Shown here: piece by piece, positions 1 through 51,898 of the stretch
How the letters are laid out: each line of letters opens with the position of its first letter
Numbering within the stretch: the first letter of the stretch is position 1
Origin: Candidatus Zixiibacteriota bacterium
GTDB lineage: Bacteria > Zixibacteria > MSB-5A5 > UBA10806 > 4484-95
Direction: 5' to 3'
Length of the DNA: 51,898 nt
Assembly (NCBI GenBank): GCA_029932605.1
Contig: JAOZPT010000009.1
Span: 1 to 51,898, forward strand
Program-made: the position numbers and the translations under genes
Notes under the pieces: model-generated
What the model was told of the DNA's origin: nothing
What the model saw: the letters and a program-made list of their open reading frames with translations, nothing else
Databases searched by the model: none

Positions 1-80
1 TCATACCCCTCAGGGACATTGATGGCGTATTGGCTGAAAGCCACCACTGGAATAAGTAATATTATTATCAAGGTTTTCAT
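1..80 (-). CDS. 5' end of a secreted protein, running off the left edge (not in the ORF track)
   Basis: Reverse complement from ATG at 80 reads MKTLIIILLIPVVAFSQYAINVPEGY with no stop. This is a typical Sec signal peptide (K, hydrophobic core, AFS|Q). An AGAGG RBS lies 5 nt upstream; the gene is divergent from argF. Confidence 0.7.
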   Translation of the reverse strand, partial: MKTLIIILLIPVVAFSQYAINVPEGY

Positions 81-193
81 GGAAGCCTCTAAGCTTATTA
101 TACTATAAAGAAAATACAACCAAAAAGCAATATATATTTTATTTATCATTCGTCTATATTGTTATGGTCAGATAGGATTATTATAATCCCCTG

Positions 194-222
194 TTGCTTT
201 CCTATTTTTCTCCCCATATATT
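194..222 (+). promoter_or_regulatory. sigma70-type promoter of argF
   Basis: TTGCTT-N17-TATATT, upstream of a GGAGG RBS and the ATG at 263. Confidence 0.45.
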
Positions 223-262
223 AGGCCAAGCTTTGATATGAAAAAGTTACCCGGAGGAATAA

Positions 263-1186
263 ATGACTAAAAAAGCAAAACGCGATTTTATAGCTATAAC
301 AGATTTCACCGAGTCTGAAATAAGAGAGACCATAAAACTTGCCGCTGATTTGAAAAAGAAAAGGCAAAAGCTTGACGTATTGGCAGGCAAAACGGTTGGC
401 TGTATATTTCATAAGCCTTCCCTGCGTACACGTATATCTTTTGAGGTTGGCATTGATGAGTTAGGTGGCAATTCTATTTATATAACCGAAAAAGAGATCG
501 AGCTGGGCAAACGTGAGTCCATCTACGATGCGGCCAAGGTGTTGTCGCGTTATTTGGCCATGATCGAGATAAGGACATTCTCCCAGGATGATGTCGAAGA
601 GCTGGCCAGACATGCTGATATACCGGTGATAAATGGCCTGACCGACCTGTTGCATCCCTGCCAGATTATGTCGGATTTGTTGACCATTGTTGAGCATAAG
701 GGGAAAGTTGATAATCTCAAGATCGCTTATCTGGGTGATGGTAATAATGTCGCTAATAGCTGGCTTAAAGCGGCCAGCCGGCTACCCATGGATTTGCGAA
801 TCGGCACACATAAAGACACACCACCCGATGCAAAAATTTTTGCTGAGGCGAAACAGGCGGGGAAATCTAAAATTATCGTTACCGATGACCCGGTTGAGGC
901 TGTTTTAAATGCCGATGTTATTTACACCGATGTTTGGGCGTCGATGGGGCAAAAGCATTTACAAGAGGAAAAAGATAAGCTGTTGGCTTCATTCCAGGTC
1001 AACTCAAAACTGTTGCGAAAGGCGGATTCTGGGGCGATAGTAATGCATTGCTTACCAGCGAACCGTGGTAGGGAGATTACGGATGAAGTCATCGATGGTC
1101 CGCAGTCGGTGGTGTTTGACCAGGCAGAAAATCGCCTTCATATGCAAAAAGCTATAATGGTGAAATTAGCCCGAGAAAGCTTTTAA
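263..1186 (+). CDS. argF: Ornithine carbamoyltransferase
   Basis: Carbamoyl-phosphate motif KPSLRTRISF, HPCQ, GDGNN, DVWASMG (SMG loop) and HCLP; 307 aa. Confidence 0.95.
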   Translation: MTKKAKRDFIAITDFTESEIRETIKLAADLKKKRQKLDVLAGKTVGCIFHKPSLRTRISFEVGIDELGGNSIYITEKEIELGKRESIYDAAKVLSRYLAMIEIRTFSQDDVEELARHADIPVINGLTDLLHPCQIMSDLLTIVEHKGKVDNLKIAYLGDGNNVANSWLKAASRLPMDLRIGTHKDTPPDAKIFAEAKQAGKSKIIVTDDPVEAVLNADVIYTDVWASMGQKHLQEEKDKLLASFQVNSKLLRKADSGAIVMHCLPANRGREITDEVIDGPQSVVFDQAENRLHMQKAIMVKLARESF

Positions 1187-1209
1187 TGGGCTATATCATA
1201 CTGCCAAAG

Positions 1210-1229
1210 ATATGCATTGTTATGCATAT
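1210..1229. promoter_or_regulatory. Perfect inverted repeat, candidate enhancer (bEBP upstream activator site)
   Basis: ATATGCAT-tgtt-ATGCATAT, about 110-130 bp upstream of the sigma54 motif at 1340. Confidence 0.4.
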
Positions 1230-1339
1230 TTTGAAATCTTTATAAGAAGTTAAATACTGCTAATATAAAAAATCTTTCTGAACTGATTGATAAACAACGT
1301 AATTATCATCTCTTGTTTTGTAAAATGATGCGATTTTGA

Positions 1340-1355
1340 GGGCATATTCTTTGCT
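1340..1355 (+). promoter_or_regulatory. sigma54 (-24/-12) promoter
   Basis: gGGCATattctTTGCt with exact GG-N10-GC spacing, 33 nt before the ATG at 1389. Confidence 0.6.
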
Positions 1356-1388
1356 TTTTCATAGTTTCGTAACAATCAGGGGGTATTA

Positions 1389-1856
1389 ATGCGGTGTTAT
1401 TTTCATGGCTCTGTTATAACCGATAATGGATATGAAAAACAGAAAGGTATGGTTAGTTTTGCGATACCTGATATTGGGGTGATTTTCAGAAGTCGATGGG
1501 ATGGCAACCTTTATGAATGTCAATACGCCAGCTTGCTATCGTTGTTGAGATTTATTGAAACAAATAGCAAGCTGTTCAAAGGAAAGAGCGTTGAAATATT
1601 ATCGGATGCCTCCGTAGTTATTTATCAGTTAACCAAAAAAAGTTTTATATTCAAAAGCCTGGAGCCATACTACCGCATGGTTCAAACTTATAAGGCTAAA
1701 TTTGCTTTTAAGCTCAACTGGATACCTGATAATGAGAACCCGGCAAATCACGGCTTGAGTGAAATACCCCCTATAAGACCAAGTGTCGAAATTAATTATG
1801 ATATAAAACAAACAGGCAATGACGACGTCCCTCGAGGTGGTGCTCTACCACTATGA
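1389..1856 (+). CDS. RNase HI-like fold protein with a degenerate active site
   Basis: The pattern YFHG...NLYECQYASLL...VEILSDASVVIYQL...LEPYY...WIPDNENPAN parallels RNase HI YFDG...NNEAEY.AL...I.GDS.LVV.Q...L..Y...WVPRE.N..AD; AGGGGG RBS. Confidence 0.7.
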   Translation: MRCYFHGSVITDNGYEKQKGMVSFAIPDIGVIFRSRWDGNLYECQYASLLSLLRFIETNSKLFKGKSVEILSDASVVIYQLTKKSFIFKSLEPYYRMVQTYKAKFAFKLNWIPDNENPANHGLSEIPPIRPSVEINYDIKQTGNDDVPRGGALPL

Positions 1857-1937
1857 TATTTTTACTTGATTGTTATCTGTTTTTAGTTAAATTATGATCG
1901 GTACTGAGGGGTTGGTTATAATTTTATATAGGGAGGA

Positions 1938-4529
1938 ATGATGAGGGTATTTTTATCATCAGTACTGACTTTAATGATTTTATCTTCTGTTTTTGCTGTT
2001 GTTCCACCGGACGATTTTAAAATCCAGAGGGATGATTTCGTTGTCCGGTCAACTTTGCAAAAAACCCTGAAACGAGTTAATGCAGATGGGAAAATTTGGG
2101 CCTGGGTATTTTTCACCGACAAAGGATTTACAGCATTAACCGAATACCATGCCAGATTACAGGAAACTGAAAGAAACCTTACTGCCCGTGCTAAAAGCCG
2201 TCGACTGAAAGCACGAGGCAAATATAACCTGGTTGATTTCAGGGATATACCTGTTTACCAACCATACATCGACCAGGTTTTATCGACAGGAGCTAAAAAG
2301 AGGAAAGTCCTGCGATGGTTTAACGCTGTTACCATTGAGGCTACGCCTCAGCAACTTCATCAAATTGCCCGGTTACCGTTTGTCAGAGAGTTTAAACATG
2401 TCAGTTCCGCTAAGTATCCCTCGGATTATATTAAAACGAAAAGCTTAGATTATGAACCACCTCTTATAAACACAACTCTGGACTACGGTCCGTCCTTGGC
2501 TCAGCTTGAACAGATAAATACAACCGTTGCCCACGAACTTGGTTTTACGGGTCAGGGTATTCTGGTATGTATGATGGATACGGGGTATCGCCAGGCTCAT
2601 CAGGCGTTTCAAGAGGCTATAAACGATGGCCGTTTGATCGCCCAGTATGATTTTATCAATGATGATGATAATACCGATTATGACCCCGAACAGGACGTTG
2701 AGAACCAGCCTTTTCATGGCACCATGACCTGGTCAACGCTTGGTGGAGCGGCCTCCGGGAATCTATATGGGCCGGCTTATGGAGCGATGTTCTGCCTGGC
2801 AAAAACAGAGGACATAACCAGCGAACATCATATAGAAGAGGATAACTGGGCGGCTGGTGCCGAGTGGGCCGACTCGCTTGGAGCAGATGTAATCTCGGCC
2901 TCGCTTGGCTATCGTTACGGTTTCGACTGGCCTGATGAGGATTATACATATGAAGATATGAACGGCGATTCCACCATTGTCACCCAGGCGGCTGATCTGG
3001 CTGCCTATAACGGTATCGCTGTGAATACCGCCATGGGTAATGACGGTGCCCTTGGTTCTGGCTCTTTGATTGCGCCTGCCGATGGCGATTCGGTTATCGC
3101 TATTGGCGCGGTCGATGAAGACGGTTGGATTGTCGGTTTCTCGGCTTTAGGTCCAACATACGATGGCCGGACGAAGCCTGAGGTTTTAGCCCGTGGGTTG
3201 TATACAGTATGCGCCGCTCCCTGGGACATGTATGGTTATTGGACTGCGTCAGGTACCTCACTATCCACGCCTTTGTGTGGGGGCGCCACCGCGGTTTTGT
3301 TATCGGCTCATCCCAACTGGACACCGGTAATGGTGCGAGAGGCGATGATGATGACAGCAAACAACATGGAAAATCCCGATAATACTTATGGCTGGGGTAT
3401 AATAGATGTCGGTCAGGCTATGTATTACCATCCAGAGGGTGATATCGTAATCGAACATGAACCGTTAGTTTATTTCCCACCCGGTCTGGATAATAACGTC
3501 ATCAACGCTGAAATATACGGTGGAGCTGGAATCGACCCTGATGAGGTTTACCTTTTCTGGCGCATTGATGAGTTAGAACCCTTTAACCAAGAGCAGATGC
3601 AAACTGGCGATAACCTGCATTATGAGGGAATCGTCCCGGGCCTGGATGAGGGTTATCTTCAGTATTATATACTTGCCACTGATATCAATGGTATTTGCGC
3701 AACCTATCCATTCGGTGCCCCTGACTGCTTCCTCACTGTACAGGTTGCCGTTTCCGAGTTTTATGATTCATTTGAAAATGGCCTTTACTTCTGGAAAGCC
3801 AGCGGCGTAAACGGTTGCTGGTCGATAACAGCTGAGACAGCCAATACAGGCAATATCTCGATAACCGATAGCCCCTACGAATACTACAACAATAACGCAG
3901 AACTGTATCTTACCAGCAATTTTGGAATAAATCTTTTTGGGTCCGATTCTGCCGAGGTTCGTTTTATGACGGAATATGACCTTGATGACGATCTTGATGG
4001 GTTATTTTTCGAGGTGTCAATCGATGGAGGACAGCAGTGGCAGCAGGTCGGTCAGCCAATCACCGGCTCAAGTTCGGGTTTTGAAGAAATAGCATTAAAC
4101 CTTGAGGACTTTCTGGGCGAGGGCGATGTCAGGTTCAGGTTCAGGATGACAACTGATGCCTATGGCTACGGCGATGGCGTCCATATCGATGATATAAGAA
4201 TCTGGTGGAGCGCGGAGGTCGGTATATCAGGTGACGATATTTCTATTCCTCAAAAGTTTAGTCTGGCTCAAAACTATCCCAACCCCTTTAACGCCTCGAC
4301 CAAGATATCATTTGCTCTTGACCGAAGCGGTGATGCACGGTTAGTCATATATGATCTTTTAGGAAGAAAAGTTAAGACTCTGGTGTCATCATATATGGAA
4401 GCCGGTTCTCATGAGATTGTCTGGAATGGCACCGATGATACCGGCGATGATGTCTCAAGCGGAATATATATGTATAAGCTTGAATCCGGTGATAAGATCC
4501 AGGTTAAGCGGATGACATTGTTGAGATAG
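1938..4529 (+). CDS. Secreted S8 (subtilisin-like) serine peptidase with C-terminal FlgD-Ig / T9SS type-A-like sorting domain
   Basis: Signal peptide; triad motifs MDTG, HGT and SGTSLSTP; beta-sandwich domains; C-terminal QNYPNPFN...IYDLLGRKV...WNG...SSGIY...KRMTLLR. Confidence 0.92.
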   Translation: MMRVFLSSVLTLMILSSVFAVVPPDDFKIQRDDFVVRSTLQKTLKRVNADGKIWAWVFFTDKGFTALTEYHARLQETERNLTARAKSRRLKARGKYNLVDFRDIPVYQPYIDQVLSTGAKKRKVLRWFNAVTIEATPQQLHQIARLPFVREFKHVSSAKYPSDYIKTKSLDYEPPLINTTLDYGPSLAQLEQINTTVAHELGFTGQGILVCMMDTGYRQAHQAFQEAINDGRLIAQYDFINDDDNTDYDPEQDVENQPFHGTMTWSTLGGAASGNLYGPAYGAMFCLAKTEDITSEHHIEEDNWAAGAEWADSLGADVISASLGYRYGFDWPDEDYTYEDMNGDSTIVTQAADLAAYNGIAVNTAMGNDGALGSGSLIAPADGDSVIAIGAVDEDGWIVGFSALGPTYDGRTKPEVLARGLYTVCAAPWDMYGYWTASGTSLSTPLCGGATAVLLSAHPNWTPVMVREAMMMTANNMENPDNTYGWGIIDVGQAMYYHPEGDIVIEHEPLVYFPPGLDNNVINAEIYGGAGIDPDEVYLFWRIDELEPFNQEQMQTGDNLHYEGIVPGLDEGYLQYYILATDINGICATYPFGAPDCFLTVQVAVSEFYDSFENGLYFWKASGVNGCWSITAETANTGNISITDSPYEYYNNNAELYLTSNFGINLFGSDSAEVRFMTEYDLDDDLDGLFFEVSIDGGQQWQQVGQPITGSSSGFEEIALNLEDFLGEGDVRFRFRMTTDAYGYGDGVHIDDIRIWWSAEVGISGDDISIPQKFSLAQNYPNPFNASTKISFALDRSGDARLVIYDLLGRKVKTLVSSYMEAGSHEIVWNGTDDTGDDVSSGIYMYKLESGDKIQVKRMTLLR

Positions 4530-4768
4530 GTAGTAATATTAGAAGCGAGTTATATCTGTATAAGGTTATATTATAAGATAAAGTAAAGGTTAGTGTGTTT
4601 CAGGAACCATGATTCCCGAAACTGTAATAGTAGTTCTTGTAACCCCTTACTTTTGATTTGGAAAAATTAAAATCCTTGTTACATTTAATTGGAATATGTT
4701 TTTTAATGATGTTGTTAAGCAGCCGTAGAAGCCGGTTAACATTTAAAGATTAAGGTCTGGAGGAACAG

Positions 4769-6463
4769 ATGAAAAGGTTATTGTTAATGTTGAGTATTAT
4801 GATGATTGCCACGACGATGGTCTGGGGGCAATCTCGATGTTTGACACCTATGTTTGAGCAGGCTCGAATTGATCTTTATGAAAAATTTGGTGGTTCGAAA
4901 GGACCATCAATTGGCCACAAAGATATAACGATACATGAAGTCGGTGATACGATGACATTCTGGTCGCTGAATTTAAGTGTCATGCCGCCAAACTGGGAGC
5001 TGGTGCCGGCAACCTGCCGCGCTGTAACCGAGTATTCCTATGTTTTCGTGGCTGATGACCAATGGGATGTTCATATAGATTCGGCTGATGTGGAATTGGT
5101 GACATATTACTGGGAGGAGGGAACATACAACGATTCGACAATGGGTATATATGAGCTGAATACACAAAATTTCGGTATGCCTCCCGATGAGCTTGATGAT
5201 GATGACCATATCTACATCTTATATGATGATCTCGGCTCGTTTAATGGTGTGGTCTTCGATGGTTATTTTTTGGTGTATAATGAATACACCGAGGAGGAGG
5301 CCCAACATATGGGTGGGCACTCCAATGAGGTGGAGATGTTTTATATGTCGTGCCACCCGGGCGACCCGGTATCACCGATAAGGATATCGGTACTGGCGCA
5401 TGAGTTCGAACATATGATTCACTGGGCAGCTGACCCGGACGAGGAAACCTGGGTTGATGAGGGATGCGCTGAATATGCAATGTTGTTGTTTGGTGTGCCG
5501 GACCCCTTGGTTGATTTCCCTAACCACCCGGATAACAACTTAACCCAATGGGATAACGACTTTGCGGATTATATTCAGACGTTTATGTTCATCACCTATA
5601 TAGCTGACCACTATGGCGGTTCAGAGACGATAAGGGAAATAGTGCAGGAATCCCAGAACTCAACTTATGGTATCGAAACAGCGATCCGGGATGTGGGTTA
5701 TGATATTACATTTGAAGAACTATTTGTCGATTGGGCGGTTGCTAATTATTATCACGGCAGAGGTGGGGCTGACTCGCCTGCTCCCGATAGCCAGTATATT
5801 TATTTCTCAATCGACCCTCCGGCATTTAACAATTCCGATTGGCACAATGAATATCCGGTTGGTCCAAACAACCGCTATGTTAACCACTGGGCGGCTGATT
5901 ATATCTCCTTTAATAATCCTGATATTTGTTATGATGATCTTACGCTTGTTTTCGATGGTAATATCAACATCGATTTTGGGTTGGGTATAATCAGGTCGTT
6001 AACCTCCGGTTATTTTTCTGCCTATGATATCTTTCCTACCGATTCGTACTGGATGGGTGATTTTCCTGATTTTGGTGACTGTTATTATATTACGAATATG
6101 GTAGCAGGCTTGGGTGGTTATGGAACGGCAAATTATTCATATGCTGCAGAGACTTCTACCGGTATAGGTAATGCTTCCTTGCCGGGAAAAGATTTTTCAA
6201 TCGGTCCTTTATATCCTAATCCATTTAATCAAAGCATTCAGATAAGATTTTCCAAATTAAACGGACAGGATACAAAGATTGAAATTTTCGATATTTGCGG
6301 ACGATTTGTTAGAAAATGGAATGTTCCAGCTACGGAAAATTCAGGTGAAATCCTATGGGATGGTAAAGATTTTAAAGGGGAAAATATAGCTTCCGGTGTC
6401 TATTTATTTAAAATATCAGATGGCACGAATAGCAGGATAATCAAGGGGACGCTTTTGAAATAG
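4769..6463 (+). CDS. Secreted zinc metallopeptidase (M30/hyicolysin-like) with C-terminal FlgD-Ig / T9SS-like domain
   Basis: Signal peptide; AHEFEHMIH followed by WVDEGCAE; C-terminal YPNPFN...IFDICGRFV...WDGKD...ASGVY...TLLK. Confidence 0.85.
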   Translation: MKRLLLMLSIMMIATTMVWGQSRCLTPMFEQARIDLYEKFGGSKGPSIGHKDITIHEVGDTMTFWSLNLSVMPPNWELVPATCRAVTEYSYVFVADDQWDVHIDSADVELVTYYWEEGTYNDSTMGIYELNTQNFGMPPDELDDDDHIYILYDDLGSFNGVVFDGYFLVYNEYTEEEAQHMGGHSNEVEMFYMSCHPGDPVSPIRISVLAHEFEHMIHWAADPDEETWVDEGCAEYAMLLFGVPDPLVDFPNHPDNNLTQWDNDFADYIQTFMFITYIADHYGGSETIREIVQESQNSTYGIETAIRDVGYDITFEELFVDWAVANYYHGRGGADSPAPDSQYIYFSIDPPAFNNSDWHNEYPVGPNNRYVNHWAADYISFNNPDICYDDLTLVFDGNINIDFGLGIIRSLTSGYFSAYDIFPTDSYWMGDFPDFGDCYYITNMVAGLGGYGTANYSYAAETSTGIGNASLPGKDFSIGPLYPNPFNQSIQIRFSKLNGQDTKIEIFDICGRFVRKWNVPATENSGEILWDGKDFKGENIASGVYLFKISDGTNSRIIKGTLLK

Positions 6464-6577
6464 CTTTGAGTTTAGTCCTTACCCTGTGATGTAAAAGGAA
6501 TAGCAAAAAAGGACGAGAAAAGAAATACTTAGATAACATTGTCGTAAAAGTAATAATCAAAGCCTGGTTTCATTGAT

Positions 6578-6922
6578 TTATCTTTTTCTATAAAGATTGT
6601 TTTTGATTTTTCCCAATTGTTTAACGGGGCATTTGTCGCACAGTTTGTTCAGGAAAACCTGATTCCAGTTCTTTATAGCATTTTCATAAGCATTCTTCTC
6701 CTCGCAAATATCCTGACATTCAAGGAAAAAAAGCGAGGGATGCACTCCCCATTTATCGGCTAATCGCAGTATAGTATCTAAAGTGGGATTGCCATCTCCA
6801 GTCTCGAGTTTTAAAAGTTGATCATAACCAATCAAAGCCATCATAGCAGCCCTCGTTCGAGGTAATTCTAATATCTTCTCGCGGATATAACTTACATTGT
6901 CGCCAAAGTTTTTTTTGTTCAT
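6578..6922 (-). CDS. XRE-family HTH transcriptional regulator with a Cys-rich C-terminal extension
   Basis: FGDNV..IRE...KLETGDGNPTLDTILRLA..WGV is the HTH_3 pattern; GGAGG RBS on the minus strand; tail C-x3-C-x21-C-x2-C. Confidence 0.85.
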   Translation of the reverse strand: MNKKNFGDNVSYIREKILELPRTRAAMMALIGYDQLLKLETGDGNPTLDTILRLADKWGVHPSLFFLECQDICEEKNAYENAIKNWNQVFLNKLCDKCPVKQLGKIKNNLYRKR

Positions 6923-7052
6923 AAAATTAACCTCCGAATATAATTTACTAAATTGATATTGTTATGGCAACTAATAATAGCTACTTCAAAAAGAAAGTGT
7001 ATATATGTAAGTAAGTTATAGAAGTTATTGTAAGCACTTATTGATTTAAAAC

Positions 7053-7081
7053 TTGACAATTTATTATATAAAACTTATTTT
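7053..7081 (+). promoter_or_regulatory. sigma70-type promoter in the divergent XRE / FG-GAP intergenic region
   Basis: TTGACA-N17-TATTTT. Confidence 0.45.
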
Positions 7082-7339
7082 ATTGAAAAAGGAATTTTAT
7101 AGCCGGCTTGTGAGAATGTATAATATCGGGTATTGTAATTAATTGAAAGCTGGCTGAAATTGTTTTAAAAGCAGTACTTCGTGGTTTGATTTTTTCGGTT
7201 CTTATATGTTGCTTTTTGAGGTTAAAAAAGGGAACGTCTTAAATTCTTTCCTTCATGTATTGTATTATATTGAGATAGTTACTCAGCATTTTGCAGGAAT
7301 TTAAGAGGTATTGTCAATTTAATTGAAAGGAGCGAGGGT

Positions 7340-10111
7340 ATGATGATGTTAAAGAGAATATCAGGGGAGTTACCCATGATAGTAGTCATGGTATTGTTTA
7401 TTGTGGTGCTACCGTTTGCGTCTGTATTTTCTCAGGATGATGGATACTCTGGCGAACCCATTTGGATTTACGATTCTGACCTTTATGTCAGCCATGTGGA
7501 GGTTGCTGATTTGAACCAGGATGGCACAGATGATGTCATTGCCGGAGAGTATAGCTCGGATTATTACGGTGAGCCATCCATTGTTTTTGCACTTAATGGA
7601 GAGACCGGCGATACATTATGGACATATCAGCTTCAGGATGGTGTTCGCTCAATGACCATTGGCGATCTGAACAACGATGGCATTATGGATGTCATCGCCG
7701 GTGCGTCTTATCACTCAACGAATACACCGGATGGCAGAGTCCATGCCATCAACGGAGAGACCGGCATAGCTCTCTGGACTTATTATATTGGGGCAACTAT
7801 CGATGGTGTCACGATTGCCGACCTTAATGGTGATGATTACGTTGACGTAGCCGCTGCATCTTTCGATGATTATGTTTATGGTATAGATGGTTTAACGGGG
7901 GCAGGCCTATGGTCACACCTTGTTCGCAGTATGTGGGTAAACGATGTTGATGCTGGGGATGTTAACGGTGATGGAATTGATGATGTCGGTTATGCCCATG
8001 AATACTTGGCGGGTTATGACAATCGTTGTGGTGTGCTCGATGGCACTGATGGAACGATTATATGGGAAGATACAGTGGAATATGTTGTTCTTGATGTGTT
8101 AGTTTCAGATATTGATAGTGATGGCGAACTTGAGGCTATTTATAGCGGTGCTTTTGCTGATGATCATGGGGCGATATTTATTAGAAATGCTGCTGACGGT
8201 ACGATTGAGTGGGAACATGACTTAGGTTATCTAGAGCATGTTAATGGAGAGATAACCCTGTTTGAATTTGATATTGATGACGATGGTGACCTTGACCTAG
8301 TGGTCGGGAATAAAATCGGTTCATATTATATCTATGCATTCGAGGGTGATGTTGATGAGATCCTCTGGACATCGGAGGCTCTAGATGGATATCCTTTTGA
8401 CCTTGCTTTTGGTGATGTCATAGGAGATGGCAACCTGAATATTATCGCCTCTACCTGGGACCGAGTCCAGGTAGTGGATGTAAACACAGGTTTGAAAGTC
8501 TGGTATTACGGTGTTGCTGGCACCGTTATCAGTGTCGGCTGTGCCGATTTTGATGGTGATGGTATAAGTGATGTTGTTGCTGGTGGTGGAGCCAACTTCA
8601 GCGGTACACCACCTGACCCGGGGGAGAGCGTATGGGCTCTTAAGACGGTACAATCTCCGCTTCTCTGGGAATTTGAGTTTGGCGAATATGGTAATGCCAT
8701 TGCTTTAGGAGATCTAAACAGCGATGGTTGTGAGGATGTAATCACTGTTTGTTCACTAGATGACCAAGCCTGGGCTATAGATGGAAATACAGGCGAAGAA
8801 CTGTGGCATTGGACGGGTACCGAGAATCTTTATGCTGTAACCACCGGTGATTTCAACAATGACGGCCAGCTCGATGTTGCCGTTGCTGGTTATGACCAGA
8901 TAGTAACGGCTTTGGATGGAGAAGATGGCTCAGTTATGTGGCAGTTTACCACTCCAACCCAGCAGATTTATCGCAAATGTTTACAGGCGATGGATGTAAA
9001 TGGTGACGATAGTGTTGATGTCATTGCCGGGGCAAGAGATAATAATGTATATGCTATCCATGGAGGAAATGGAAACCAGATATGGGCGCAGAATGTCGGT
9101 GGTCAGGTTCACGAAATAGAGTTAGCACAGATGAATGGGATAGGTCCGTTTGATGTTGTTGTTGCAGTTGGTTCCGGTGGTGAGAAGGTGGTTGTGCTTG
9201 ATGGCGCCGACGGCGAGGTAATCTGGGATTATGCCGCACCTGAAGCGGTGGCGCATGTTGAGGTGTTTGATGTCAATAATGATGATATCCTTGATGTTGC
9301 AGCCGCTATTGCTCCATATAACCCCAAACAAATTATCATGATAGATGGCAATACCCACACAGCCCTTTGGAGTGAACTATTGCCGATACCATCCAATGTA
9401 TATGGCCTTGGTCACGGTTATCTTAATGGAGATAACGTACCCGATCTGCTTGTTCCTGGTAATTCAACCGACAAAAAAGTGTATGCCTTAAGCGGTGATG
9501 ATGGTCATGAGCTCTGGAGCTATCAGACCAACGGTGAAATCAACTGCGTTGTTGGGTATGATGTAGATGGTGACGGTAATTGTGATGCCATAGTTGGTTC
9601 TGACGACCAGAAAGTATATGTTATTAAGGGAGAGGATGGTTCATTAAGTTGGGATTATACTACCGTCGGTGATGTGATGCAATTACTAATCGGTGACCTC
9701 AATTGCAATGACTTGCCCAATATCGTTTGTGTAACATTCGATTCGGATGGTGTTGTATATGCCTTCCGTTCCTTGGCATCTGGCCCGGGACCCGGTTGTG
9801 ATTATATACCTGGCGATGCCAACGGTGATGGCAATGTCATGGGTAATGATGTGACCTATTCGGTTCGTTATTTCAAGGGGCTCGGTGCTTCACCGCCAGA
9901 TAGTTGCTGGAATACCGAAACGGAGGAATGGTTGTATTCGGGTGGTGATGCCAATGGCAATTGTTCTTATACCGGTTCGGATGTGACATTCTTGGTGGGG
10001 TATTTCAAGGGTTACAATCCGGAGATACTTTACTGTCCTCAGACGCCACCGGCAGGTGGTTTGTTACTGAAGTCAAGAAATAGATATGGGCGGTCAACAA
10101 TATTAAAGTGA
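7340..10111 (+). CDS. Secreted FG-GAP/PQQ-like repeat (beta-propeller) protein with C-terminal dockerin-like domain
   Basis: Signal peptide (start may be 7376). Many ~50-aa repeats D[LVF]N.DG..D[VI]...[VA].A[IL][DN]G..G..[LI]W. C-terminal duplicated Ca-loop GDANGDGNVMGNDVTY / GDANGNCSYTGSDVTF. Confidence 0.88.
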   Translation: MMMLKRISGELPMIVVMVLFIVVLPFASVFSQDDGYSGEPIWIYDSDLYVSHVEVADLNQDGTDDVIAGEYSSDYYGEPSIVFALNGETGDTLWTYQLQDGVRSMTIGDLNNDGIMDVIAGASYHSTNTPDGRVHAINGETGIALWTYYIGATIDGVTIADLNGDDYVDVAAASFDDYVYGIDGLTGAGLWSHLVRSMWVNDVDAGDVNGDGIDDVGYAHEYLAGYDNRCGVLDGTDGTIIWEDTVEYVVLDVLVSDIDSDGELEAIYSGAFADDHGAIFIRNAADGTIEWEHDLGYLEHVNGEITLFEFDIDDDGDLDLVVGNKIGSYYIYAFEGDVDEILWTSEALDGYPFDLAFGDVIGDGNLNIIASTWDRVQVVDVNTGLKVWYYGVAGTVISVGCADFDGDGISDVVAGGGANFSGTPPDPGESVWALKTVQSPLLWEFEFGEYGNAIALGDLNSDGCEDVITVCSLDDQAWAIDGNTGEELWHWTGTENLYAVTTGDFNNDGQLDVAVAGYDQIVTALDGEDGSVMWQFTTPTQQIYRKCLQAMDVNGDDSVDVIAGARDNNVYAIHGGNGNQIWAQNVGGQVHEIELAQMNGIGPFDVVVAVGSGGEKVVVLDGADGEVIWDYAAPEAVAHVEVFDVNNDDILDVAAAIAPYNPKQIIMIDGNTHTALWSELLPIPSNVYGLGHGYLNGDNVPDLLVPGNSTDKKVYALSGDDGHELWSYQTNGEINCVVGYDVDGDGNCDAIVGSDDQKVYVIKGEDGSLSWDYTTVGDVMQLLIGDLNCNDLPNIVCVTFDSDGVVYAFRSLASGPGPGCDYIPGDANGDGNVMGNDVTYSVRYFKGLGASPPDSCWNTETEEWLYSGGDANGNCSYTGSDVTFLVGYFKGYNPEILYCPQTPPAGGLLLKSRNRYGRSTILK

Positions 10112-10154
10112 GGCAGATTCAAATAAACATTTCGGTTTAGCGATAAACTCTTCG

Positions 10155-10183
10155 GGCGTCGGTGCTGTGCCGACGCCTTTTTT
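10155..10183 (+). terminator. Rho-independent terminator
   Basis: GGCGTCGG-tgctgtg-CCGACGCC followed by TTTTTT, 43 nt after the stop at 10111. Confidence 0.9.
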
Positions 10184-10278
10184 ATTTATAAAGGGTTTTG
10201 ATTAGGGTTGAATTATATTATAAAATTGATTATAAGCCATATAGTGGGCACATATAGGGTGTCCTTACGTAATAAAAA

Positions 10279-13200
10279 ATGATGAGAAGCTTAATTGTAT
10301 CTTCCATTTTAACTATCTGCATGGCCTGTTGTTGCTTGTCCGCAGATACAAAAGAAAAACCTTTAGATCTGGTGCACGCCGACAGGCTTTTGTCAAGCGG
10401 TGAGGATATCAATAACGTAACCAATTTGATAGGTAATGTGCACCTTAAACATGGTTCTACCCAGTTGTGGTCCAGCAGGGCTGTCTGGTATAAAAAAACC
10501 GATGTCGTTGTGTTTATAGATTCAGTGAGGCTGGTCGATGGTTCCCGTATTTTGACCGGTCAGATGTTGACTTACTATCGGAATCTCGGCTCGGCTACTG
10601 TTACCGGTGATGTTGTAATGATGGATCAACGTGAGGAGTTAAAGATTTCCGCATCCAGAGTGGATTACGATAAGGATAAGGATATATTTATTGCCACAGG
10701 TGGTTTGAAGGAATCTGAACAACCCGTTTTTACGATATATCCAGATGATGAGTATTCGAGGACGAGGATAACAAGTGACACCATTATATATAGGGCAGGT
10801 GAAAAGATCGGTTTTGCCAATGGAAGTGTCGTTATAACGCGAAATGATATGGTCGCTACCTGTACTCAAGCAGAGTTCCGCGAATCTGGAGAGGAAATAA
10901 TCCTCGTCGGGGAACCTCAGGTTATCCAGGGTAAAAATTTGTTGGAAGGTGATGAGATAAAGTTACGTACAAAGGACAGGACCCTGACCAGGATGGTAAT
11001 AGATGGAAAGGCTAAGGCTACTTATCTCTCCCAGCCGGATACTGCTTTGGATCAATATACCAAAGCAATACTTGAGGGTAAACAGCTTGAGGTATTTTTT
11101 AGCGACGACAAGCCGTTTAAGTCGGTGATGCGTCGAAACGCTACCAGCCATTATATCCCGGCCGTGAACGATACTTTTGTTAGAGGTGTAAATGTCGCCA
11201 GCGGCGATTCCATAACCCTCTTTTTTGACGGATCGCAGGTAGATCGTGTGTTGATTTTAGGCGGAGCTCGTGGTCACTATGTTGAGAATAAATTACATGA
11301 TGGTGAGGTTGTGCCGGAAACAACTTATTACAATGGTCAGCAGATCGATTACAAGGTAAATGAGAGCCTGATAGAGTTGTTGTGGCATTCCAGATTGAAA
11401 TATCAGAAAATGTCATTGGATGCGGACCGGATACTTTACAATATTAACGATGAAATATTAATTGCCGAGGGGTTAGCCGAGAAGACGGATTCAGGTGAGG
11501 TGGTAGTTGGCTCACCTGTTTTGCGGGAGGGTGGTGATGAGCTTTATGGCAAGCGCATGACTTACAATATTCGCACAAGAAAGGGCAAAGTTGAACTTGG
11601 TGAAACTGAATTTGAAGGTGGGTTTTATAAAGGGAAACTTTTAAGGCAGGTTGAGAAAGATGTTTTGTATGTCAATTCCGGTTATTACACAACCTGCAAT
11701 CTCGAAAAACCGCATTATTATTTTTACAGTCAAAAAATGAAGATGATAACGAAGGATAAAGTGATTGCCAAACCGGTTATTCTATTTATTGGTTCGCTTC
11801 CGGTAATGGCCATTCCCTATTATGTGTTTCCCATTCGTAAAGGCCGCCATTCCGGTTTCTTAACATTTGAACTGGGTAACTTTGAGGAAGGGGAAAGGTT
11901 CATTAGGAACCTTGGCTATTATTGGGCTGCCTCCGATTACTGGGATATACAGACTAGCCTGGATTTTTACGAGAGCGAAAAGGTTGTCATCAATGGCAAG
12001 ATGAATTATGCTTTAAGATACAGGCTGAATGGAATGGTGGGCGGTTCGTTTACCCGCCAGACAGATTGGGTGGATTATGAGAGAAATGTTCGCCTTAGAT
12101 GGGGATTGAATTTTTCCCATAACCAGACATTAACACCAACATTGTCTTTAAGGGCTGGCGGTACATTTCAATCCGATAAAACCTATAATCAGGATAATAA
12201 CTATGATCCCGAGGAAAGATTGAACAGAACTGTTAGGTCTAACGCAAGTCTTACCCAACGATGGAAATCGGCCTCGATGTCGGTGGCATTGGATCAGAGT
12301 TGGAACCTTGATACCGATGTTAAGATTCAGCTTTTGCCAACGATATCATTTTCCCGGAGTTCTCTGCCCATAATAACGCCACCGTCAAAAAAGAAGAGGA
12401 GCAACAAAAGAATATTACCGTGGGAGGAGAAACCGGAGGAAGCTCCTCAGAGATGGTACCATTCGATATATTTTTCTATAAGTAGTAAGTTTCAAAATAA
12501 ACGTAATCAGAGCAAAAAGAACGATATCCTTGATTGGCAAAATTTCAAGACGCTGGATTCACGGATAAATATATCGTCGCCTCAAAAGTTGTTAGGAATT
12601 TTAACTATCAGTCCTACCGCCTCAATAAGACAAACGTTTTACAAAATAGATAAGGTTCATATAGCCGATACCGTCGATGTTGTTACAGATGATTATTTTC
12701 GCCGTGAGGTTTGGTCAGCTGGTCTCAATGCGAAAACCACTCTTTATGGAGCGGTCTATCCGAAAATTTTCCATATCACTGGTCTGCGCCATGTAATGAC
12801 GCCATCGGTAAGCTATGGTTATGCCCCAAAAACTGAACGTAATAAACAGTATTATGATTACACGAGGGTCGGTTCATCAAGCCGTAAAAAAAAGAGCATG
12901 TCTTTTTCACTATCTAACCTTTTTCAGATGAAATTTCAAAAAGGAGATGAGGAGCTGAAACTTGACCTTTTCAATCTGAATTTTTCGACAATTTATGATT
13001 TTGAGAAAGAGGAGAAAAAATGGGGTGATTTATCCAGTGTTGTTAACAGCAGAGCCTTGAAAATTGTCGATCTTAGCATAAGCTCGACTCACAGTTTTTA
13101 TGATGAAATAACCGGCCGGAGACGACTGTTTGATCCGAGGTTGGTTAGCATCTCTGCCTCGGTAAATTTCTCACATAGGTTTCGATTCCCGGGGATAAAA

Positions 13201-13611
13201 GGAGAAGCTCTTGAAGAAGAAGAGAAAGATACAACGTTTGCTAAAGATAAGGTGAAAGGGGGACGCTCGAAAGGTGGAGATAAAAATTCTCTTCTTGTAA
13301 GTATCTCTCACAGATATTCTGAACGGCATAGTCTTGGGGATGTTTCGAAAACAAGATGGATAGACGCTTCATTTGACCTTGGCCTGACAGCCGGATGGCG
13401 GATAAAATATGATTGTCATTATGATCTTGAGTTGAAACGGGCGAGCTCGCAGAATTTAAAGTTGAGCCGTGACCTTCACTGCTGGCAGGGTGAATTTGTC
13501 TGGGTGCCGACAGGACCGTTGGCTGGATATTATTTCAGAATCAATATAAAGAAACTTCCAGATATAAAAATTGAACAAACCGTAGGTGGCGTTAGAGGAA
13601 AATATTATTGA
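10279..13611 (+). CDS. lptD: LPS-assembly protein LptD with an extended N-terminal OstA/LptA-like beta-jellyroll region
   Basis: Signal peptide; repeated L.G.V / AD.I.Y jellyroll strands; YTTC...PHY, P.YVFP...RHSGFL and RDLHCW motifs typical of FCB-type LptD; amphipathic barrel strands. Confidence 0.88.
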   Translation: MMRSLIVSSILTICMACCCLSADTKEKPLDLVHADRLLSSGEDINNVTNLIGNVHLKHGSTQLWSSRAVWYKKTDVVVFIDSVRLVDGSRILTGQMLTYYRNLGSATVTGDVVMMDQREELKISASRVDYDKDKDIFIATGGLKESEQPVFTIYPDDEYSRTRITSDTIIYRAGEKIGFANGSVVITRNDMVATCTQAEFRESGEEIILVGEPQVIQGKNLLEGDEIKLRTKDRTLTRMVIDGKAKATYLSQPDTALDQYTKAILEGKQLEVFFSDDKPFKSVMRRNATSHYIPAVNDTFVRGVNVASGDSITLFFDGSQVDRVLILGGARGHYVENKLHDGEVVPETTYYNGQQIDYKVNESLIELLWHSRLKYQKMSLDADRILYNINDEILIAEGLAEKTDSGEVVVGSPVLREGGDELYGKRMTYNIRTRKGKVELGETEFEGGFYKGKLLRQVEKDVLYVNSGYYTTCNLEKPHYYFYSQKMKMITKDKVIAKPVILFIGSLPVMAIPYYVFPIRKGRHSGFLTFELGNFEEGERFIRNLGYYWAASDYWDIQTSLDFYESEKVVINGKMNYALRYRLNGMVGGSFTRQTDWVDYERNVRLRWGLNFSHNQTLTPTLSLRAGGTFQSDKTYNQDNNYDPEERLNRTVRSNASLTQRWKSASMSVALDQSWNLDTDVKIQLLPTISFSRSSLPIITPPSKKKRSNKRILPWEEKPEEAPQRWYHSIYFSISSKFQNKRNQSKKNDILDWQNFKTLDSRINISSPQKLLGILTISPTASIRQTFYKIDKVHIADTVDVVTDDYFRREVWSAGLNAKTTLYGAVYPKIFHITGLRHVMTPSVSYGYAPKTERNKQYYDYTRVGSSSRKKKSMSFSLSNLFQMKFQKGDEELKLDLFNLNFSTIYDFEKEEKKWGDLSSVVNSRALKIVDLSISSTHSFYDEITGRRRLFDPRLVSISASVNFSHRFRFPGIKGEALEEEEKDTTFAKDKVKGGRSKGGDKNSLLVSISHRYSERHSLGDVSKTRWIDASFDLGLTAGWRIKYDCHYDLELKRASSQNLKLSRDLHCWQGEFVWVPTGPLAGYYFRINIKKLPDIKIEQTVGGVRGKYY

Positions 13612-13670
13612 GGTAATTCCTTGAGATCGTACAGACACAAGAAAAATGCCGTTATCTTAAGAAAAATGTG

Positions 13671-13700
13671 TTGACATGATGTTGTAATGAATGGTAGGAT
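13671..13700 (+). promoter_or_regulatory. sigma70-type promoter of hup
   Basis: TTGACA-N18-TAGGAT with extended -10 TG. Confidence 0.5.
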
Positions 13701-13749
13701 ATCAGCGGTATAATGGTTTAATAATCAATCCTACTCAAGGAGGGTCTAA

Positions 13750-14022
13750 ATGAATAAAGAGATGATGATTGAAAAAGTCTCTAAGGATGCCGGTATCAAC
13801 AAGACCCAGGCGAACAAAGCCTTAAAATCGGTTCTTGACGGTATCACTCGCAGTTTAAAAAGGGGGCAGAAGGTGACGTTAGTCGGGTTCGGTACATTTG
13901 CTGTAAGCAACCGTAAAGCCCGCAACGGTCGCAATCCCCAGACCGGGGCTACCATAAGAATCCCGGGAGGCAAGGTTCCCCGGTTTAAGGCAAGCAAGAA
14001 TTTGAAGGATGCTGTAAGGTAG
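13750..14022 (+). CDS. hup: DNA-binding protein HU
   Basis: 90 aa; MNK...VTLVGFGTF...RKARNGRNPQTG.TI.IP...VPRFKAS; AAGGAGG RBS. Confidence 0.97.
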   Translation: MNKEMMIEKVSKDAGINKTQANKALKSVLDGITRSLKRGQKVTLVGFGTFAVSNRKARNGRNPQTGATIRIPGGKVPRFKASKNLKDAVR

Positions 14023-14290
14023 CCGGGTCCGATAGAAGTTAAGTAGCATATAAATATAAACTATCTTATGTATTGATAGGGGTTAAGGTATTGGTTTGTA
14101 AATCTATGAGCTTGTTGGATCAGTGTTGCTTAAATAAAGTTATATATAAATTTTCATAGCTATGTAATTCCTACCAACGTAGAAGCTTTGATATGATGGT
14201 AACGGGTATTTGCCCGAGGAATCTTACCGATTTGATGGTTTGAATGTATATAAGGAATAGTTTTTCAAACCATAAACTTATTACTTCCTG

Positions 14291-14318
14291 TTGACATAAA
14301 GCGATAAAGATGTATCTT
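14291..14318 (+). promoter_or_regulatory. sigma70-type promoter directly abutting the start codon
   Basis: TTGACA-N16-TATCTT, 8 nt before the ATG at 14327; no SD. Confidence 0.5.
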
Positions 14319-14326
14319 CGCACACA

Positions 14327-15523
14327 ATGGAACTTGTCGTTTGTTTCGTTTTAATTGTTGTACTTGTCCGTTTAAAAGTTCCTGTTGGTGTAACATTGTT
14401 AGCAACATCAGTGTTACTGGCATTATTGGAATTCGGTTTTTCTGTTAAGTTTATCGAACCATTTTATCTAACTTTAGTTGATTTTAAAACCTGGCGTTTG
14501 GTTTTAACGATAATCTTGATTGTTACTTTAGGTGATCTTTTATCGTCTATCGGTTATTTGACAAGAATGGTTCGTGCTTTAAAAGCTTATATAAGTCCCC
14601 GGGCTGTGTCACGAATTGCTCCAGCCCTGATAGGCCTTTTACCGATGCCGGGGGGAGCGATGGTCTCAGCGCCCATCGTCGAAGAGCTTGCCGTAGGTGA
14701 AAATCTTTCAGCGGAAATTAAAACTGCCTCGAATTTCTGGTGGCGTCATGTCTGGGAACCGGTCTGGCCGTTGTATCAATCGGTTATACTGGCAGCGGCT
14801 ATTCTTGATATAACCGTTTGGCAGGTGGCCTTTATCACCTTTCCCATAACAATCGCTTGTATTTTGTCCGGTTTGTTTCTGATGTCATTGCCATTGTCAA
14901 GAGAAAGGGTTCCGGGTCGTGGGGTCTGGTTGTTTCTAAAGGAGATATTTTTATCATTGTGGCCGGTATTTTATATTGTGCTTTTAGGCTTGATATTTAA
15001 AATTGATTTAGTGATTTCGGTATTTTCTGTTTTCGTGATATTTTTGGCAGGCCGCATCACAAATTTCAAAATTGTTTATAAAAGTTTCAGAAGGGGGTTC
15101 TCGTTTGATGTCTTTATTTTGTTTATTGCAGCTTTGGCTTTGATGAAAATTATCGCATCGGGCCAATCTGCTATCAGGATGTCAGCGACTTTGCAGGCCT
15201 GGGGCATACCTTCTGACCTAGTGGTTTTTAGCTTGCCATTTCTTGTGGGTTTATTGACCGGATTGACATCTGCTTATGTGGGCGTTGGATTTCCAATTGT
15301 GAGTTCGATGTTTGTTCTTTCTGGCGGTTTAACCTCGGGTGTTTTATTAGCCTATGGCGGTGGTTTGATGGGCATAATGGCATCGCCCGTGCATTTATGC
15401 CTTGTTTTAACCAAAAATTACTTTAAAGCCGAATTTAAAGGTATATACCGATATCTTGTTCCCGTGATTTTGGCTGCCTCGGTTTTCATTTTTATCATTA
15501 AATATATATTTTATCCAAACTAA
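14327..15523 (+). CDS. DUF401-family polytopic membrane protein (ion-transporter-superfamily-like)
   Basis: About 11-12 hydrophobic segments; PALIGLLPMPGGAMVSAP, NFWWRHVWE..WPLY, GLLTG and SPVHLCLVLT motifs. Confidence 0.85.
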   Translation: MELVVCFVLIVVLVRLKVPVGVTLLATSVLLALLEFGFSVKFIEPFYLTLVDFKTWRLVLTIILIVTLGDLLSSIGYLTRMVRALKAYISPRAVSRIAPALIGLLPMPGGAMVSAPIVEELAVGENLSAEIKTASNFWWRHVWEPVWPLYQSVILAAAILDITVWQVAFITFPITIACILSGLFLMSLPLSRERVPGRGVWLFLKEIFLSLWPVFYIVLLGLIFKIDLVISVFSVFVIFLAGRITNFKIVYKSFRRGFSFDVFILFIAALALMKIIASGQSAIRMSATLQAWGIPSDLVVFSLPFLVGLLTGLTSAYVGVGFPIVSSMFVLSGGLTSGVLLAYGGGLMGIMASPVHLCLVLTKNYFKAEFKGIYRYLVPVILAASVFIFIIKYIFYPN

Positions 15524-15524
15524 T

Positions 15525-15551
15525 TTAAGACATACCTCACCTTGCCGATAA
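15525..15551 (+). promoter_or_regulatory. sigma28 (FliA/SigD)-type promoter
   Basis: TTAAGACA-N11-GCCGATAA; the -10 octamer is perfect and the spacing is exact. Confidence 0.55.
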
Positions 15552-15574
15552 ATTAAATACAAAGGAGAGGCTAA

Positions 15575-15826
15575 ATGGGTGATTTAACAGTTATCATTTT
15601 GTCAATTGGCATGGTGATTTTATGCTGGACAATAATCAGGGTTAATGATAAAGTTGACCGCCACATAGCACGGTTTAAGAAATTTGAAAAGGCTTTGAAG
15701 AAGAACTCTACTGGTAAGGTTCGCACCACTCAAAATAAGGAAATCTCCAGCAAAATTAATGTGCCATCGGCAAAAACTTCGATGGATGTTCGAAGTAAAA
15801 ATATCCAGTTTATTGCCAGAAAGTAA
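15575..15826 (+). CDS. Small single-pass membrane protein with a basic tail, function unknown
   Basis: AAGGAGAGG RBS; N-terminal hydrophobic helix followed by a Lys-rich region. Confidence 0.7.
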   Translation: MGDLTVIILSIGMVILCWTIIRVNDKVDRHIARFKKFEKALKKNSTGKVRTTQNKEISSKINVPSAKTSMDVRSKNIQFIARK

Positions 15827-15990
15827 CTTGAGAGTACCCGTTAGCACTGCGATTGGATAGATTCATTATCCTGAAACGGGTGATAATTATCAGGTTTTAC
15901 AATATTTTTATATATTAAATGGTTGCTTTCAAGATCATGTGAGATTATTATTCTATATAGTTATTTTAGTTTTTTTAATGGTTTTTTTGG

Positions 15991-16018
15991 GGAACTATTT
16001 ATTAATGTTTATGTATAA
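15991..16018 (+). promoter_or_regulatory. ECF-type (RpoE-like) promoter, probably autoregulatory
   Basis: GGAACT-N16-GTATAA, 26 nt upstream of the ECF sigma gene. Confidence 0.5.
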
Positions 16019-16044
16019 TTTACAGAATATGAAAGAGGTATATT

Positions 16045-16641
16045 TTGGAAAAAATGAGTGATAGAGAACTTTTCTCACAGATTACCGCTGATGATGAGAG
16101 GGCATTTACGGTTTTTGTTAAGCGATATAAAGATCGCCTTTTCAATTTTGTTGCCCGAATAATTCCCGAGAGGGAGACGGCGGAGGATATTCTTCAGGAG
16201 ACATTTTTGCGTGTTTACAATCAGCGTAAAAACTACAGCCCGGATTATGCGTTATCGACATGGGTTTATACGATAGCCCTAAATTTAGTACGTTCAGAGC
16301 TTCGCAAGAGGAAGCTTCGTCGTTACATGAGCCTTGATTTTTTAAAGGAACAAAGTGACATAGAACTTCCAGATAGAACTAATCTTGAACCAGGCATGTT
16401 AAAGCCTTTATTAGAGAAAGCAGTTAAGACTCTACCAGAGGAGTATCGTATAGCTTTTATTTTGTGTGATATTAATCGTTTGCCCTATAACGAGATCGCT
16501 GAGGTTATGCGGGTGCCGGTGGGAACAGTTAAATCCCGTATCAATCGTGCCCGCAGTATGTTACGAGAAAAGTTGTTGCCATATAAGGAGTTAAACTATG
16601 GATTGTCGAAAGGTCTCCCAGAAACTATTTGCTTATATTGA
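16045..16641 (+). CDS. ECF sigma factor (RpoE/SigW-like)
   Basis: AEDILQETFLRV, STWVYTIALN, YNEIAEVM.VPVGTVKSRINRAR. Confidence 0.95.
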   Translation: MEKMSDRELFSQITADDERAFTVFVKRYKDRLFNFVARIIPERETAEDILQETFLRVYNQRKNYSPDYALSTWVYTIALNLVRSELRKRKLRRYMSLDFLKEQSDIELPDRTNLEPGMLKPLLEKAVKTLPEEYRIAFILCDINRLPYNEIAEVMRVPVGTVKSRINRARSMLREKLLPYKELNYGLSKGLPETICLY

Positions 16642-17158
16642 GGATGACCTTACCCCCGTTGAAAAAAATGGGCTTGAGGAACATCTTAAAATATGTGGCT
16701 TTTGTCAGCGAAAACTTGCAGATTGCAAGTTGCTGATGGCAGCTACTAAAGAAATTGAGCCACTTTCTCCAGGACCTCATTTTGTCAACAGAGTCCTCTG
16801 CGCAATCAACCAGAAAAGACGCCCGATAGAGTTATTGACAGATTGGAAATATAGGCTAACGCTTTCGGGTATGGCTTTTGCCATTGCTGCATGTTTAACA
16901 TTTTTTATTGTAGGTCCCCCGACATCTAACTGGGAAATGTCAGCACCAAGAATAAAAGATACCCCTTCTTTTTCAAATCAAGTGGAAAATCCAGGTGTGC
17001 AGAAAGGGTTTCCAGTTCCTGAGAATATTTTAAAAAGGGATATGGCCTTAGTTGGTAAAATCATCACTGATTCTACTATCCACGATTCTATCGTGCTACC
17101 CAAATACTATGTTCAACCTGTTGGAATAAAAAGGGAGAATAATAAAAGGGTTTTTTAA
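16598..17158 (+). CDS. Zinc-binding anti-sigma factor (ZAS, zf-HC2) with one TM helix
   Basis: MDC...HLKICGFC (HxxxCxxC); TM helix at about aa 85-105; overlaps the sigma gene; AAGGAG RBS. Confidence 0.9.
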   Translation: MDCRKVSQKLFAYIEDDLTPVEKNGLEEHLKICGFCQRKLADCKLLMAATKEIEPLSPGPHFVNRVLCAINQKRRPIELLTDWKYRLTLSGMAFAIAACLTFFIVGPPTSNWEMSAPRIKDTPSFSNQVENPGVQKGFPVPENILKRDMALVGKIITDSTIHDSIVLPKYYVQPVGIKRENNKRVF

Positions 17159-17169
17159 ATGGAGAATAG

Positions 17170-18390
17170 ATGGTTAAGAAAGCTAATGTTTTTTTGTTGG
17201 CGATTTCGATTGTTTTGTTATCCATAGTTGATGTAAATGCAGGAATCCTCCAGAATCTTGATGATGAATTAACCAGCCTTGTAAAAAAGACAGAACCTTT
17301 TTTAGTTACAGTTGAGTCACGGGGAAGTCATTCAGATGTGCTCCTTGTTGGTACTGGTGTGGTTATAGATAAGGAGGGACATATATTAACTACTACCACC
17401 ATAGCCACGAAGGATGATAATATAACTGTAACCTTTAAAGATGGAAAGAGCTATCACGCTGATTTTATTGGTGCTGATGGTTATACAGGCTTGGCGATGT
17501 TGAAAATTGAACCGGTTGATAAAAAAATACCGGATATCGGAGATCCGTACAGGCTTAAAGATGGCTCATGGGTTACGGTAATAGGGAACTCCTATGATAT
17601 GCCCAGCTCGGTTAATTTCGGAATATTTTCTGGAATAACGGATGAAAATTTATTGCAGTTGTCGGTGGCGACCGGGCCCGGTAGTTCGGGTGGAGCCGTT
17701 TTTAATACAAAGGGAGAATTGATTGGCATATTGGTTGCCAAAGCTACAGAGACTGTTTCGGCGTATATACCAAGTTTAAAAAATTTAATGGCTAAAGCCC
17801 ATAACCCAGTAGAATCCCAAGTGGGAGATTATCATAAGGTTGGTGTGGAACTGCCCTCGTCGGTTATAAGTTTGGCTGTTCCCGTAGATAAAATGCTGAT
17901 GGTTGCCGAACAGCTTGAAAAGTATGGTAAAGTAAGACGTGGTTTTTTGGGTATCAGCCAGAGAAGGCTTAGTAGAAGAGAGGTGAAAAGATATAGAATC
18001 GATAGTGGAGTCTGTGTCACTGATATTTCTATCGGTTCGCCTGCTTATGAGGCAGGTTTGAAAAAAAAGGATATCATTCTTAAATTTGATGGGGTAACGG
18101 TTAAAAATCCAGGCCACTTATGCGAATTGGTTCGTTCACATCTTCCCGGTGATAAGGTAGGTTTAGAAATATTGCGAGATGGTTCAAAGATTGATGTCAA
18201 AGCGACCCTTGATGAGGCTTCCGATAGTAATTTTCTTGCGAGCTGGCAACTTCCCTGGATTCATTCAGGAAATGATGACATTTCAGCTGATGTTAATGTG
18301 TCCGATTTAAAAGAAAAAATAGATGACTTGGAAGAACGCATACAAAAGCTGGTCGAGAAGATAAAAGAATTAGAACATCAAACGAAGTAA
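17170..18390 (+). CDS. HtrA/DegP-like S1C trypsin domain + PDZ + C-terminal coiled coil; probable pseudoprotease
   Basis: Signal peptide; GTGVVID, GPGSSGG, FNTKGELIGI, RGFLGI and GSPAYEAGLK motifs; His site reads ILTTTTIA and Asp site reads YTGLAML. Confidence 0.88.
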   Translation: MVKKANVFLLAISIVLLSIVDVNAGILQNLDDELTSLVKKTEPFLVTVESRGSHSDVLLVGTGVVIDKEGHILTTTTIATKDDNITVTFKDGKSYHADFIGADGYTGLAMLKIEPVDKKIPDIGDPYRLKDGSWVTVIGNSYDMPSSVNFGIFSGITDENLLQLSVATGPGSSGGAVFNTKGELIGILVAKATETVSAYIPSLKNLMAKAHNPVESQVGDYHKVGVELPSSVISLAVPVDKMLMVAEQLEKYGKVRRGFLGISQRRLSRREVKRYRIDSGVCVTDISIGSPAYEAGLKKKDIILKFDGVTVKNPGHLCELVRSHLPGDKVGLEILRDGSKIDVKATLDEASDSNFLASWQLPWIHSGNDDISADVNVSDLKEKIDDLEERIQKLVEKIKELEHQTK

Positions 18391-18591
18391 AAATGTTATA
18401 GATTATAACTATGGTTATTTTAGTAACAGGGTTAACCTTTTCATCTTGTTGCATTTCATATTATTAAGCTTATTTAGTTTTTCTGATATAAATTATAACT
18501 AATTTAAGAGCTTTTAGTTTTATAATAGTTGAATTCGATTTTTAACTTATTACGCTGCTTGAAAATATAAAAATAGAAGGTTGTTTTAAAA

Positions 18592-18607
18592 TGGCACAAA
18601 TATTGCA
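18592..18607 (+). promoter_or_regulatory. sigma54 promoter upstream of pilA
   Basis: TGGCAC-AAATA-TTGCA, a perfect -24/-12 consensus; pilA genes are commonly sigma54/PilR controlled. Confidence 0.8.
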
Positions 18608-18635
18608 TTAAATATTTTTGATATGTTGGATATTG

Positions 18636-18664
18636 TTGACAATAAAATAAATAAATTGGATAAT
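18636..18664 (+). promoter_or_regulatory. sigma70-type promoter upstream of pilA
   Basis: TTGACA-N17-GATAAT. Confidence 0.45.
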
Positions 18665-18706
18665 AATCTGCTTGTATTAGGACGCTTGCGGTTAAGGTGT
18701 TTTATA

Positions 18707-18735
18707 TTGACTTATGTCAAATATTTACTTAAATT
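18707..18735 (+). promoter_or_regulatory. sigma70-type promoter overlapped by an FNR/CRP-like palindrome
   Basis: TTGACT-N17-TAAATT; 18707-18720 is TTGAC-ttat-GTCAA. Confidence 0.5.
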
Positions 18736-18841
18736 TAAAATATTGGTGAAGAGGTTAGAGATTAAAAGGAAGTGTTAGGTATAATGATAATTTTTCGTAG
18801 GGGAATAAGAGTGTTAGTTAATATATTTTTGGAGGCTTTCA

Positions 18842-19240
18842 ATGTTAACAAAATTTAAGGATCATAATGGGTTTACTTTGGTTGAGATTCTTGTTGTGGT
18901 AGTTATTATTGCGATTCTTGCTGCTATAGCTGTACCTATTTATCTTCATTATGTTGAGCAGGCGCGTGCCTCGGAGGCTAAAGAGGCGATAGGCGCAGTA
19001 TGGGGAGCGGCCAAGGTTCACCATGCAAAAACAGGCACCTGGCCTACCAGAATAGAACAGATGAAGCATCTTGAACTTGACCAGATAACCCGTGACAGGT
19101 GGAATTTTAATATTGTTGCTGGTGGGCAGGGTATTAATTCGATCATAGCAACATCAACGGGTTTAATGCCAGGTGGTGCTGGGAAACAGGTGATTTTTGA
19201 TGTTCGCACCGGTAAGTGGAGAGGTTATGGCGAGGATTAG
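18842..19240 (+). CDS. pilA: Type IVa major pilin
   Basis: Short leader, G|FTLVEIL, hydrophobic helix with P22; GGAGG RBS; first gene of the cluster. Confidence 0.9.
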   Translation: MLTKFKDHNGFTLVEILVVVVIIAILAAIAVPIYLHYVEQARASEAKEAIGAVWGAAKVHHAKTGTWPTRIEQMKHLELDQITRDRWNFNIVAGGQGINSIIATSTGLMPGGAGKQVIFDVRTGKWRGYGED

Positions 19241-19270
19241 TATTAACCATAAAATTTAGGTTGGTTTAAA

Positions 19271-20362
19271 TTGGAGAAATTTGATACTGTCAGCGGTACT
19301 AATACAGCTGATATAAAACAGCTTCATATTGACGATCTTTTAAGTTTTACTAGCCTTCAGGGTGCTTCAGACTTGCATCTTTCCGAAGGGTCTGTGCCAA
19401 TGATCCGCATTGATGGGAAAATGATGAAGCTTGACCTTGTTGGCATTGATGATGGTCATATCCGGCGCCTGATTTTAGAGTCATTAACTCCTGAATTGAA
19501 AAACAAATTTGATAACCAGTTTGAGGTTGATTTTTCACGTGAGATTAATGACTCTACGAGATTCAGGTGCAATGTCTTTAAGCAGATTCAGGGATTAGCT
19601 GGCTCTTACAGGGTTATTCCGGCGGAGATTCGAAGTTTTGAGGAGCTTGGTTTGCCTAATGTGATGAAACGACTTGCCTTATTGGAACGGGGACTGGTGA
19701 TTTTAACCGGCCCCACCGGTTCTGGAAAAACCACCTCGTTAGCTACGATGGTTGATTGGATTAACCATCACAAAGAGTGTCATATTATAACTATTGAAGA
19801 TCCCGTGGAGTATTTTCATTCGTCGTTGCACAGTTTGATAAACCAGCGAGAACTTGGCACAACAACTCATACTTTTGCCAATGCCTTAAGGGCAGCCTTA
19901 CGTGAGGATCCTGATGTCGTATTAGTGGGTGAGATGCGTGATCTAGAGACAGTCAGTTTGGCATTGACTGCTGCTGAAACGGGTCATCTCGTTTTGACAA
20001 CTCTACACACATCTTCGGCGGCTAAGACAATTGACCGCATTATTGATGTTTTTCCTGCCGAACAGAAATCTCAGGTGAGGTCTATGTTGGCTGAATCGAT
20101 TCAATCGGTTATTGCCCAGACGCTTATGCCCCGCAAAGATGGTGGTCGGGTTGTCGCTTGTGAGATTATGATTGCCACAACCGCTGTACGCAATTTAATC
20201 CGTGAGGATAAAATCTACCAGATACCATCGATGATTCAGTCCGGCGGTAATATTGGTATGCAATCTAAAGACCAGCACCTTCTAACGCTGGTTGCTGAGG
20301 GAAAACTGGAGAGAAGTGAAGCTGCCAAGCATGCCGATAACGTTAAGCTTTTCTTGGAGTGA
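19271..20362 (+). CDS. pilT: Type IV pilus retraction ATPase
   Basis: ASDLHL, GPTGSGKTT, EDPVEY, LREDPDVVLVGEMRD, TLHT and AVRNLIRE. Confidence 0.95.
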   Translation: MEKFDTVSGTNTADIKQLHIDDLLSFTSLQGASDLHLSEGSVPMIRIDGKMMKLDLVGIDDGHIRRLILESLTPELKNKFDNQFEVDFSREINDSTRFRCNVFKQIQGLAGSYRVIPAEIRSFEELGLPNVMKRLALLERGLVILTGPTGSGKTTSLATMVDWINHHKECHIITIEDPVEYFHSSLHSLINQRELGTTTHTFANALRAALREDPDVVLVGEMRDLETVSLALTAAETGHLVLTTLHTSSAAKTIDRIIDVFPAEQKSQVRSMLAESIQSVIAQTLMPRKDGGRVVACEIMIATTAVRNLIREDKIYQIPSMIQSGGNIGMQSKDQHLLTLVAEGKLERSEAAKHADNVKLFLE

Positions 20363-20366
20363 AAAG

Positions 20367-20795
20367 TTGCAAAATCGTCTCCGGAATGCATGTGGTTTTA
20401 CATTAATCGAACTGATGATGGCTATACTTATTGTCTCCATTTCAATTGCCGCATTATACTATATGTATGCGCAGGGAAAGGTCTTATTGGAAGAACAATT
20501 TCATCGTCGCCTCGCTCTTGAAAAGGCTCGGAATAAAATGGAATGGTTGAAATATCTGGAGAGAACAAATGAGAATAACCCGGGACATGTGCCTCTAAAT
20601 GCTCGTGAACATGGAGTGGAATTTCTCGTCAGACCTGACACAGCTAATGGAACGGTAGGTATTGTAGCTCAGTATGTGGTAGATGTAGAACCTTCTCCCG
20701 GGGGCCAGTCGTTGTATGAAACTGTGTCGGTTATATATAGCTGGGAAGAACCCTCGGGAAGAGAATATGAGGTAAAATTAACATCAATATATTAA
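20367..20795 (+). CDS. Minor pilin (PilV-like)
   Basis: G|FTLIELMMAILIV. Start revised from 20292 to the in-frame TTG at 20367, which has GGAG 7 nt upstream and gives a short basic leader. Confidence 0.85.
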   Translation: MQNRLRNACGFTLIELMMAILIVSISIAALYYMYAQGKVLLEEQFHRRLALEKARNKMEWLKYLERTNENNPGHVPLNAREHGVEFLVRPDTANGTVGIVAQYVVDVEPSPGGQSLYETVSVIYSWEEPSGREYEVKLTSIY

Positions 20796-20802
20796 AAATT
20801 CA

Positions 20803-21396
20803 ATGATTGGGTACTTGAGTATAAAATCGGTAGGGAAATTAAAAAAAGATAACGGTGTTAATTTGATAGAGTTGATGTTTGTTATGTTTATCTCGGGTAT
20901 TGTCGTGACTGCTTTGGTGTCGGTATATTATTATGGTATTGTATCGTTTCAATCAGTCTCGTCAGAATATCAAATGCTTTCTGAAGGATCAGCGGTATTG
21001 GATTCGATAGGGCGTTCTATAAGTCAGGCTGATTCAGTTTATGTCTATGAAGCTTCGGATTCCAACAGGACGAGGTTATTTACCTATTATTCCTCGAGCC
21101 AGAAGAGAGGCTCCTACGAATATTTTTATAACTCTCAAGATAAGATTTTGAAGATGAATGACCTTATATCCGGTCACAACGATTACAACATAACAATACT
21201 ACCGATACCTTCATCTGGAAGTGGTTTTTCGAGGATGGAGAAACCTTTTGATGTCAGGACGGTTTATTTTCAGAGGATAGATGATGATAACAGCCCTAAT
21301 GCCTGGACTGTGAAGGTGGATGTTGTCTTAGAAGACAAACGAGGAGATATTTTTACACTTTCTCGCACCGCTACAAGGTTTATTTTAGAGGATTAA
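20803..21396 (+). CDS. Minor pilin (PilW-like)
   Basis: KKDNG|VNLIELMFVMFISGIV class III signal with E5. Confidence 0.85.
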   Translation: MIGYLSIKSVGKLKKDNGVNLIELMFVMFISGIVVTALVSVYYYGIVSFQSVSSEYQMLSEGSAVLDSIGRSISQADSVYVYEASDSNRTRLFTYYSSSQKRGSYEYFYNSQDKILKMNDLISGHNDYNITILPIPSSGSGFSRMEKPFDVRTVYFQRIDDDNSPNAWTVKVDVVLEDKRGDIFTLSRTATRFILED

Positions 21397-21448
21397 ATCA
21401 ATGGAGTTAATCTAGTGTTCTGTCCAAGAAATATCATTATGATATATA

Positions 21449-21554
21449 GTCATTGCGAACGAAGTGAAACGATCTCAGCTACATTTGTATCAGGAGATTG
21501 CACAGATGTGTCTTGGGACTTCGTCGTCAAATTTGGCGAACTCATCGCTATGAT
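21449..21554. repeat. Degenerate REP-like palindromic element (GTCATTGCGA... family)
   Basis: Outer arms GTCATTGCGA / TCGCTATGAT and inner arms CGATCTC / GAGATTG; resembles the widespread GTCATTGCGAGCGAAGCGAAGCAATCTC...GAGATTGCTTCGTCG...TCGCAATGAC repeat. Confidence 0.6.
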
Positions 21555-21601
21555 AAATGGTTGTATTGTTGTTTTTAGGATGCTAATTTAGGAGGGACTA
21601 T

Positions 21602-23143
21602 ATGAGATATTTGAAGCCAGAACAATATTTGCTAAAAAACCAGAGTGGTTCGGTGCTGATAATGGCTGTAATTATGTCAATTATAATCGTCATTCTTGGT
21701 ACCGCTTTTATGAAGTTCGTTGACCATACCAGACAGCTGATAACTTGGGATATCGCTGAATCACAGGCACGCTATGCAGCAAATGCAGGAATATTAATAG
21801 GCAATCTTGAATATGAAATAAGGGGGGGATTGCCGGATGGTTATAGAAGTTCGACATTTCGATTGGCCAAAAACGTAAATTATGATTATGAGATCAGAAT
21901 CAACAATATCGCTGAATATGGTCTTTCAACCATCATTAAATATGTTGTACTTGGCAATGGTTATGCATCCACCTATGAATTTGAGGACCCCATAGAATAT
22001 ACTGTTGGCTGGGCTGCTGGCGCTCAATCTTTTGCCGATTGGCTTTATTTGACCGATAGGGAGACTCAGGAATACAGGCCTGCCTATGCTTGCACTCTTA
22101 GATTCTGGGGACCGGATACTCTTGATGGAAAGGTTCATTCAAATGATAAATTATGTTTTCAATTTGGGAATGGTGGCTGGCCAGCTTTTTTGGAATTCGT
22201 GACATCGTGCTCTACCAGATTTTCATTTGATCCTTCTCCAGGTCCTCCATATGAATCCATATTTCTTGGCGGTTACGAACTTGGTTACTCATACATTTAC
22301 TTGCCCAATACCGCTGATTCAGTAAGGTTATATAACGGCATTACGCCTGTTCTTGGAAACCCCTCACCTGATATCGTAACCGAGATTACTTTGGATTATG
22401 GCACGATATACGTTCGGTACCGGACTGCCGATTCGTTGAGTCGAGAGGATCCATCATCCTGGGTCTGGTTAGGTGGGGCTGATCATTATACGCTGGGGGA
22501 GATGTATCCCGTACCATCTTCAGGAGCTTTATTTGTTGATGACGAGTTATGGATTGCCGCACCTAAAAACAAGCCTCATTATTGCGACCCGGGTGGTGAT
22601 GTGTTAAATGGTTTCCAGGGGCAACTTACTATCGCTGCCTCCGGTGATATCATTATTGCTCAGGATGTGGTTGTCGCCTCAGCCAATCCTGATGGCACAG
22701 TTCCCATAGAATCGGAAGATCTTCTGGGTCTTATATCCGAAAAACATATACTTGTATGGAGACATTGCCCTAATACAGTTAACATAACGGCGGCCTTAGC
22801 GGCTGTTGGTCAAAATATTCCTGATACGTCCAAGGCCAAGATATGCCTTAACGGACAGATTTCCGAGGATGGTCAGAATGGTACTATATCAATGGATGGC
22901 ATAAATTGTTATGGTATATTTAATGAAAAGACAGAGTTGTTTATATTTGGTTGTCTGATACAGCGGGAGCGCGGTCTAATCCATACACATTACAGCCCCT
23001 CTCCAGATATCCCCCAGGAATACCGTGGTTTCGAATCTAAAGATTATAAATATGATTTCCGGTTCAAAAAGACTCCACCACCACATTTTTTAACGACAGA
23101 TGCCCCTGGTGCCTGTTATTTTGAAAATTACAGGGAGAGTTAA
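21602..23143 (+). CDS. Large PilX-like pilin, ComZ/DUF4900-like
   Basis: QSG|SVLIMAV (no E5, as in PilX/GspK), QARYAANAG, DGKVHSND, LTIAASGDIII, LLGLISEK, IFGCLIQ and C-terminal YKYDFRF..TPPPHF. Confidence 0.75.
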   Translation: MRYLKPEQYLLKNQSGSVLIMAVIMSIIIVILGTAFMKFVDHTRQLITWDIAESQARYAANAGILIGNLEYEIRGGLPDGYRSSTFRLAKNVNYDYEIRINNIAEYGLSTIIKYVVLGNGYASTYEFEDPIEYTVGWAAGAQSFADWLYLTDRETQEYRPAYACTLRFWGPDTLDGKVHSNDKLCFQFGNGGWPAFLEFVTSCSTRFSFDPSPGPPYESIFLGGYELGYSYIYLPNTADSVRLYNGITPVLGNPSPDIVTEITLDYGTIYVRYRTADSLSREDPSSWVWLGGADHYTLGEMYPVPSSGALFVDDELWIAAPKNKPHYCDPGGDVLNGFQGQLTIAASGDIIIAQDVVVASANPDGTVPIESEDLLGLISEKHILVWRHCPNTVNITAALAAVGQNIPDTSKAKICLNGQISEDGQNGTISMDGINCYGIFNEKTELFIFGCLIQRERGLIHTHYSPSPDIPQEYRGFESKDYKYDFRFKKTPPPHFLTTDAPGACYFENYRES

Positions 23144-23281
23144 TAAATATGATGTTTGTAGTTAATGGAAAATTAAGTGATAGGAGGACGGGGAACTGGT
23201 GATTTCAGAAATGAGATAATCAGTTATTTAGAATATTAAGGTGGTTTTTTTGATAAAAGTAGCGCCAAGTGAAAGGATGGT

Positions 23282-24334
23282 ATGGCTAAGTCGGTTATAG
23301 GCCTTGACATAGGTTCTTTTGCCATAAAGTTGGTTGAGCTTGAGAATGATGGGGGGCGGTATAAACTGAAAAATTATTTCATCAAGGACCTTTATGGCAA
23401 GGGGGAAGAATATGATACCGAGGGTCCAGGGGTAAGCAGGCTTGAATCCTCTTTAAGAGAGGTCCTAAGTTCGGTAAAGCTTAATCCTAGAAGGCTGAAA
23501 ATCGTTAATACAAGTATAGGCGGGCCAGTTATTTCAGTAAAACAGATTAAATCGATACCTTTAGCCCCCGAGGAAATGGAGTCATCGCTTTTGTTTGAGG
23601 CTCGTAAGCATTTACCTCTTGATGAATCTGATGCGGTGATCGACTACCAGATATTAAGGGGTGATATGCAATCTCAGGATATGGAGATTTTATTGGTAGC
23701 CACGACTAAAAAGGTGTTTGAAAATCATCTCAAGCTTCTAAAAAGTGTTGGGATCTCTCCCCACATAATAGATGCTGATATCCTGGCCGTTGTTAACAGC
23801 TATCTTGTGTCAACAGGTAGTCTTATGGGTGATAAGGCACTTGTATTTTTGGATGTTGGAGCAAAATATACTAATATAGCGATTGTCAGTGAAGAGACGA
23901 TGTTTTTTTCACGGGATATAAGTTGGGCAGGCACAAATTTTACTGAAGATATCAAAAACAGCATGAAGCTTGATTATATTGAAGCGGAGGCTATAAAGAA
24001 GGAGCGCGGAATGGGAGCCCTTTTGGGTGAGGGTTCAAAGGAAAGTGGCGGTATCAGGGTTGCCCGGAGAATGGCGATTGACAATTTAATCGACGAAATT
24101 CGAAGGTCCTTGAGATATTATACCAAAGAGACCGGATGCCGCGAGTATCAGAAGATTTTATTGTGTGGTGGTTCATCCGCTTTGCCTAATTTGAATTCCC
24201 ATTTAGCCCAGCATTTAAAGATGGCTGTAGAGCTGTATAATCCTTTCATTAATTTTGTTACACCCCCTGGTTTTGACGATATGCTTGGTTCTCGCCTGGC
24301 TGTTTCATGTGGTTTAGCCTTGAGGGAGGATTGA
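23282..24334 (+). CDS. pilM: Type IV pilus assembly protein PilM
   Basis: IGLDIGS.AIKLVE, FEARKHLP, VIDYQ, LLVA, LDVG and LLCGG actin-like motifs. Confidence 0.95.
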   Translation: MAKSVIGLDIGSFAIKLVELENDGGRYKLKNYFIKDLYGKGEEYDTEGPGVSRLESSLREVLSSVKLNPRRLKIVNTSIGGPVISVKQIKSIPLAPEEMESSLLFEARKHLPLDESDAVIDYQILRGDMQSQDMEILLVATTKKVFENHLKLLKSVGISPHIIDADILAVVNSYLVSTGSLMGDKALVFLDVGAKYTNIAIVSEETMFFSRDISWAGTNFTEDIKNSMKLDYIEAEAIKKERGMGALLGEGSKESGGIRVARRMAIDNLIDEIRRSLRYYTKETGCREYQKILLCGGSSALPNLNSHLAQHLKMAVELYNPFINFVTPPGFDDMLGSRLAVSCGLALRED

Positions 24335-24335
24335 T

Positions 24336-24917
24336 ATGACTAAAATTTACTATACAATCAACCTGAACAAAGTCTCTAACCGCCTCGATCAATTCCAAGA
24401 GAAACAGAAGCGAAGACGAGTTTTTGCTGTAGGTTTTTACTTTTTTATCATTATAATAATTACAGCTCTAGCTATTGGCAAATCTGTCTATACTCAAAGA
24501 ACCATTAATGGACTCAAAGCTGAACTTGCAGAGATTCAGAGCGAGATTGACAATCTTGAGGCCTCCTCGGACTACCTCTCGCCTGAGGATATTTTTGCTT
24601 TAGCAGAACTGGCTAATTCACGTTTGACCTGGACTGAAAAATTTGACGTTCTGGGAAAGATAATACCAGAGGATGTTACCATTACCGGGCTGGATTATGA
24701 CTATCAGGTGAAAGCTCTGATGATTAAGGGGATTTCTAAGGTTAATCCGCAATTGGAGGACCTTGACCTAGTCGTTTCTATCATCAATTTGATAAAAAGT
24801 AATAAAAATTTCTCCTCGGATTTTAGCGACATCAAGTTCCATTCCTCAAATAGGATTAAACATAAAGGACAGGATATTGTCGAGTTTGAAATTGCCTGTT
24901 TAGTAGGGGTGGGTTGA
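24336..24917 (+). CDS. pilN: PilN
   Basis: N-terminal INL motif, TM helix, coiled coil, IPEDV.I; position after pilM. Confidence 0.85.
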   Translation: MTKIYYTINLNKVSNRLDQFQEKQKRRRVFAVGFYFFIIIIITALAIGKSVYTQRTINGLKAELAEIQSEIDNLEASSDYLSPEDIFALAELANSRLTWTEKFDVLGKIIPEDVTITGLDYDYQVKALMIKGISKVNPQLEDLDLVVSIINLIKSNKNFSSDFSDIKFHSSNRIKHKGQDIVEFEIACLVGVG

Positions 24918-24919
24918 TC

Positions 24920-25534
24920 ATGAAAAAGAACCTTATTTTGAGTGGTCTTTTGGTTGTATATATATTGGGGTTCTGGATTTATTACAAAAATGTCATCGAG
25001 CCCCAGCCAACTGAAATAGCCGAGCTGGAAATGAAACTGGCCGAGAAAAAACGTCAGCTGTTATCAGCTCAGATCATTTCTAAAAATCTTCAAAACGTCA
25101 ACGAATTGATTCAATGCAACCTAGTCGAGGATTTGAGCGATTCATTAGCCGAATCGGCAAGTATACCTTTTTTAAAATACCTCACCAGCCTCATGGATGA
25201 ACTGGATATTGTTTTAGTCTCAATGCAACCCATGGAGGTTTTACAACAGCGCAATCTGGCTGAAGAACAATTAATCGAACAGGATTATATCGAGATACCT
25301 TACAGCATGACTATTCTTGCCAGCTATAAGCAGTTTGGGAAATTTCTTGAGAGGCTCGAGAAATATCCACAGTTGATTAAAGTAGCCAGAATTCAACTTG
25401 AGAACTCTTTAGATGCCGCTATTTATGAGGGGCAGATCGTTGGTAAACCTGACCAACATAGAATTAACCTTGAAATTCATACAATGACAATTTTGAAAGC
25501 GAGTTTTAAAGGTGGATCAGAACAGTTTAATTAG
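24920..25534 (+). CDS. pilO: PilO
   Basis: N-terminal TM helix, coiled coil, YIEIP...SYKQFGKFLERLE...LIKV; the ATG at 24920 is preferred over the TTG at 24914. Confidence 0.88.
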   Translation: MKKNLILSGLLVVYILGFWIYYKNVIEPQPTEIAELEMKLAEKKRQLLSAQIISKNLQNVNELIQCNLVEDLSDSLAESASIPFLKYLTSLMDELDIVLVSMQPMEVLQQRNLAEEQLIEQDYIEIPYSMTILASYKQFGKFLERLEKYPQLIKVARIQLENSLDAAIYEGQIVGKPDQHRINLEIHTMTILKASFKGGSEQFN

Positions 25535-26048
25535 AGCTTTAACATTTATACTTGGCGTGGTCTTGTTATTGGCAGTTTCTTGGGGTGCGTTTAAAGCTGT
25601 GACAGAGGCCAAGGCTGACTATAAAGTGGTAGATGCAATCGAAACTTTGGATACTGATATAGCCCTGGCTCAGACTATCGATTCGCTGGAGGCTAAATGG
25701 AATCACCGCTTGAACTATCATTTCGGTGTCAAACAGGATCCCCTTTTCCTGGGAAGAGTGATTGTCGGTTTTTCTTACTCTCGTATGGGCTACAGAGAAT
25801 TTGATGAGGGTATTGGTTTTCGACTTTCTGCAACCGTTATTGATAACAATCCCAAGGCGATTATCAAGTTTAAGGGGAAAAGCCATGTTCTCCAGGTAGG
25901 TGATACTTTAGAAGGTGGATATGTAATAAAAGAGATAATGAAGAAAAAGGTTGTGCTTAATCGAAATGGCGAGTTAACGGTTTTATCTACCAAACCCGTT
26001 GCCCAAATGTTTGACCAATATATTGACCAGAGTTATGATTATCGGTAA
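25512..26048 (+). CDS. PilP-like protein (TM-anchored, no lipobox Cys)
   Basis: QDPLF followed by LSATV...KAII...LQVGDTL...IKEI...VVL (PilP/GspC-HR pattern); lies between pilO and pilQ. Confidence 0.75.
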   Translation: MDQNSLIRALTFILGVVLLLAVSWGAFKAVTEAKADYKVVDAIETLDTDIALAQTIDSLEAKWNHRLNYHFGVKQDPLFLGRVIVGFSYSRMGYREFDEGIGFRLSATVIDNNPKAIIKFKGKSHVLQVGDTLEGGYVIKEIMKKKVVLNRNGELTVLSTKPVAQMFDQYIDQSYDYR

Positions 26049-26090
26049 AGACATAACGTTTTCGTTAATAATGTAAATCGGGAGGATATT

Positions 26091-27608
26091 TTGAGAGATT
26101 TGGTGCGGATAAGTTTTGCGGTTTTGTTGTTTATGCTTTTAACATTTTTTAAAAGCGACATATCGTTTGCTCAAACCAACACTGAAAATCAAGCTCCATC
26201 GACAGCATTAAGGAAGGGTTTATCCAAGACAGTAACACTTGATGCGGATGATGCTTTTCTGCCGTCGATTTTGACCATCCTGGCAGAAAAATCGGGTTTT
26301 AACATTGTAACCGGTCCGGGAGTTAACAGGCAAGAACGAATATCGGTTCATTTAGCTGACACACCAATTGAGGAGGCAATTAACCTTGTCGTCAGGGCGG
26401 CGGGTTTATCATATGAGATAGTCGGCAACTCATTTTTAGTTGCTGAACAAGAAGCTTTAGAAAAGGAGGTTGGTCTTTCGGCTCATGTTTATGATTTACA
26501 GTATGCCAATGCAGCCGAGATAAAAGAGTTGTTAATGGATTTAAGCGATAAGGTCCAGGTTGACACCTCCGGCAATAAAATTTTGGTTTTATCATCACCT
26601 AAGATAGCCTCTGAAATAACAGAGATAATTAAACGTGTGGATACTCCACCGATGCAGATTTTGTTGGAAGCCAGGCTGGTTGAGATTGCTACTGATGACC
26701 TTGATGAGTATGGTATTGATTGGGAGAAACTTTCACATTTAACGACCATACTGGCTGAATCTCCTCTGATAAAGGACGATTACGGTCGCCCGTTGGATGG
26801 AAGCAGTCGTGCTCCTACCGAACAAGATTTTGGTGGCCAGTTGCCAGACCTTGAACAACTTCCCGAAAAATATTCTTTTGAGAAGGTAGAGGGTTTTGAT
26901 AATGTTGGGAAATTTTCCCGGCAGTTGAATGCATTCGATATCACCTTAGATTTTCTTGTTAAGCGAAACGTAGCCAAAGTACTTGCCCATTCTAAGTTGA
27001 CTACTGTGAACAATCGCACTGCAGAGATTTTGATAGGTGAGAAAATGCGCTGGGCTGTGGTTTCGGAAAGGGGTGCTATAGTTCAAGAGGAAGATATTGG
27101 GATACGTTTGATAATCACGCCAACTATCAATTCAAATGGTTTCATTACTGTTAAGGTTGAACCGGAGGTTTCCTCTGTTATCGAATTGGTGCAGGGGCTT
27201 TTCCCACGTAAAAAAATCCGGACTGCAAGCACCACTGTTTTGGTAAAAGACGGCCAAAAGATATTTATCGGTGGGCTATTGTCGGTTGATGATACCAAGA
27301 CGGTATTCCGTTTGCCCATTCTTTCGGATATACCGCTTTTAGGAAAACTATTTACACATACTTCTTATGGAACAAGGAAGACCGATTTGATAATAGAAGT
27401 AACCCCGAGGATATTGAGACCTGGTATGAGTTATGCTGATGCCGCCAATTTCACCTCGGATGGATACCAGCTTTTGGGGCCGGGTTCGACCTCGGACATT
27501 AAAGCGGTAGAACCCGAGTTGGAGAAAATGGAAAAAGTAAAAAATTTACAGGAAGATATAAGAGAATTTCAAGATAGAGTGGTTAAACCGAAAAAAGAGA
27601 AGCGATAA
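26091..27608 (+). CDS. pilQ: Type IV pilus secretin
   Basis: Signal peptide; YDLQYANA, QILLEARLVE, GIDW, AEILIGE, GIRL.ITP, VKDGQ..FIGGL, LPILSDIPLLGKLF and VTPRI. Confidence 0.93.
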   Translation: MRDLVRISFAVLLFMLLTFFKSDISFAQTNTENQAPSTALRKGLSKTVTLDADDAFLPSILTILAEKSGFNIVTGPGVNRQERISVHLADTPIEEAINLVVRAAGLSYEIVGNSFLVAEQEALEKEVGLSAHVYDLQYANAAEIKELLMDLSDKVQVDTSGNKILVLSSPKIASEITEIIKRVDTPPMQILLEARLVEIATDDLDEYGIDWEKLSHLTTILAESPLIKDDYGRPLDGSSRAPTEQDFGGQLPDLEQLPEKYSFEKVEGFDNVGKFSRQLNAFDITLDFLVKRNVAKVLAHSKLTTVNNRTAEILIGEKMRWAVVSERGAIVQEEDIGIRLIITPTINSNGFITVKVEPEVSSVIELVQGLFPRKKIRTASTTVLVKDGQKIFIGGLLSVDDTKTVFRLPILSDIPLLGKLFTHTSYGTRKTDLIIEVTPRILRPGMSYADAANFTSDGYQLLGPGSTSDIKAVEPELEKMEKVKNLQEDIREFQDRVVKPKKEKR

Positions 27609-27640
27609 TTATGTGTTAAAGGATGATTAGGAGGAAGATT

Positions 27641-30391
27641 ATGCATAGAAGCAAAAGATATTTATACATTTATTTAGTTATTGCGATAACCGTATTAATT
27701 GGCTTTGTGATATTTTCAGCCTGTGATAGCAGGAAGCCTATCTCCTCGACCACAGCGAAAATAACGAGCGTTTCAGAGATTACAATTATCTTCGATCCTC
27801 CTCAGGTTAATATTTATAATGAGAATGAGATTGACACAGTAACTATAGATATTACAGTTACAGACGATGAGGGGGTTGGCATAGACAACCTCGATGTAGA
27901 TTTGAGCCGAAGCCCTAATATTGGAGCTGTAACCAAACCGGAGGCAACCTCTACTCAGGGTCATTATCAGGCCAAATATTTTACAGCTCTTAACGGTTAT
28001 GGTGATATCGAGTTTAGAGCATCTGTAGGCGATGTTTATGCCGTGGATACGCTATCTGTTATACAGCAGGCACTTGTTTCTAATATTACGATTTTCTTTA
28101 ATCCCCAGTATGTTGTTTTGTATGGTGAAAATGATATAGACACTGTTAATGTAAGCATTCTGGTTGCTGATGAGAATGGTATAGGGTTAGATAACCTGGA
28201 TGTGGCTTTAAACATCATCCCCAATCTTGGAACTATCACCAATCCTCAGGCTACCGGTAGCGGGGGGTATTATCAATCACAATATATTACAGCGCCAGGC
28301 AGAGATGTTGATATAACGTTTACGGCGACTGCAGGTAGTATGAGTATATCAGATACTCTCAGTATCTTTGTCCAGCCAGCAAATACTGTTGAGGAGATTT
28401 TTATGAGTTTCAATCCTCAACCTCTTATCATACATTCTCCTTTTAAATCGGATACAGCTTTAATAGATATCTGGGTAAGAGATGCCAATGGCGTTAGCTT
28501 AGATAGTATCATGGTACAGGTTTCGAGAATGCCCGAAGTTGGCACCATTGTTCCACCGGGTTTGACAGAAGATGGTTATGCACAGGGAATGTATATTACC
28601 GATCCCGGGATTTACCAGGATGTTGGTATAACGGTTAACGTTGGTGAAGTTACGATTACCGACACTTTGTTGATAAACGTTCAGCTTCTGGGGGAAATCG
28701 GTTCGATGAACATATCGTTGCAAAAACAGATATTGATAGCTGATGGTATGGATGCTACATCCATTTTTGTCTCTGTTACGGATACTACCGGTATTCCTAT
28801 AGGGGATGGGACTATAGTTTTCATTCAGAATTACGGCCCTGGAACCCAGGGAACTTTGAACGAGAGTTCGGGTTACACAGAAAATGGGATTGCCACATTT
28901 ACAATAACTGCGCCCCCGATTTTAAATCCTGATTTAATTGTCGAAAGCGATTCCATAAGAGCCTGGGGTGTAAGTTTGTCGGGCGACACAGTCTATGCGT
29001 ATTCGGCGGTGACCTATGTTCCCGGCGAACCCAACGATTTGAATATTATTACAATACCTGAGGAAATGGTTGCGGGTTCCGGTGAGAGCCAGATATTTGA
29101 GGTTTTGGTAACGGATGAGAATAATAATCGGGTGATCGATGGCACCCAGGTGCAGTTTGCAAATGTGCTTGAAACCTCAAGTATTACTGATATAACTACA
29201 ACTTTAGGTGGTATGGCCGAGGGTGTTTATGTTGTTGGCATAGAAGCTGGTTTGGATGTTATTAAGGCTTTTAGGGTTACACCCGGAACCACAGACACTT
29301 TGTGGTCTAATGCTATACCTTTAACGGTGCGCTCAGCCGAGGGAAGCAATATCGCTATTATTGCCGAACCAACAACAATAGAGGTTGGTGGAATTGCCTG
29401 TAATGTATATGCTACCATGCAGGATGAGAATGATAACCCTTTGAGTGAAGGTTTTCCTGTGATGTTTGAAATCACTTCGCATCCAGGCGCTCATAATACA
29501 AGAGAAAGCCCATCTTTCGAATATGTACCCACTGATGATTCAGTACTTTATGTTACAATAGATTCTACAGATGTTAACGGTCGTGCATCTGTGTCACTTT
29601 TTTCGGGTACCACATCAGGAACCGTCACCATAAAGGCCACTTCGGTGGATAATCCAAATATCTTTAAAGAGAAACCCTTAGTTGTTATCGAATCAGGTCC
29701 ACCTATGAATGTGGCAATATCCGGTGGCGCCAATCCTTATGTAGACGGTGCAATTCTTGTTTCTGATGTAACCGCTGTCGTTTCTGACTCATTTACCAAT
29801 CCTGTTGAATGTAGTACAGCTGTCCATTTCGAGCTTATCCCGGATTCAATAGCCGAGATAAATGGTGATGCCTTTACTGGTGGTTGTATAGATACGGTGA
29901 CAGGAGAAACACTCGGTACGCCTGGACTGGCTCATACTTGGCTTGCCTATCCCTGCTACAGTACTTTCGATACCATTCAGATTATAACCTATTCGGGTGA
30001 ATTGATCGATACAAGTATTCTCCTTCCTCTGGGTTTATATGAGGGCACGATTTATGTTGGAGCAAATCCTGCCTCGATATGGCTTAGTAATCCCGGTGAG
30101 TCAGATACTTCGGATATTGAATCCGAACTGACCGATGGTCTCCACTGCCCGATAGAGCATGGTGTAATTGATTTTTCTGCACGTAATGCGGGTCAGATAG
30201 TTGAGGGGATGGAACGAGATACAACCGATGAATATGGCCATGCTTATTCCAAGTTCTTTATCTTCTATGAACAGATACCTCCGAATCCTCCAAATGATCC
30301 CAATGTAACTGCTGAGGCAGTTGCCAAACTTAGGGGTTATCCAGATATCGAGGGTAAAGCTGAAATCGTATGCCGTCGTCCACCGGGTTAG
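27641..30391 (+). CDS. Large lipoprotein made of tandem invasin/intimin-like Ig (Big_1-like) domains
   Basis: Start revised to the ATG at 27641 (AGGAGG RBS); lipobox FSA|C; recurring V.D.NG, V.DGT.V.F and T..NG.A motifs; three similar ~100-aa N-terminal repeats. Confidence 0.8.
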   Translation: MHRSKRYLYIYLVIAITVLIGFVIFSACDSRKPISSTTAKITSVSEITIIFDPPQVNIYNENEIDTVTIDITVTDDEGVGIDNLDVDLSRSPNIGAVTKPEATSTQGHYQAKYFTALNGYGDIEFRASVGDVYAVDTLSVIQQALVSNITIFFNPQYVVLYGENDIDTVNVSILVADENGIGLDNLDVALNIIPNLGTITNPQATGSGGYYQSQYITAPGRDVDITFTATAGSMSISDTLSIFVQPANTVEEIFMSFNPQPLIIHSPFKSDTALIDIWVRDANGVSLDSIMVQVSRMPEVGTIVPPGLTEDGYAQGMYITDPGIYQDVGITVNVGEVTITDTLLINVQLLGEIGSMNISLQKQILIADGMDATSIFVSVTDTTGIPIGDGTIVFIQNYGPGTQGTLNESSGYTENGIATFTITAPPILNPDLIVESDSIRAWGVSLSGDTVYAYSAVTYVPGEPNDLNIITIPEEMVAGSGESQIFEVLVTDENNNRVIDGTQVQFANVLETSSITDITTTLGGMAEGVYVVGIEAGLDVIKAFRVTPGTTDTLWSNAIPLTVRSAEGSNIAIIAEPTTIEVGGIACNVYATMQDENDNPLSEGFPVMFEITSHPGAHNTRESPSFEYVPTDDSVLYVTIDSTDVNGRASVSLFSGTTSGTVTIKATSVDNPNIFKEKPLVVIESGPPMNVAISGGANPYVDGAILVSDVTAVVSDSFTNPVECSTAVHFELIPDSIAEINGDAFTGGCIDTVTGETLGTPGLAHTWLAYPCYSTFDTIQIITYSGELIDTSILLPLGLYEGTIYVGANPASIWLSNPGESDTSDIESELTDGLHCPIEHGVIDFSARNAGQIVEGMERDTTDEYGHAYSKFFIFYEQIPPNPPNDPNVTAEAVAKLRGYPDIEGKAEIVCRRPPG

Positions 30392-30420
30392 TAGCAGGAT
30401 AGGTGTGAAGAGGTTGGATC

Positions 30421-32124
30421 ATGAAGCTGCTTGGAGAAATTTTAATAAAAGAAAATATCATCTCTGAAAAAGAGTTGCGAGCGGCTCTTAAAAAGCAGAA
30501 AGAGAATGGCAGGAGACTTGGTGAGACTTTAATCGCTGAGGGTTATATAACCGACGAGAACCTTGCTACCGCTTTATCTGAACAATTGCAGGTTAGGATG
30601 GTTGGTGCTGAAGATCTCATCAAGGTCGACAAGGAAGCTTTAGAGTATATACCGGAGTTTTTTGCCCGTGAGTACCATTGTATTGCCAAGGGGGTTGAGG
30701 ATGGCGTTCTCGAGGTAGTGATGATTGATCCCGAGGATATCGTGGTAATAGATAACCTTCAGAAAATCACCTCCTTGAAAATCGTTCCTTACATAGGTGC
30801 TCAGGGTATAATCGATGAAGCTATCGAGCGCCATTATAAAGAGCTTCGAACAACAGGCGAGGTTACCGAGGCCTTGTCGGGTATGGATTTTGTGGTTACT
30901 GGCGAGAGTGGTGAGATTGATAATATCGATGTCAATGAACTGAAAAAGGAGCTTGACGAAGCGCCGATTGTCAAGCTTGTCAACTTGATAATCTCGGAGG
31001 CTATAAAAAATAGGGCCACCGATATTCATATCGAACCTCTTTTCGATTCTTTACTGGTAAGATATCGTATCGATGGTGCTCTTCAGGATATCATGACGGC
31101 ACCCAAGAAGTCTGCTATGGGAGTCATCTCAAGGTTAAAGGTGATGGCCAGCCTTAATATTGCTGAAAGACGTCTCCCCCAGGACGGTCGAATATCTATC
31201 GTGATGCCCGAAAAAGAGGTTGATATCAGGGTTTCGATTATGCCAACGGTAAGAGGCGAGAAGGTGGTCCTTCGCCTTTTAGATAAGAAAGGATTTGCTT
31301 TTACACTGCCCTCACTGGGATTTGAACCGGAGATGCTTGAGATATTCCGCAAATGGATAACCATGCCATATGGTATGATTATAGTTTCCGGACCAACCGG
31401 CTGTGGAAAATCAACTACTCTCCATGCTGCTTTAAAAGAGATTCAGTGTGAGGAAGACAATATTGTCACGGTGGAGGACCCGGTTGAATATCAGATCGAT
31501 AAGATAAACCAGATTGCCGCTAGCGAAAAAATCGGTTTGACATTTGCCACGACCTTGCGGCATATACTTCGACAAGACCCGGATAAGGTTCTTATCGGTG
31601 AGATACGAGATAGGGAGACTGCTGACATTGCCATAAAATTTGCTCTGACCGGTCATCTCGTATTTACAACTCTTCATGCTAACGATGCACCATCAACGAT
31701 TACCAGGCTTTTGGATATTGGTGTTCCACGTTATCTTGTTGGTTCAACCTTAAATCTTGTAATGGCTCAGCGCCTGTTACGCACTCTCTGTTCGGCATGT
31801 AAAGAGGAATATGAACCTGATGAAGAGGAATTAGCCAGAATAAAACTTGACCCTTCCATGATTAAAAATAAAAAAATATACCGTGCTAAAGGTTGTGTGA
31901 GGTGTCGTAATACCGGTTATTATGGAAGGACGGGGATGTTCGAACTTCTGGAAGTCAAATTACCGGTGCGAAAATTGATATATGAGGGTAAGGATCAAGA
32001 TGATATCAGATTTAAGGCTAAAGATGCTGGTATGTTGACTCTCCGTGATGCTGGAATAAAGAAGGTATTAGCTGGATTGACATCAATTGAAGAGGTTTTA
32101 AGAACTACTGTAGAGGAAGAGTAG
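30421..32124 (+). CDS. pilB: Type IV pilus extension ATPase with N-terminal MshEN-like motifs
   Basis: ATDIHIEP, RLPQDGR, GPTGCGKST, EDPVEY, LRQDPD..LIGEIRD and tetra-Cys (CSAC/CVRC). Confidence 0.95.
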   Translation: MKLLGEILIKENIISEKELRAALKKQKENGRRLGETLIAEGYITDENLATALSEQLQVRMVGAEDLIKVDKEALEYIPEFFAREYHCIAKGVEDGVLEVVMIDPEDIVVIDNLQKITSLKIVPYIGAQGIIDEAIERHYKELRTTGEVTEALSGMDFVVTGESGEIDNIDVNELKKELDEAPIVKLVNLIISEAIKNRATDIHIEPLFDSLLVRYRIDGALQDIMTAPKKSAMGVISRLKVMASLNIAERRLPQDGRISIVMPEKEVDIRVSIMPTVRGEKVVLRLLDKKGFAFTLPSLGFEPEMLEIFRKWITMPYGMIIVSGPTGCGKSTTLHAALKEIQCEEDNIVTVEDPVEYQIDKINQIAASEKIGLTFATTLRHILRQDPDKVLIGEIRDRETADIAIKFALTGHLVFTTLHANDAPSTITRLLDIGVPRYLVGSTLNLVMAQRLLRTLCSACKEEYEPDEEELARIKLDPSMIKNKKIYRAKGCVRCRNTGYYGRTGMFELLEVKLPVRKLIYEGKDQDDIRFKAKDAGMLTLRDAGIKKVLAGLTSIEEVLRTTVEEE

Positions 32125-32172
32125 AACTGTATAGATTTAAATGAAGGATTTATTATAAGCTTGGATTGAGAT

Positions 32173-33426
32173 ATGGCGTCATTTAGTTACGTGGTAAAAG
32201 ACTCAAAGGGGAACAAACACGAGGGTACTGTCACAGCAGTCTCTCTTGATGCGGCTCTAAATAAACTTCGCGAAAGCGGTAATACCGTTATCTCGGTAGT
32301 GGACACCAGGCAAGCTAAGCAAACAACCAGGGGCAATCTATTTGATGCTATTATACTGTATATCCACAAGAAGCGTACTGCTATCCCTTTAAGGAATTTG
32401 GTATTCTTTACCCGTCAGTTGGCTACCATGTTTTCGGCTGGTTTAACCATTGAGAAATCCCTTAATAATCTTCTTTATGAAGAGGGAAATCGCAAATTTA
32501 AGAAAGTGATTGCCGAACTTTTGAATGATGTTAAAAAGGGATTTTCGTTATCTGACGCAATGGACCATCATCCAGGAGTATTTTCACCTCTTTACGTGGC
32601 ATTGGTCAAATCTGGAGAGATATCGGGTTCACTGGCCTCTGTTTTAGAGGAGTTGGCAGATTATCTTGAATTTATCCAGGATACGCGCCGGAAAGTGATC
32701 TCGGCCCTATCCTATCCGTTTTTTGTAGTTACTATTTTACTTATACTGGCAGTTTTTCTAGTGGTAAAGATTGTGCCTATGTTTCAGGATGTTTACAGCC
32801 GTTTTGGAGCCGAGCTCCCATACCCTACTCAGGTTTTGATAATGGTTTCCGAGACAATTAGATACAATTTTTTTGTGTCACTGATAGGTTTTTTATTCTT
32901 AATTGCCTTGATTATTATCACCAATCTGACCTATACCGGAAAATACATATTCGATAAGGTGAAACTCATAATTCCTATTTTCAAAAACCTGATAATTAAC
33001 TCCACAATGAGCAAAATGTCGAGGACTTTTGGAATGCTTTTGGGAGCAGGTGTTCCTGTTGTGGATACAATGGGGTTGGTGCATAAGGTGATTGACAATA
33101 TGCATTACCAGAAAGCCATAAAGCAGGCGATAGGCTATATCCGTGATGGTTACTCGATAGCGGCTTCTTTGAAGAAAACCGATGTATTTCCCAATACTTT
33201 GTTATCCCTTACGTCTACAGGCGAGGAGACTGGTGAAATTGAGAAGATGCTGGCTAAAGCTGCCGATTATTACGACAAGCAACTTGAGGCGGTTGTTTCC
33301 CGACTCACCTCCCTTATTGAGCCGATGTTGATTGTACTTATAGCAGTTGTTATTGGAACTATAGTAGTTGTTATTTATTTACCGATTTTCCATATAGGGA
33401 CAGCTCTCAGAAAAGGACTCCAGTAA
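32173..33426 (+). CDS. pilC: Type IV pilus platform protein
   Basis: FTRQLATMFSAG, GEISGSL, ALSYP, ELPYPTQ, GEETGE, LIEP and YLPIF. Confidence 0.95.
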   Translation: MASFSYVVKDSKGNKHEGTVTAVSLDAALNKLRESGNTVISVVDTRQAKQTTRGNLFDAIILYIHKKRTAIPLRNLVFFTRQLATMFSAGLTIEKSLNNLLYEEGNRKFKKVIAELLNDVKKGFSLSDAMDHHPGVFSPLYVALVKSGEISGSLASVLEELADYLEFIQDTRRKVISALSYPFFVVTILLILAVFLVVKIVPMFQDVYSRFGAELPYPTQVLIMVSETIRYNFFVSLIGFLFLIALIIITNLTYTGKYIFDKVKLIIPIFKNLIINSTMSKMSRTFGMLLGAGVPVVDTMGLVHKVIDNMHYQKAIKQAIGYIRDGYSIAASLKKTDVFPNTLLSLTSTGEETGEIEKMLAKAADYYDKQLEAVVSRLTSLIEPMLIVLIAVVIGTIVVVIYLPIFHIGTALRKGLQ

Positions 33427-33438
33427 GTACTTTATATC

Positions 33439-33467
33439 GTCATCCGCATTATATCGGGTGGCTTTTT
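33439..33467 (+). terminator. Rho-independent terminator ending the pil cluster
   Basis: GTCATCCG-cattatat-CGGGTGGC (8 bp with two G-U pairs) followed by TTTTT. Confidence 0.65.
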
Positions 33468-33565
33468 ATTCTGCAAAATCAGAATGTTCCTTCGGTTTTT
33501 AAGAAATTGCTTGGAAATCACGTTTTATTAAAATAATATAGCTGTTGGAGACGTATAAATAAAAG

Positions 33566-36500
33566 GTGAAAAAGGTAGCCAAAATACCACTGGCCGGTTT
33601 ATCGTTTGTTCTTTTTTTGTTGGCTCTTATTTTATTCCTTTACTTTTTTACATCTGTTCCTGAACAAAGGCTAAACGATTGGTTCAGTTACTATATTAAG
33701 AATAAAACCGGTGTTAAGTTCACGGTGGAGAAGGTAAACCGTGATATCTGGCACCGGATTCGGCTTGAGGGAGTAAGGCTTTATATCGAGGGTACTGATA
33801 AAGAGGATATCCTTATTGGCCATATCGACTTACTTGAGGTTGAATATTCTATAGCTGATATTATTTTTCGAAAATTCTCATTTAGCAATGTGAATGCTTC
33901 TGGATTGAAGCTTACTGCTCCAATTGACGAAAAAGGGCGTTTAATTTCGCCCTTAAAAGTTAATGACGAACCAGGAGACAGGGTTAAGATACCAAAACTG
34001 AATATTGATGAGTATCATTTTAATGATATTGAAATAGAGATGTTAGTTGGCGGGAAAGAAATTTCTGTTCTCATCGATTATCTTACGGGGGCTTTCCGAA
34101 GCAGTGATGAGTCGCTTTCATTGAAAATTGATTCCCTTAAAGCAAACTGTCCTCAGAGGGATTTTGATATAGAAAGCTGTAGTGCTGGTTTTGTTTTTAT
34201 TGGAAATAATTTATTTATCAAATCATTGAACCTTGAAACCAGCAGGTCTATTATAGAGATTTCGGGGAATTATGGAACACTGACCAAACCTGATTTTGAT
34301 ATCGTTTATGACTTTTCTCCAGTTGACCTTGAAGATATAAAAGCACTAACCGGTTCTGACTTGGATGGTGTTTTTTATTTGCATGGTAAGCACTACGGAA
34401 ATTTTAAGAAATTTGAAGGCAATGCCAGTGGTGACGTTGTGCTTTTCAGAAAAAGACTAAAAGATTTAAGCTTCGGTTATCGTTTCTCATCAGATAAACT
34501 GTATTTTGATGACGCTAAGGGTGTGGTGTTTGATTCACCTATAGCAGGTAACGGATATATTGATTTTGGCTCCAAGCCGGAATCTTATCGGTTTAAAGGG
34601 ACAATTGATAATCTGAATCTTCAAAACATCGATATTGATATTTATACTGCACTTACGGGCAAGATCGACCTTAAAGGTGAGGGTTTATCAGAAAAGGATA
34701 TGAAAATGGGTATCGCTATGGAGCTTTCAAAGTTGGATATCGATATTTATCACTTTCATCAAGCAAAGGGAGAGATTGATTTTGATATGGAAAAGCTTAA
34801 TTTCCATCATGGCTTCACCGCTCGCTATAGAAATACCGAGGTTTCTCTTGAGGGGTATCTTGAATATGCCGGGCAGATACACCTTAATGGTGTAACGGAT
34901 TTTAATGACCTTGCTGATTTCAAAGAACAATTTTTTATTACCGACCTTGATGGTACTGGAAAGGCAAATTTTTTAATCGGTGGAGCAGTTGATGATTTTT
35001 CTGTAACTGGTAATTTTTATTCTGATTCATGCAGGTTTTACGGGATAACAGCCGATACATTCTTTCTATCTGTTGCTCTTAAGTCGTTTATTTCTCATAA
35101 GGTTGGGACGGTTGAGGGATTCTGGAAAAATGGTTATCTTTATTCAGTGCCGGTCGATTCCGGATATTTCTCGGTGCTTGTCTCCGGGGAGAAGTATTTT
35201 TTGGATAATGTTTACTGGGAAAATAATAACAACCAGATGAGTTTTTCTGGTTTATTTGATAACGGGAATATAATACCAACACTTATTATCGATACCTTAA
35301 CAGCTAAGCTCTGGGATGATACCGTATTTAGTTCTCACCCACTTAAAATCGATGTTTATAAAGATGAGGTTGAGTTCAAAGATTTTCAATTGGCTTTTAT
35401 ATCAGGTATAATCAGTTTGTCAGGTACTTTGAATTTTCAAAACCAGATGGATATCGATATTGTTGTGAAAAACCTTGAGGTTGAACCGTTAGCCAATTAT
35501 TTTATTTCGGATAAGAAAATCTCCGGTATTTTTTCTGGCGAAATTGGGATTAATGGAAGTTTTGACCTCCCCGTATTCTCTGCAGATTTGACTATTTCAG
35601 ATCTTTGTATAGGTGATATAAATCAGGGCACATTTATTTGCAGAGCTTTGTATGAAGACTCCGAATTGAAACTTCAACCAGCCAAACTTCAATGTGATGA
35701 TGCCCTTTATGCGATCGAGGGAACTATTCCGGTGAATCTATCTTTTACAAATGAAGGGGATCGTTTTCCCGAAGAACCAATTTCGGTAGTGTTAGCTGGC
35801 TCTGGATATTCTGTTACATTGTTGCCGGTATTCGTTCCTTCGCTTGAATATTTGTATGGTGATTTCGATATCGACATTGTTATTACAGGCACTTATGATA
35901 ATCCATCGATAAATGGGATTCTCACCCTCAAAAATGGCACATTGAAAATTCTTGAATTAGTGGACCCGATTACAAATATTGCCGTAAATAGCCGTATGCA
36001 AGATAATATCATTTATGTTGATAGCATTTCGGGAATTGTAAAATCTGAGGAGGGCGAAACGGGCATAAATATCGATCGTTATATCGGTGGCAAAACCGGA
36101 AATTACGGTAATATTAATGGTAGCGGGACAATCAAGCTTATGGGAGTTAGTTTATTTGACTACGATTTGACATTTACCGGTAAAGATTGTCCGTTTTATA
36201 CTGATGCCTATGATATTCAAGGGATAACGGATATCGATGTTACTATAAAAGGCATATCACCTCCGGTAGTTGCGGGTAAGGTTATCTTTAAAAAGCTTGA
36301 TGTGAATGAGCCTTTTGCCTCCTTTTCCACAGGGGCCGGCACTGGAACAGATATAATTGAAGACTCAACATCCTGGGATATCGAACTTGACATCTCAGCA
36401 ACAAATAACCTGTGTATTAAAAATAACGAAGCGGAAATAGAGCTTAAAGGAAACGTTCTTGTTCTCAGGCAAGCAGGCATAATACATTTACTTGGAAACC

Positions 36501-37093
36501 TTGATGTCATCAGGGGGAATTTCTATCTTTTCGGTTATAAAAAATTTAAAATCAAAAAAGGTGGGATGATTTTTAATAACATTTCAAAAATTGATCCAGA
36601 GATAAATTTTGAGGTTACTACGAGGATAAGACAGGATTCAATTCATTACGAGGACTTTGACCTTCTCATTACCGGGTCCTTAACCAGTCCTGAGATCCAC
36701 ACTAGTGATGAAACCATTTATTCAGATGAGGATATCCTGATGATTCTTTTGGCTGACCGGGCTGCTTTAAATGTTGAAGGTGCGGGTCTTTCCAGTAACC
36801 TCATCAGCAGTATGAGGGATATACTTATTCAAACATTCAACCCTTTCACAAAAACAGGGGTTATTGATGAGTTTGATATAAACCCTTATGAGGGAGAGGG
36901 TAAAACGAGAATATCGGTGGCTAAATATATTTCACCCAAACTGTTTTTTCGTTATTCTCGTTGTCTCTCCCAGGAAGCTGGCGAGACGGTTGGAATAGAG
37001 TATTTTTTTAACGACAACTTATCATTTGAAGGAAGACAGGGGACCAAAGATGAGGGGATATCATTTGATTTGAATTTCAGATATGAATTTTAG
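33566..37093 (+). CDS. tamB: Translocation and assembly module TamB (AsmA-like)
   Basis: N-terminal TM helix; long Gly-rich beta-strand repeats; C-terminal F.IKKG...IDPEIN...ITGSL.SP and VAKYISPKLF...FRYEF. Confidence 0.88.
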   Translation: MKKVAKIPLAGLSFVLFLLALILFLYFFTSVPEQRLNDWFSYYIKNKTGVKFTVEKVNRDIWHRIRLEGVRLYIEGTDKEDILIGHIDLLEVEYSIADIIFRKFSFSNVNASGLKLTAPIDEKGRLISPLKVNDEPGDRVKIPKLNIDEYHFNDIEIEMLVGGKEISVLIDYLTGAFRSSDESLSLKIDSLKANCPQRDFDIESCSAGFVFIGNNLFIKSLNLETSRSIIEISGNYGTLTKPDFDIVYDFSPVDLEDIKALTGSDLDGVFYLHGKHYGNFKKFEGNASGDVVLFRKRLKDLSFGYRFSSDKLYFDDAKGVVFDSPIAGNGYIDFGSKPESYRFKGTIDNLNLQNIDIDIYTALTGKIDLKGEGLSEKDMKMGIAMELSKLDIDIYHFHQAKGEIDFDMEKLNFHHGFTARYRNTEVSLEGYLEYAGQIHLNGVTDFNDLADFKEQFFITDLDGTGKANFLIGGAVDDFSVTGNFYSDSCRFYGITADTFFLSVALKSFISHKVGTVEGFWKNGYLYSVPVDSGYFSVLVSGEKYFLDNVYWENNNNQMSFSGLFDNGNIIPTLIIDTLTAKLWDDTVFSSHPLKIDVYKDEVEFKDFQLAFISGIISLSGTLNFQNQMDIDIVVKNLEVEPLANYFISDKKISGIFSGEIGINGSFDLPVFSADLTISDLCIGDINQGTFICRALYEDSELKLQPAKLQCDDALYAIEGTIPVNLSFTNEGDRFPEEPISVVLAGSGYSVTLLPVFVPSLEYLYGDFDIDIVITGTYDNPSINGILTLKNGTLKILELVDPITNIAVNSRMQDNIIYVDSISGIVKSEEGETGINIDRYIGGKTGNYGNINGSGTIKLMGVSLFDYDLTFTGKDCPFYTDAYDIQGITDIDVTIKGISPPVVAGKVIFKKLDVNEPFASFSTGAGTGTDIIEDSTSWDIELDISATNNLCIKNNEAEIELKGNVLVLRQAGIIHLLGNLDVIRGNFYLFGYKKFKIKKGGMIFNNISKIDPEINFEVTTRIRQDSIHYEDFDLLITGSLTSPEIHTSDETIYSDEDILMILLADRAALNVEGAGLSSNLISSMRDILIQTFNPFTKTGVIDEFDINPYEGEGKTRISVAKYISPKLFFRYSRCLSQEAGETVGIEYFFNDNLSFEGRQGTKDEGISFDLNFRYEF

Positions 37094-39035
37094 AACATCG
37101 ATAATATTAGTTATGGTAGTGATAATCACTTCCTTTACTATGGCCAGGGATTTTTCTTTCAGGAGACAGGTTATAAAAAGGGTCGAGATAGACGGTAACA
37201 GTTATTTCAACGACGGTAAGATAAAAAAACAGCTTCTGACCAAACCGAATCGATGGTATAACATTTTTTCGAAAAGAAAGCTTTCCCGAGTAAATCTTAG
37301 AGTTGATGAACAACAACTTGAGAAATTTTATGCCCAGAATGGATATTTATTTACCAAGGTGCACACCGAGGTTAGTAATTTCAAGGATGATCCAACCAAA
37401 GCGATTGTTAGATTTAATATCGTTGAGGGTAAAAGGGCCTACGTTGAATCGTTAGAGGTCACTGGCGGATTAGCTGATCTTAATGCACGGCTTTATAATA
37501 TCACTAATAGAATTCAACCCGGGAAGCCGGTTAATCGTGATGTTGTTTTGGCAGCAGGTTTTAAAATAAGAGATTTTTATGCTGATAATGGATATCCGCT
37601 GGCAAGCGTTAAACCGGAATTTCTGTTTTCATCAGATTCTTCACATGTCACTATCCGTTATGATATCGCCGAAAGTTGTTTCGTTTATAACGATGAGATA
37701 ACGATTACCCAGGACGGTTCGATCCGGATGAATGAAAACATCTTAAGCAGGGAATTGCTGGTGAAATCAGGAAATCCTTACAGTAGGAAACTAAATATTG
37801 AAAGCCAGCAGAGATTATATTCAACCGGACTTTTAAAATTTGTCAGCTTGAAGAGAACGGGAGAATTAAAATTTATAGGTAAAGACACTGCTGTTGTTGA
37901 TCTTAAAATAAAAGTCACTTGCAGGAAAGCGAATTTTGTGAATGTACGTTTTGGGATTAAGCAACATCAGGATTTTAACTCTATTTTACAAACCTCTGTG
38001 AGATGGGGTAATCGCAATCTTTGGGATACTGGAAGGAAAATAATCATGGAGGTAAGAAATGGCATTCAGCTTACTAAAAGTGGTGAGGAGAAGACCAGAG
38101 CAATTAAATTGAAAGACCTGTTTTCAGATCTGAAGTTTAAACCGGTGATGAACGCTCTGGAGATTAATTACATCGAGCCATGGTTTTTAAATTACAGAAT
38201 GCCTCTTTCGGTAATAGTTGTTTATGAACCTAGAAATAAAAATCCCATCATCAACAAATATTATGACCGGCTTAGTGGTGAAGTATCCCTTTTGAGAGAA
38301 ATCGACAGATATACTAATTTAAAATTATCAGCACAGGTTGAGTTTGTGGATATCCATGATGTTAAAAAAGAGGAAGAGGAGGATTTCCGGTTAGAGGGGG
38401 ACAACTCTATTAGAAGAAGAATTTCAGTCTATGGCCAGAGAGATACACGTGATAATATATTAATCCCTCAAAAAGGTTCGTATTCGTATGTTTCGTTGGG
38501 GTATGTTGGTCACTACCTTGGAGGCGATTTCAGTTATATTAAAGGTGAATTTTACTGGAGCCGGTATAGATATTTGTTGGGGGAAAATATAATTGCCTCG
38601 AGGTTTCGTATCGGCATGTTGGAGGAGCTGGGTGATAATGGTCGTTCAGGTTCGGAGGATAGATTTACTCTTGGCGGCGCCAAGACAGTGAGAGGATTTG
38701 TTGAAAATACGCTCGGTCCCAGATGGTCAACTTCTGATAAGGTTGGCCCCAGCTTAGTCGGCCTGCCCAAGGGTGGCAAATTTTTGCTTTTAATAAACCT
38801 GGAGTTGAGAAGGTCATTATTCTGGCGCTTTGGTGGTACGGCATTTGTAGATGTCGGGAATGTGTTTTTCAAGGTTAAAGATTTTAAACCAAGAAAAATC
38901 GTTTCAACCACAGGCCTGGGATTACAGTTTTTCACTCCTGTCGGGCCTTTACGTTTTGAATATGCGTTTATGTTGCAAAAGGATTTAGACCTTGCCGAGG
39001 GGTCATATCATCTGACGATACTGTATGCTTTCTAA
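37083..39035 (+). CDS. tamA: Omp85-family outer membrane protein (TamA/BamA-like, about 3 POTRA domains)
   Basis: GNSYF, FYAQNGY, FYADNGY, RLYSTGL, DTRDN, LGGAKTVRGF, FVDVGNV, TPVGPLRF and terminal F; coupled to tamB. Confidence 0.85.
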   Translation: MNFRTSIILVMVVIITSFTMARDFSFRRQVIKRVEIDGNSYFNDGKIKKQLLTKPNRWYNIFSKRKLSRVNLRVDEQQLEKFYAQNGYLFTKVHTEVSNFKDDPTKAIVRFNIVEGKRAYVESLEVTGGLADLNARLYNITNRIQPGKPVNRDVVLAAGFKIRDFYADNGYPLASVKPEFLFSSDSSHVTIRYDIAESCFVYNDEITITQDGSIRMNENILSRELLVKSGNPYSRKLNIESQQRLYSTGLLKFVSLKRTGELKFIGKDTAVVDLKIKVTCRKANFVNVRFGIKQHQDFNSILQTSVRWGNRNLWDTGRKIIMEVRNGIQLTKSGEEKTRAIKLKDLFSDLKFKPVMNALEINYIEPWFLNYRMPLSVIVVYEPRNKNPIINKYYDRLSGEVSLLREIDRYTNLKLSAQVEFVDIHDVKKEEEEDFRLEGDNSIRRRISVYGQRDTRDNILIPQKGSYSYVSLGYVGHYLGGDFSYIKGEFYWSRYRYLLGENIIASRFRIGMLEELGDNGRSGSEDRFTLGGAKTVRGFVENTLGPRWSTSDKVGPSLVGLPKGGKFLLLINLELRRSLFWRFGGTAFVDVGNVFFKVKDFKPRKIVSTTGLGLQFFTPVGPLRFEYAFMLQKDLDLAEGSYHLTILYAF

Positions 39036-39768
39036 AAGACCGTTAATAGGAATTACCCTAAGCCAGAGCCTTGAGGTAAAACAATACCGCTGGCCTATGA
39101 GATGGCAGTTCGATTACCTTGGAAAAGCCTATCATTATTCTATAGAAAAATCCGGTGGTCAACCATTTGGATTATTCAGTACCGAAAGTACTGGAATTAT
39201 TGATGATTACGTTGAGCTTGTCGATGGCATCCTGTTCAGCGGTGGATTTGATATTAACCCAAGATATTTTAATCAGAAGCCCCATCCTAAAACATCCAAG
39301 TTGGTTGAACCCCGCGACTTTTTTGAGCTGGTTGTTATAAAGAAAGCCCTAAAATTAAAAAAACCTATATTTTGTATCTGCCGGGGCCATCAATTGTTAA
39401 ATATTGCTCTTGGTGGAACTCTCTATCAGGATTTATGCCTTTACCCTACTAAAACCTTGACACATGCTGATGAGTTGCAGACGGGTAAGGTGAATCATTT
39501 TGTAAAAATCAAACCGGAATCGATGTTATTCGATATAATTGGCAAACGTAGAATATTTTGTAATTCCAGCCATCATCAATGTATCGATAACCTAGGCAAA
39601 GGGTTACAGGTATCGGCTGTGGCTTCTGATGGAGTTGTTGAGGGATTAGAGCTTCCAGGCTACCCGTTTTTGATAAGCGTGCAATGGCATCCTGAACGGA
39701 TTTTCAAAAGGTTGCATTCCCAAAAATTGTTTAATGCTTTTATAAGTAGGGCTCGAAAAGGGAGTTGA
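39025..39768 (+). CDS. Peptidase C26 / gamma-glutamyl-GABA hydrolase-family glutamine amidotransferase
   Basis: RPLIGIT, SGG.DINP, ICRGHQLLN, NSSHHQ and VQWHPE (Cys-His-Glu triad). Confidence 0.92.
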   Translation: MLSKRPLIGITLSQSLEVKQYRWPMRWQFDYLGKAYHYSIEKSGGQPFGLFSTESTGIIDDYVELVDGILFSGGFDINPRYFNQKPHPKTSKLVEPRDFFELVVIKKALKLKKPIFCICRGHQLLNIALGGTLYQDLCLYPTKTLTHADELQTGKVNHFVKIKPESMLFDIIGKRRIFCNSSHHQCIDNLGKGLQVSAVASDGVVEGLELPGYPFLISVQWHPERIFKRLHSQKLFNAFISRARKGS

Positions 39769-39818
39769 TTTGGTTTAAATCATTTGAAAGGATGATCACT
39801 ATCGTTTTGATTGGTAAC

Positions 39819-39847
39819 TTGACATGATATATAGCTGAGTTTATATT
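39819..39847 (+). promoter_or_regulatory. sigma70-type promoter of iscS-mnmA
   Basis: TTGACA-N17-TATATT, followed by a GGAGG RBS. Confidence 0.65.
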
Positions 39848-39866
39848 ATGTCTGGAGGTATTATAG

Positions 39867-41030
39867 ATGAAAAAAGTTTATCTCGATCATAATGCAACAA
39901 CACCTGTTCATCCTGAAGTTATGGAGGCCATGAAACCTTACTTTATGGATGAATTCGGGAACCCCAGCTCTTTGCATGGTTATGGCCGAAAATCGAGGGT
40001 TGCTATTGAGAGTGCGCGGGAGAAAATAGCGGGGATTTTCAAATGTTTGCCTCAAGAAATTATCTTTACCTCAGGTGGGACCGAATCTAACAACTTAGCT
40101 ATCAAGGGCATTGCCTGGGCCAGAAAAAATATGGGCAGGCACATTATTACAAGTACTATTGAACATCATGCTGTTTTAGAACCGTTTCATTACTTGGAGA
40201 GAAACGGTTTCGAGGCGACGTTCCTTGAACCTGACAGTAACGGTCGAATCTCAGTGGATGACTTAAAAAACGCACTAAGAACTGATACCATCCTTGTTTC
40301 CATAATACATGCAAATAACGAAACAGGTACAATTCAGGATATCGCCGAATTGGCTGAGATCACGCATAAGACCGGAGCTTTGTTTCATACTGATGCGGTT
40401 CAATCAACGGGCAAGATCCCTTACGAGATCGATAAGCTTGGCGTTGATATCCTCTCGGTTTCCGGGCACAAGTTATATGCTCCTAAAGGGGTAGGCTTAT
40501 TATATCTTAATAAAAAGGTTAAAATACAGCAATTGAACCATGGCGGTTCACATGAGAGCAATCGTCGGGCAGGGACTGAAAATGTTCCGGGAATTGTCGG
40601 CCTTGCTAAAGCCATTGAGATCGCTTGGCGCGATATGGATGAAGAGACCGAGAGACTGACCAAGCTAACTGGAATTTTTACCGAAGAGGTTAAAAAACGT
40701 ATTCCTGATATTACAATTATCGGCGATCAAAAACACCGCGTACCAAATACCGTCAGTATCGCTTTTAGCGCCGTTGAAGGTGAATCTATACTTTTGAGTC
40801 TTGACCTAAAAGGGATAGCTGTCTCAGCTGGTTCAGCATGTGCCTCGGGTGAGACTGAACCATCCCATGTTATTTTAGCGATGGGAGTACCACCTGAGCT
40901 AGCCCAGGCCACTATTCGTTTTTCTTTTGGCCGCTTGAATGATTTTTCAGATATCGATTATGTGCTTGATGCCTTGGAGAAAGAAGTGGACAGGTTAAGA
41001 AGTATTTCGCCTCTTTATCATAATTCCTAA
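39867..41030 (+). CDS. iscS: Cysteine desulfurase (IscS/NifS, group I)
   Basis: YLDHNATTP, FTSGGTESNN, HTDAVQ, SGHK (PLP Lys) and SAGSACASG. Confidence 0.95.
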   Translation: MKKVYLDHNATTPVHPEVMEAMKPYFMDEFGNPSSLHGYGRKSRVAIESAREKIAGIFKCLPQEIIFTSGGTESNNLAIKGIAWARKNMGRHIITSTIEHHAVLEPFHYLERNGFEATFLEPDSNGRISVDDLKNALRTDTILVSIIHANNETGTIQDIAELAEITHKTGALFHTDAVQSTGKIPYEIDKLGVDILSVSGHKLYAPKGVGLLYLNKKVKIQQLNHGGSHESNRRAGTENVPGIVGLAKAIEIAWRDMDEETERLTKLTGIFTEEVKKRIPDITIIGDQKHRVPNTVSIAFSAVEGESILLSLDLKGIAVSAGSACASGETEPSHVILAMGVPPELAQATIRFSFGRLNDFSDIDYVLDALEKEVDRLRSISPLYHNS

Positions 41031-41063
41031 ATGATTTTATTGAAACTTCTGATCTGATTTATT

Positions 41064-42128
41064 ATGAGTTCTGTTCTGGTTGCCATGTCGGGTGGTGTTG
41101 ATTCATCGGTTGCCGCCGCACTTTTAAAAGATGATGGCTATGATGTCGTCGGTTTAACATTTATAAATTTTGATTTTAGACGCCTTAATCCCGACAAGTC
41201 CGTTCAGCACTGTTGTTCTCATGAGACTGTCAACAACGCTCGAAATGTATGTGATTGTTTAAACATTCCTCATTATGTTATAAACAGAGTTGACCAGTTT
41301 GGGAAAAAGGTGCTGGAGAATTTTAAAAGCTCTTACTTCAAGGGGCTTACTCCCAATCCCTGTATCAGGTGTAATAGCCTTGTCCGCTGGCCGGAACTGA
41401 TAAACTTTGCCGAAAAACTTGGAGTTGAATTTATAGCTACCGGTCATTATGCAAGGATTAAAAGTGACAATGGACATTACATGATTTACAGGGCGTATTC
41501 CAAAGCAAAAGATCAATCGTATGCGTTATGGGCGATAAAACCTGATTTTCTAAAAAGAACCCTTCTACCGGTAGGATGTTATGAAAAGAATCAAATAAGA
41601 GATATAGCCACCAAGCACAATATACTCAATGCCTTTTATCCTGAAAGCCAGGATCTATGTTTCGTGATGGATGCTAAATACGCTGATGTGATTGGCTTTT
41701 TGAAATCAGGTGATATAGTGGATAATCATGGAAAAATATTGGGCAAACATAAAGGACTCATAAATTATACTGTTGGTCAACGGCGTGGTATCGGGGTATC
41801 GGCTCAGGAGCCTTTGTATGTTTTGGAGATAGATACAGACCATAACCGGCTTATTGTTGGTACCGATGAACAGCTTTTAAAATCCGATTTTGAAGTGGAA
41901 AAAGCCAACTGGTTTATCAAAGTCTCGGCTGGTGACGAAATAAACTGTCTGGCGAAAATCAGGTATCGCCATGAGGCGGTATCTTGTGTAGTAAGGATTA
42001 AGACAAAAGATGAGGTAGCGGTCAGGTTTAGAGAACCCCAGCGGGCTATCACTCCGGGGCAATCGGCTGTGTTTTATGATGGTGAAGCTCTTTTGGGAGG
42101 TGGAGTGATTAAGCGGTTTCGTAAGTGA
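41064..42128 (+). CDS. mnmA: tRNA 2-thiouridine(34) synthase
   Basis: AMSGGVDS, PNPCIRCN, ATGHY, KDQSY, ESQDLCF, YTVGQRRG and TPGQ. Confidence 0.96.
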   Translation: MSSVLVAMSGGVDSSVAAALLKDDGYDVVGLTFINFDFRRLNPDKSVQHCCSHETVNNARNVCDCLNIPHYVINRVDQFGKKVLENFKSSYFKGLTPNPCIRCNSLVRWPELINFAEKLGVEFIATGHYARIKSDNGHYMIYRAYSKAKDQSYALWAIKPDFLKRTLLPVGCYEKNQIRDIATKHNILNAFYPESQDLCFVMDAKYADVIGFLKSGDIVDNHGKILGKHKGLINYTVGQRRGIGVSAQEPLYVLEIDTDHNRLIVGTDEQLLKSDFEVEKANWFIKVSAGDEINCLAKIRYRHEAVSCVVRIKTKDEVAVRFREPQRAITPGQSAVFYDGEALLGGGVIKRFRK

Positions 42129-42148
42129 TCATAAATATTGTAAGTTCA

Positions 42149-42177
42149 TTGACAGTTTTGATAAGAAAAGATAAATT
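42149..42177 (+). promoter_or_regulatory. sigma70-type promoter
   Basis: TTGACA-N17-TAAATT, followed by a GGAGG RBS. Confidence 0.65.
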
Positions 42178-42197
42178 ACGTTAGATTTGGAGGAGAT

Positions 42198-42884
42198 ATG
42201 CTAAATTTGACTTTTTACGGACATGCTTGTTTTTTAATCGATGATGGTAAGTATAAGGTATTGGTTGATCCCTATATTACCGGTAATCCTTTAGCCAAGG
42301 TAGATGCTAAAAAGTTGAGCCCTGATTTTATTCTTTTAACCCATGGTCACGGAGACCATCTTGGCGACACTTTAGATATCGCCAAAAGGTGCAAGGCTTT
42401 GGTCATCTCGAATTATGAACTAGCGACATTTTGTGCATCTAAAGGTGTGGAGAATACAGCTGGTCTTCATATCGGCGGGGGAGCCGAGTTCCCTTTCGGG
42501 ACGTTGAAGCTTACTATTGCCCACCACGGTTCTACTCAGGGAGAGAAACTTGCATATGGTGGTAACCCGGTGGGTTTTATCATTCGGATTGATGGCAAAG
42601 TAATCTATCATTCCGGTGACACAGGGTTGTTTATGGATATGAAATTAATAGGTGAACTGGACGAAATAGATATTGCTCTATTACCTATTGGTGGTTATTT
42701 CACAATGGATGTAAGTGACGCAGCCAAAGCTGTAGAATTTTTAAAACCGAAAAAAGTTATTCCCATGCACTACGATACTTTCGATTTGATAAAAGCTGAT
42801 CCCATGGAATTTGCCAAGAGGGTTGAACCGCTGGGTGTTGAATGTGTAATCCTGCAACCTGGTGAATACTACAAACTTGTATAA
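42198..42884 (+). CDS. Metal-dependent hydrolase, MBL fold (UPF0173-like)
   Basis: GHACF, DPYI.GNP, THGHGDH, YHSGDT, LPIGG.FTM and IPMHYDTF. Confidence 0.92.
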   Translation: MLNLTFYGHACFLIDDGKYKVLVDPYITGNPLAKVDAKKLSPDFILLTHGHGDHLGDTLDIAKRCKALVISNYELATFCASKGVENTAGLHIGGGAEFPFGTLKLTIAHHGSTQGEKLAYGGNPVGFIIRIDGKVIYHSGDTGLFMDMKLIGELDEIDIALLPIGGYFTMDVSDAAKAVEFLKPKKVIPMHYDTFDLIKADPMEFAKRVEPLGVECVILQPGEYYKLV

Positions 42885-43797
42885 GCTAAAGGATATATTA
42901 TCAAGGCCCGGTTTTTTCCGGGCTTTTTTACTTTTTATATTAACTATAACTATTGTATCGTCTGCCTCAGCCGCTGTTTTTGTGATTGATGCGCCAGTTA
43001 GTGACAGTATGCATGTCCATTCCTCCCTCGATTATCATCTGGAGAGGATTACCTCAATGCTCAAGATTGAATATGTTGACACCATAAGGGTGGTAATTGC
43101 AACCGACTTAAGTTTATTCAATCGAGCCCTAGGGTCGGGTTTCCCTGACTGGGGAGCTGGTGCTGCTGTAAAAGCAAAAAAGCTAATAGTGATTAAATCC
43201 CCAAGCCATTTCAAGGTTGGCAAAAGCCTTGATGAGCTGTTGGGACATGAGCTGGGCCATCTGATGCTTGATAAAGCTACCGGTGGAAAGTGGCTTCCGC
43301 GATGGTTTGAGGAAGGATTTTGCCAGCTTGTTTCAGGAGAATGGCGACTTTCACAGGATATCCTCGTTACCAGGGCAGTCTGGGGAAGTGGCCTTATTCC
43401 TCTTACCGCGCTTGAGGGTGTTAACAGCTTTGGAGGAGCAAAAGCGGCTTTGGCTTATGCCGAATCATATTTAGCTGTTTCGTCATTAGTTAAAGAGATG
43501 GGTTCTGATTTTTTCGTCGAGTTTTTAAGCGATTATAAAAACCATGGCAATATATATAATGCCTTTTTTAATTCAACTGGTTACTATTACATCGAATGGG
43601 CTGGAATCTGGCAACGAAAAACAGCAGAAAAATATCGCCTGGTTTTTTTCCTGTTGGATTCCAGATTGCTTTTTCCTTTGCTGGCGATCCTGTTTATTCT
43701 ATTGTATATATTGAAGATATATCAAGTGAGAAAGAAAAAGAAACAGTGGCAGGAACACGAAAGGCTTTACGGAGATGACAAAACATTTCCAACATAA
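42862..43797 (+). CDS. Peptidase MA-family metallohydrolase, membrane anchored
   Basis: N-terminal signal/TM; HELGH...PRWFEEG; AYAES; C-terminal TM helix plus basic tail. Confidence 0.8.
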   Translation: MNTTNLYKLKDILSRPGFFRAFLLFILTITIVSSASAAVFVIDAPVSDSMHVHSSLDYHLERITSMLKIEYVDTIRVVIATDLSLFNRALGSGFPDWGAGAAVKAKKLIVIKSPSHFKVGKSLDELLGHELGHLMLDKATGGKWLPRWFEEGFCQLVSGEWRLSQDILVTRAVWGSGLIPLTALEGVNSFGGAKAALAYAESYLAVSSLVKEMGSDFFVEFLSDYKNHGNIYNAFFNSTGYYYIEWAGIWQRKTAEKYRLVFFLLDSRLLFPLLAILFILLYILKIYQVRKKKKQWQEHERLYGDDKTFPT

Positions 43798-44677
43798 AAT
43801 TGAATATATCTTTCTTAAGCTCTTGATATTTATTCTTAATCATTTGCCTTTGAAAATAGCCTTACGATTTGGTGATGTTATAGGTATTTTAGCTTTTTCG
43901 GTTTTGAGGATCAGGCGGCGAGTAACACTGACCAATCTGAGGAATTCTTTTGGTGGTGAATATACTGACAAGCAGTATCGCAAAATAGGTTTAAGGTCTT
44001 ATATAAATTTTGCCCGTAGTATGATAGAATACGGAATGTTTCCAAGGCTTGTCGAAAAGGATTTATCGTTAAAGATAAAAATAGTAGGACAACACTCCTA
44101 CAGAGAGTATTTAAATAAAGGCGCTGGAGTTGTTTTAGTGTCCGGGCATTTTGGGAGCTGGGAACTTATGGGGGCATATCTTGCCCAGATAGGCTGGCCG
44201 ATTGATTTTCTGGTTGGTATTCAACACAACCCATTGATAAATAACCTGATGAACAAACACAGGGGAATTTTTGGAGTTGGTTTGATAGAGGTTGGCTTGA
44301 CGGCTCGTGGAGTTATCACGGCATTGAGAAAGGGACGGGCTATAGCCATGCTTTCCGACCAGGATGCCGGAGCCGATGGTGTAATAGTTGATTTTTTGGG
44401 CCGGGCAGCCTCGACTCCCAAGGGACCAGCAGCATTTGCCTTAAAGACGGATTGCCCGATTTTCGTTATCTCTTTTGTTAGGAATGAACTTGATAAACAT
44501 ACCCTATTTATAGAAGGCCCAATTATAATGAAAAAAACAGGGGACAGGGAGGAGGACATTAAGCGGTTGACACAGGCATATACCGATATTATCGAAAAAT
44601 ATGTTAGACTTCATCCTGACCACTGGTTCTGGGCTCACAGGCGATGGAAAACAACATACCCTGAGATTTACCATTAA
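43775..44677 (+). CDS. Lipid A late acyltransferase (LpxL/HtrB family)
   Basis: SGHFGSWE, LSDQD, VDFLGR and PDHWFWAHRRWK. Confidence 0.9.
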   Translation: MTKHFQHKIEYIFLKLLIFILNHLPLKIALRFGDVIGILAFSVLRIRRRVTLTNLRNSFGGEYTDKQYRKIGLRSYINFARSMIEYGMFPRLVEKDLSLKIKIVGQHSYREYLNKGAGVVLVSGHFGSWELMGAYLAQIGWPIDFLVGIQHNPLINNLMNKHRGIFGVGLIEVGLTARGVITALRKGRAIAMLSDQDAGADGVIVDFLGRAASTPKGPAAFALKTDCPIFVISFVRNELDKHTLFIEGPIIMKKTGDREEDIKRLTQAYTDIIEKYVRLHPDHWFWAHRRWKTTYPEIYH

Positions 44678-44768
44678 TCGATTAAACATGATTTTCAAAA
44701 CGGTAGTAATAAAATATAAAACCTTTATTTGCTGTTTTTATCTGATATAGTTAAGGATAAAGTCGTCA

Positions 44769-47114
44769 GTGGAAATTAATAGTCCACAGGGATTATTTTC
44801 AAAGAGACCCGCTTTAAGAGCTTTTGTTTTTTATTCATTGGGCATAGCTTCTGGGGTTTACGTTAAGATATTCCCTTTATCAGCCATATTCATAGCTGTC
44901 ATATTAGCTGTTACCGCTTTGATTTTTCATTATAAACAAGCGGTCAAGCACGCCACTTTGTTATTATATCTATCGCTTTTTGTTTGCGGAGTTGCCCAAT
45001 ATCAAGTTGCCACCTCAGGTTTTCCACCAACCCATATCAAGAGGATAGCCGATACTAATAGTCATGTCACTGTTGTCGGTGAGATAGTTGAGGAACCCGA
45101 TATAAGAGCTGACAGAACCTACCTTGTAGTGGAGGTTGATTCATTGACCTGGTGCAGGAGAAAGTTGAAATCATCAGGGAAGATTTTGGTAAAAATTAGG
45201 GAGCAATCGACTATATTTTCTTTTAAAGACAGAGTTAGATTTAGTGGTAATTTATTTTCTCCGGGCGGTCCCAGAAACCCCGGCGGTTTTAATTTTGCCC
45301 GGTATTTGAATATTAAAGAGATATTCGGTATGATGGTTTTATCCAGGGGGGAGGACTTATTGTTAATCGATAATCCGTATAAGTTACGGTGGACATGTAT
45401 ATTAAATGTCCCTTATGAATTTTTTGTCAACAGGTTGGTTGCACCTCTGCGACGGATTCTTCTTGATGGTTACGTAAAATATCTTCCCAAAGACCAAGCA
45501 GCGCTTTTAGCCGGATTCGTGCTTGGTGAAAGACGAAATATCCCTGATGATGTTGCCCGGCTTTTTCGTGATACCGGGACATTGCATCTGATGGCTGTAT
45601 CAGGTTCAAACGTGGCAATAATAGTGAGTTTTTTTATGTTCATATTAGTTAAGGTTAACAGGCGATTAAAGGTCGTCATAACGTTAGTAGCGGTTGTCTT
45701 TTTCAGTTTTTTAACGCGCAATGAACCGTCTGTGGTAAGAGCCTCGGTGATGGTGTCGATAGGGCTCTTAGGTCTTTATAGACAAAGGCGGCCTGACTTC
45801 CTAAGTTTTTTAGGTTTTGCTTGTTTATTGCTTTTAATTATAAAACCACTATGGCTTTTCAACGTTAGTTTTCAGCTGTCATTTGCTGCCTGTGCTGGTA
45901 TAGTATATTTTGCTCCCAAATTTGCTTCTGTTATTAAACCCGGGAAAAGTTTGGTATCAAGAATATTTTACTGGTTGTATTTGATATTTGTAACGACCTT
46001 TTCCGCTCAACTGGCTGTTTTACCCATCACGGCTGAGTATTTTCACCGTTTGCCGCTTGTAGGACTTATAGCTAACTTGCCGATGATACCGTTGGCCGGT
46101 ATATTGACGATTTCAGGCGTCGTTTTCCTTCCATTTATACTTTTGGGTGACATCGTCGCTGCGATTTTTGCTTGGCCGGTTAAGTTAGTCATGTCAATAA
46201 TAATCCCCCTTCTTGATTTTTTCGCTGGTTTGCCGATGGCTGTCATCAATGTCAGTCCTCCCGGTATTTGGAAAATAGTCCTATTTTTTGCTGTTATTTA
46301 TATCATGACCGAATTTATTTTTCGCAGGCGCTTAAGTTTCGCAGGGATATTACTAAGCATATCGTCTTTATGCATATTGGTTTGGATGTCGTATTTAAAA
46401 GGACCGCAAACTGAATCTTTAGCTTTTATAGATTGTGGTCCGGATCGTGCCATTTTGTTCAGCGGGGCTGATGGTGAAAACATTTTATGGTATGATTGTC
46501 ATGAGGAGGGCATTTGCCAGCAGCTGGAATATAACCTGATACCCTTTTTGTATAGGGTAGGTATAAATCGAATTGAGACCGTTTTTACAAATGATAAATC
46601 AAAGTTGAGCTATCTCGAGGATGAGATTTCTATTGGTAGTTTCTTGGAGCCTTCTGATCTTAAAGCTATAAAACCATCAAAAATAATGGCAACAGGCCCA
46701 TATATTTCAAGGGAATCCATTTTAAATAAAAGGGTTAAATTTGTCACGCTTGAAACCGATAATAATAAAGAATTGTTGACTGATGGGCTTTTTTTCAAGT
46801 TGAGAGCAGCAGGGTGTGAGTGTATTATTGCTGGAGGTTTATCGGCCCGATATGCAACTTCGGCTATTTCAAAAGCTTTGATATTGGAATTACCCTGGAC
46901 AGCTCAACCTTATGGGCCAGTTTTCGAAAAGTTGAAGGAACTACCTCCTGAGCTGCTTGTTTTCAGCCCTGATAAAAGCCGTTTACCGTCGGTTTGGAAT
47001 AGGCAACAATTGACATATATGAACAATAGGATATGGGCTACGAAAATATCGGGGAGTTTTCGATTCAGGTTTGAAGGTGCTAAGGTCAGTATTGATTATA
47101 TGGTTAAAAATTAA
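44769..47114 (+). CDS. comEC: DNA internalization competence protein ComEC/Rec2 with a degenerate MBL domain
   Basis: OB domain with RNPGGFNFARYL; GTLHLMAVSGSNV, PSVVRA, SFQLSF and ANL in the Competence domain; the C-terminal domain lacks HxHxDH. Confidence 0.93.
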   Translation: MEINSPQGLFSKRPALRAFVFYSLGIASGVYVKIFPLSAIFIAVILAVTALIFHYKQAVKHATLLLYLSLFVCGVAQYQVATSGFPPTHIKRIADTNSHVTVVGEIVEEPDIRADRTYLVVEVDSLTWCRRKLKSSGKILVKIREQSTIFSFKDRVRFSGNLFSPGGPRNPGGFNFARYLNIKEIFGMMVLSRGEDLLLIDNPYKLRWTCILNVPYEFFVNRLVAPLRRILLDGYVKYLPKDQAALLAGFVLGERRNIPDDVARLFRDTGTLHLMAVSGSNVAIIVSFFMFILVKVNRRLKVVITLVAVVFFSFLTRNEPSVVRASVMVSIGLLGLYRQRRPDFLSFLGFACLLLLIIKPLWLFNVSFQLSFAACAGIVYFAPKFASVIKPGKSLVSRIFYWLYLIFVTTFSAQLAVLPITAEYFHRLPLVGLIANLPMIPLAGILTISGVVFLPFILLGDIVAAIFAWPVKLVMSIIIPLLDFFAGLPMAVINVSPPGIWKIVLFFAVIYIMTEFIFRRRLSFAGILLSISSLCILVWMSYLKGPQTESLAFIDCGPDRAILFSGADGENILWYDCHEEGICQQLEYNLIPFLYRVGINRIETVFTNDKSKLSYLEDEISIGSFLEPSDLKAIKPSKIMATGPYISRESILNKRVKFVTLETDNNKELLTDGLFFKLRAAGCECIIAGGLSARYATSAISKALILELPWTAQPYGPVFEKLKELPPELLVFSPDKSRLPSVWNRQQLTYMNNRIWATKISGSFRFRFEGAKVSIDYMVKN

Positions 47115-47135
47115 TGTTGAAGGTGAAAAATCCCA

Positions 47136-48305
47136 ATGAGTTTTGCCGGAAATTTAGAAACAATATCACTACCTGATATATTCCAGCTGATTTTTTCTAC
47201 TAAGAAGACGGGACTTCTTGTTATCTCCAAGGGAGATATTAAAAAGGAAATCTATTTTAAGGATGGTTTTACAGTTTATGCCTCCTCCACAGAGGAAAGG
47301 GATTTATTCGGTAATCTACTTTTAAAAATGGGGCGGATATCAAAGGCCGAGCTTGATAAGGTGCTAAAAGAAAAAAAGGAGGGCAAGAAAATTGGCAGTA
47401 CACTGGTGGAAATGAAACTGTTTACGCGTGAAGAGATTATGGATTGCCTACGGTTACAGATCGAGGAGACAATTTATAGCTTATTTGGCTGGAAGGATGG
47501 TGAGTTTAATTTTTTTGAAGGAAAAACACCACCTCCAGGTTCTATCCAGACCGAATTAAATCCAATGAATATAATTATGGAGGGAACGCGCCGGATCGAT
47601 GAATGGGCAGAGCTTAAGAAAATTCTTCCTCCTGATGATGCTTATCTCATGTTGGAAAAAATCCCCCAGCTGAAAACCGAGGAGATCCATTTAAGCCGAA
47701 ATGATATACTGGTTATGGCCAATATAGGTTCGGGGAAAAAGATGGGTGAACTTCTTAAGGAATCTTCGCTTGATCAGTTTCTAACCTCAAAAGCGTTGGC
47801 GAAATTACTGCAGATGGGACTTGTAAAGATAGGTGAGATTGTTAAGGAGGAAAAACCAAAAGTTGATGAAACAGAAGAGTTGATTAAACTTCTGGCAGTT
47901 ATTTACAAACACAATTTTGAGATAATACTGAGCAACCTGAAGGATAAAATGGGTTCCAAAGGTGAAAAGGTATACGCTGAGACATTCCAGGAACGCAAGT
48001 TAGATTATCCACTTTTGTCTGGTTTAATAAACGGTAGGGAAGGTGAACTTTGTTATGAGCTATTTCTTAAACTAGCGAAATCCCTCCCGAAAGAAGCATG
48101 CGTACATCGCTTGATCGTAAATTTCAATGATTTATTATCTGATTATCTGATTATCATACAGAAATATCTTGGGAAAAAGATGTATAAACGGACTCTTTCA
48201 CAGATAAGAATTCAAACCCAAAACAGTATTAATAGCAAGAAACAATTAGCGCTAAAATATGGACTTGAGGACGAATTTTCAAGGGCCTTAAAGGATGTTC
48301 GTTAA
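47136..48305 (+). CDS. DUF4388 (PatA-N-like) domain protein
   Basis: GNLETISLPDIFQLI...KKTGLL...IYFKDG, LFGWKDGEFNF and MEGTRRIDEW. Confidence 0.88.
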   Translation: MSFAGNLETISLPDIFQLIFSTKKTGLLVISKGDIKKEIYFKDGFTVYASSTEERDLFGNLLLKMGRISKAELDKVLKEKKEGKKIGSTLVEMKLFTREEIMDCLRLQIEETIYSLFGWKDGEFNFFEGKTPPPGSIQTELNPMNIIMEGTRRIDEWAELKKILPPDDAYLMLEKIPQLKTEEIHLSRNDILVMANIGSGKKMGELLKESSLDQFLTSKALAKLLQMGLVKIGEIVKEEKPKVDETEELIKLLAVIYKHNFEIILSNLKDKMGSKGEKVYAETFQERKLDYPLLSGLINGREGELCYELFLKLAKSLPKEACVHRLIVNFNDLLSDYLIIIQKYLGKKMYKRTLSQIRIQTQNSINSKKQLALKYGLEDEFSRALKDVR

Positions 48306-48307
48306 TC

Positions 48308-48679
48308 ATGGGTAAAAAAGTATCTGTTCTGGTTGCATTTTTAGTGGCAACATTTTTTAATGAGGCGTTTGCTGGTGAGTTTTATAAGCTTTATCCGTTG
48401 TGGCTTGAATATGCTTACCGATTATTGGCTTTGGTATTGATATCGGCTGGTTTATTTGTGTGTTTTTCTGTTTTTAACACATTGAGGGGTGGCAAGTTTG
48501 GGTTGCCATGGGCGTTTTTGCTGATGGCTCTAGTGACCATATTTATCAGGACATTACTTGAGGTCTTAACCGTTTTCGATATTGCTTATTTTCAGGCCTA
48601 TGTTTTTGCAGGCATTTATATCTTGTTTTTCCTTTTGCTCTTGGTTGGATTTATTCTTTATAAAATTGGTTTGGAATAA
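48308..48679 (+). CDS. Small polytopic membrane protein, function unknown
   Basis: Signal-like or TM N-terminus plus three TM helices; starts 2 nt after the upstream stop. Confidence 0.75.
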   Translation: MGKKVSVLVAFLVATFFNEAFAGEFYKLYPLWLEYAYRLLALVLISAGLFVCFSVFNTLRGGKFGLPWAFLLMALVTIFIRTLLEVLTVFDIAYFQAYVFAGIYILFFLLLLVGFILYKIGLE

Positions 48680-48723
48680 GGATGGAGTGTTGATACAATG
48701 GTTTTTCTGACGATAAAGTATAA

Positions 48724-49560
48724 GTGAGAAGTGTTATGAATATTGATGTATCAGAGTTAGACGATCGGATTGCTAAGTGCCAGACGATACTTGATGCCAA
48801 TCCCAATAGCCAGATATTCGCTGCTTTAGCAGAGGCTTATAGAAAGAAAGGGATGGTCAAGAAGGCTCTTGATATCTGTCTTAAAGGGCTTGAGAAACAT
48901 CCCGATTACGGTTCAGCTTATCTTGTACTGGCAAGAGTATTTTACGATAAGGGAGATTATATTGAAGCCAACCGCCATTTGAAAAAAGCAATATCGGTCA
49001 GTGGTCGGACAAGGTCGGTGGATCTCTTTGAAGCGGAGATATTAATCAAGCTGTCCCAGCCCGGCAAAGCCAGGAATATTTTGGAAAAACTGTACAAATC
49101 TGACCCGAACAATGAGGTGATAAAAAATCTTTTGGTCTCTCTTGACCGTGAAGCAAGTCGAGCCTCGGCTATAATGGACGAAACCGAGAAATCCGAATCA
49201 TCGTTAAAGAAGACTTATACCCTATCAAATGCTTTAAGTGTGATAAAAATATTACCCCGAGTCCTCGGAGTTGTGGCTGTAGCAAGAGATGGTATTGTAG
49301 TTGAGGGGCATTTCGACGGTATGTTGTCCCATGATGAAATCGGGGCATTAGCCTCGGCGGTCTTTGACGGCATAAAACAGGGAATAGCCAAAATTGATTA
49401 TGGAAAATTATATGAAATACTTGTGGAATCGGATAAGTCCAAGCTGTGGATTATAAATCGTGTCGATTATATTATTGTTATCTTCACCCGTGATGATGTC
49501 AACATTGGCTCTTTGAGATTTAAAGTGAATGAAATTTTAAAAAAGATGAAAAATTCTTAA
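48724..49560 (+). CDS. TPR + roadblock/LC7 fusion protein
   Basis: FAALAEAYRKKG...GLEKHPDY TPR pattern; C-terminal VLGVVAVARDGIVV...GALAS roadblock; start may be 48736. Confidence 0.85.
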   Translation: MRSVMNIDVSELDDRIAKCQTILDANPNSQIFAALAEAYRKKGMVKKALDICLKGLEKHPDYGSAYLVLARVFYDKGDYIEANRHLKKAISVSGRTRSVDLFEAEILIKLSQPGKARNILEKLYKSDPNNEVIKNLLVSLDREASRASAIMDETEKSESSLKKTYTLSNALSVIKILPRVLGVVAVARDGIVVEGHFDGMLSHDEIGALASAVFDGIKQGIAKIDYGKLYEILVESDKSKLWIINRVDYIIVIFTRDDVNIGSLRFKVNEILKKMKNS

Positions 49561-49570
49561 CAGGGTAACT

Positions 49571-49972
49571 ATGCTGGCCGTTAAACAGGACAAGAAGGAA
49601 AACAAATTTCAAAATGCTCTGGAGTATCTTGGTGAATATCGAGGTGTGAAAGGAGCGGTGATTTTTGATATAGAGGGACTCGTCGTTGGTTATTTATCTC
49701 GAGATGGTTTTGATGCCGAGATATTTTCACCTTTGGTATTGTTAATGCATGATAATGTAAATGCCATTATGAAAAGGCTTGGTGAAAAACCTGCACAATC
49801 CATAGTGGTTAAAAATCCTGATAGCTGGATTACGGTTATACGTATAGGAAATCTAGTGCTGGTAGTCAATGCTGATAACAAGACTGACGAGCTATTAAAA
49901 GTCAGGATTGGTCAAGCGGTCGATATGATAGAAACACATTTGAGAGATAAATATCCTTTGCTGGTAAAATAA
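49571..49972 (+). CDS. Roadblock/LC7 domain protein (divergent)
   Basis: GVKGAVIFDIEGLVV...LGE...LVLVV...LLKVRI. Confidence 0.8.
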   Translation: MLAVKQDKKENKFQNALEYLGEYRGVKGAVIFDIEGLVVGYLSRDGFDAEIFSPLVLLMHDNVNAIMKRLGEKPAQSIVVKNPDSWITVIRIGNLVLVVNADNKTDELLKVRIGQAVDMIETHLRDKYPLLVK

Positions 49973-49984
49973 ATTGGAGGTTTT

Positions 49985-50323
49985 ATGTATAATGTTCTAA
50001 GCGACCTTAACAAGACATCTGGTGTTAGAGGGTCTATGCTTGTAGGGGCCGATGGTATTATTATTGCCGCTGACTTAGATTCGAAATTTGAGGATGAAAC
50101 TGTTGGTGCGTTATCGGCGTCGATAGTTTCCAGCGTTGGTAAAGCTATGGAGCGCCTGAAAAACGAATCCGCCAAACAGATAACCGTCGAAGCGGAATAT
50201 GGCAAATTGTTTTTAACTGATGCGGGTGTCGGTATCCTTACGGTAATTACCGAAAAAGATGTTAACATAGGACTGGTTAGGCTTGAAATTAAAAATGCTG
50301 TATCCAAAATAAGTGGACAATAG
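49985..50323 (+). CDS. Roadblock/LC7 domain protein (MglB/MglC-like)
   Basis: GVRGSMLVGADGIII...GALSA...VNIGLVRLE; GGAGG RBS. Confidence 0.9.
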   Translation: MYNVLSDLNKTSGVRGSMLVGADGIIIAADLDSKFEDETVGALSASIVSSVGKAMERLKNESAKQITVEAEYGKLFLTDAGVGILTVITEKDVNIGLVRLEIKNAVSKISGQ

Positions 50324-50333
50324 GGTATAAATA

Positions 50334-51488
50334 ATGGTATCGATAAATTATGCTTTCAAGGAGATAATCTCCAAGATCGTTTACTATGGACCCGGTCTTT
50401 CGGGGAAGACTACTAATCTTCAATATGTGTTTAATAAAGTACCTAAGGATACACGTGGTGAGATGATAAGTTTGGCTACTGATGCCGATAGGACATTGTA
50501 TTTTGATTTTCTACCGCTCAATGTTGGGAACATTGGTGGTTTTTCCACGAAGTTCCAGCTGTATACGGTCCCCGGGCAGGTTTATTACAATGCCACCAGG
50601 AAACTTGTTTTGCGGGGTGTTGATGGTCTGGTGTTTGTTGCCGATTCCCAGGTTGAGAAGATGGATGAGAATATTGAATCATTAATAAACCTTGAGGAGA
50701 ACCTGGCAGAATATGGTTACGATTTTACCGATATTCCCTTAGTGATTCAATATAATAAACGTGACCTGCCAAATATAGCCAGTATTGAACAGCTTCAGGA
50801 GTTGTTGAATTCCAGGGGGGTGCCGTATTTCGAAGCGGTGGCAACCACTGGCCAGGGTGTGTTTGCAACGTTAAAGGCAATAAGTAAGATGGTGCTGGAT
50901 AAAGCTCGAGAAAAAAGCGCGGGAAAACCAAGAAGAACTGAACCGGCAGTTGTAAGTTCGACTGTGTCGGCGGAGACTAAAGAGCGCTCAATTGCCGTAG
51001 TAACAAGAGAATCTCCAGCAAAACAGATATCGGCTGAAGAGATTAAAAAATCGCCACCGGAAAAAGAAGCTCCGTTAGAAAAACCAGCTATTGCTTCAGA
51101 ATATGACACCATGACCAACGTGGTGGTTTCAACCTCTGCGGAAGATATTGAGGAGGAAAAGGAAGAGGCTCCAAAAGAAGACCTTGAGGAAACTACTGTC
51201 CATTCAGAGTTGAAAGAAGATTCCAAAGAGGATGATATCCAGACAGATTCCAGCAACATACATCCTGATATACTTGATGGAGAGAAGATAAACTCTACGA
51301 AAACTGATGAGACTCCCAAGCAGGAAGAAAAACCGGCAAGTGGGTTTGATGAGGAAATTACTGTTGTTACTGACCCACACCAAGTTGGCCAGTTGTTGGC
51401 CAAGCCCCAGATGGCTAAGAGCAAGAAAGTGAAGGGGAAAAGGAAATTTCAATTATTTGGCTGGTTAAAGAAGAAAAATACATCATGA
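50334..51488 (+). CDS. mglA: MglA-family small Ras-like GTPase with a long C-terminal extension
   Basis: KIVYYGPGLSGKTTNL, DRTLYFDF, LYTVPGQ, QYNKRDL and EAVA in the first ~190 aa, followed by an acidic low-complexity tail. Confidence 0.93.
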   Translation: MVSINYAFKEIISKIVYYGPGLSGKTTNLQYVFNKVPKDTRGEMISLATDADRTLYFDFLPLNVGNIGGFSTKFQLYTVPGQVYYNATRKLVLRGVDGLVFVADSQVEKMDENIESLINLEENLAEYGYDFTDIPLVIQYNKRDLPNIASIEQLQELLNSRGVPYFEAVATTGQGVFATLKAISKMVLDKAREKSAGKPRRTEPAVVSSTVSAETKERSIAVVTRESPAKQISAEEIKKSPPEKEAPLEKPAIASEYDTMTNVVVSTSAEDIEEEKEEAPKEDLEETTVHSELKEDSKEDDIQTDSSNIHPDILDGEKINSTKTDETPKQEEKPASGFDEEITVVTDPHQVGQLLAKPQMAKSKKVKGKRKFQLFGWLKKKNTS

Positions 51489-51505
51489 TATAAAGGAGGC
51501 TTTAA

Positions 51506-51898
51506 GTGGCTCAGGAAAACCAGGTACTTTACGAAGAGGAGATTGAACAGATCGACCGGGTGCTTACTCGCTTGATAAAGGAAGCAGAGGCTAAGTGCGC
51601 GTTGCTGGTTGACAAGGATGGTCATTTGATCACCCGTCAGGGGTTCACGCACACTCTTGATACGACCGCCCTGGCGGCTTTATTAGCTGGTAGTTTTGCC
51701 TCGACAAGAGAGATTGCCAGACTGGTAGGAGAACCTGAATTTTCGGTTTTGTTCCACCAGGGAAAGCGTGACCATATTCATATCTCCTTAATTGGAGAGA
51801 GAACCATTTTAGTGGTGATTTTTGACGACCGCACTACTATAGGAATGGTCAGACTTTACGCCAAAGAAGTTAGCGAGGAGCTGCTTGAATTTTTAAGA
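51506..51898 (+). CDS. mglB: MglB (GAP for MglA), truncated by the window end; not in the ORF track
   Basis: AAGGAGG RBS and GTG start; open for 131 codons: MAQENQVLYEEEIEQIDRVL...LLVDKDGHLI...LDTTALAAL...LVGEPEF...FHQG...LVVIFDDRTTIGMVRL, closely following the Myxococcus MglB pattern. Confidence 0.92.
   Translation, partial: MAQENQVLYEEEIEQIDRVLTRLIKEAEAKCALLVDKDGHLITRQGFTHTLDTTALAALLAGSFASTREIARLVGEPEFSVLFHQGKRDHIHISLIGERTILVVIFDDRTTIGMVRLYAKEVSEELLEFLR

Follow-up and report, generated by a model that had tools for sequence, protein, structure and literature searches.

A seven-gene locus runs into type IVa pilus motor genes

The window, i.e., the whole 51,898-nt stretch analysed (bases 1-51898 of a contig of 60,180 bases), ends in seven genes, all on the plus strand between position 47136 and the window end, and an ORF check found each at the place given in the original prediction. 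The tight co-directional packing described there, with four roadblock (RB) domains included, was borne out by intergenic gaps of 2, 44, 10, 12, 10, and 17 nt, and these four domains are the only Robl_LC7 matches of the genome. The features of the cluster and of the contig beyond it are as follows.

47136..48305, + strand: PATAN (DUF4388) protein, 389 aa (Pfam PF14332, 115.8 bits)
48308..48679, + strand: small membrane protein, 123 aa (hydropathy; four-helix model, pLDDT 89.3)
48724..49560, + strand: TPR-RB1 fusion, 278 aa (Pfam TPRs and a weak Robl_LC7 match, 19.4 bits, cut-off 23)
49571..49972, + strand: roadblock RB2, 133 aa (weak Robl_LC7 match, 20.6 bits)
49985..50323, + strand: roadblock RB3, 112 aa, highly conserved (Robl_LC7, 53.4 bits)
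50334..51488, + strand: Group 1 MglA GTPase, 384 aa (G1 GPGLSGKTT, G2 DRT, G3 TVPGQ, G4 NKRD, all conserved)
51411..51485, + strand: last 25 residues of MglA, a likely membrane-targeting helix (basic-plus-aromatic filter, charge, hydrophobic moment)
51506..51898, + strand: canonical MglB, truncated at the window end (Robl_LC7, 51.9 bits)
52028-53725 of the contig, + strand: pilB (TIGR02538, 721.5 bits, cut-off 675.65)
53771-54862 of the contig, + strand: pilT (TIGR01420, 494 bits, over the cut-off)
54882-56081 of the contig, + strand: pilC (PilC models best but under the cut-off)
56131-57855 of the contig, + strand: PilS-like kinase (label inferred from position and architecture)

pilB begins 18 nt after MglB and is followed on the same contig and strand by pilT, pilC, and the PilS-like kinase, while pilM and downstream pilN/O/P/Q-like genes lie on another contig. 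The adjacency of PilB, PilT, and PilC, with PilM and a secretin in the genome, marks a type IVa pilus motor operon. This pilB-pilT-pilC run beyond the window end is the main functional clue to the module, which in our assessment probably controls the pilus motor. A promoter and terminator scan (50 promoter-like sites versus 35.2 expected; 13 terminator-like sites versus 11.0) was uninformative; it showed a single clear hairpin 3' of pilC.

Among 97 relative loci, which are likely Zixiibacteriota, the order PATAN-membrane protein-TPR-RB2-RB3-MglA-MglB-PilB was unbroken in 93, the other 4 being cut by contig ends. The cluster is therefore not a chance arrangement, and the genes are co-conserved, as the original prediction had supposed. 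The same order extended through PilT-PilC in 80 of the 97 loci, and PilT-PilC was separated from PilB in at least six full-length loci (L062, L224-L227, and L244). Literature searches on Zixibacteria together with MglA found no paper, and those together with type IV pili found, among the papers listed, nothing on the present module, in agreement with the earlier statement that no characterized module of this kind was known in this lineage.

comEC ends 21 nt upstream of the PATAN gene and stands before the cluster in the majority of loci as well, for which reason adjacency by itself can mislead. With comEC and the motor genes as its immediate neighbours on the upstream and downstream sides, respectively, the switch might govern pilus-driven DNA uptake rather than motility, a reading in line with the lack of a CheW match in this genome. 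However, comEC is non-adjacent in six loci (L045, L249, L251, L262, L274, and L282), where the seven genes are still together, and MglA systems are, to our knowledge, known in motility and predation and none in competence. We therefore regard control of DNA uptake as improbable. It would use the same molecular mechanism as the motility reading.

MglA carries a basic aromatic tail and is coupled to a canonical MglB

MglA consists of a G domain (residues 1-196), a long low-complexity linker, and a C-terminal basic aromatic helix; 38 of 41 genomes had one MglA match each. In the survey by Wuichet and Sogaard-Andersen (PMC4316618), the hallmarks of Group 1 MglA are an intrinsic arginine next to the G2 threonine and the G3 motif TVPGQ. 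Both DRT and TVPGQ are present here and shared by 90% or more of the 92 homologues, and MglB follows 17 nt downstream of MglA, inside the four-gene distance that defines Group 1 coupling. The basic-plus-aromatic filter was passed by 95 of 96 complete MglA tails, whose median net charge is +8 and whose hydrophobic moment is 0.50, versus 0.32 in linker controls (0.39 in this copy). Among the papers listed by a literature search on MglA and membrane helices, none dealt with an MglA tail.

The complete MglB comprises 167 aa, reaches contig position 52009, and includes the C-terminal helix; a short run of N lies just past the window end. Its profile matched solved MglB with 151 bits over positions 4-162, and it fell within the MglB clade (support 100/99), which identifies it as canonical MglB. 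The partial protein scored 81.6 against a Thermus-specific NCBIfam cut-off of 200.

Three additional roadblock families are distinct from MglC

The four RB domains belong to distinct families, with median own-profile scores of 134-251 bits versus cross-scores of 3-77. The weak Pfam calls for RB1 and RB2 are backed by family profiles that match solved roadblocks (E 6.6e-11 and 2.4e-10, respectively). In the fusion protein, whose start is possibly the ATG at 48739, TPR repeats occupy residues ~10-140 and RB1 residues ~164-275. RB3 was matched in 196 of 201 genomes of the phylum.

In most orders RB2 has an N-terminal membrane domain: it is present in 74 of 96 relatives having RB2, with 2-4 hydrophobic segments, versus zero in the short forms (n=23). 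RB2 of this genome and its order is the soluble form; the membrane domain was sought elsewhere in this genome and not found, and an Atlas search with it gave no match of 0.9 or more. The small membrane protein was rejected as a split-off RB2 membrane domain (hhalign probability 0.05; the two co-occur in other orders). It has a signal-like N-terminal helix, three membrane helices, and a conserved GG..W loop. No Pfam family was common to more than 1 of its 27 family members, Zixiibacteriota were most frequent in its Atlas clusters, and a fold search returned only generic helical bundles (Z of at most 9.5). Together with the membrane form of RB2 in other orders and the basic aromatic MglA tail, this protein, a candidate part of the complex, supports the proposed membrane component.

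The original prediction had named the Myxococcus adaptor MglC as a known roadblock; by both tree and profiles, none of the extra RBs groups with it. The MglC-like set, which matches 7ct3 at 124 bits, formed a clade (100/100) that includes no Zixibacteria RB, so that RB1, RB2, and RB3 were each rejected as MglC. RB3 grouped with Gemmatimonadota RB3 (98/99), and RB1 stood beside the MglC clade only via an unsupported branch (81/48). The RB3 and RB2 profiles retrieved no MglC chain at E≤1, and the MglC profile gave at most 32 bits with the RBs of the window. The TPR part of TPR-RB1 is homologous to a TPR gene that lies ahead of mglC in other phyla. A literature search on MXAN_5771 found no paper.

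In Myxococcus, surfaces around MglC D26-G27 and MglB R115 stack MglC on MglB (PMC10329633), and PMC4719450 gives as a criterion for MglC that the invariant glycine follows an acidic residue (D26-G27). At the D26-G27 position the acidic-Gly pair occurs in 92 of 92 RB3 (all D), 91 of 92 RB2 (E/D), and 82 of 92 RB1 (E/D); this does not discriminate MglC, since MglB here also has D in 92 of 92. A basic residue at the R115 position is found in 92, 91, and 90 of 92 RB3, RB2, and RB1, respectively.

RB1 and RB3 are predicted to form a heterodimer

Modelled with two RB3 copies, RB1 reached a complex score of 0.76, versus 0.00 for the best of three controls, which were unrelated proteins and none of them roadblocks. 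Runs agreed in at least 89% of contacts, with a partner pLDDT of at least 80, and in the model RB1 sits on one of the two RB3 copies at the beta3/alpha2 face, through which roadblocks canonically dimerise. Of 157 solved complexes, 116 attained the mark for this score, versus 2 of 215 mismatched pairs, in a calibration that let through close relatives of true partners in 10 of 12 cases and whose set-up differs from the RB1/RB3 run (own alignments, three chains). The score can also derive from likeness to solved roadblock dimers. Coevolution analysis (APC-corrected mutual information, 92 paired operons, Neff ~64) gave no usable signal; its scores tracked variable columns and were hence used neither for nor against any pair.

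The same pilus-polarity role might be fulfilled by separate homodimers, each stacked on MglB like MglC, with no true heterodimer. This arrangement agrees with the stacking homodimers formed by MglB and MglC in Myxococcus (PMC10329633), with the retention of both stacking surfaces by each extra RB, and with the absence of a roadblock paralogue among the controls of the heterodimer score. Against it, the model, although offered two RB3 copies, put RB1 on the RB3 dimer face, and RB1 sequences diverge much more among themselves than RB3 sequences do (mean pairwise identity 0.27 versus 0.65), which fits an accessory protomer. A further argument comes from one metagenome operon that encodes TPR, RB, and RB in a single chain, without a separate RB gene before mglB-mglA; this fusion is a single protein, P0067, whose second RB falls outside the RB3 clade, and a search for more such fusions returned only P0067 itself. 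We thus consider homodimers alone unlikely and slightly favour, on the basis of the model, an RB1:RB3 heterodimer, while a larger stacked multi-RB scaffold is possible but doubtful. The originally proposed hetero-roadblock complex is supported in part, by the predicted RB1:RB3 heterodimer, membrane components, and co-conservation; the extra RBs are not MglC.

The PATAN protein lacks the arginines of c-di-GMP receptors

The PATAN protein combines three domains, namely a PATAN domain carrying an MshEN-like helical insertion (residues 58-107), a small one in the middle, and a helical one at the C-terminus; the PF14332 match over cut-off and the insertion place it in the PATAN/DUF4388 family. Its model (pLDDT 82.8) had MshE 5htl as top fold match (Z 9.3, rmsd 2.9, 59 aligned), and a Foldseek search gave nothing at E≤0.001. 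In MshEN c-di-GMP receptors an arginine precedes the LG of each motif half, and it is present in the aligned MshE row. Among 96 homologues it was found in 3 in the first half and 14 in the second, this copy having L and K; thus, the insertion does not qualify as such a receptor, although the NCBIfam c-di-GMP motif model scored 38.9 bits (cut-off 38). PilB has E/D at this place in 95 of 96 cases. With the key arginines missing, neither the PATAN protein nor PilB was considered further as a c-di-GMP sensor. The genome encodes two GGDEF-domain proteins whose motif is intact.

The core of the module recurs outside Zixibacteria

TPR-RB1, RB3, MglB, and MglA recur as neighbours in Gemmatimonadota, near cheR/cheB and away from pilB; among 40 non-Zixibacteria MglA loci, the module was found only in five Gemmatimonadota second loci. 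In FCPU426/Goldbacteria-type genomes, TPR-RB occurs with mglC behind pilQ-aro genes, and 13 of 14 such genomes, of unstated completeness, had no MglA match, so that TPR-RB does not necessarily require MglA. A cluster look-up of ten distant TPR-RB proteins yielded no names. An MglA-independent pilus scaffold, formed by the PATAN protein, the TPR part, and the extra roadblocks and present here through operon fusion only, could accordingly be envisaged. However, TPR-RB, RB3, MglB, and MglA are adjacent in two phyla and in locus L223 despite different gene orders, and we consider such a scaffold highly improbable.

Discussion

We consider it probable that the locus encodes an MglA switch, tethered to the membrane and acting on the type IVa pilus motor, in which RB1:RB3 is the predicted hetero-roadblock adaptor. 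The basic aromatic tail would hold MglA on the inner membrane, and the MglB homodimer would drive its GTP turnover as in Myxococcus. RB1:RB3, perhaps with RB2, might stack on MglB in the place of Myxococcus MglC and localise it, with the TPRs of TPR-RB1 binding a further partner. The PATAN protein may pass the output to PilB/PilC, like Synechocystis PATAN domains, and the switch would thereby set where and when the motor runs. Rather doubtful is the more elaborate proposal of a membrane scaffold of true heterodimers (TPR-RB1:RB3 with membrane RB2) that stacks on MglB, places the tethered GTPase at the motor, and is coupled to PilB by PATAN, as a counterpart of Ragulator architecture with a core common to Gemmatimonadota.

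The Myxococcus xanthus polarity module comprises MglA, MglB, MglC, RomR/RomX, and RomY, and its effector SgmX acts on PilB. Both systems have a Group 1 MglA with intact motifs, an MglB with a C-terminal helix, a TPR protein, extra roadblocks with D-G and R115-type surfaces, and a likely type IVa pilus motor output. In contrast to M. xanthus, a single operon is fused here to pilB-pilT-pilC, MglA has a long linker and a basic aromatic tail, and there are three extra RB families, none of the MglC clade, of which one is TPR-fused and one membrane-bound in most orders. A predicted RB heterodimer takes the place of stacked homodimers, and no CheW was found in this genome. For RomY, no characterised domain model was matched (PMC9481161).

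In Table S2 of the Group 1 survey (PMC4316618), Chloroflexus has MglB-MglB-MglA-PATAN, Chloroherpeton a PATAN:MglB fusion near mglBA, Gemmatimonas PATAN>MglA>-PATAN (GAU_1409; a row without MglB-type genes), and Fibrobacter an MglA of 313 aa followed by MglB. Among the Group 1 loci covered from this survey, none has more than two MglB-type genes, versus four RBs here, and the entries covered contain no description of a membrane RB, TPR-RB, or pilBTC link. Two-hybrid tests have shown PilB1 and PilC to be binding partners of cyanobacterial PATAN domains (bioRxiv 2021.06.11.447907). The present protein shares with PixE, PixG, and LsiR the DUF4388/PATAN domain with helical insertion; unlike these, it has a helical C-terminal domain and no receiver domain, and MglA and PilB are co-encoded.

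The relation to Ragulator-Rag is analogy, not membership. Both combine several distinct roadblocks with a small GTPase and membrane tethering, and a roadblock heterodimer is predicted here as well; the RB2 and RB1 profiles match LAMTOR2 at the family level only. Of the two roadblock heterodimers that Ragulator has, one counterpart is predicted here, from the single modelled pair. Unlike in Ragulator, no LAMTOR1-like strap was found among the seven genes, and MglA, without a fused roadblock, is not a Rag heterodimer. The comparison itself has already been drawn and published for the Myxococcus system (PMC9481161, PMC10329633, PMC13408092); what would be new is a true RB heterodimer.

The characterised bacterial roadblock regulators that we know of are homodimers, and we know heterodimeric roadblock platforms mainly from eukaryotes. 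If confirmed, an RB1:RB3 heterodimer with a membrane-bound partner would bring the heterodimeric platform design to bacteria, and a membrane tail on MglA itself would, if true, be a Ras-like means of localising the switch with no recruiter. The parts are all small and expressible in E. coli, and the core is also found in Gemmatimonadota, a phylum with cultured members. The operon brings together candidate genes for the connection between MglA and PilB, which is poorly understood.

Results

The seven co-directional ORFs of the original prediction lie on the + strand where predicted, with gaps of 2, 44, 10, 12, 10, and 17 nt. In Pfam, the first gene matched DUF4388 and the second (small membrane protein) no family; the third matched TPR and, weakly, a roadblock (RB1), the fourth a roadblock, again weakly (RB2), the fifth a roadblock (RB3), the sixth a small GTPase (MglA), and the seventh a roadblock (MglB). 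The weak calls were backed by family profiles against solved roadblocks. The four roadblocks, the sole Robl_LC7 matches in the whole genome, form separate families as anticipated, and the last is indeed a canonical MglB, scoring 151 bits to solved MglB with the C-terminal helix included. MglA carries the Group 1 motifs as defined in PMC4316618. The lineage is probably Zixiibacteriota, judging by the Atlas clusters to which the small membrane protein belongs, by one NCBI name, and by two named loci that carry this operon. A 209-aa Ser-rich antisense ORF across the MglA linker (50795-51424, - strand) is likely a shadow of this low-complexity region. A short N run inside mglB, just past window base 51898 on contig C30, leaves four unknown residues and keeps the frame. 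The window covers bases 1-51898 of a contig of 60180 bases; mglB ends beyond it, at 52009, and pilB begins 18 nt on.

Pilus genes on the same contig past the window
52028-53725: PilB (TIGR02538, over cut-off)
53771-54862: PilT
54882-56081: PilC
56131-57855: PilS-like kinase

Contig C79 of the same genome holds pilM and pilN/O/P/Q-like genes, and CheW had no match in this genome (99.96% complete). A second co-directional cluster at 19271-33426 (PilT-family ATPase, prepilin, PilM, secretin, Ig-like protein, PilB/GspE ATPase, and PilC/GspF) is a separate T2SS- or pilus-like system, and a third PilB/GspE is encoded on contig C45. We also noted a 333-aa protein with an atypical receiver domain, an acidic linker, and a short C-terminal helix (G000:C61:17901-18902, - strand; L284:5902-6903), which we take to be RomR-like in architecture; it matched neither a RomR model nor a RomR structure.

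We mapped 97 relative loci, comprising all 37 MglA hits and 60 chosen among the listed RB3 hits; each of the two sets was thus picked through a single member gene. The full seven-gene order followed by pilB was found in 93 of the 97, with the third gene scored by its TPR part (RB1 was under threshold in L281); the other four (L037, L041, L049, and L058) are cut by contig ends. The order continues through pilT-pilC in 80 of 97 loci; other genes follow pilB in L062, L224-L227, and L244, while L037, L053, L235, and L257 each have a single gene split. MglA gave one match per genome in 38/41 genomes, and RB3 was matched in 196/201 genomes of the phylum. The operon is real and phylum-wide.

Several products have membrane features. 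RB2 bears an N-terminal hydrophobic domain of two to four predicted segments in 74 of 96 relatives holding it; the 22 relatives without it, like the present genome, all belong to the present genome's order. The small membrane protein, modelled with four helices of which the N-terminal one is signal-like, was considered as a relative of this RB2 domain and rejected, the comparison finding no relationship; a fold search gave no informative match. MglA continues into a linker of 80-280 residues and, in 95 of 96 complete tails, a basic aromatic C-terminal segment, presumably comparable to the membrane-targeting helix of MinD.

DUF4388 is the PATAN domain. An MshEN-like insertion in the operon's PATAN protein passes the NCBIfam cut-off and resembles MshE in fold, but we do not call the protein a c-di-GMP receptor, because the motif arginine is mostly absent (present in 3/96 and 14/96 homologues). 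A second, unlinked PATAN protein of 269 aa (G000:C61:4085-4894, - strand), with arginines before both LG-type motifs, appears from its sequence to be the better candidate.

The heteromeric pairing envisaged in the original prediction was supported by modelling: the RB1 domain with two RB3 copies scored 0.76 and the best control 0.00, on a scale whose mark was reached by 116/157 solved complexes and 2/215 mismatched pairs. This score supports rather than proves binding, since roadblock dimers have already been solved, the controls contained no roadblocks, and close cousins also passed in 10/12 cases of the calibration, from which this job departs. Runs agreed in at least 89% of contacts, with partner pLDDT of at least 80. 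Residues 64-80 and 42-62 of the RB1 domain are predicted to contact residues 61-73 and 35-59 of RB3. This is the face through which roadblocks usually dimerize, and the second RB3 copy left it free for RB1 in the model. Coevolution gave no usable signal.

The TPR-RB1 profile matched TPR-roadblock fusions well outside the phylum. In Deltaproteobacteria, Nitrospirota, and FCPU426/Goldbacteria-type genomes, the best 80 of 544 confirmed matches of a TPR-motif genome scan showed a homologous TPR gene directly 5' of a roadblock of 118-120 aa, which is MglC (124 bits to 7ct3). In a roadblock tree of 93 rows and 120 columns with many open forks, the MglC clade (100/100) excludes the window's extra roadblocks, which are therefore not MglC. 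In FCPU426/Goldbacteria/Firestonebacteria-type loci (L103-L131, e.g., L127:2565-9720), TPR-roadblock and mglC stand in many cases behind secretin and aro genes.

Two loci occur in Gemmatimonadota: one reads dnaX-recR-mglB-mglA, and the other consists of PATAN/TPR, TPR-RB, RB3, MglB-like, and MglA genes. The RB3 profile matched 37/61 of their genomes; in the best 12 loci, an MglB-like gene always follows RB3, MglA does so in 11 (the twelfth is cut), and an intact TPR-RB precedes RB3 in 10 (one frame-split, one cut). RB3 of Gemmatimonadota and Zixibacteria form one clade (support 98/99), and the TPR-linked domain of the Gemmatimonadota matched RB1 (probability 90) but not RB2 (8).

Further arrangements were seen around MglA. 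In L215:8629-10620 and L218:8417-10369 (Gemmatimonadota), the protein directly 3' of MglA has two DnaA-type ATPase domains and is followed by PATAN-TPR, then cheR or cheB. Krumholzibacteria-type loci L183, L195, L198, L199, and L200 encode a second, long-tailed MglA (372-403 aa), with genes for a receiver protein and then a TPR protein after it; no roadblock neighbours of this MglA were detected. In Gemmatimonadales loci with mglB-mglA after recR (L187-L194), the alignment of the canonical MglA (~224 aa) with the query is interrupted around residue 160, which suggests an insertion there.

Discussion

The most likely reading, in which we have moderate confidence, is that MglA and MglB form a switch that is tethered to the membrane and controls the type IVa pilus motor. 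MglB would determine the nucleotide state; the RB1:RB3 pair, possibly joined by RB2, would be stacked onto MglB via retained acidic-Gly and R115-type surfaces, an interface described for Myxococcus (PMC10329633); and the PATAN protein would pass the output to PilB/PilC. In Synechocystis, two-hybrid tests showed binding of the PATAN domain to PilB1 and PilC (bioRxiv 2021.06.11.447907). We infer all binding steps of this mechanism. Against this mechanism stand the soluble RB2 of the present genome, the proximity of the Gemmatimonadota core to cheR/cheB, and the lack of an MglA match in 13 of 14 searched FCPU426/Goldbacteria-type genomes with TPR-RB and mglC (completeness not given).

The Ragulator analogy has been drawn before, for homodimers, in PMC9481161, PMC10329633, and PMC13408092. 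Thor-RB and MKD1-RB, Asgard roadblocks with solved structures, are likewise homodimers (PMC11112851, PMC11580455, and PMC10933270). In contrast, RB1:RB3 is a predicted heterodimer. In the metagenome operon L223 (TPR, PATAN/TPR, TPR+RB+RB, MglB, MglA), two different roadblocks, encoded elsewhere by two genes, share one chain; we take this fusion as a hint only, since it is a single protein whose second roadblock domain was left unplaced by the tree. A Ragulator-like scaffold of true roadblock heterodimers seems a possible but rather unlikely reading.

Two MglB genes and PATAN neighbours beside a Group 1 MglA are already documented in PMC4316618 and PMC4719450. As the original prediction had supposed, a literature search found no known module of this kind in the lineage, although supplements or subscription papers could list one. 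The operon is a variant of the MglA/MglB polarity module that is apparently undescribed in print.

Follow-up and report, generated by a model that had tools for sequence, protein, structure and literature searches.

A Group 1 MglA GTPase of the Zixibacteria with a conserved leash and a predicted C-terminal membrane anchor

The mglA locus and its G domain

The window considered here is the whole stretch of 51,898 nucleotides that opens contig JAOZPT010000009.1 (assembly GCA_029932605.1) of a Candidatus Zixiibacteriota bacterium. Close to its end, an open reading frame at positions 50334-51488 of the forward strand, running from ATG to TGA, encodes a 384-residue MglA with a C-terminal tail. The product is matched by the Pfam families Arf, Ras and Gtr1_RagA, and the gene is the sole tblastn match to MglA in a 2.5-Mb, 99.96%-complete genome. 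Upstream on the same strand lie, in order, a DUF4388 protein of 389 aa with an MshE-related c-di-GMP motif (47136-48305; PF14332 E 1.6e-33; NF053729 38.9 bits against a cut-off of 38), a small hydrophobic protein of 123 aa without a Pfam family (48308-48679), a 278-aa protein that joins TPR and roadblock domains (48724-49560; TPR_19 E 7.8e-11, Robl_LC7 E 8.7e-4), a divergent roadblock protein of 133 aa (49571-49972; PF03259 E 3.7e-4, below cut-off) and, directly before mglA, a 112-aa roadblock protein (49985-50323; PF03259 E 2.2e-14). Downstream on this strand is mglB, which encodes a roadblock protein and predicted GAP, and which occupies 51506-51898 and continues past the end of the window to C30:52009 (PF03259; the best NCBIfam match is to MglB, NF052242 E 1.5e-26, below its cut-off). 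It is followed by ORFs for pilB, pilT, pilC and a sensor kinase (C30:52028-57855), with TIGR02538 and TIGR01420 above cut-off.

This arrangement was compared with 40 longer loci of relatives. Both mglB and pilB follow mglA in all 40; 38 loci have a match to pilC and 36 a match to the kinase. All 40 also match PilT, although two of these matches (46-53% identity) fall inside pilB and are apparent cross-matches. On the upstream side, the 112-aa roadblock protein and the TPR-roadblock protein recur in 40 of the 40 loci, the DUF4388 protein in 39, the divergent roadblock protein in 37, and the small hydrophobic protein in nine only. The gene is thus part of a conserved operon of the form roadblock-mglA-mglB-pilBTC. 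We infer from this synteny, and from the biology of Myxococcus xanthus, that the tailed MglA may control the type IV pilus motor.

The first 193 residues (50334-50912) constitute a Group 1 MglA G domain, matched by PDB entries 5ymx, 6h17 and 3t12 at E 2.7e-80 to 2.1e-72. The alignment of residues 3-193 to M. xanthus MglA (5ymx, E 2.7e-80) is free of gaps, and the same residues match the MglA of Thermus thermophilus (3t12, E 2.1e-72). The domain contains the P-loop GPGLSGKT (residues 19-26; 50388-50411), the segment D52-R53-T54 (50487-50495), invariant in 101 of 101 sequences, that provides the intrinsic arginine finger and the G2 threonine, and TVPGQ with the catalytic Q82 (residues 78-82; 50565-50579), equally invariant. 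The arginine finger and catalytic glutamine are described for MglA in PMC3199381, and TVPGQ belongs to the Group 1 signature (PMC4316618). The G4 motif NKRD (residues 141-144; 50754-50765) was read from the sequence. Across the alignment of 101 homologues, G21, R53, T54, TVPGQ and NKxD are all invariant. The earlier note, made on the DNA letters, had described an intact MglA G domain carrying these motifs and followed by about 190 extra residues, and this description holds throughout.

Because homology to the M. xanthus and T. thermophilus proteins ends at residue 193, the remaining stretch of some 190 residues is additional to them; the matched PDB proteins are 195-196 aa long and partner-recruited, much as the earlier note stated. 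The protein possesses the features of Group 1, namely R53-T54, TVPGQ with Gln82, the G1 P-loop, the G4 NKxD and an mglB within four genes (here adjacent), but at 384 aa it falls outside the single-domain size range of 150-240 aa given in the 2014 survey of prokaryotic small GTPases. That survey left out sequences longer than 240 aa, a length exceeded by 39 of its 488 MglA-subclade sequences (PMC4316618). Thus, with a Group 1 G domain in a whole protein of more than 240 aa, the present MglA is classed as a variant.

Linker, motif and tip of the tail

Of 257 genomes of the phylum, 248 contain MglA by a G-domain search, 241 of them with a single match. Among the 150 matches listed, beyond which there are 105 others, 147 sit in open frames of more than 300 aa, and the three shorter frames run off contig ends; the named homologues among the best 120 matches are Zixibacteria. 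A homologue of 84% identity (P0002) has the same length of 384 aa, and the 60 complete ORFs read from sampled Zixibacteria genome loci all span 314-649 aa, each with a basic, F/W-containing C-terminal end. Fifteen further complete ORFs came from 20 extra stretches, the other five being one truncated at the end of its contig and four that the search pattern did not pick up; with them, the tail is present in 75 of the 75 complete Zixibacteria ORFs read. The earlier note had named absence of the tail from close relatives, as would follow from read-through or an assembly artefact, as grounds for abandoning its proposal; the homologues are instead as long as the present protein or comparably long. 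A short run of N does lie nearby on the contig, inside mglB, but the mglA coding sequence is free of N, the tail recurs in other assemblies as well as the present one, and the only short frames among the matches listed are those that run off contig ends. As the tail is conserved across relatives, read-through or artefact is rejected, and the probability that the tail reflects these, a sequencing error or functionless drift is negligible.

The tail begins with an acidic, low-complexity linker of 159 aa (residues 196-354; 50919-51395, forward strand) that is predicted to be disordered from its composition and from AlphaFold2. E, D, P, S and T make up 52% of it, in agreement with the earlier description, and its net charge is -21. 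In the AlphaFold2 model, built on the 101-sequence alignment, the last helix spans residues 176-196 and no secondary-structure element lies beyond it; block pLDDT is 35-57 from residue 201 on, with the tip blocks at 48-57. The disorder check proposed at the outset thus returned nothing ordered after residue 196. The linkers of relatives vary from 89 to 424 aa and are net acidic in 55 of 60.

Conservation along the protein is uneven. Over 54 sequences, identity to the present protein falls from 0.77 in the G domain to 0.14-0.18 in the linker and rises again to 0.41-0.50 over the last 28 residues; among 71 homologues of the same order, residues 357-367 (KPQMAxS-x-KVK) reach 0.79 and residues 368-381 reach 0.62, compared with 0.16-0.18 over most of the linker. 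A conserved terminal motif therefore exists, and it is kept while most of the linker varies, which is the pattern that an alignment of homologues had been expected to reveal. The word hypervariable, as used in the earlier note, does not suit the tail as a whole, for conserved elements lie within it. TNVVVS (residues 261-266; 51114-51131), as an exact pattern, occurs in 17 of the 60 ORFs, all from families f1 and f2, and EETT (285-288; 51186-51197) in 15 of 60; both islands are confined to the order of the present genome. The acidic island FDEEIT (338-343; 51345-51362) is found as [FY]DxExT in 19 of 60 ORFs, 18 of them f1/f2. Identity at these three islands is 0.44-0.55 among the 71 same-order homologues.

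A further conserved element, KPQMAKS (residues 357-363; 51402-51422), stands directly before the predicted anchor and represents a PxMAxS motif, a candidate for protein binding. In pattern counts, [KR]PxMA[EKR]S is present in 117 of the 119 closest homologues, with E at the variable position in 113 and K in the present protein, and P-x-M-A is visible in 13 of the 15 further ORFs, which come from more distant families. P373 and M375 (numbering of the relative G003) are invariant in an 85-sequence alignment that was picked for motif-bearing families. Since this conservation exceeds what lipid binding explains, protein contact is its likely reason, and PxMAxS probably adds such a contact beside the anchor. 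A complex prediction with the tip, the G domain, two MglB and GTP, using the proteins of G003, gave a score of 0.02, which weighs neither for nor against a contact.

The protein ends in KSKKVKGKRKFQLFGWLKKKNTS. Residues 364-381 (51423-51476, forward strand) form a basic-aromatic tip, composed of a basic run, the cluster F372/L374/F375/W377/L378 and KKK, and are predicted to be a membrane anchor on the basis of conservation, clustering and basic-hydrophobic (BH) score. The earlier note had called this end basic and amphipathic, of which the first part stands and the second, in the helical sense, is not supported. The net charge of the last 25 residues is +10, a value attained by 7 of the 1704 ORFs of at least 150 aa in the genome, whereas the best 11-residue hydrophobic moment is 0.36, which is equalled by 77% of the ORF ends of the genome and by 78% of 5000 shuffles of the last 18 aa. 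A helical moment at p<0.1 is seen in none of 40 tips from families f1, f2, f5/f7/f14 and f9/f13, and in none of eight from the present protein's own family; it is seen in 10 of 15 tips from f6/8/10/11/12/15/16 and in two of five from f4, and moments in f4 and f8/10/11/12/15/16/6 reach about 0.7. For comparison, an ORF of the present genome that we take to be FtsA-like has a moment of 0.75. The tip shares with MinD and FtsA helices the extreme C-terminal position and the placing of basic beside hydrophobic residues, but not helical periodicity. A helix of the MinD/FtsA type, once suggested for this protein, is thus not what its chance-level moment describes, although some other Zixibacteria families come closer. 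Instead, the tip presents a tight hydrophobic cluster between basic runs, and as an amphipathic helix it would be a poor one; in each of the 60 Zixibacteria tips, the clustering of hydrophobic residues exceeds that of 90% of shuffles.

BH scores were calculated with presumed residue scale values. With the 19-residue window and the 0.6 mark given in PMC6960411, the present protein scores 1.18 at residues 362-380, the second highest among the 1704 C-termini of the genome, 318 of which exceed the mark. In all 60 Zixibacteria ORFs the BH maximum of the protein falls at the tip, above 0.6 in every case, and scores above the mark are found in all 15 further complete ORFs and in none of 33 short MglAs. 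A pattern rule for the tip is passed by 59 of the 60 ORFs and by 14 of the 15 further ones, which were unseen when it was written, as well as by 116 of 119 homologues from the database and 93 of the 1704 genome ORFs; the rule was formulated after the tips of the 60 had been seen, and 48% of composition-preserving shuffles pass it. At least two F/W occur in the last 20 aa of each of the 60 ORFs. Cys is absent from the last 10 residues in all 60 and in all 119 homologues, so that there is no prenylation signal of the CAAX kind. One observation in keeping with a tether is that the sequence turns over at the tip while its physical chemistry, as the BH peak and the clustering in 60 of 60, is kept.

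The net charge of +10 in the last 25 residues, set beside a strongly acidic linker, amounts to a blocky charge pattern, such as might be expected were the basic tip to bind another polyanion (nucleic acid or polyphosphate) or were the tail to drive condensate-like polar clustering. On such an account, however, neither the two or more F/W in every one of the 60 ends, nor the tight hydrophobic clustering, nor the replacement of the tip by a predicted transmembrane stretch in another phylum (see below) would be expected, and it is scarcely probable. As to the origin of the tip, borrowing from another protein of the genome was considered and rejected, because a profile of 60 tips matched MglA alone among the 1704 genome ORFs (next E 1.5). 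No MinD above its family cut-off was found in this genome. A PDB search with a 47-tip profile gave two chance-level matches and retrieved no solved MinD, FtsA or FlhG helix and no FtsY, and a search of the ESM Atlas with residues 330-384 returned no usable match.

Tails and predicted anchors in other phyla

In a comparison of 80 loci from the GTDB genomes scanned, in which six loci were missed by the pattern, MglA is 192-224 aa in Myxococcota, Desulfuromonadales, Gemmatimonadota and Eisenbacteria, and long forms are present in Fibrobacterota, Planctomycetota, Sumerlaeota and Latescibacterota. Two of the latter phyla were sampled through their 30 best loci each, which are the closest matches and not a random draw. 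In Fibrobacterota, the basic-aromatic tip is present in 21 of 27 complete ORFs, and a transmembrane stretch, defined as 19 residues with a Kyte-Doolittle mean of at least 1.9, in none. In Planctomycetota (27 loci read, 22 complete ORFs), such a predicted stretch lies at the C terminus in 19 of 22, with the basic-aromatic tip in one. The presence of two chemically different predicted anchors at one position is the strongest argument that tethering is the job of the tail, and it is the predicted transmembrane helix of Planctomycetota at the position of the tip that makes a membrane tether the leading reading. Long MglA tails are not always anchors, however, for among the best 150 cluster representatives 41 have the tip, 14 the transmembrane stretch and 95 neither by rule; of these 95, some have small beta-rich domains at the end, acidic ends or ends of the Fibrobacter type, and others are rule misses or seem to be broken proteins.

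Such diversity of ends bears on the main alternative, in which the tip and the linker islands are chiefly short protein-binding motifs that tie MglA to a partner (the acidic C-terminal helix of MglB, another roadblock protein, the TPR protein, the DUF4388 protein or PilB) and lipid binding is minor. It would account for the beta-rich domains and acidic motifs at the ends of other lineages, for the islands TNVVVS, EETT and FDEExT, and for the retention of PxMAxS beyond the needs of lipid binding, with 0.79 identity at 357-367 and P373 and M375 invariant. It also has precedents, in that a motif in the GltJ linker binds MglA-GTP (PMC11135422) and the linker of RomR acts as a determinant of pole targeting in its own right (PMC3441718). 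Yet the islands are found in f1/f2 only, whereas the partner genes are phylum-wide, and the last 12 residues vary between families as the basic flanks and aromatic cluster are kept. Together with the transmembrane helix that Planctomycetota are predicted to place there, these points make a tail devoted mainly to protein partners unlikely, though it is the alternative to be taken most seriously.

Gene order differs between the long and the short forms. The order is mglA-mglB in 74 of 74 long-MglA loci with an mglB match and mglB-mglA in 30 of 30 short ones, a count from which 25 loci without a flank match are absent and in which some genomes contribute more than one locus and related loci are not independent. 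In a G-domain tree of 93 rows, Zixibacteria, Planctomycetota and the short forms each fall on one side of a branch (SH-aLRT 99, 97 and 92, respectively), and a tree of 171 rows is similar; both come from quick searches with midpoint rooting, the 171-row set being biased to long proteins. Holding the tip-bearers of Zixibacteria and Fibrobacterota together is not rejected (p-AU 0.33), which does not amount to a clade. Tentatively, and with rather less than even confidence, it may be proposed that tailed MglAs are a large overlooked branch of the bacterial Ras superfamily, with the reversed order mglA-mglB and their own anchor on a long leash, whose lineages swap anchor chemistry between a basic-aromatic tip (Zixibacteria and Fibrobacterota) and a transmembrane tail-anchor (Planctomycetota). 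The soluble 195-aa MglA would then be a special case, and membrane-confined small-GTPase polarity, with recognition of lipid and of a partner combined in the tip, as in the targeting of Rab and Ras, might be common in bacteria.

Proposed mechanism and known systems

Models of MglA polarity start from a soluble GTPase whose recruitment to the pole depends on partners, among them RomR/RomX, MglC and SgmX. For the Zixibacteria, sequence comparison confirms across the phylum that the Group 1 G domain is followed by a conserved tail, the end of which is a predicted membrane anchor. What this architecture suggests is that the conserved basic-aromatic tip probably binds the anionic inner membrane, and that the acidic 159-residue linker would leash the switch near the type IV pilus motor. 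The K/R runs would draw the tip to anionic headgroups, and F372, L374, F375, W377 and L378 would insert shallowly, a mode of binding that would require neither lipid modification nor a regular helix. The acidic linker may space the G domain from the bilayer and yet allow it to meet MglB, the extra roadblock proteins and the pilus motor. Basic-hydrophobic sites of this kind also bind proteins, and lipid binding is seen in only some of those tested (PMC6960411).

As nothing visible connects the tip to the nucleotide switch, its binding is taken to be a weak, reversible and GTP-independent confinement, which would hold MglA in two dimensions without choosing a pole. On the targeting to the pole that the earlier note had considered, the analysis found no evidence in either direction. 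MglB and the three extra roadblock proteins would determine where MglA is GTP-loaded, and PilB, PilT and PilC would receive the output. A different possibility is that the tip acts as a nucleotide-coupled switch, which one nucleotide state docks on the G domain or on the complex of MglA with MglB and the other releases to the membrane, after the manner of the Arf N-terminal helix. Conserved PxMAxS could serve as the docking element, and GTP-dependent membrane binding of the Arf type is known from Asgard archaea (PMC11914678). Against this, the linker is variable at 89-424 aa, AlphaFold2 with 101 sequences offers no confident structure for the tip (block pLDDT 48-57), and a transmembrane anchor such as that of Planctomycetota could not be released in this way; a switch of this type is accordingly very unlikely. 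In keeping with the proposed tether, the tail-less MglA of M. xanthus stayed diffuse in lipid-lined droplets (PMC13408092).

Recruitment by RomR was approached through one query. This was a single sequence, the C-terminal 60 aa of a receiver-domain ORF that lies next to valS in a Myxococcus genome and that we take to be RomR. Across 61 Zixibacteria genomes it gave one weak match, at E 9e-4 within a frame of 1309 aa, and in five control genomes with short MglA it gave matches in three and none in two. That the tail replaces RomR-dependent recruitment is thus weakly suggested at best, the query having also missed two of the five short-MglA controls.

No proposal of a membrane anchor for MglA was found in the literature as searched by title and abstract, mostly outside subscription journals, and none on Zixibacteria together with MglA; the available text of PMC10329633 and PMC3718981 has no bearing on the MglA tail, and Table S2 of the 2014 survey may include some long MglAs (PMC4316618). 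If the tip does bind lipid, whole phyla would run the MglA switch on the membrane, which would change its diffusion, its encounters with the GAP and the design of the polarity circuit, and bacteria would offer a lipid-free counterpart to the anchoring of small GTPases in eukaryotes. Controls would be available in the anchors that occur naturally, tip against transmembrane stretch.

Among known systems, the Group 1 MglAs of M. xanthus and T. thermophilus (PDB 5ymx, 6h17, 6hjh, 3t12) are collinear with the present protein over residues 3-193, with the same numbering of G21, R53, T54 and Q82, and share the neighbouring mglB and the link to type IV pili. Unlike these partner-recruited proteins of 195-196 aa, it has about 190 more residues and a predicted anchor, and its locus differs in the order mglA-mglB as opposed to mglB-mglA, in three extra roadblock proteins, and in the lack of a RomR-C match with one query. 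An additional C-terminal part is likewise found in the "Group II" or MglA2 proteins of 225-327 aa, including that of Fibrobacter succinogenes at 313 aa, and longer MglAs have been in print since 2010 as being of unknown function (PMC3000849). There, as far as the accessible text goes, they are grouped by size with no anchor proposed (PMC3000849), and Fibrobacter tails (L169, L175) end otherwise, without an aromatic tip. With the helices of MinD, FlhG and FtsA, the tip has in common that it is short, C-terminal, and both basic and hydrophobic, and membrane-targeting helices of the MinD type bind weakly and reversibly (PMC6803595; PMC13537761). MinD binding is coupled to ATP-driven dimerisation, however, and the present tip, with a moment of 0.36, lacks a regular face.

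The earlier note also saw a parallel to the hypervariable regions of eukaryotic small GTPases. In general layout this parallel survives: as in Ras and Rab proteins and the non-lipidated RGK GTPases, a G domain is followed by a variable C-terminal region and a membrane-targeting end (PMC4042065), and the drop from 0.77 in the G domain to 0.14-0.18 in the linker over 54 sequences, ahead of a polybasic end, conforms to it. A close parallel to K-Ras does not, because a CAAX or terminal Cys is present in none of the 179 sequences (60 and 119, counting the last 10 residues) and the tail has roughly tenfold the length of the K-Ras extension (188 against 169-170 aa in PDB chains). The resemblance is one of design, and MglA is not regarded as ancestral to the eukaryotic Ras and Rab families (PMC4316618). 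Asgard Arf GTPases offer another prokaryotic member of the Ras superfamily with membrane binding free of lipidation, which for MglA is predicted, but they are archaeal, belong to the Arf clade and bind in a GTP-dependent manner through an N-terminal amphipathic helix without a long linker (PMC11914678).

The closest design is that of Escherichia coli FtsY, an SRP-class GTPase in which a terminal basic-aromatic motif, alpha-A1, is likewise combined with a long acidic region, the A-domain, and with an NG GTPase domain. The terminal basic alpha-A1 ahead of the acidic A-domain gives FtsY dynamic binding to anionic lipid (PMC5533587). In contrast to the MglA tip, the FtsY anchor is N-terminal and is accompanied by a second, SRP-regulated anchor, alpha-N1. 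The 26-aa tip of one relative (L035) aligned, with similar letters, to both lipid-binding motifs of FtsY (residues 3-13 and 182-200) at a non-significant E of 4.6-4.8; no sequence homology between the two is established, and the likeness is one of design.

Gene order and neighbours of mglA

The order of mglA and mglB goes with the presence of the MglA tail (L100-L239 of other phyla, together with window positions 50334-51898). Among the long-MglA loci with an mglB match, mglA precedes mglB in all 74, and at the short-MglA loci, those without the C-terminal tail, the reverse order mglB-mglA is found in 30 of 30. The window itself ends within mglB. Immediately beyond that end, at about positions 51899-51910 of the contig, the gene contains a few N bases, translated as four X codons, which lie upstream of the part encoding the MglB C-terminal helix. 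The DUF4388 protein encoded upstream (window 47136-48305) has in common with the adjacent PilB an MshE-related c-di-GMP motif, its own match being barely above the NCBIfam cut-off. Among 11 weak ParA/MinD-family matches in this genome, none is a MinD over the TIGR01968 cut-off.

Occurrence and placement of MglA records

No MglA match was found in the three genomes of one Zixibacteria family, f3 (G024, G033 and G042; 96%, 88% and 52% complete, respectively), and this family has possibly lost the MglA module. Zixibacteria-type MglA also occurs in records titled Ignavibacteriales or Terriglobales (L103, L104, L110, L111, L114, L115 and L171). The title of L103 is probably at odds with its GTDB placement, because the same coordinates recur as G100 of the Zixibacteria search.

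C-terminal tips of long MglA proteins

At least four types of tip exist among long MglA proteins. In Planctomycetota (L125, L127, L132 and L213-L238), a transmembrane helix is predicted at the C-terminus in 19 of the 22 complete ORFs among the best 30 loci, with next to no residues beyond it; by sequence, these proteins are predicted to be tail-anchored small GTPases in bacteria. In L174 of Latescibacterota, L120 of Sumerlaeota and many of the database homologues P0136-P0269, a small β-rich domain takes the place of the anchor. Other long MglAs finish in an acidic motif, PFLDIKPY for example, or, in Fibrobacter, in ELRPYVPKKK.

Motifs preceding the basic-aromatic tip

Within the PxMA[E]S motif (window 51402-51422), the bracketed position is Glu in 113 of 117 sequences and Lys (Arg in one) in the query and three close homologues, a substitution that places extra charge beside the tip. 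In Fibrobacterota MglA (L184-L209), a conserved MYFTS(V/I)(D/N)TD...KKPVNP motif comes ahead of the basic-aromatic tip; it is specific to this lineage and is the counterpart there of PxMAxS in Zixibacteria.
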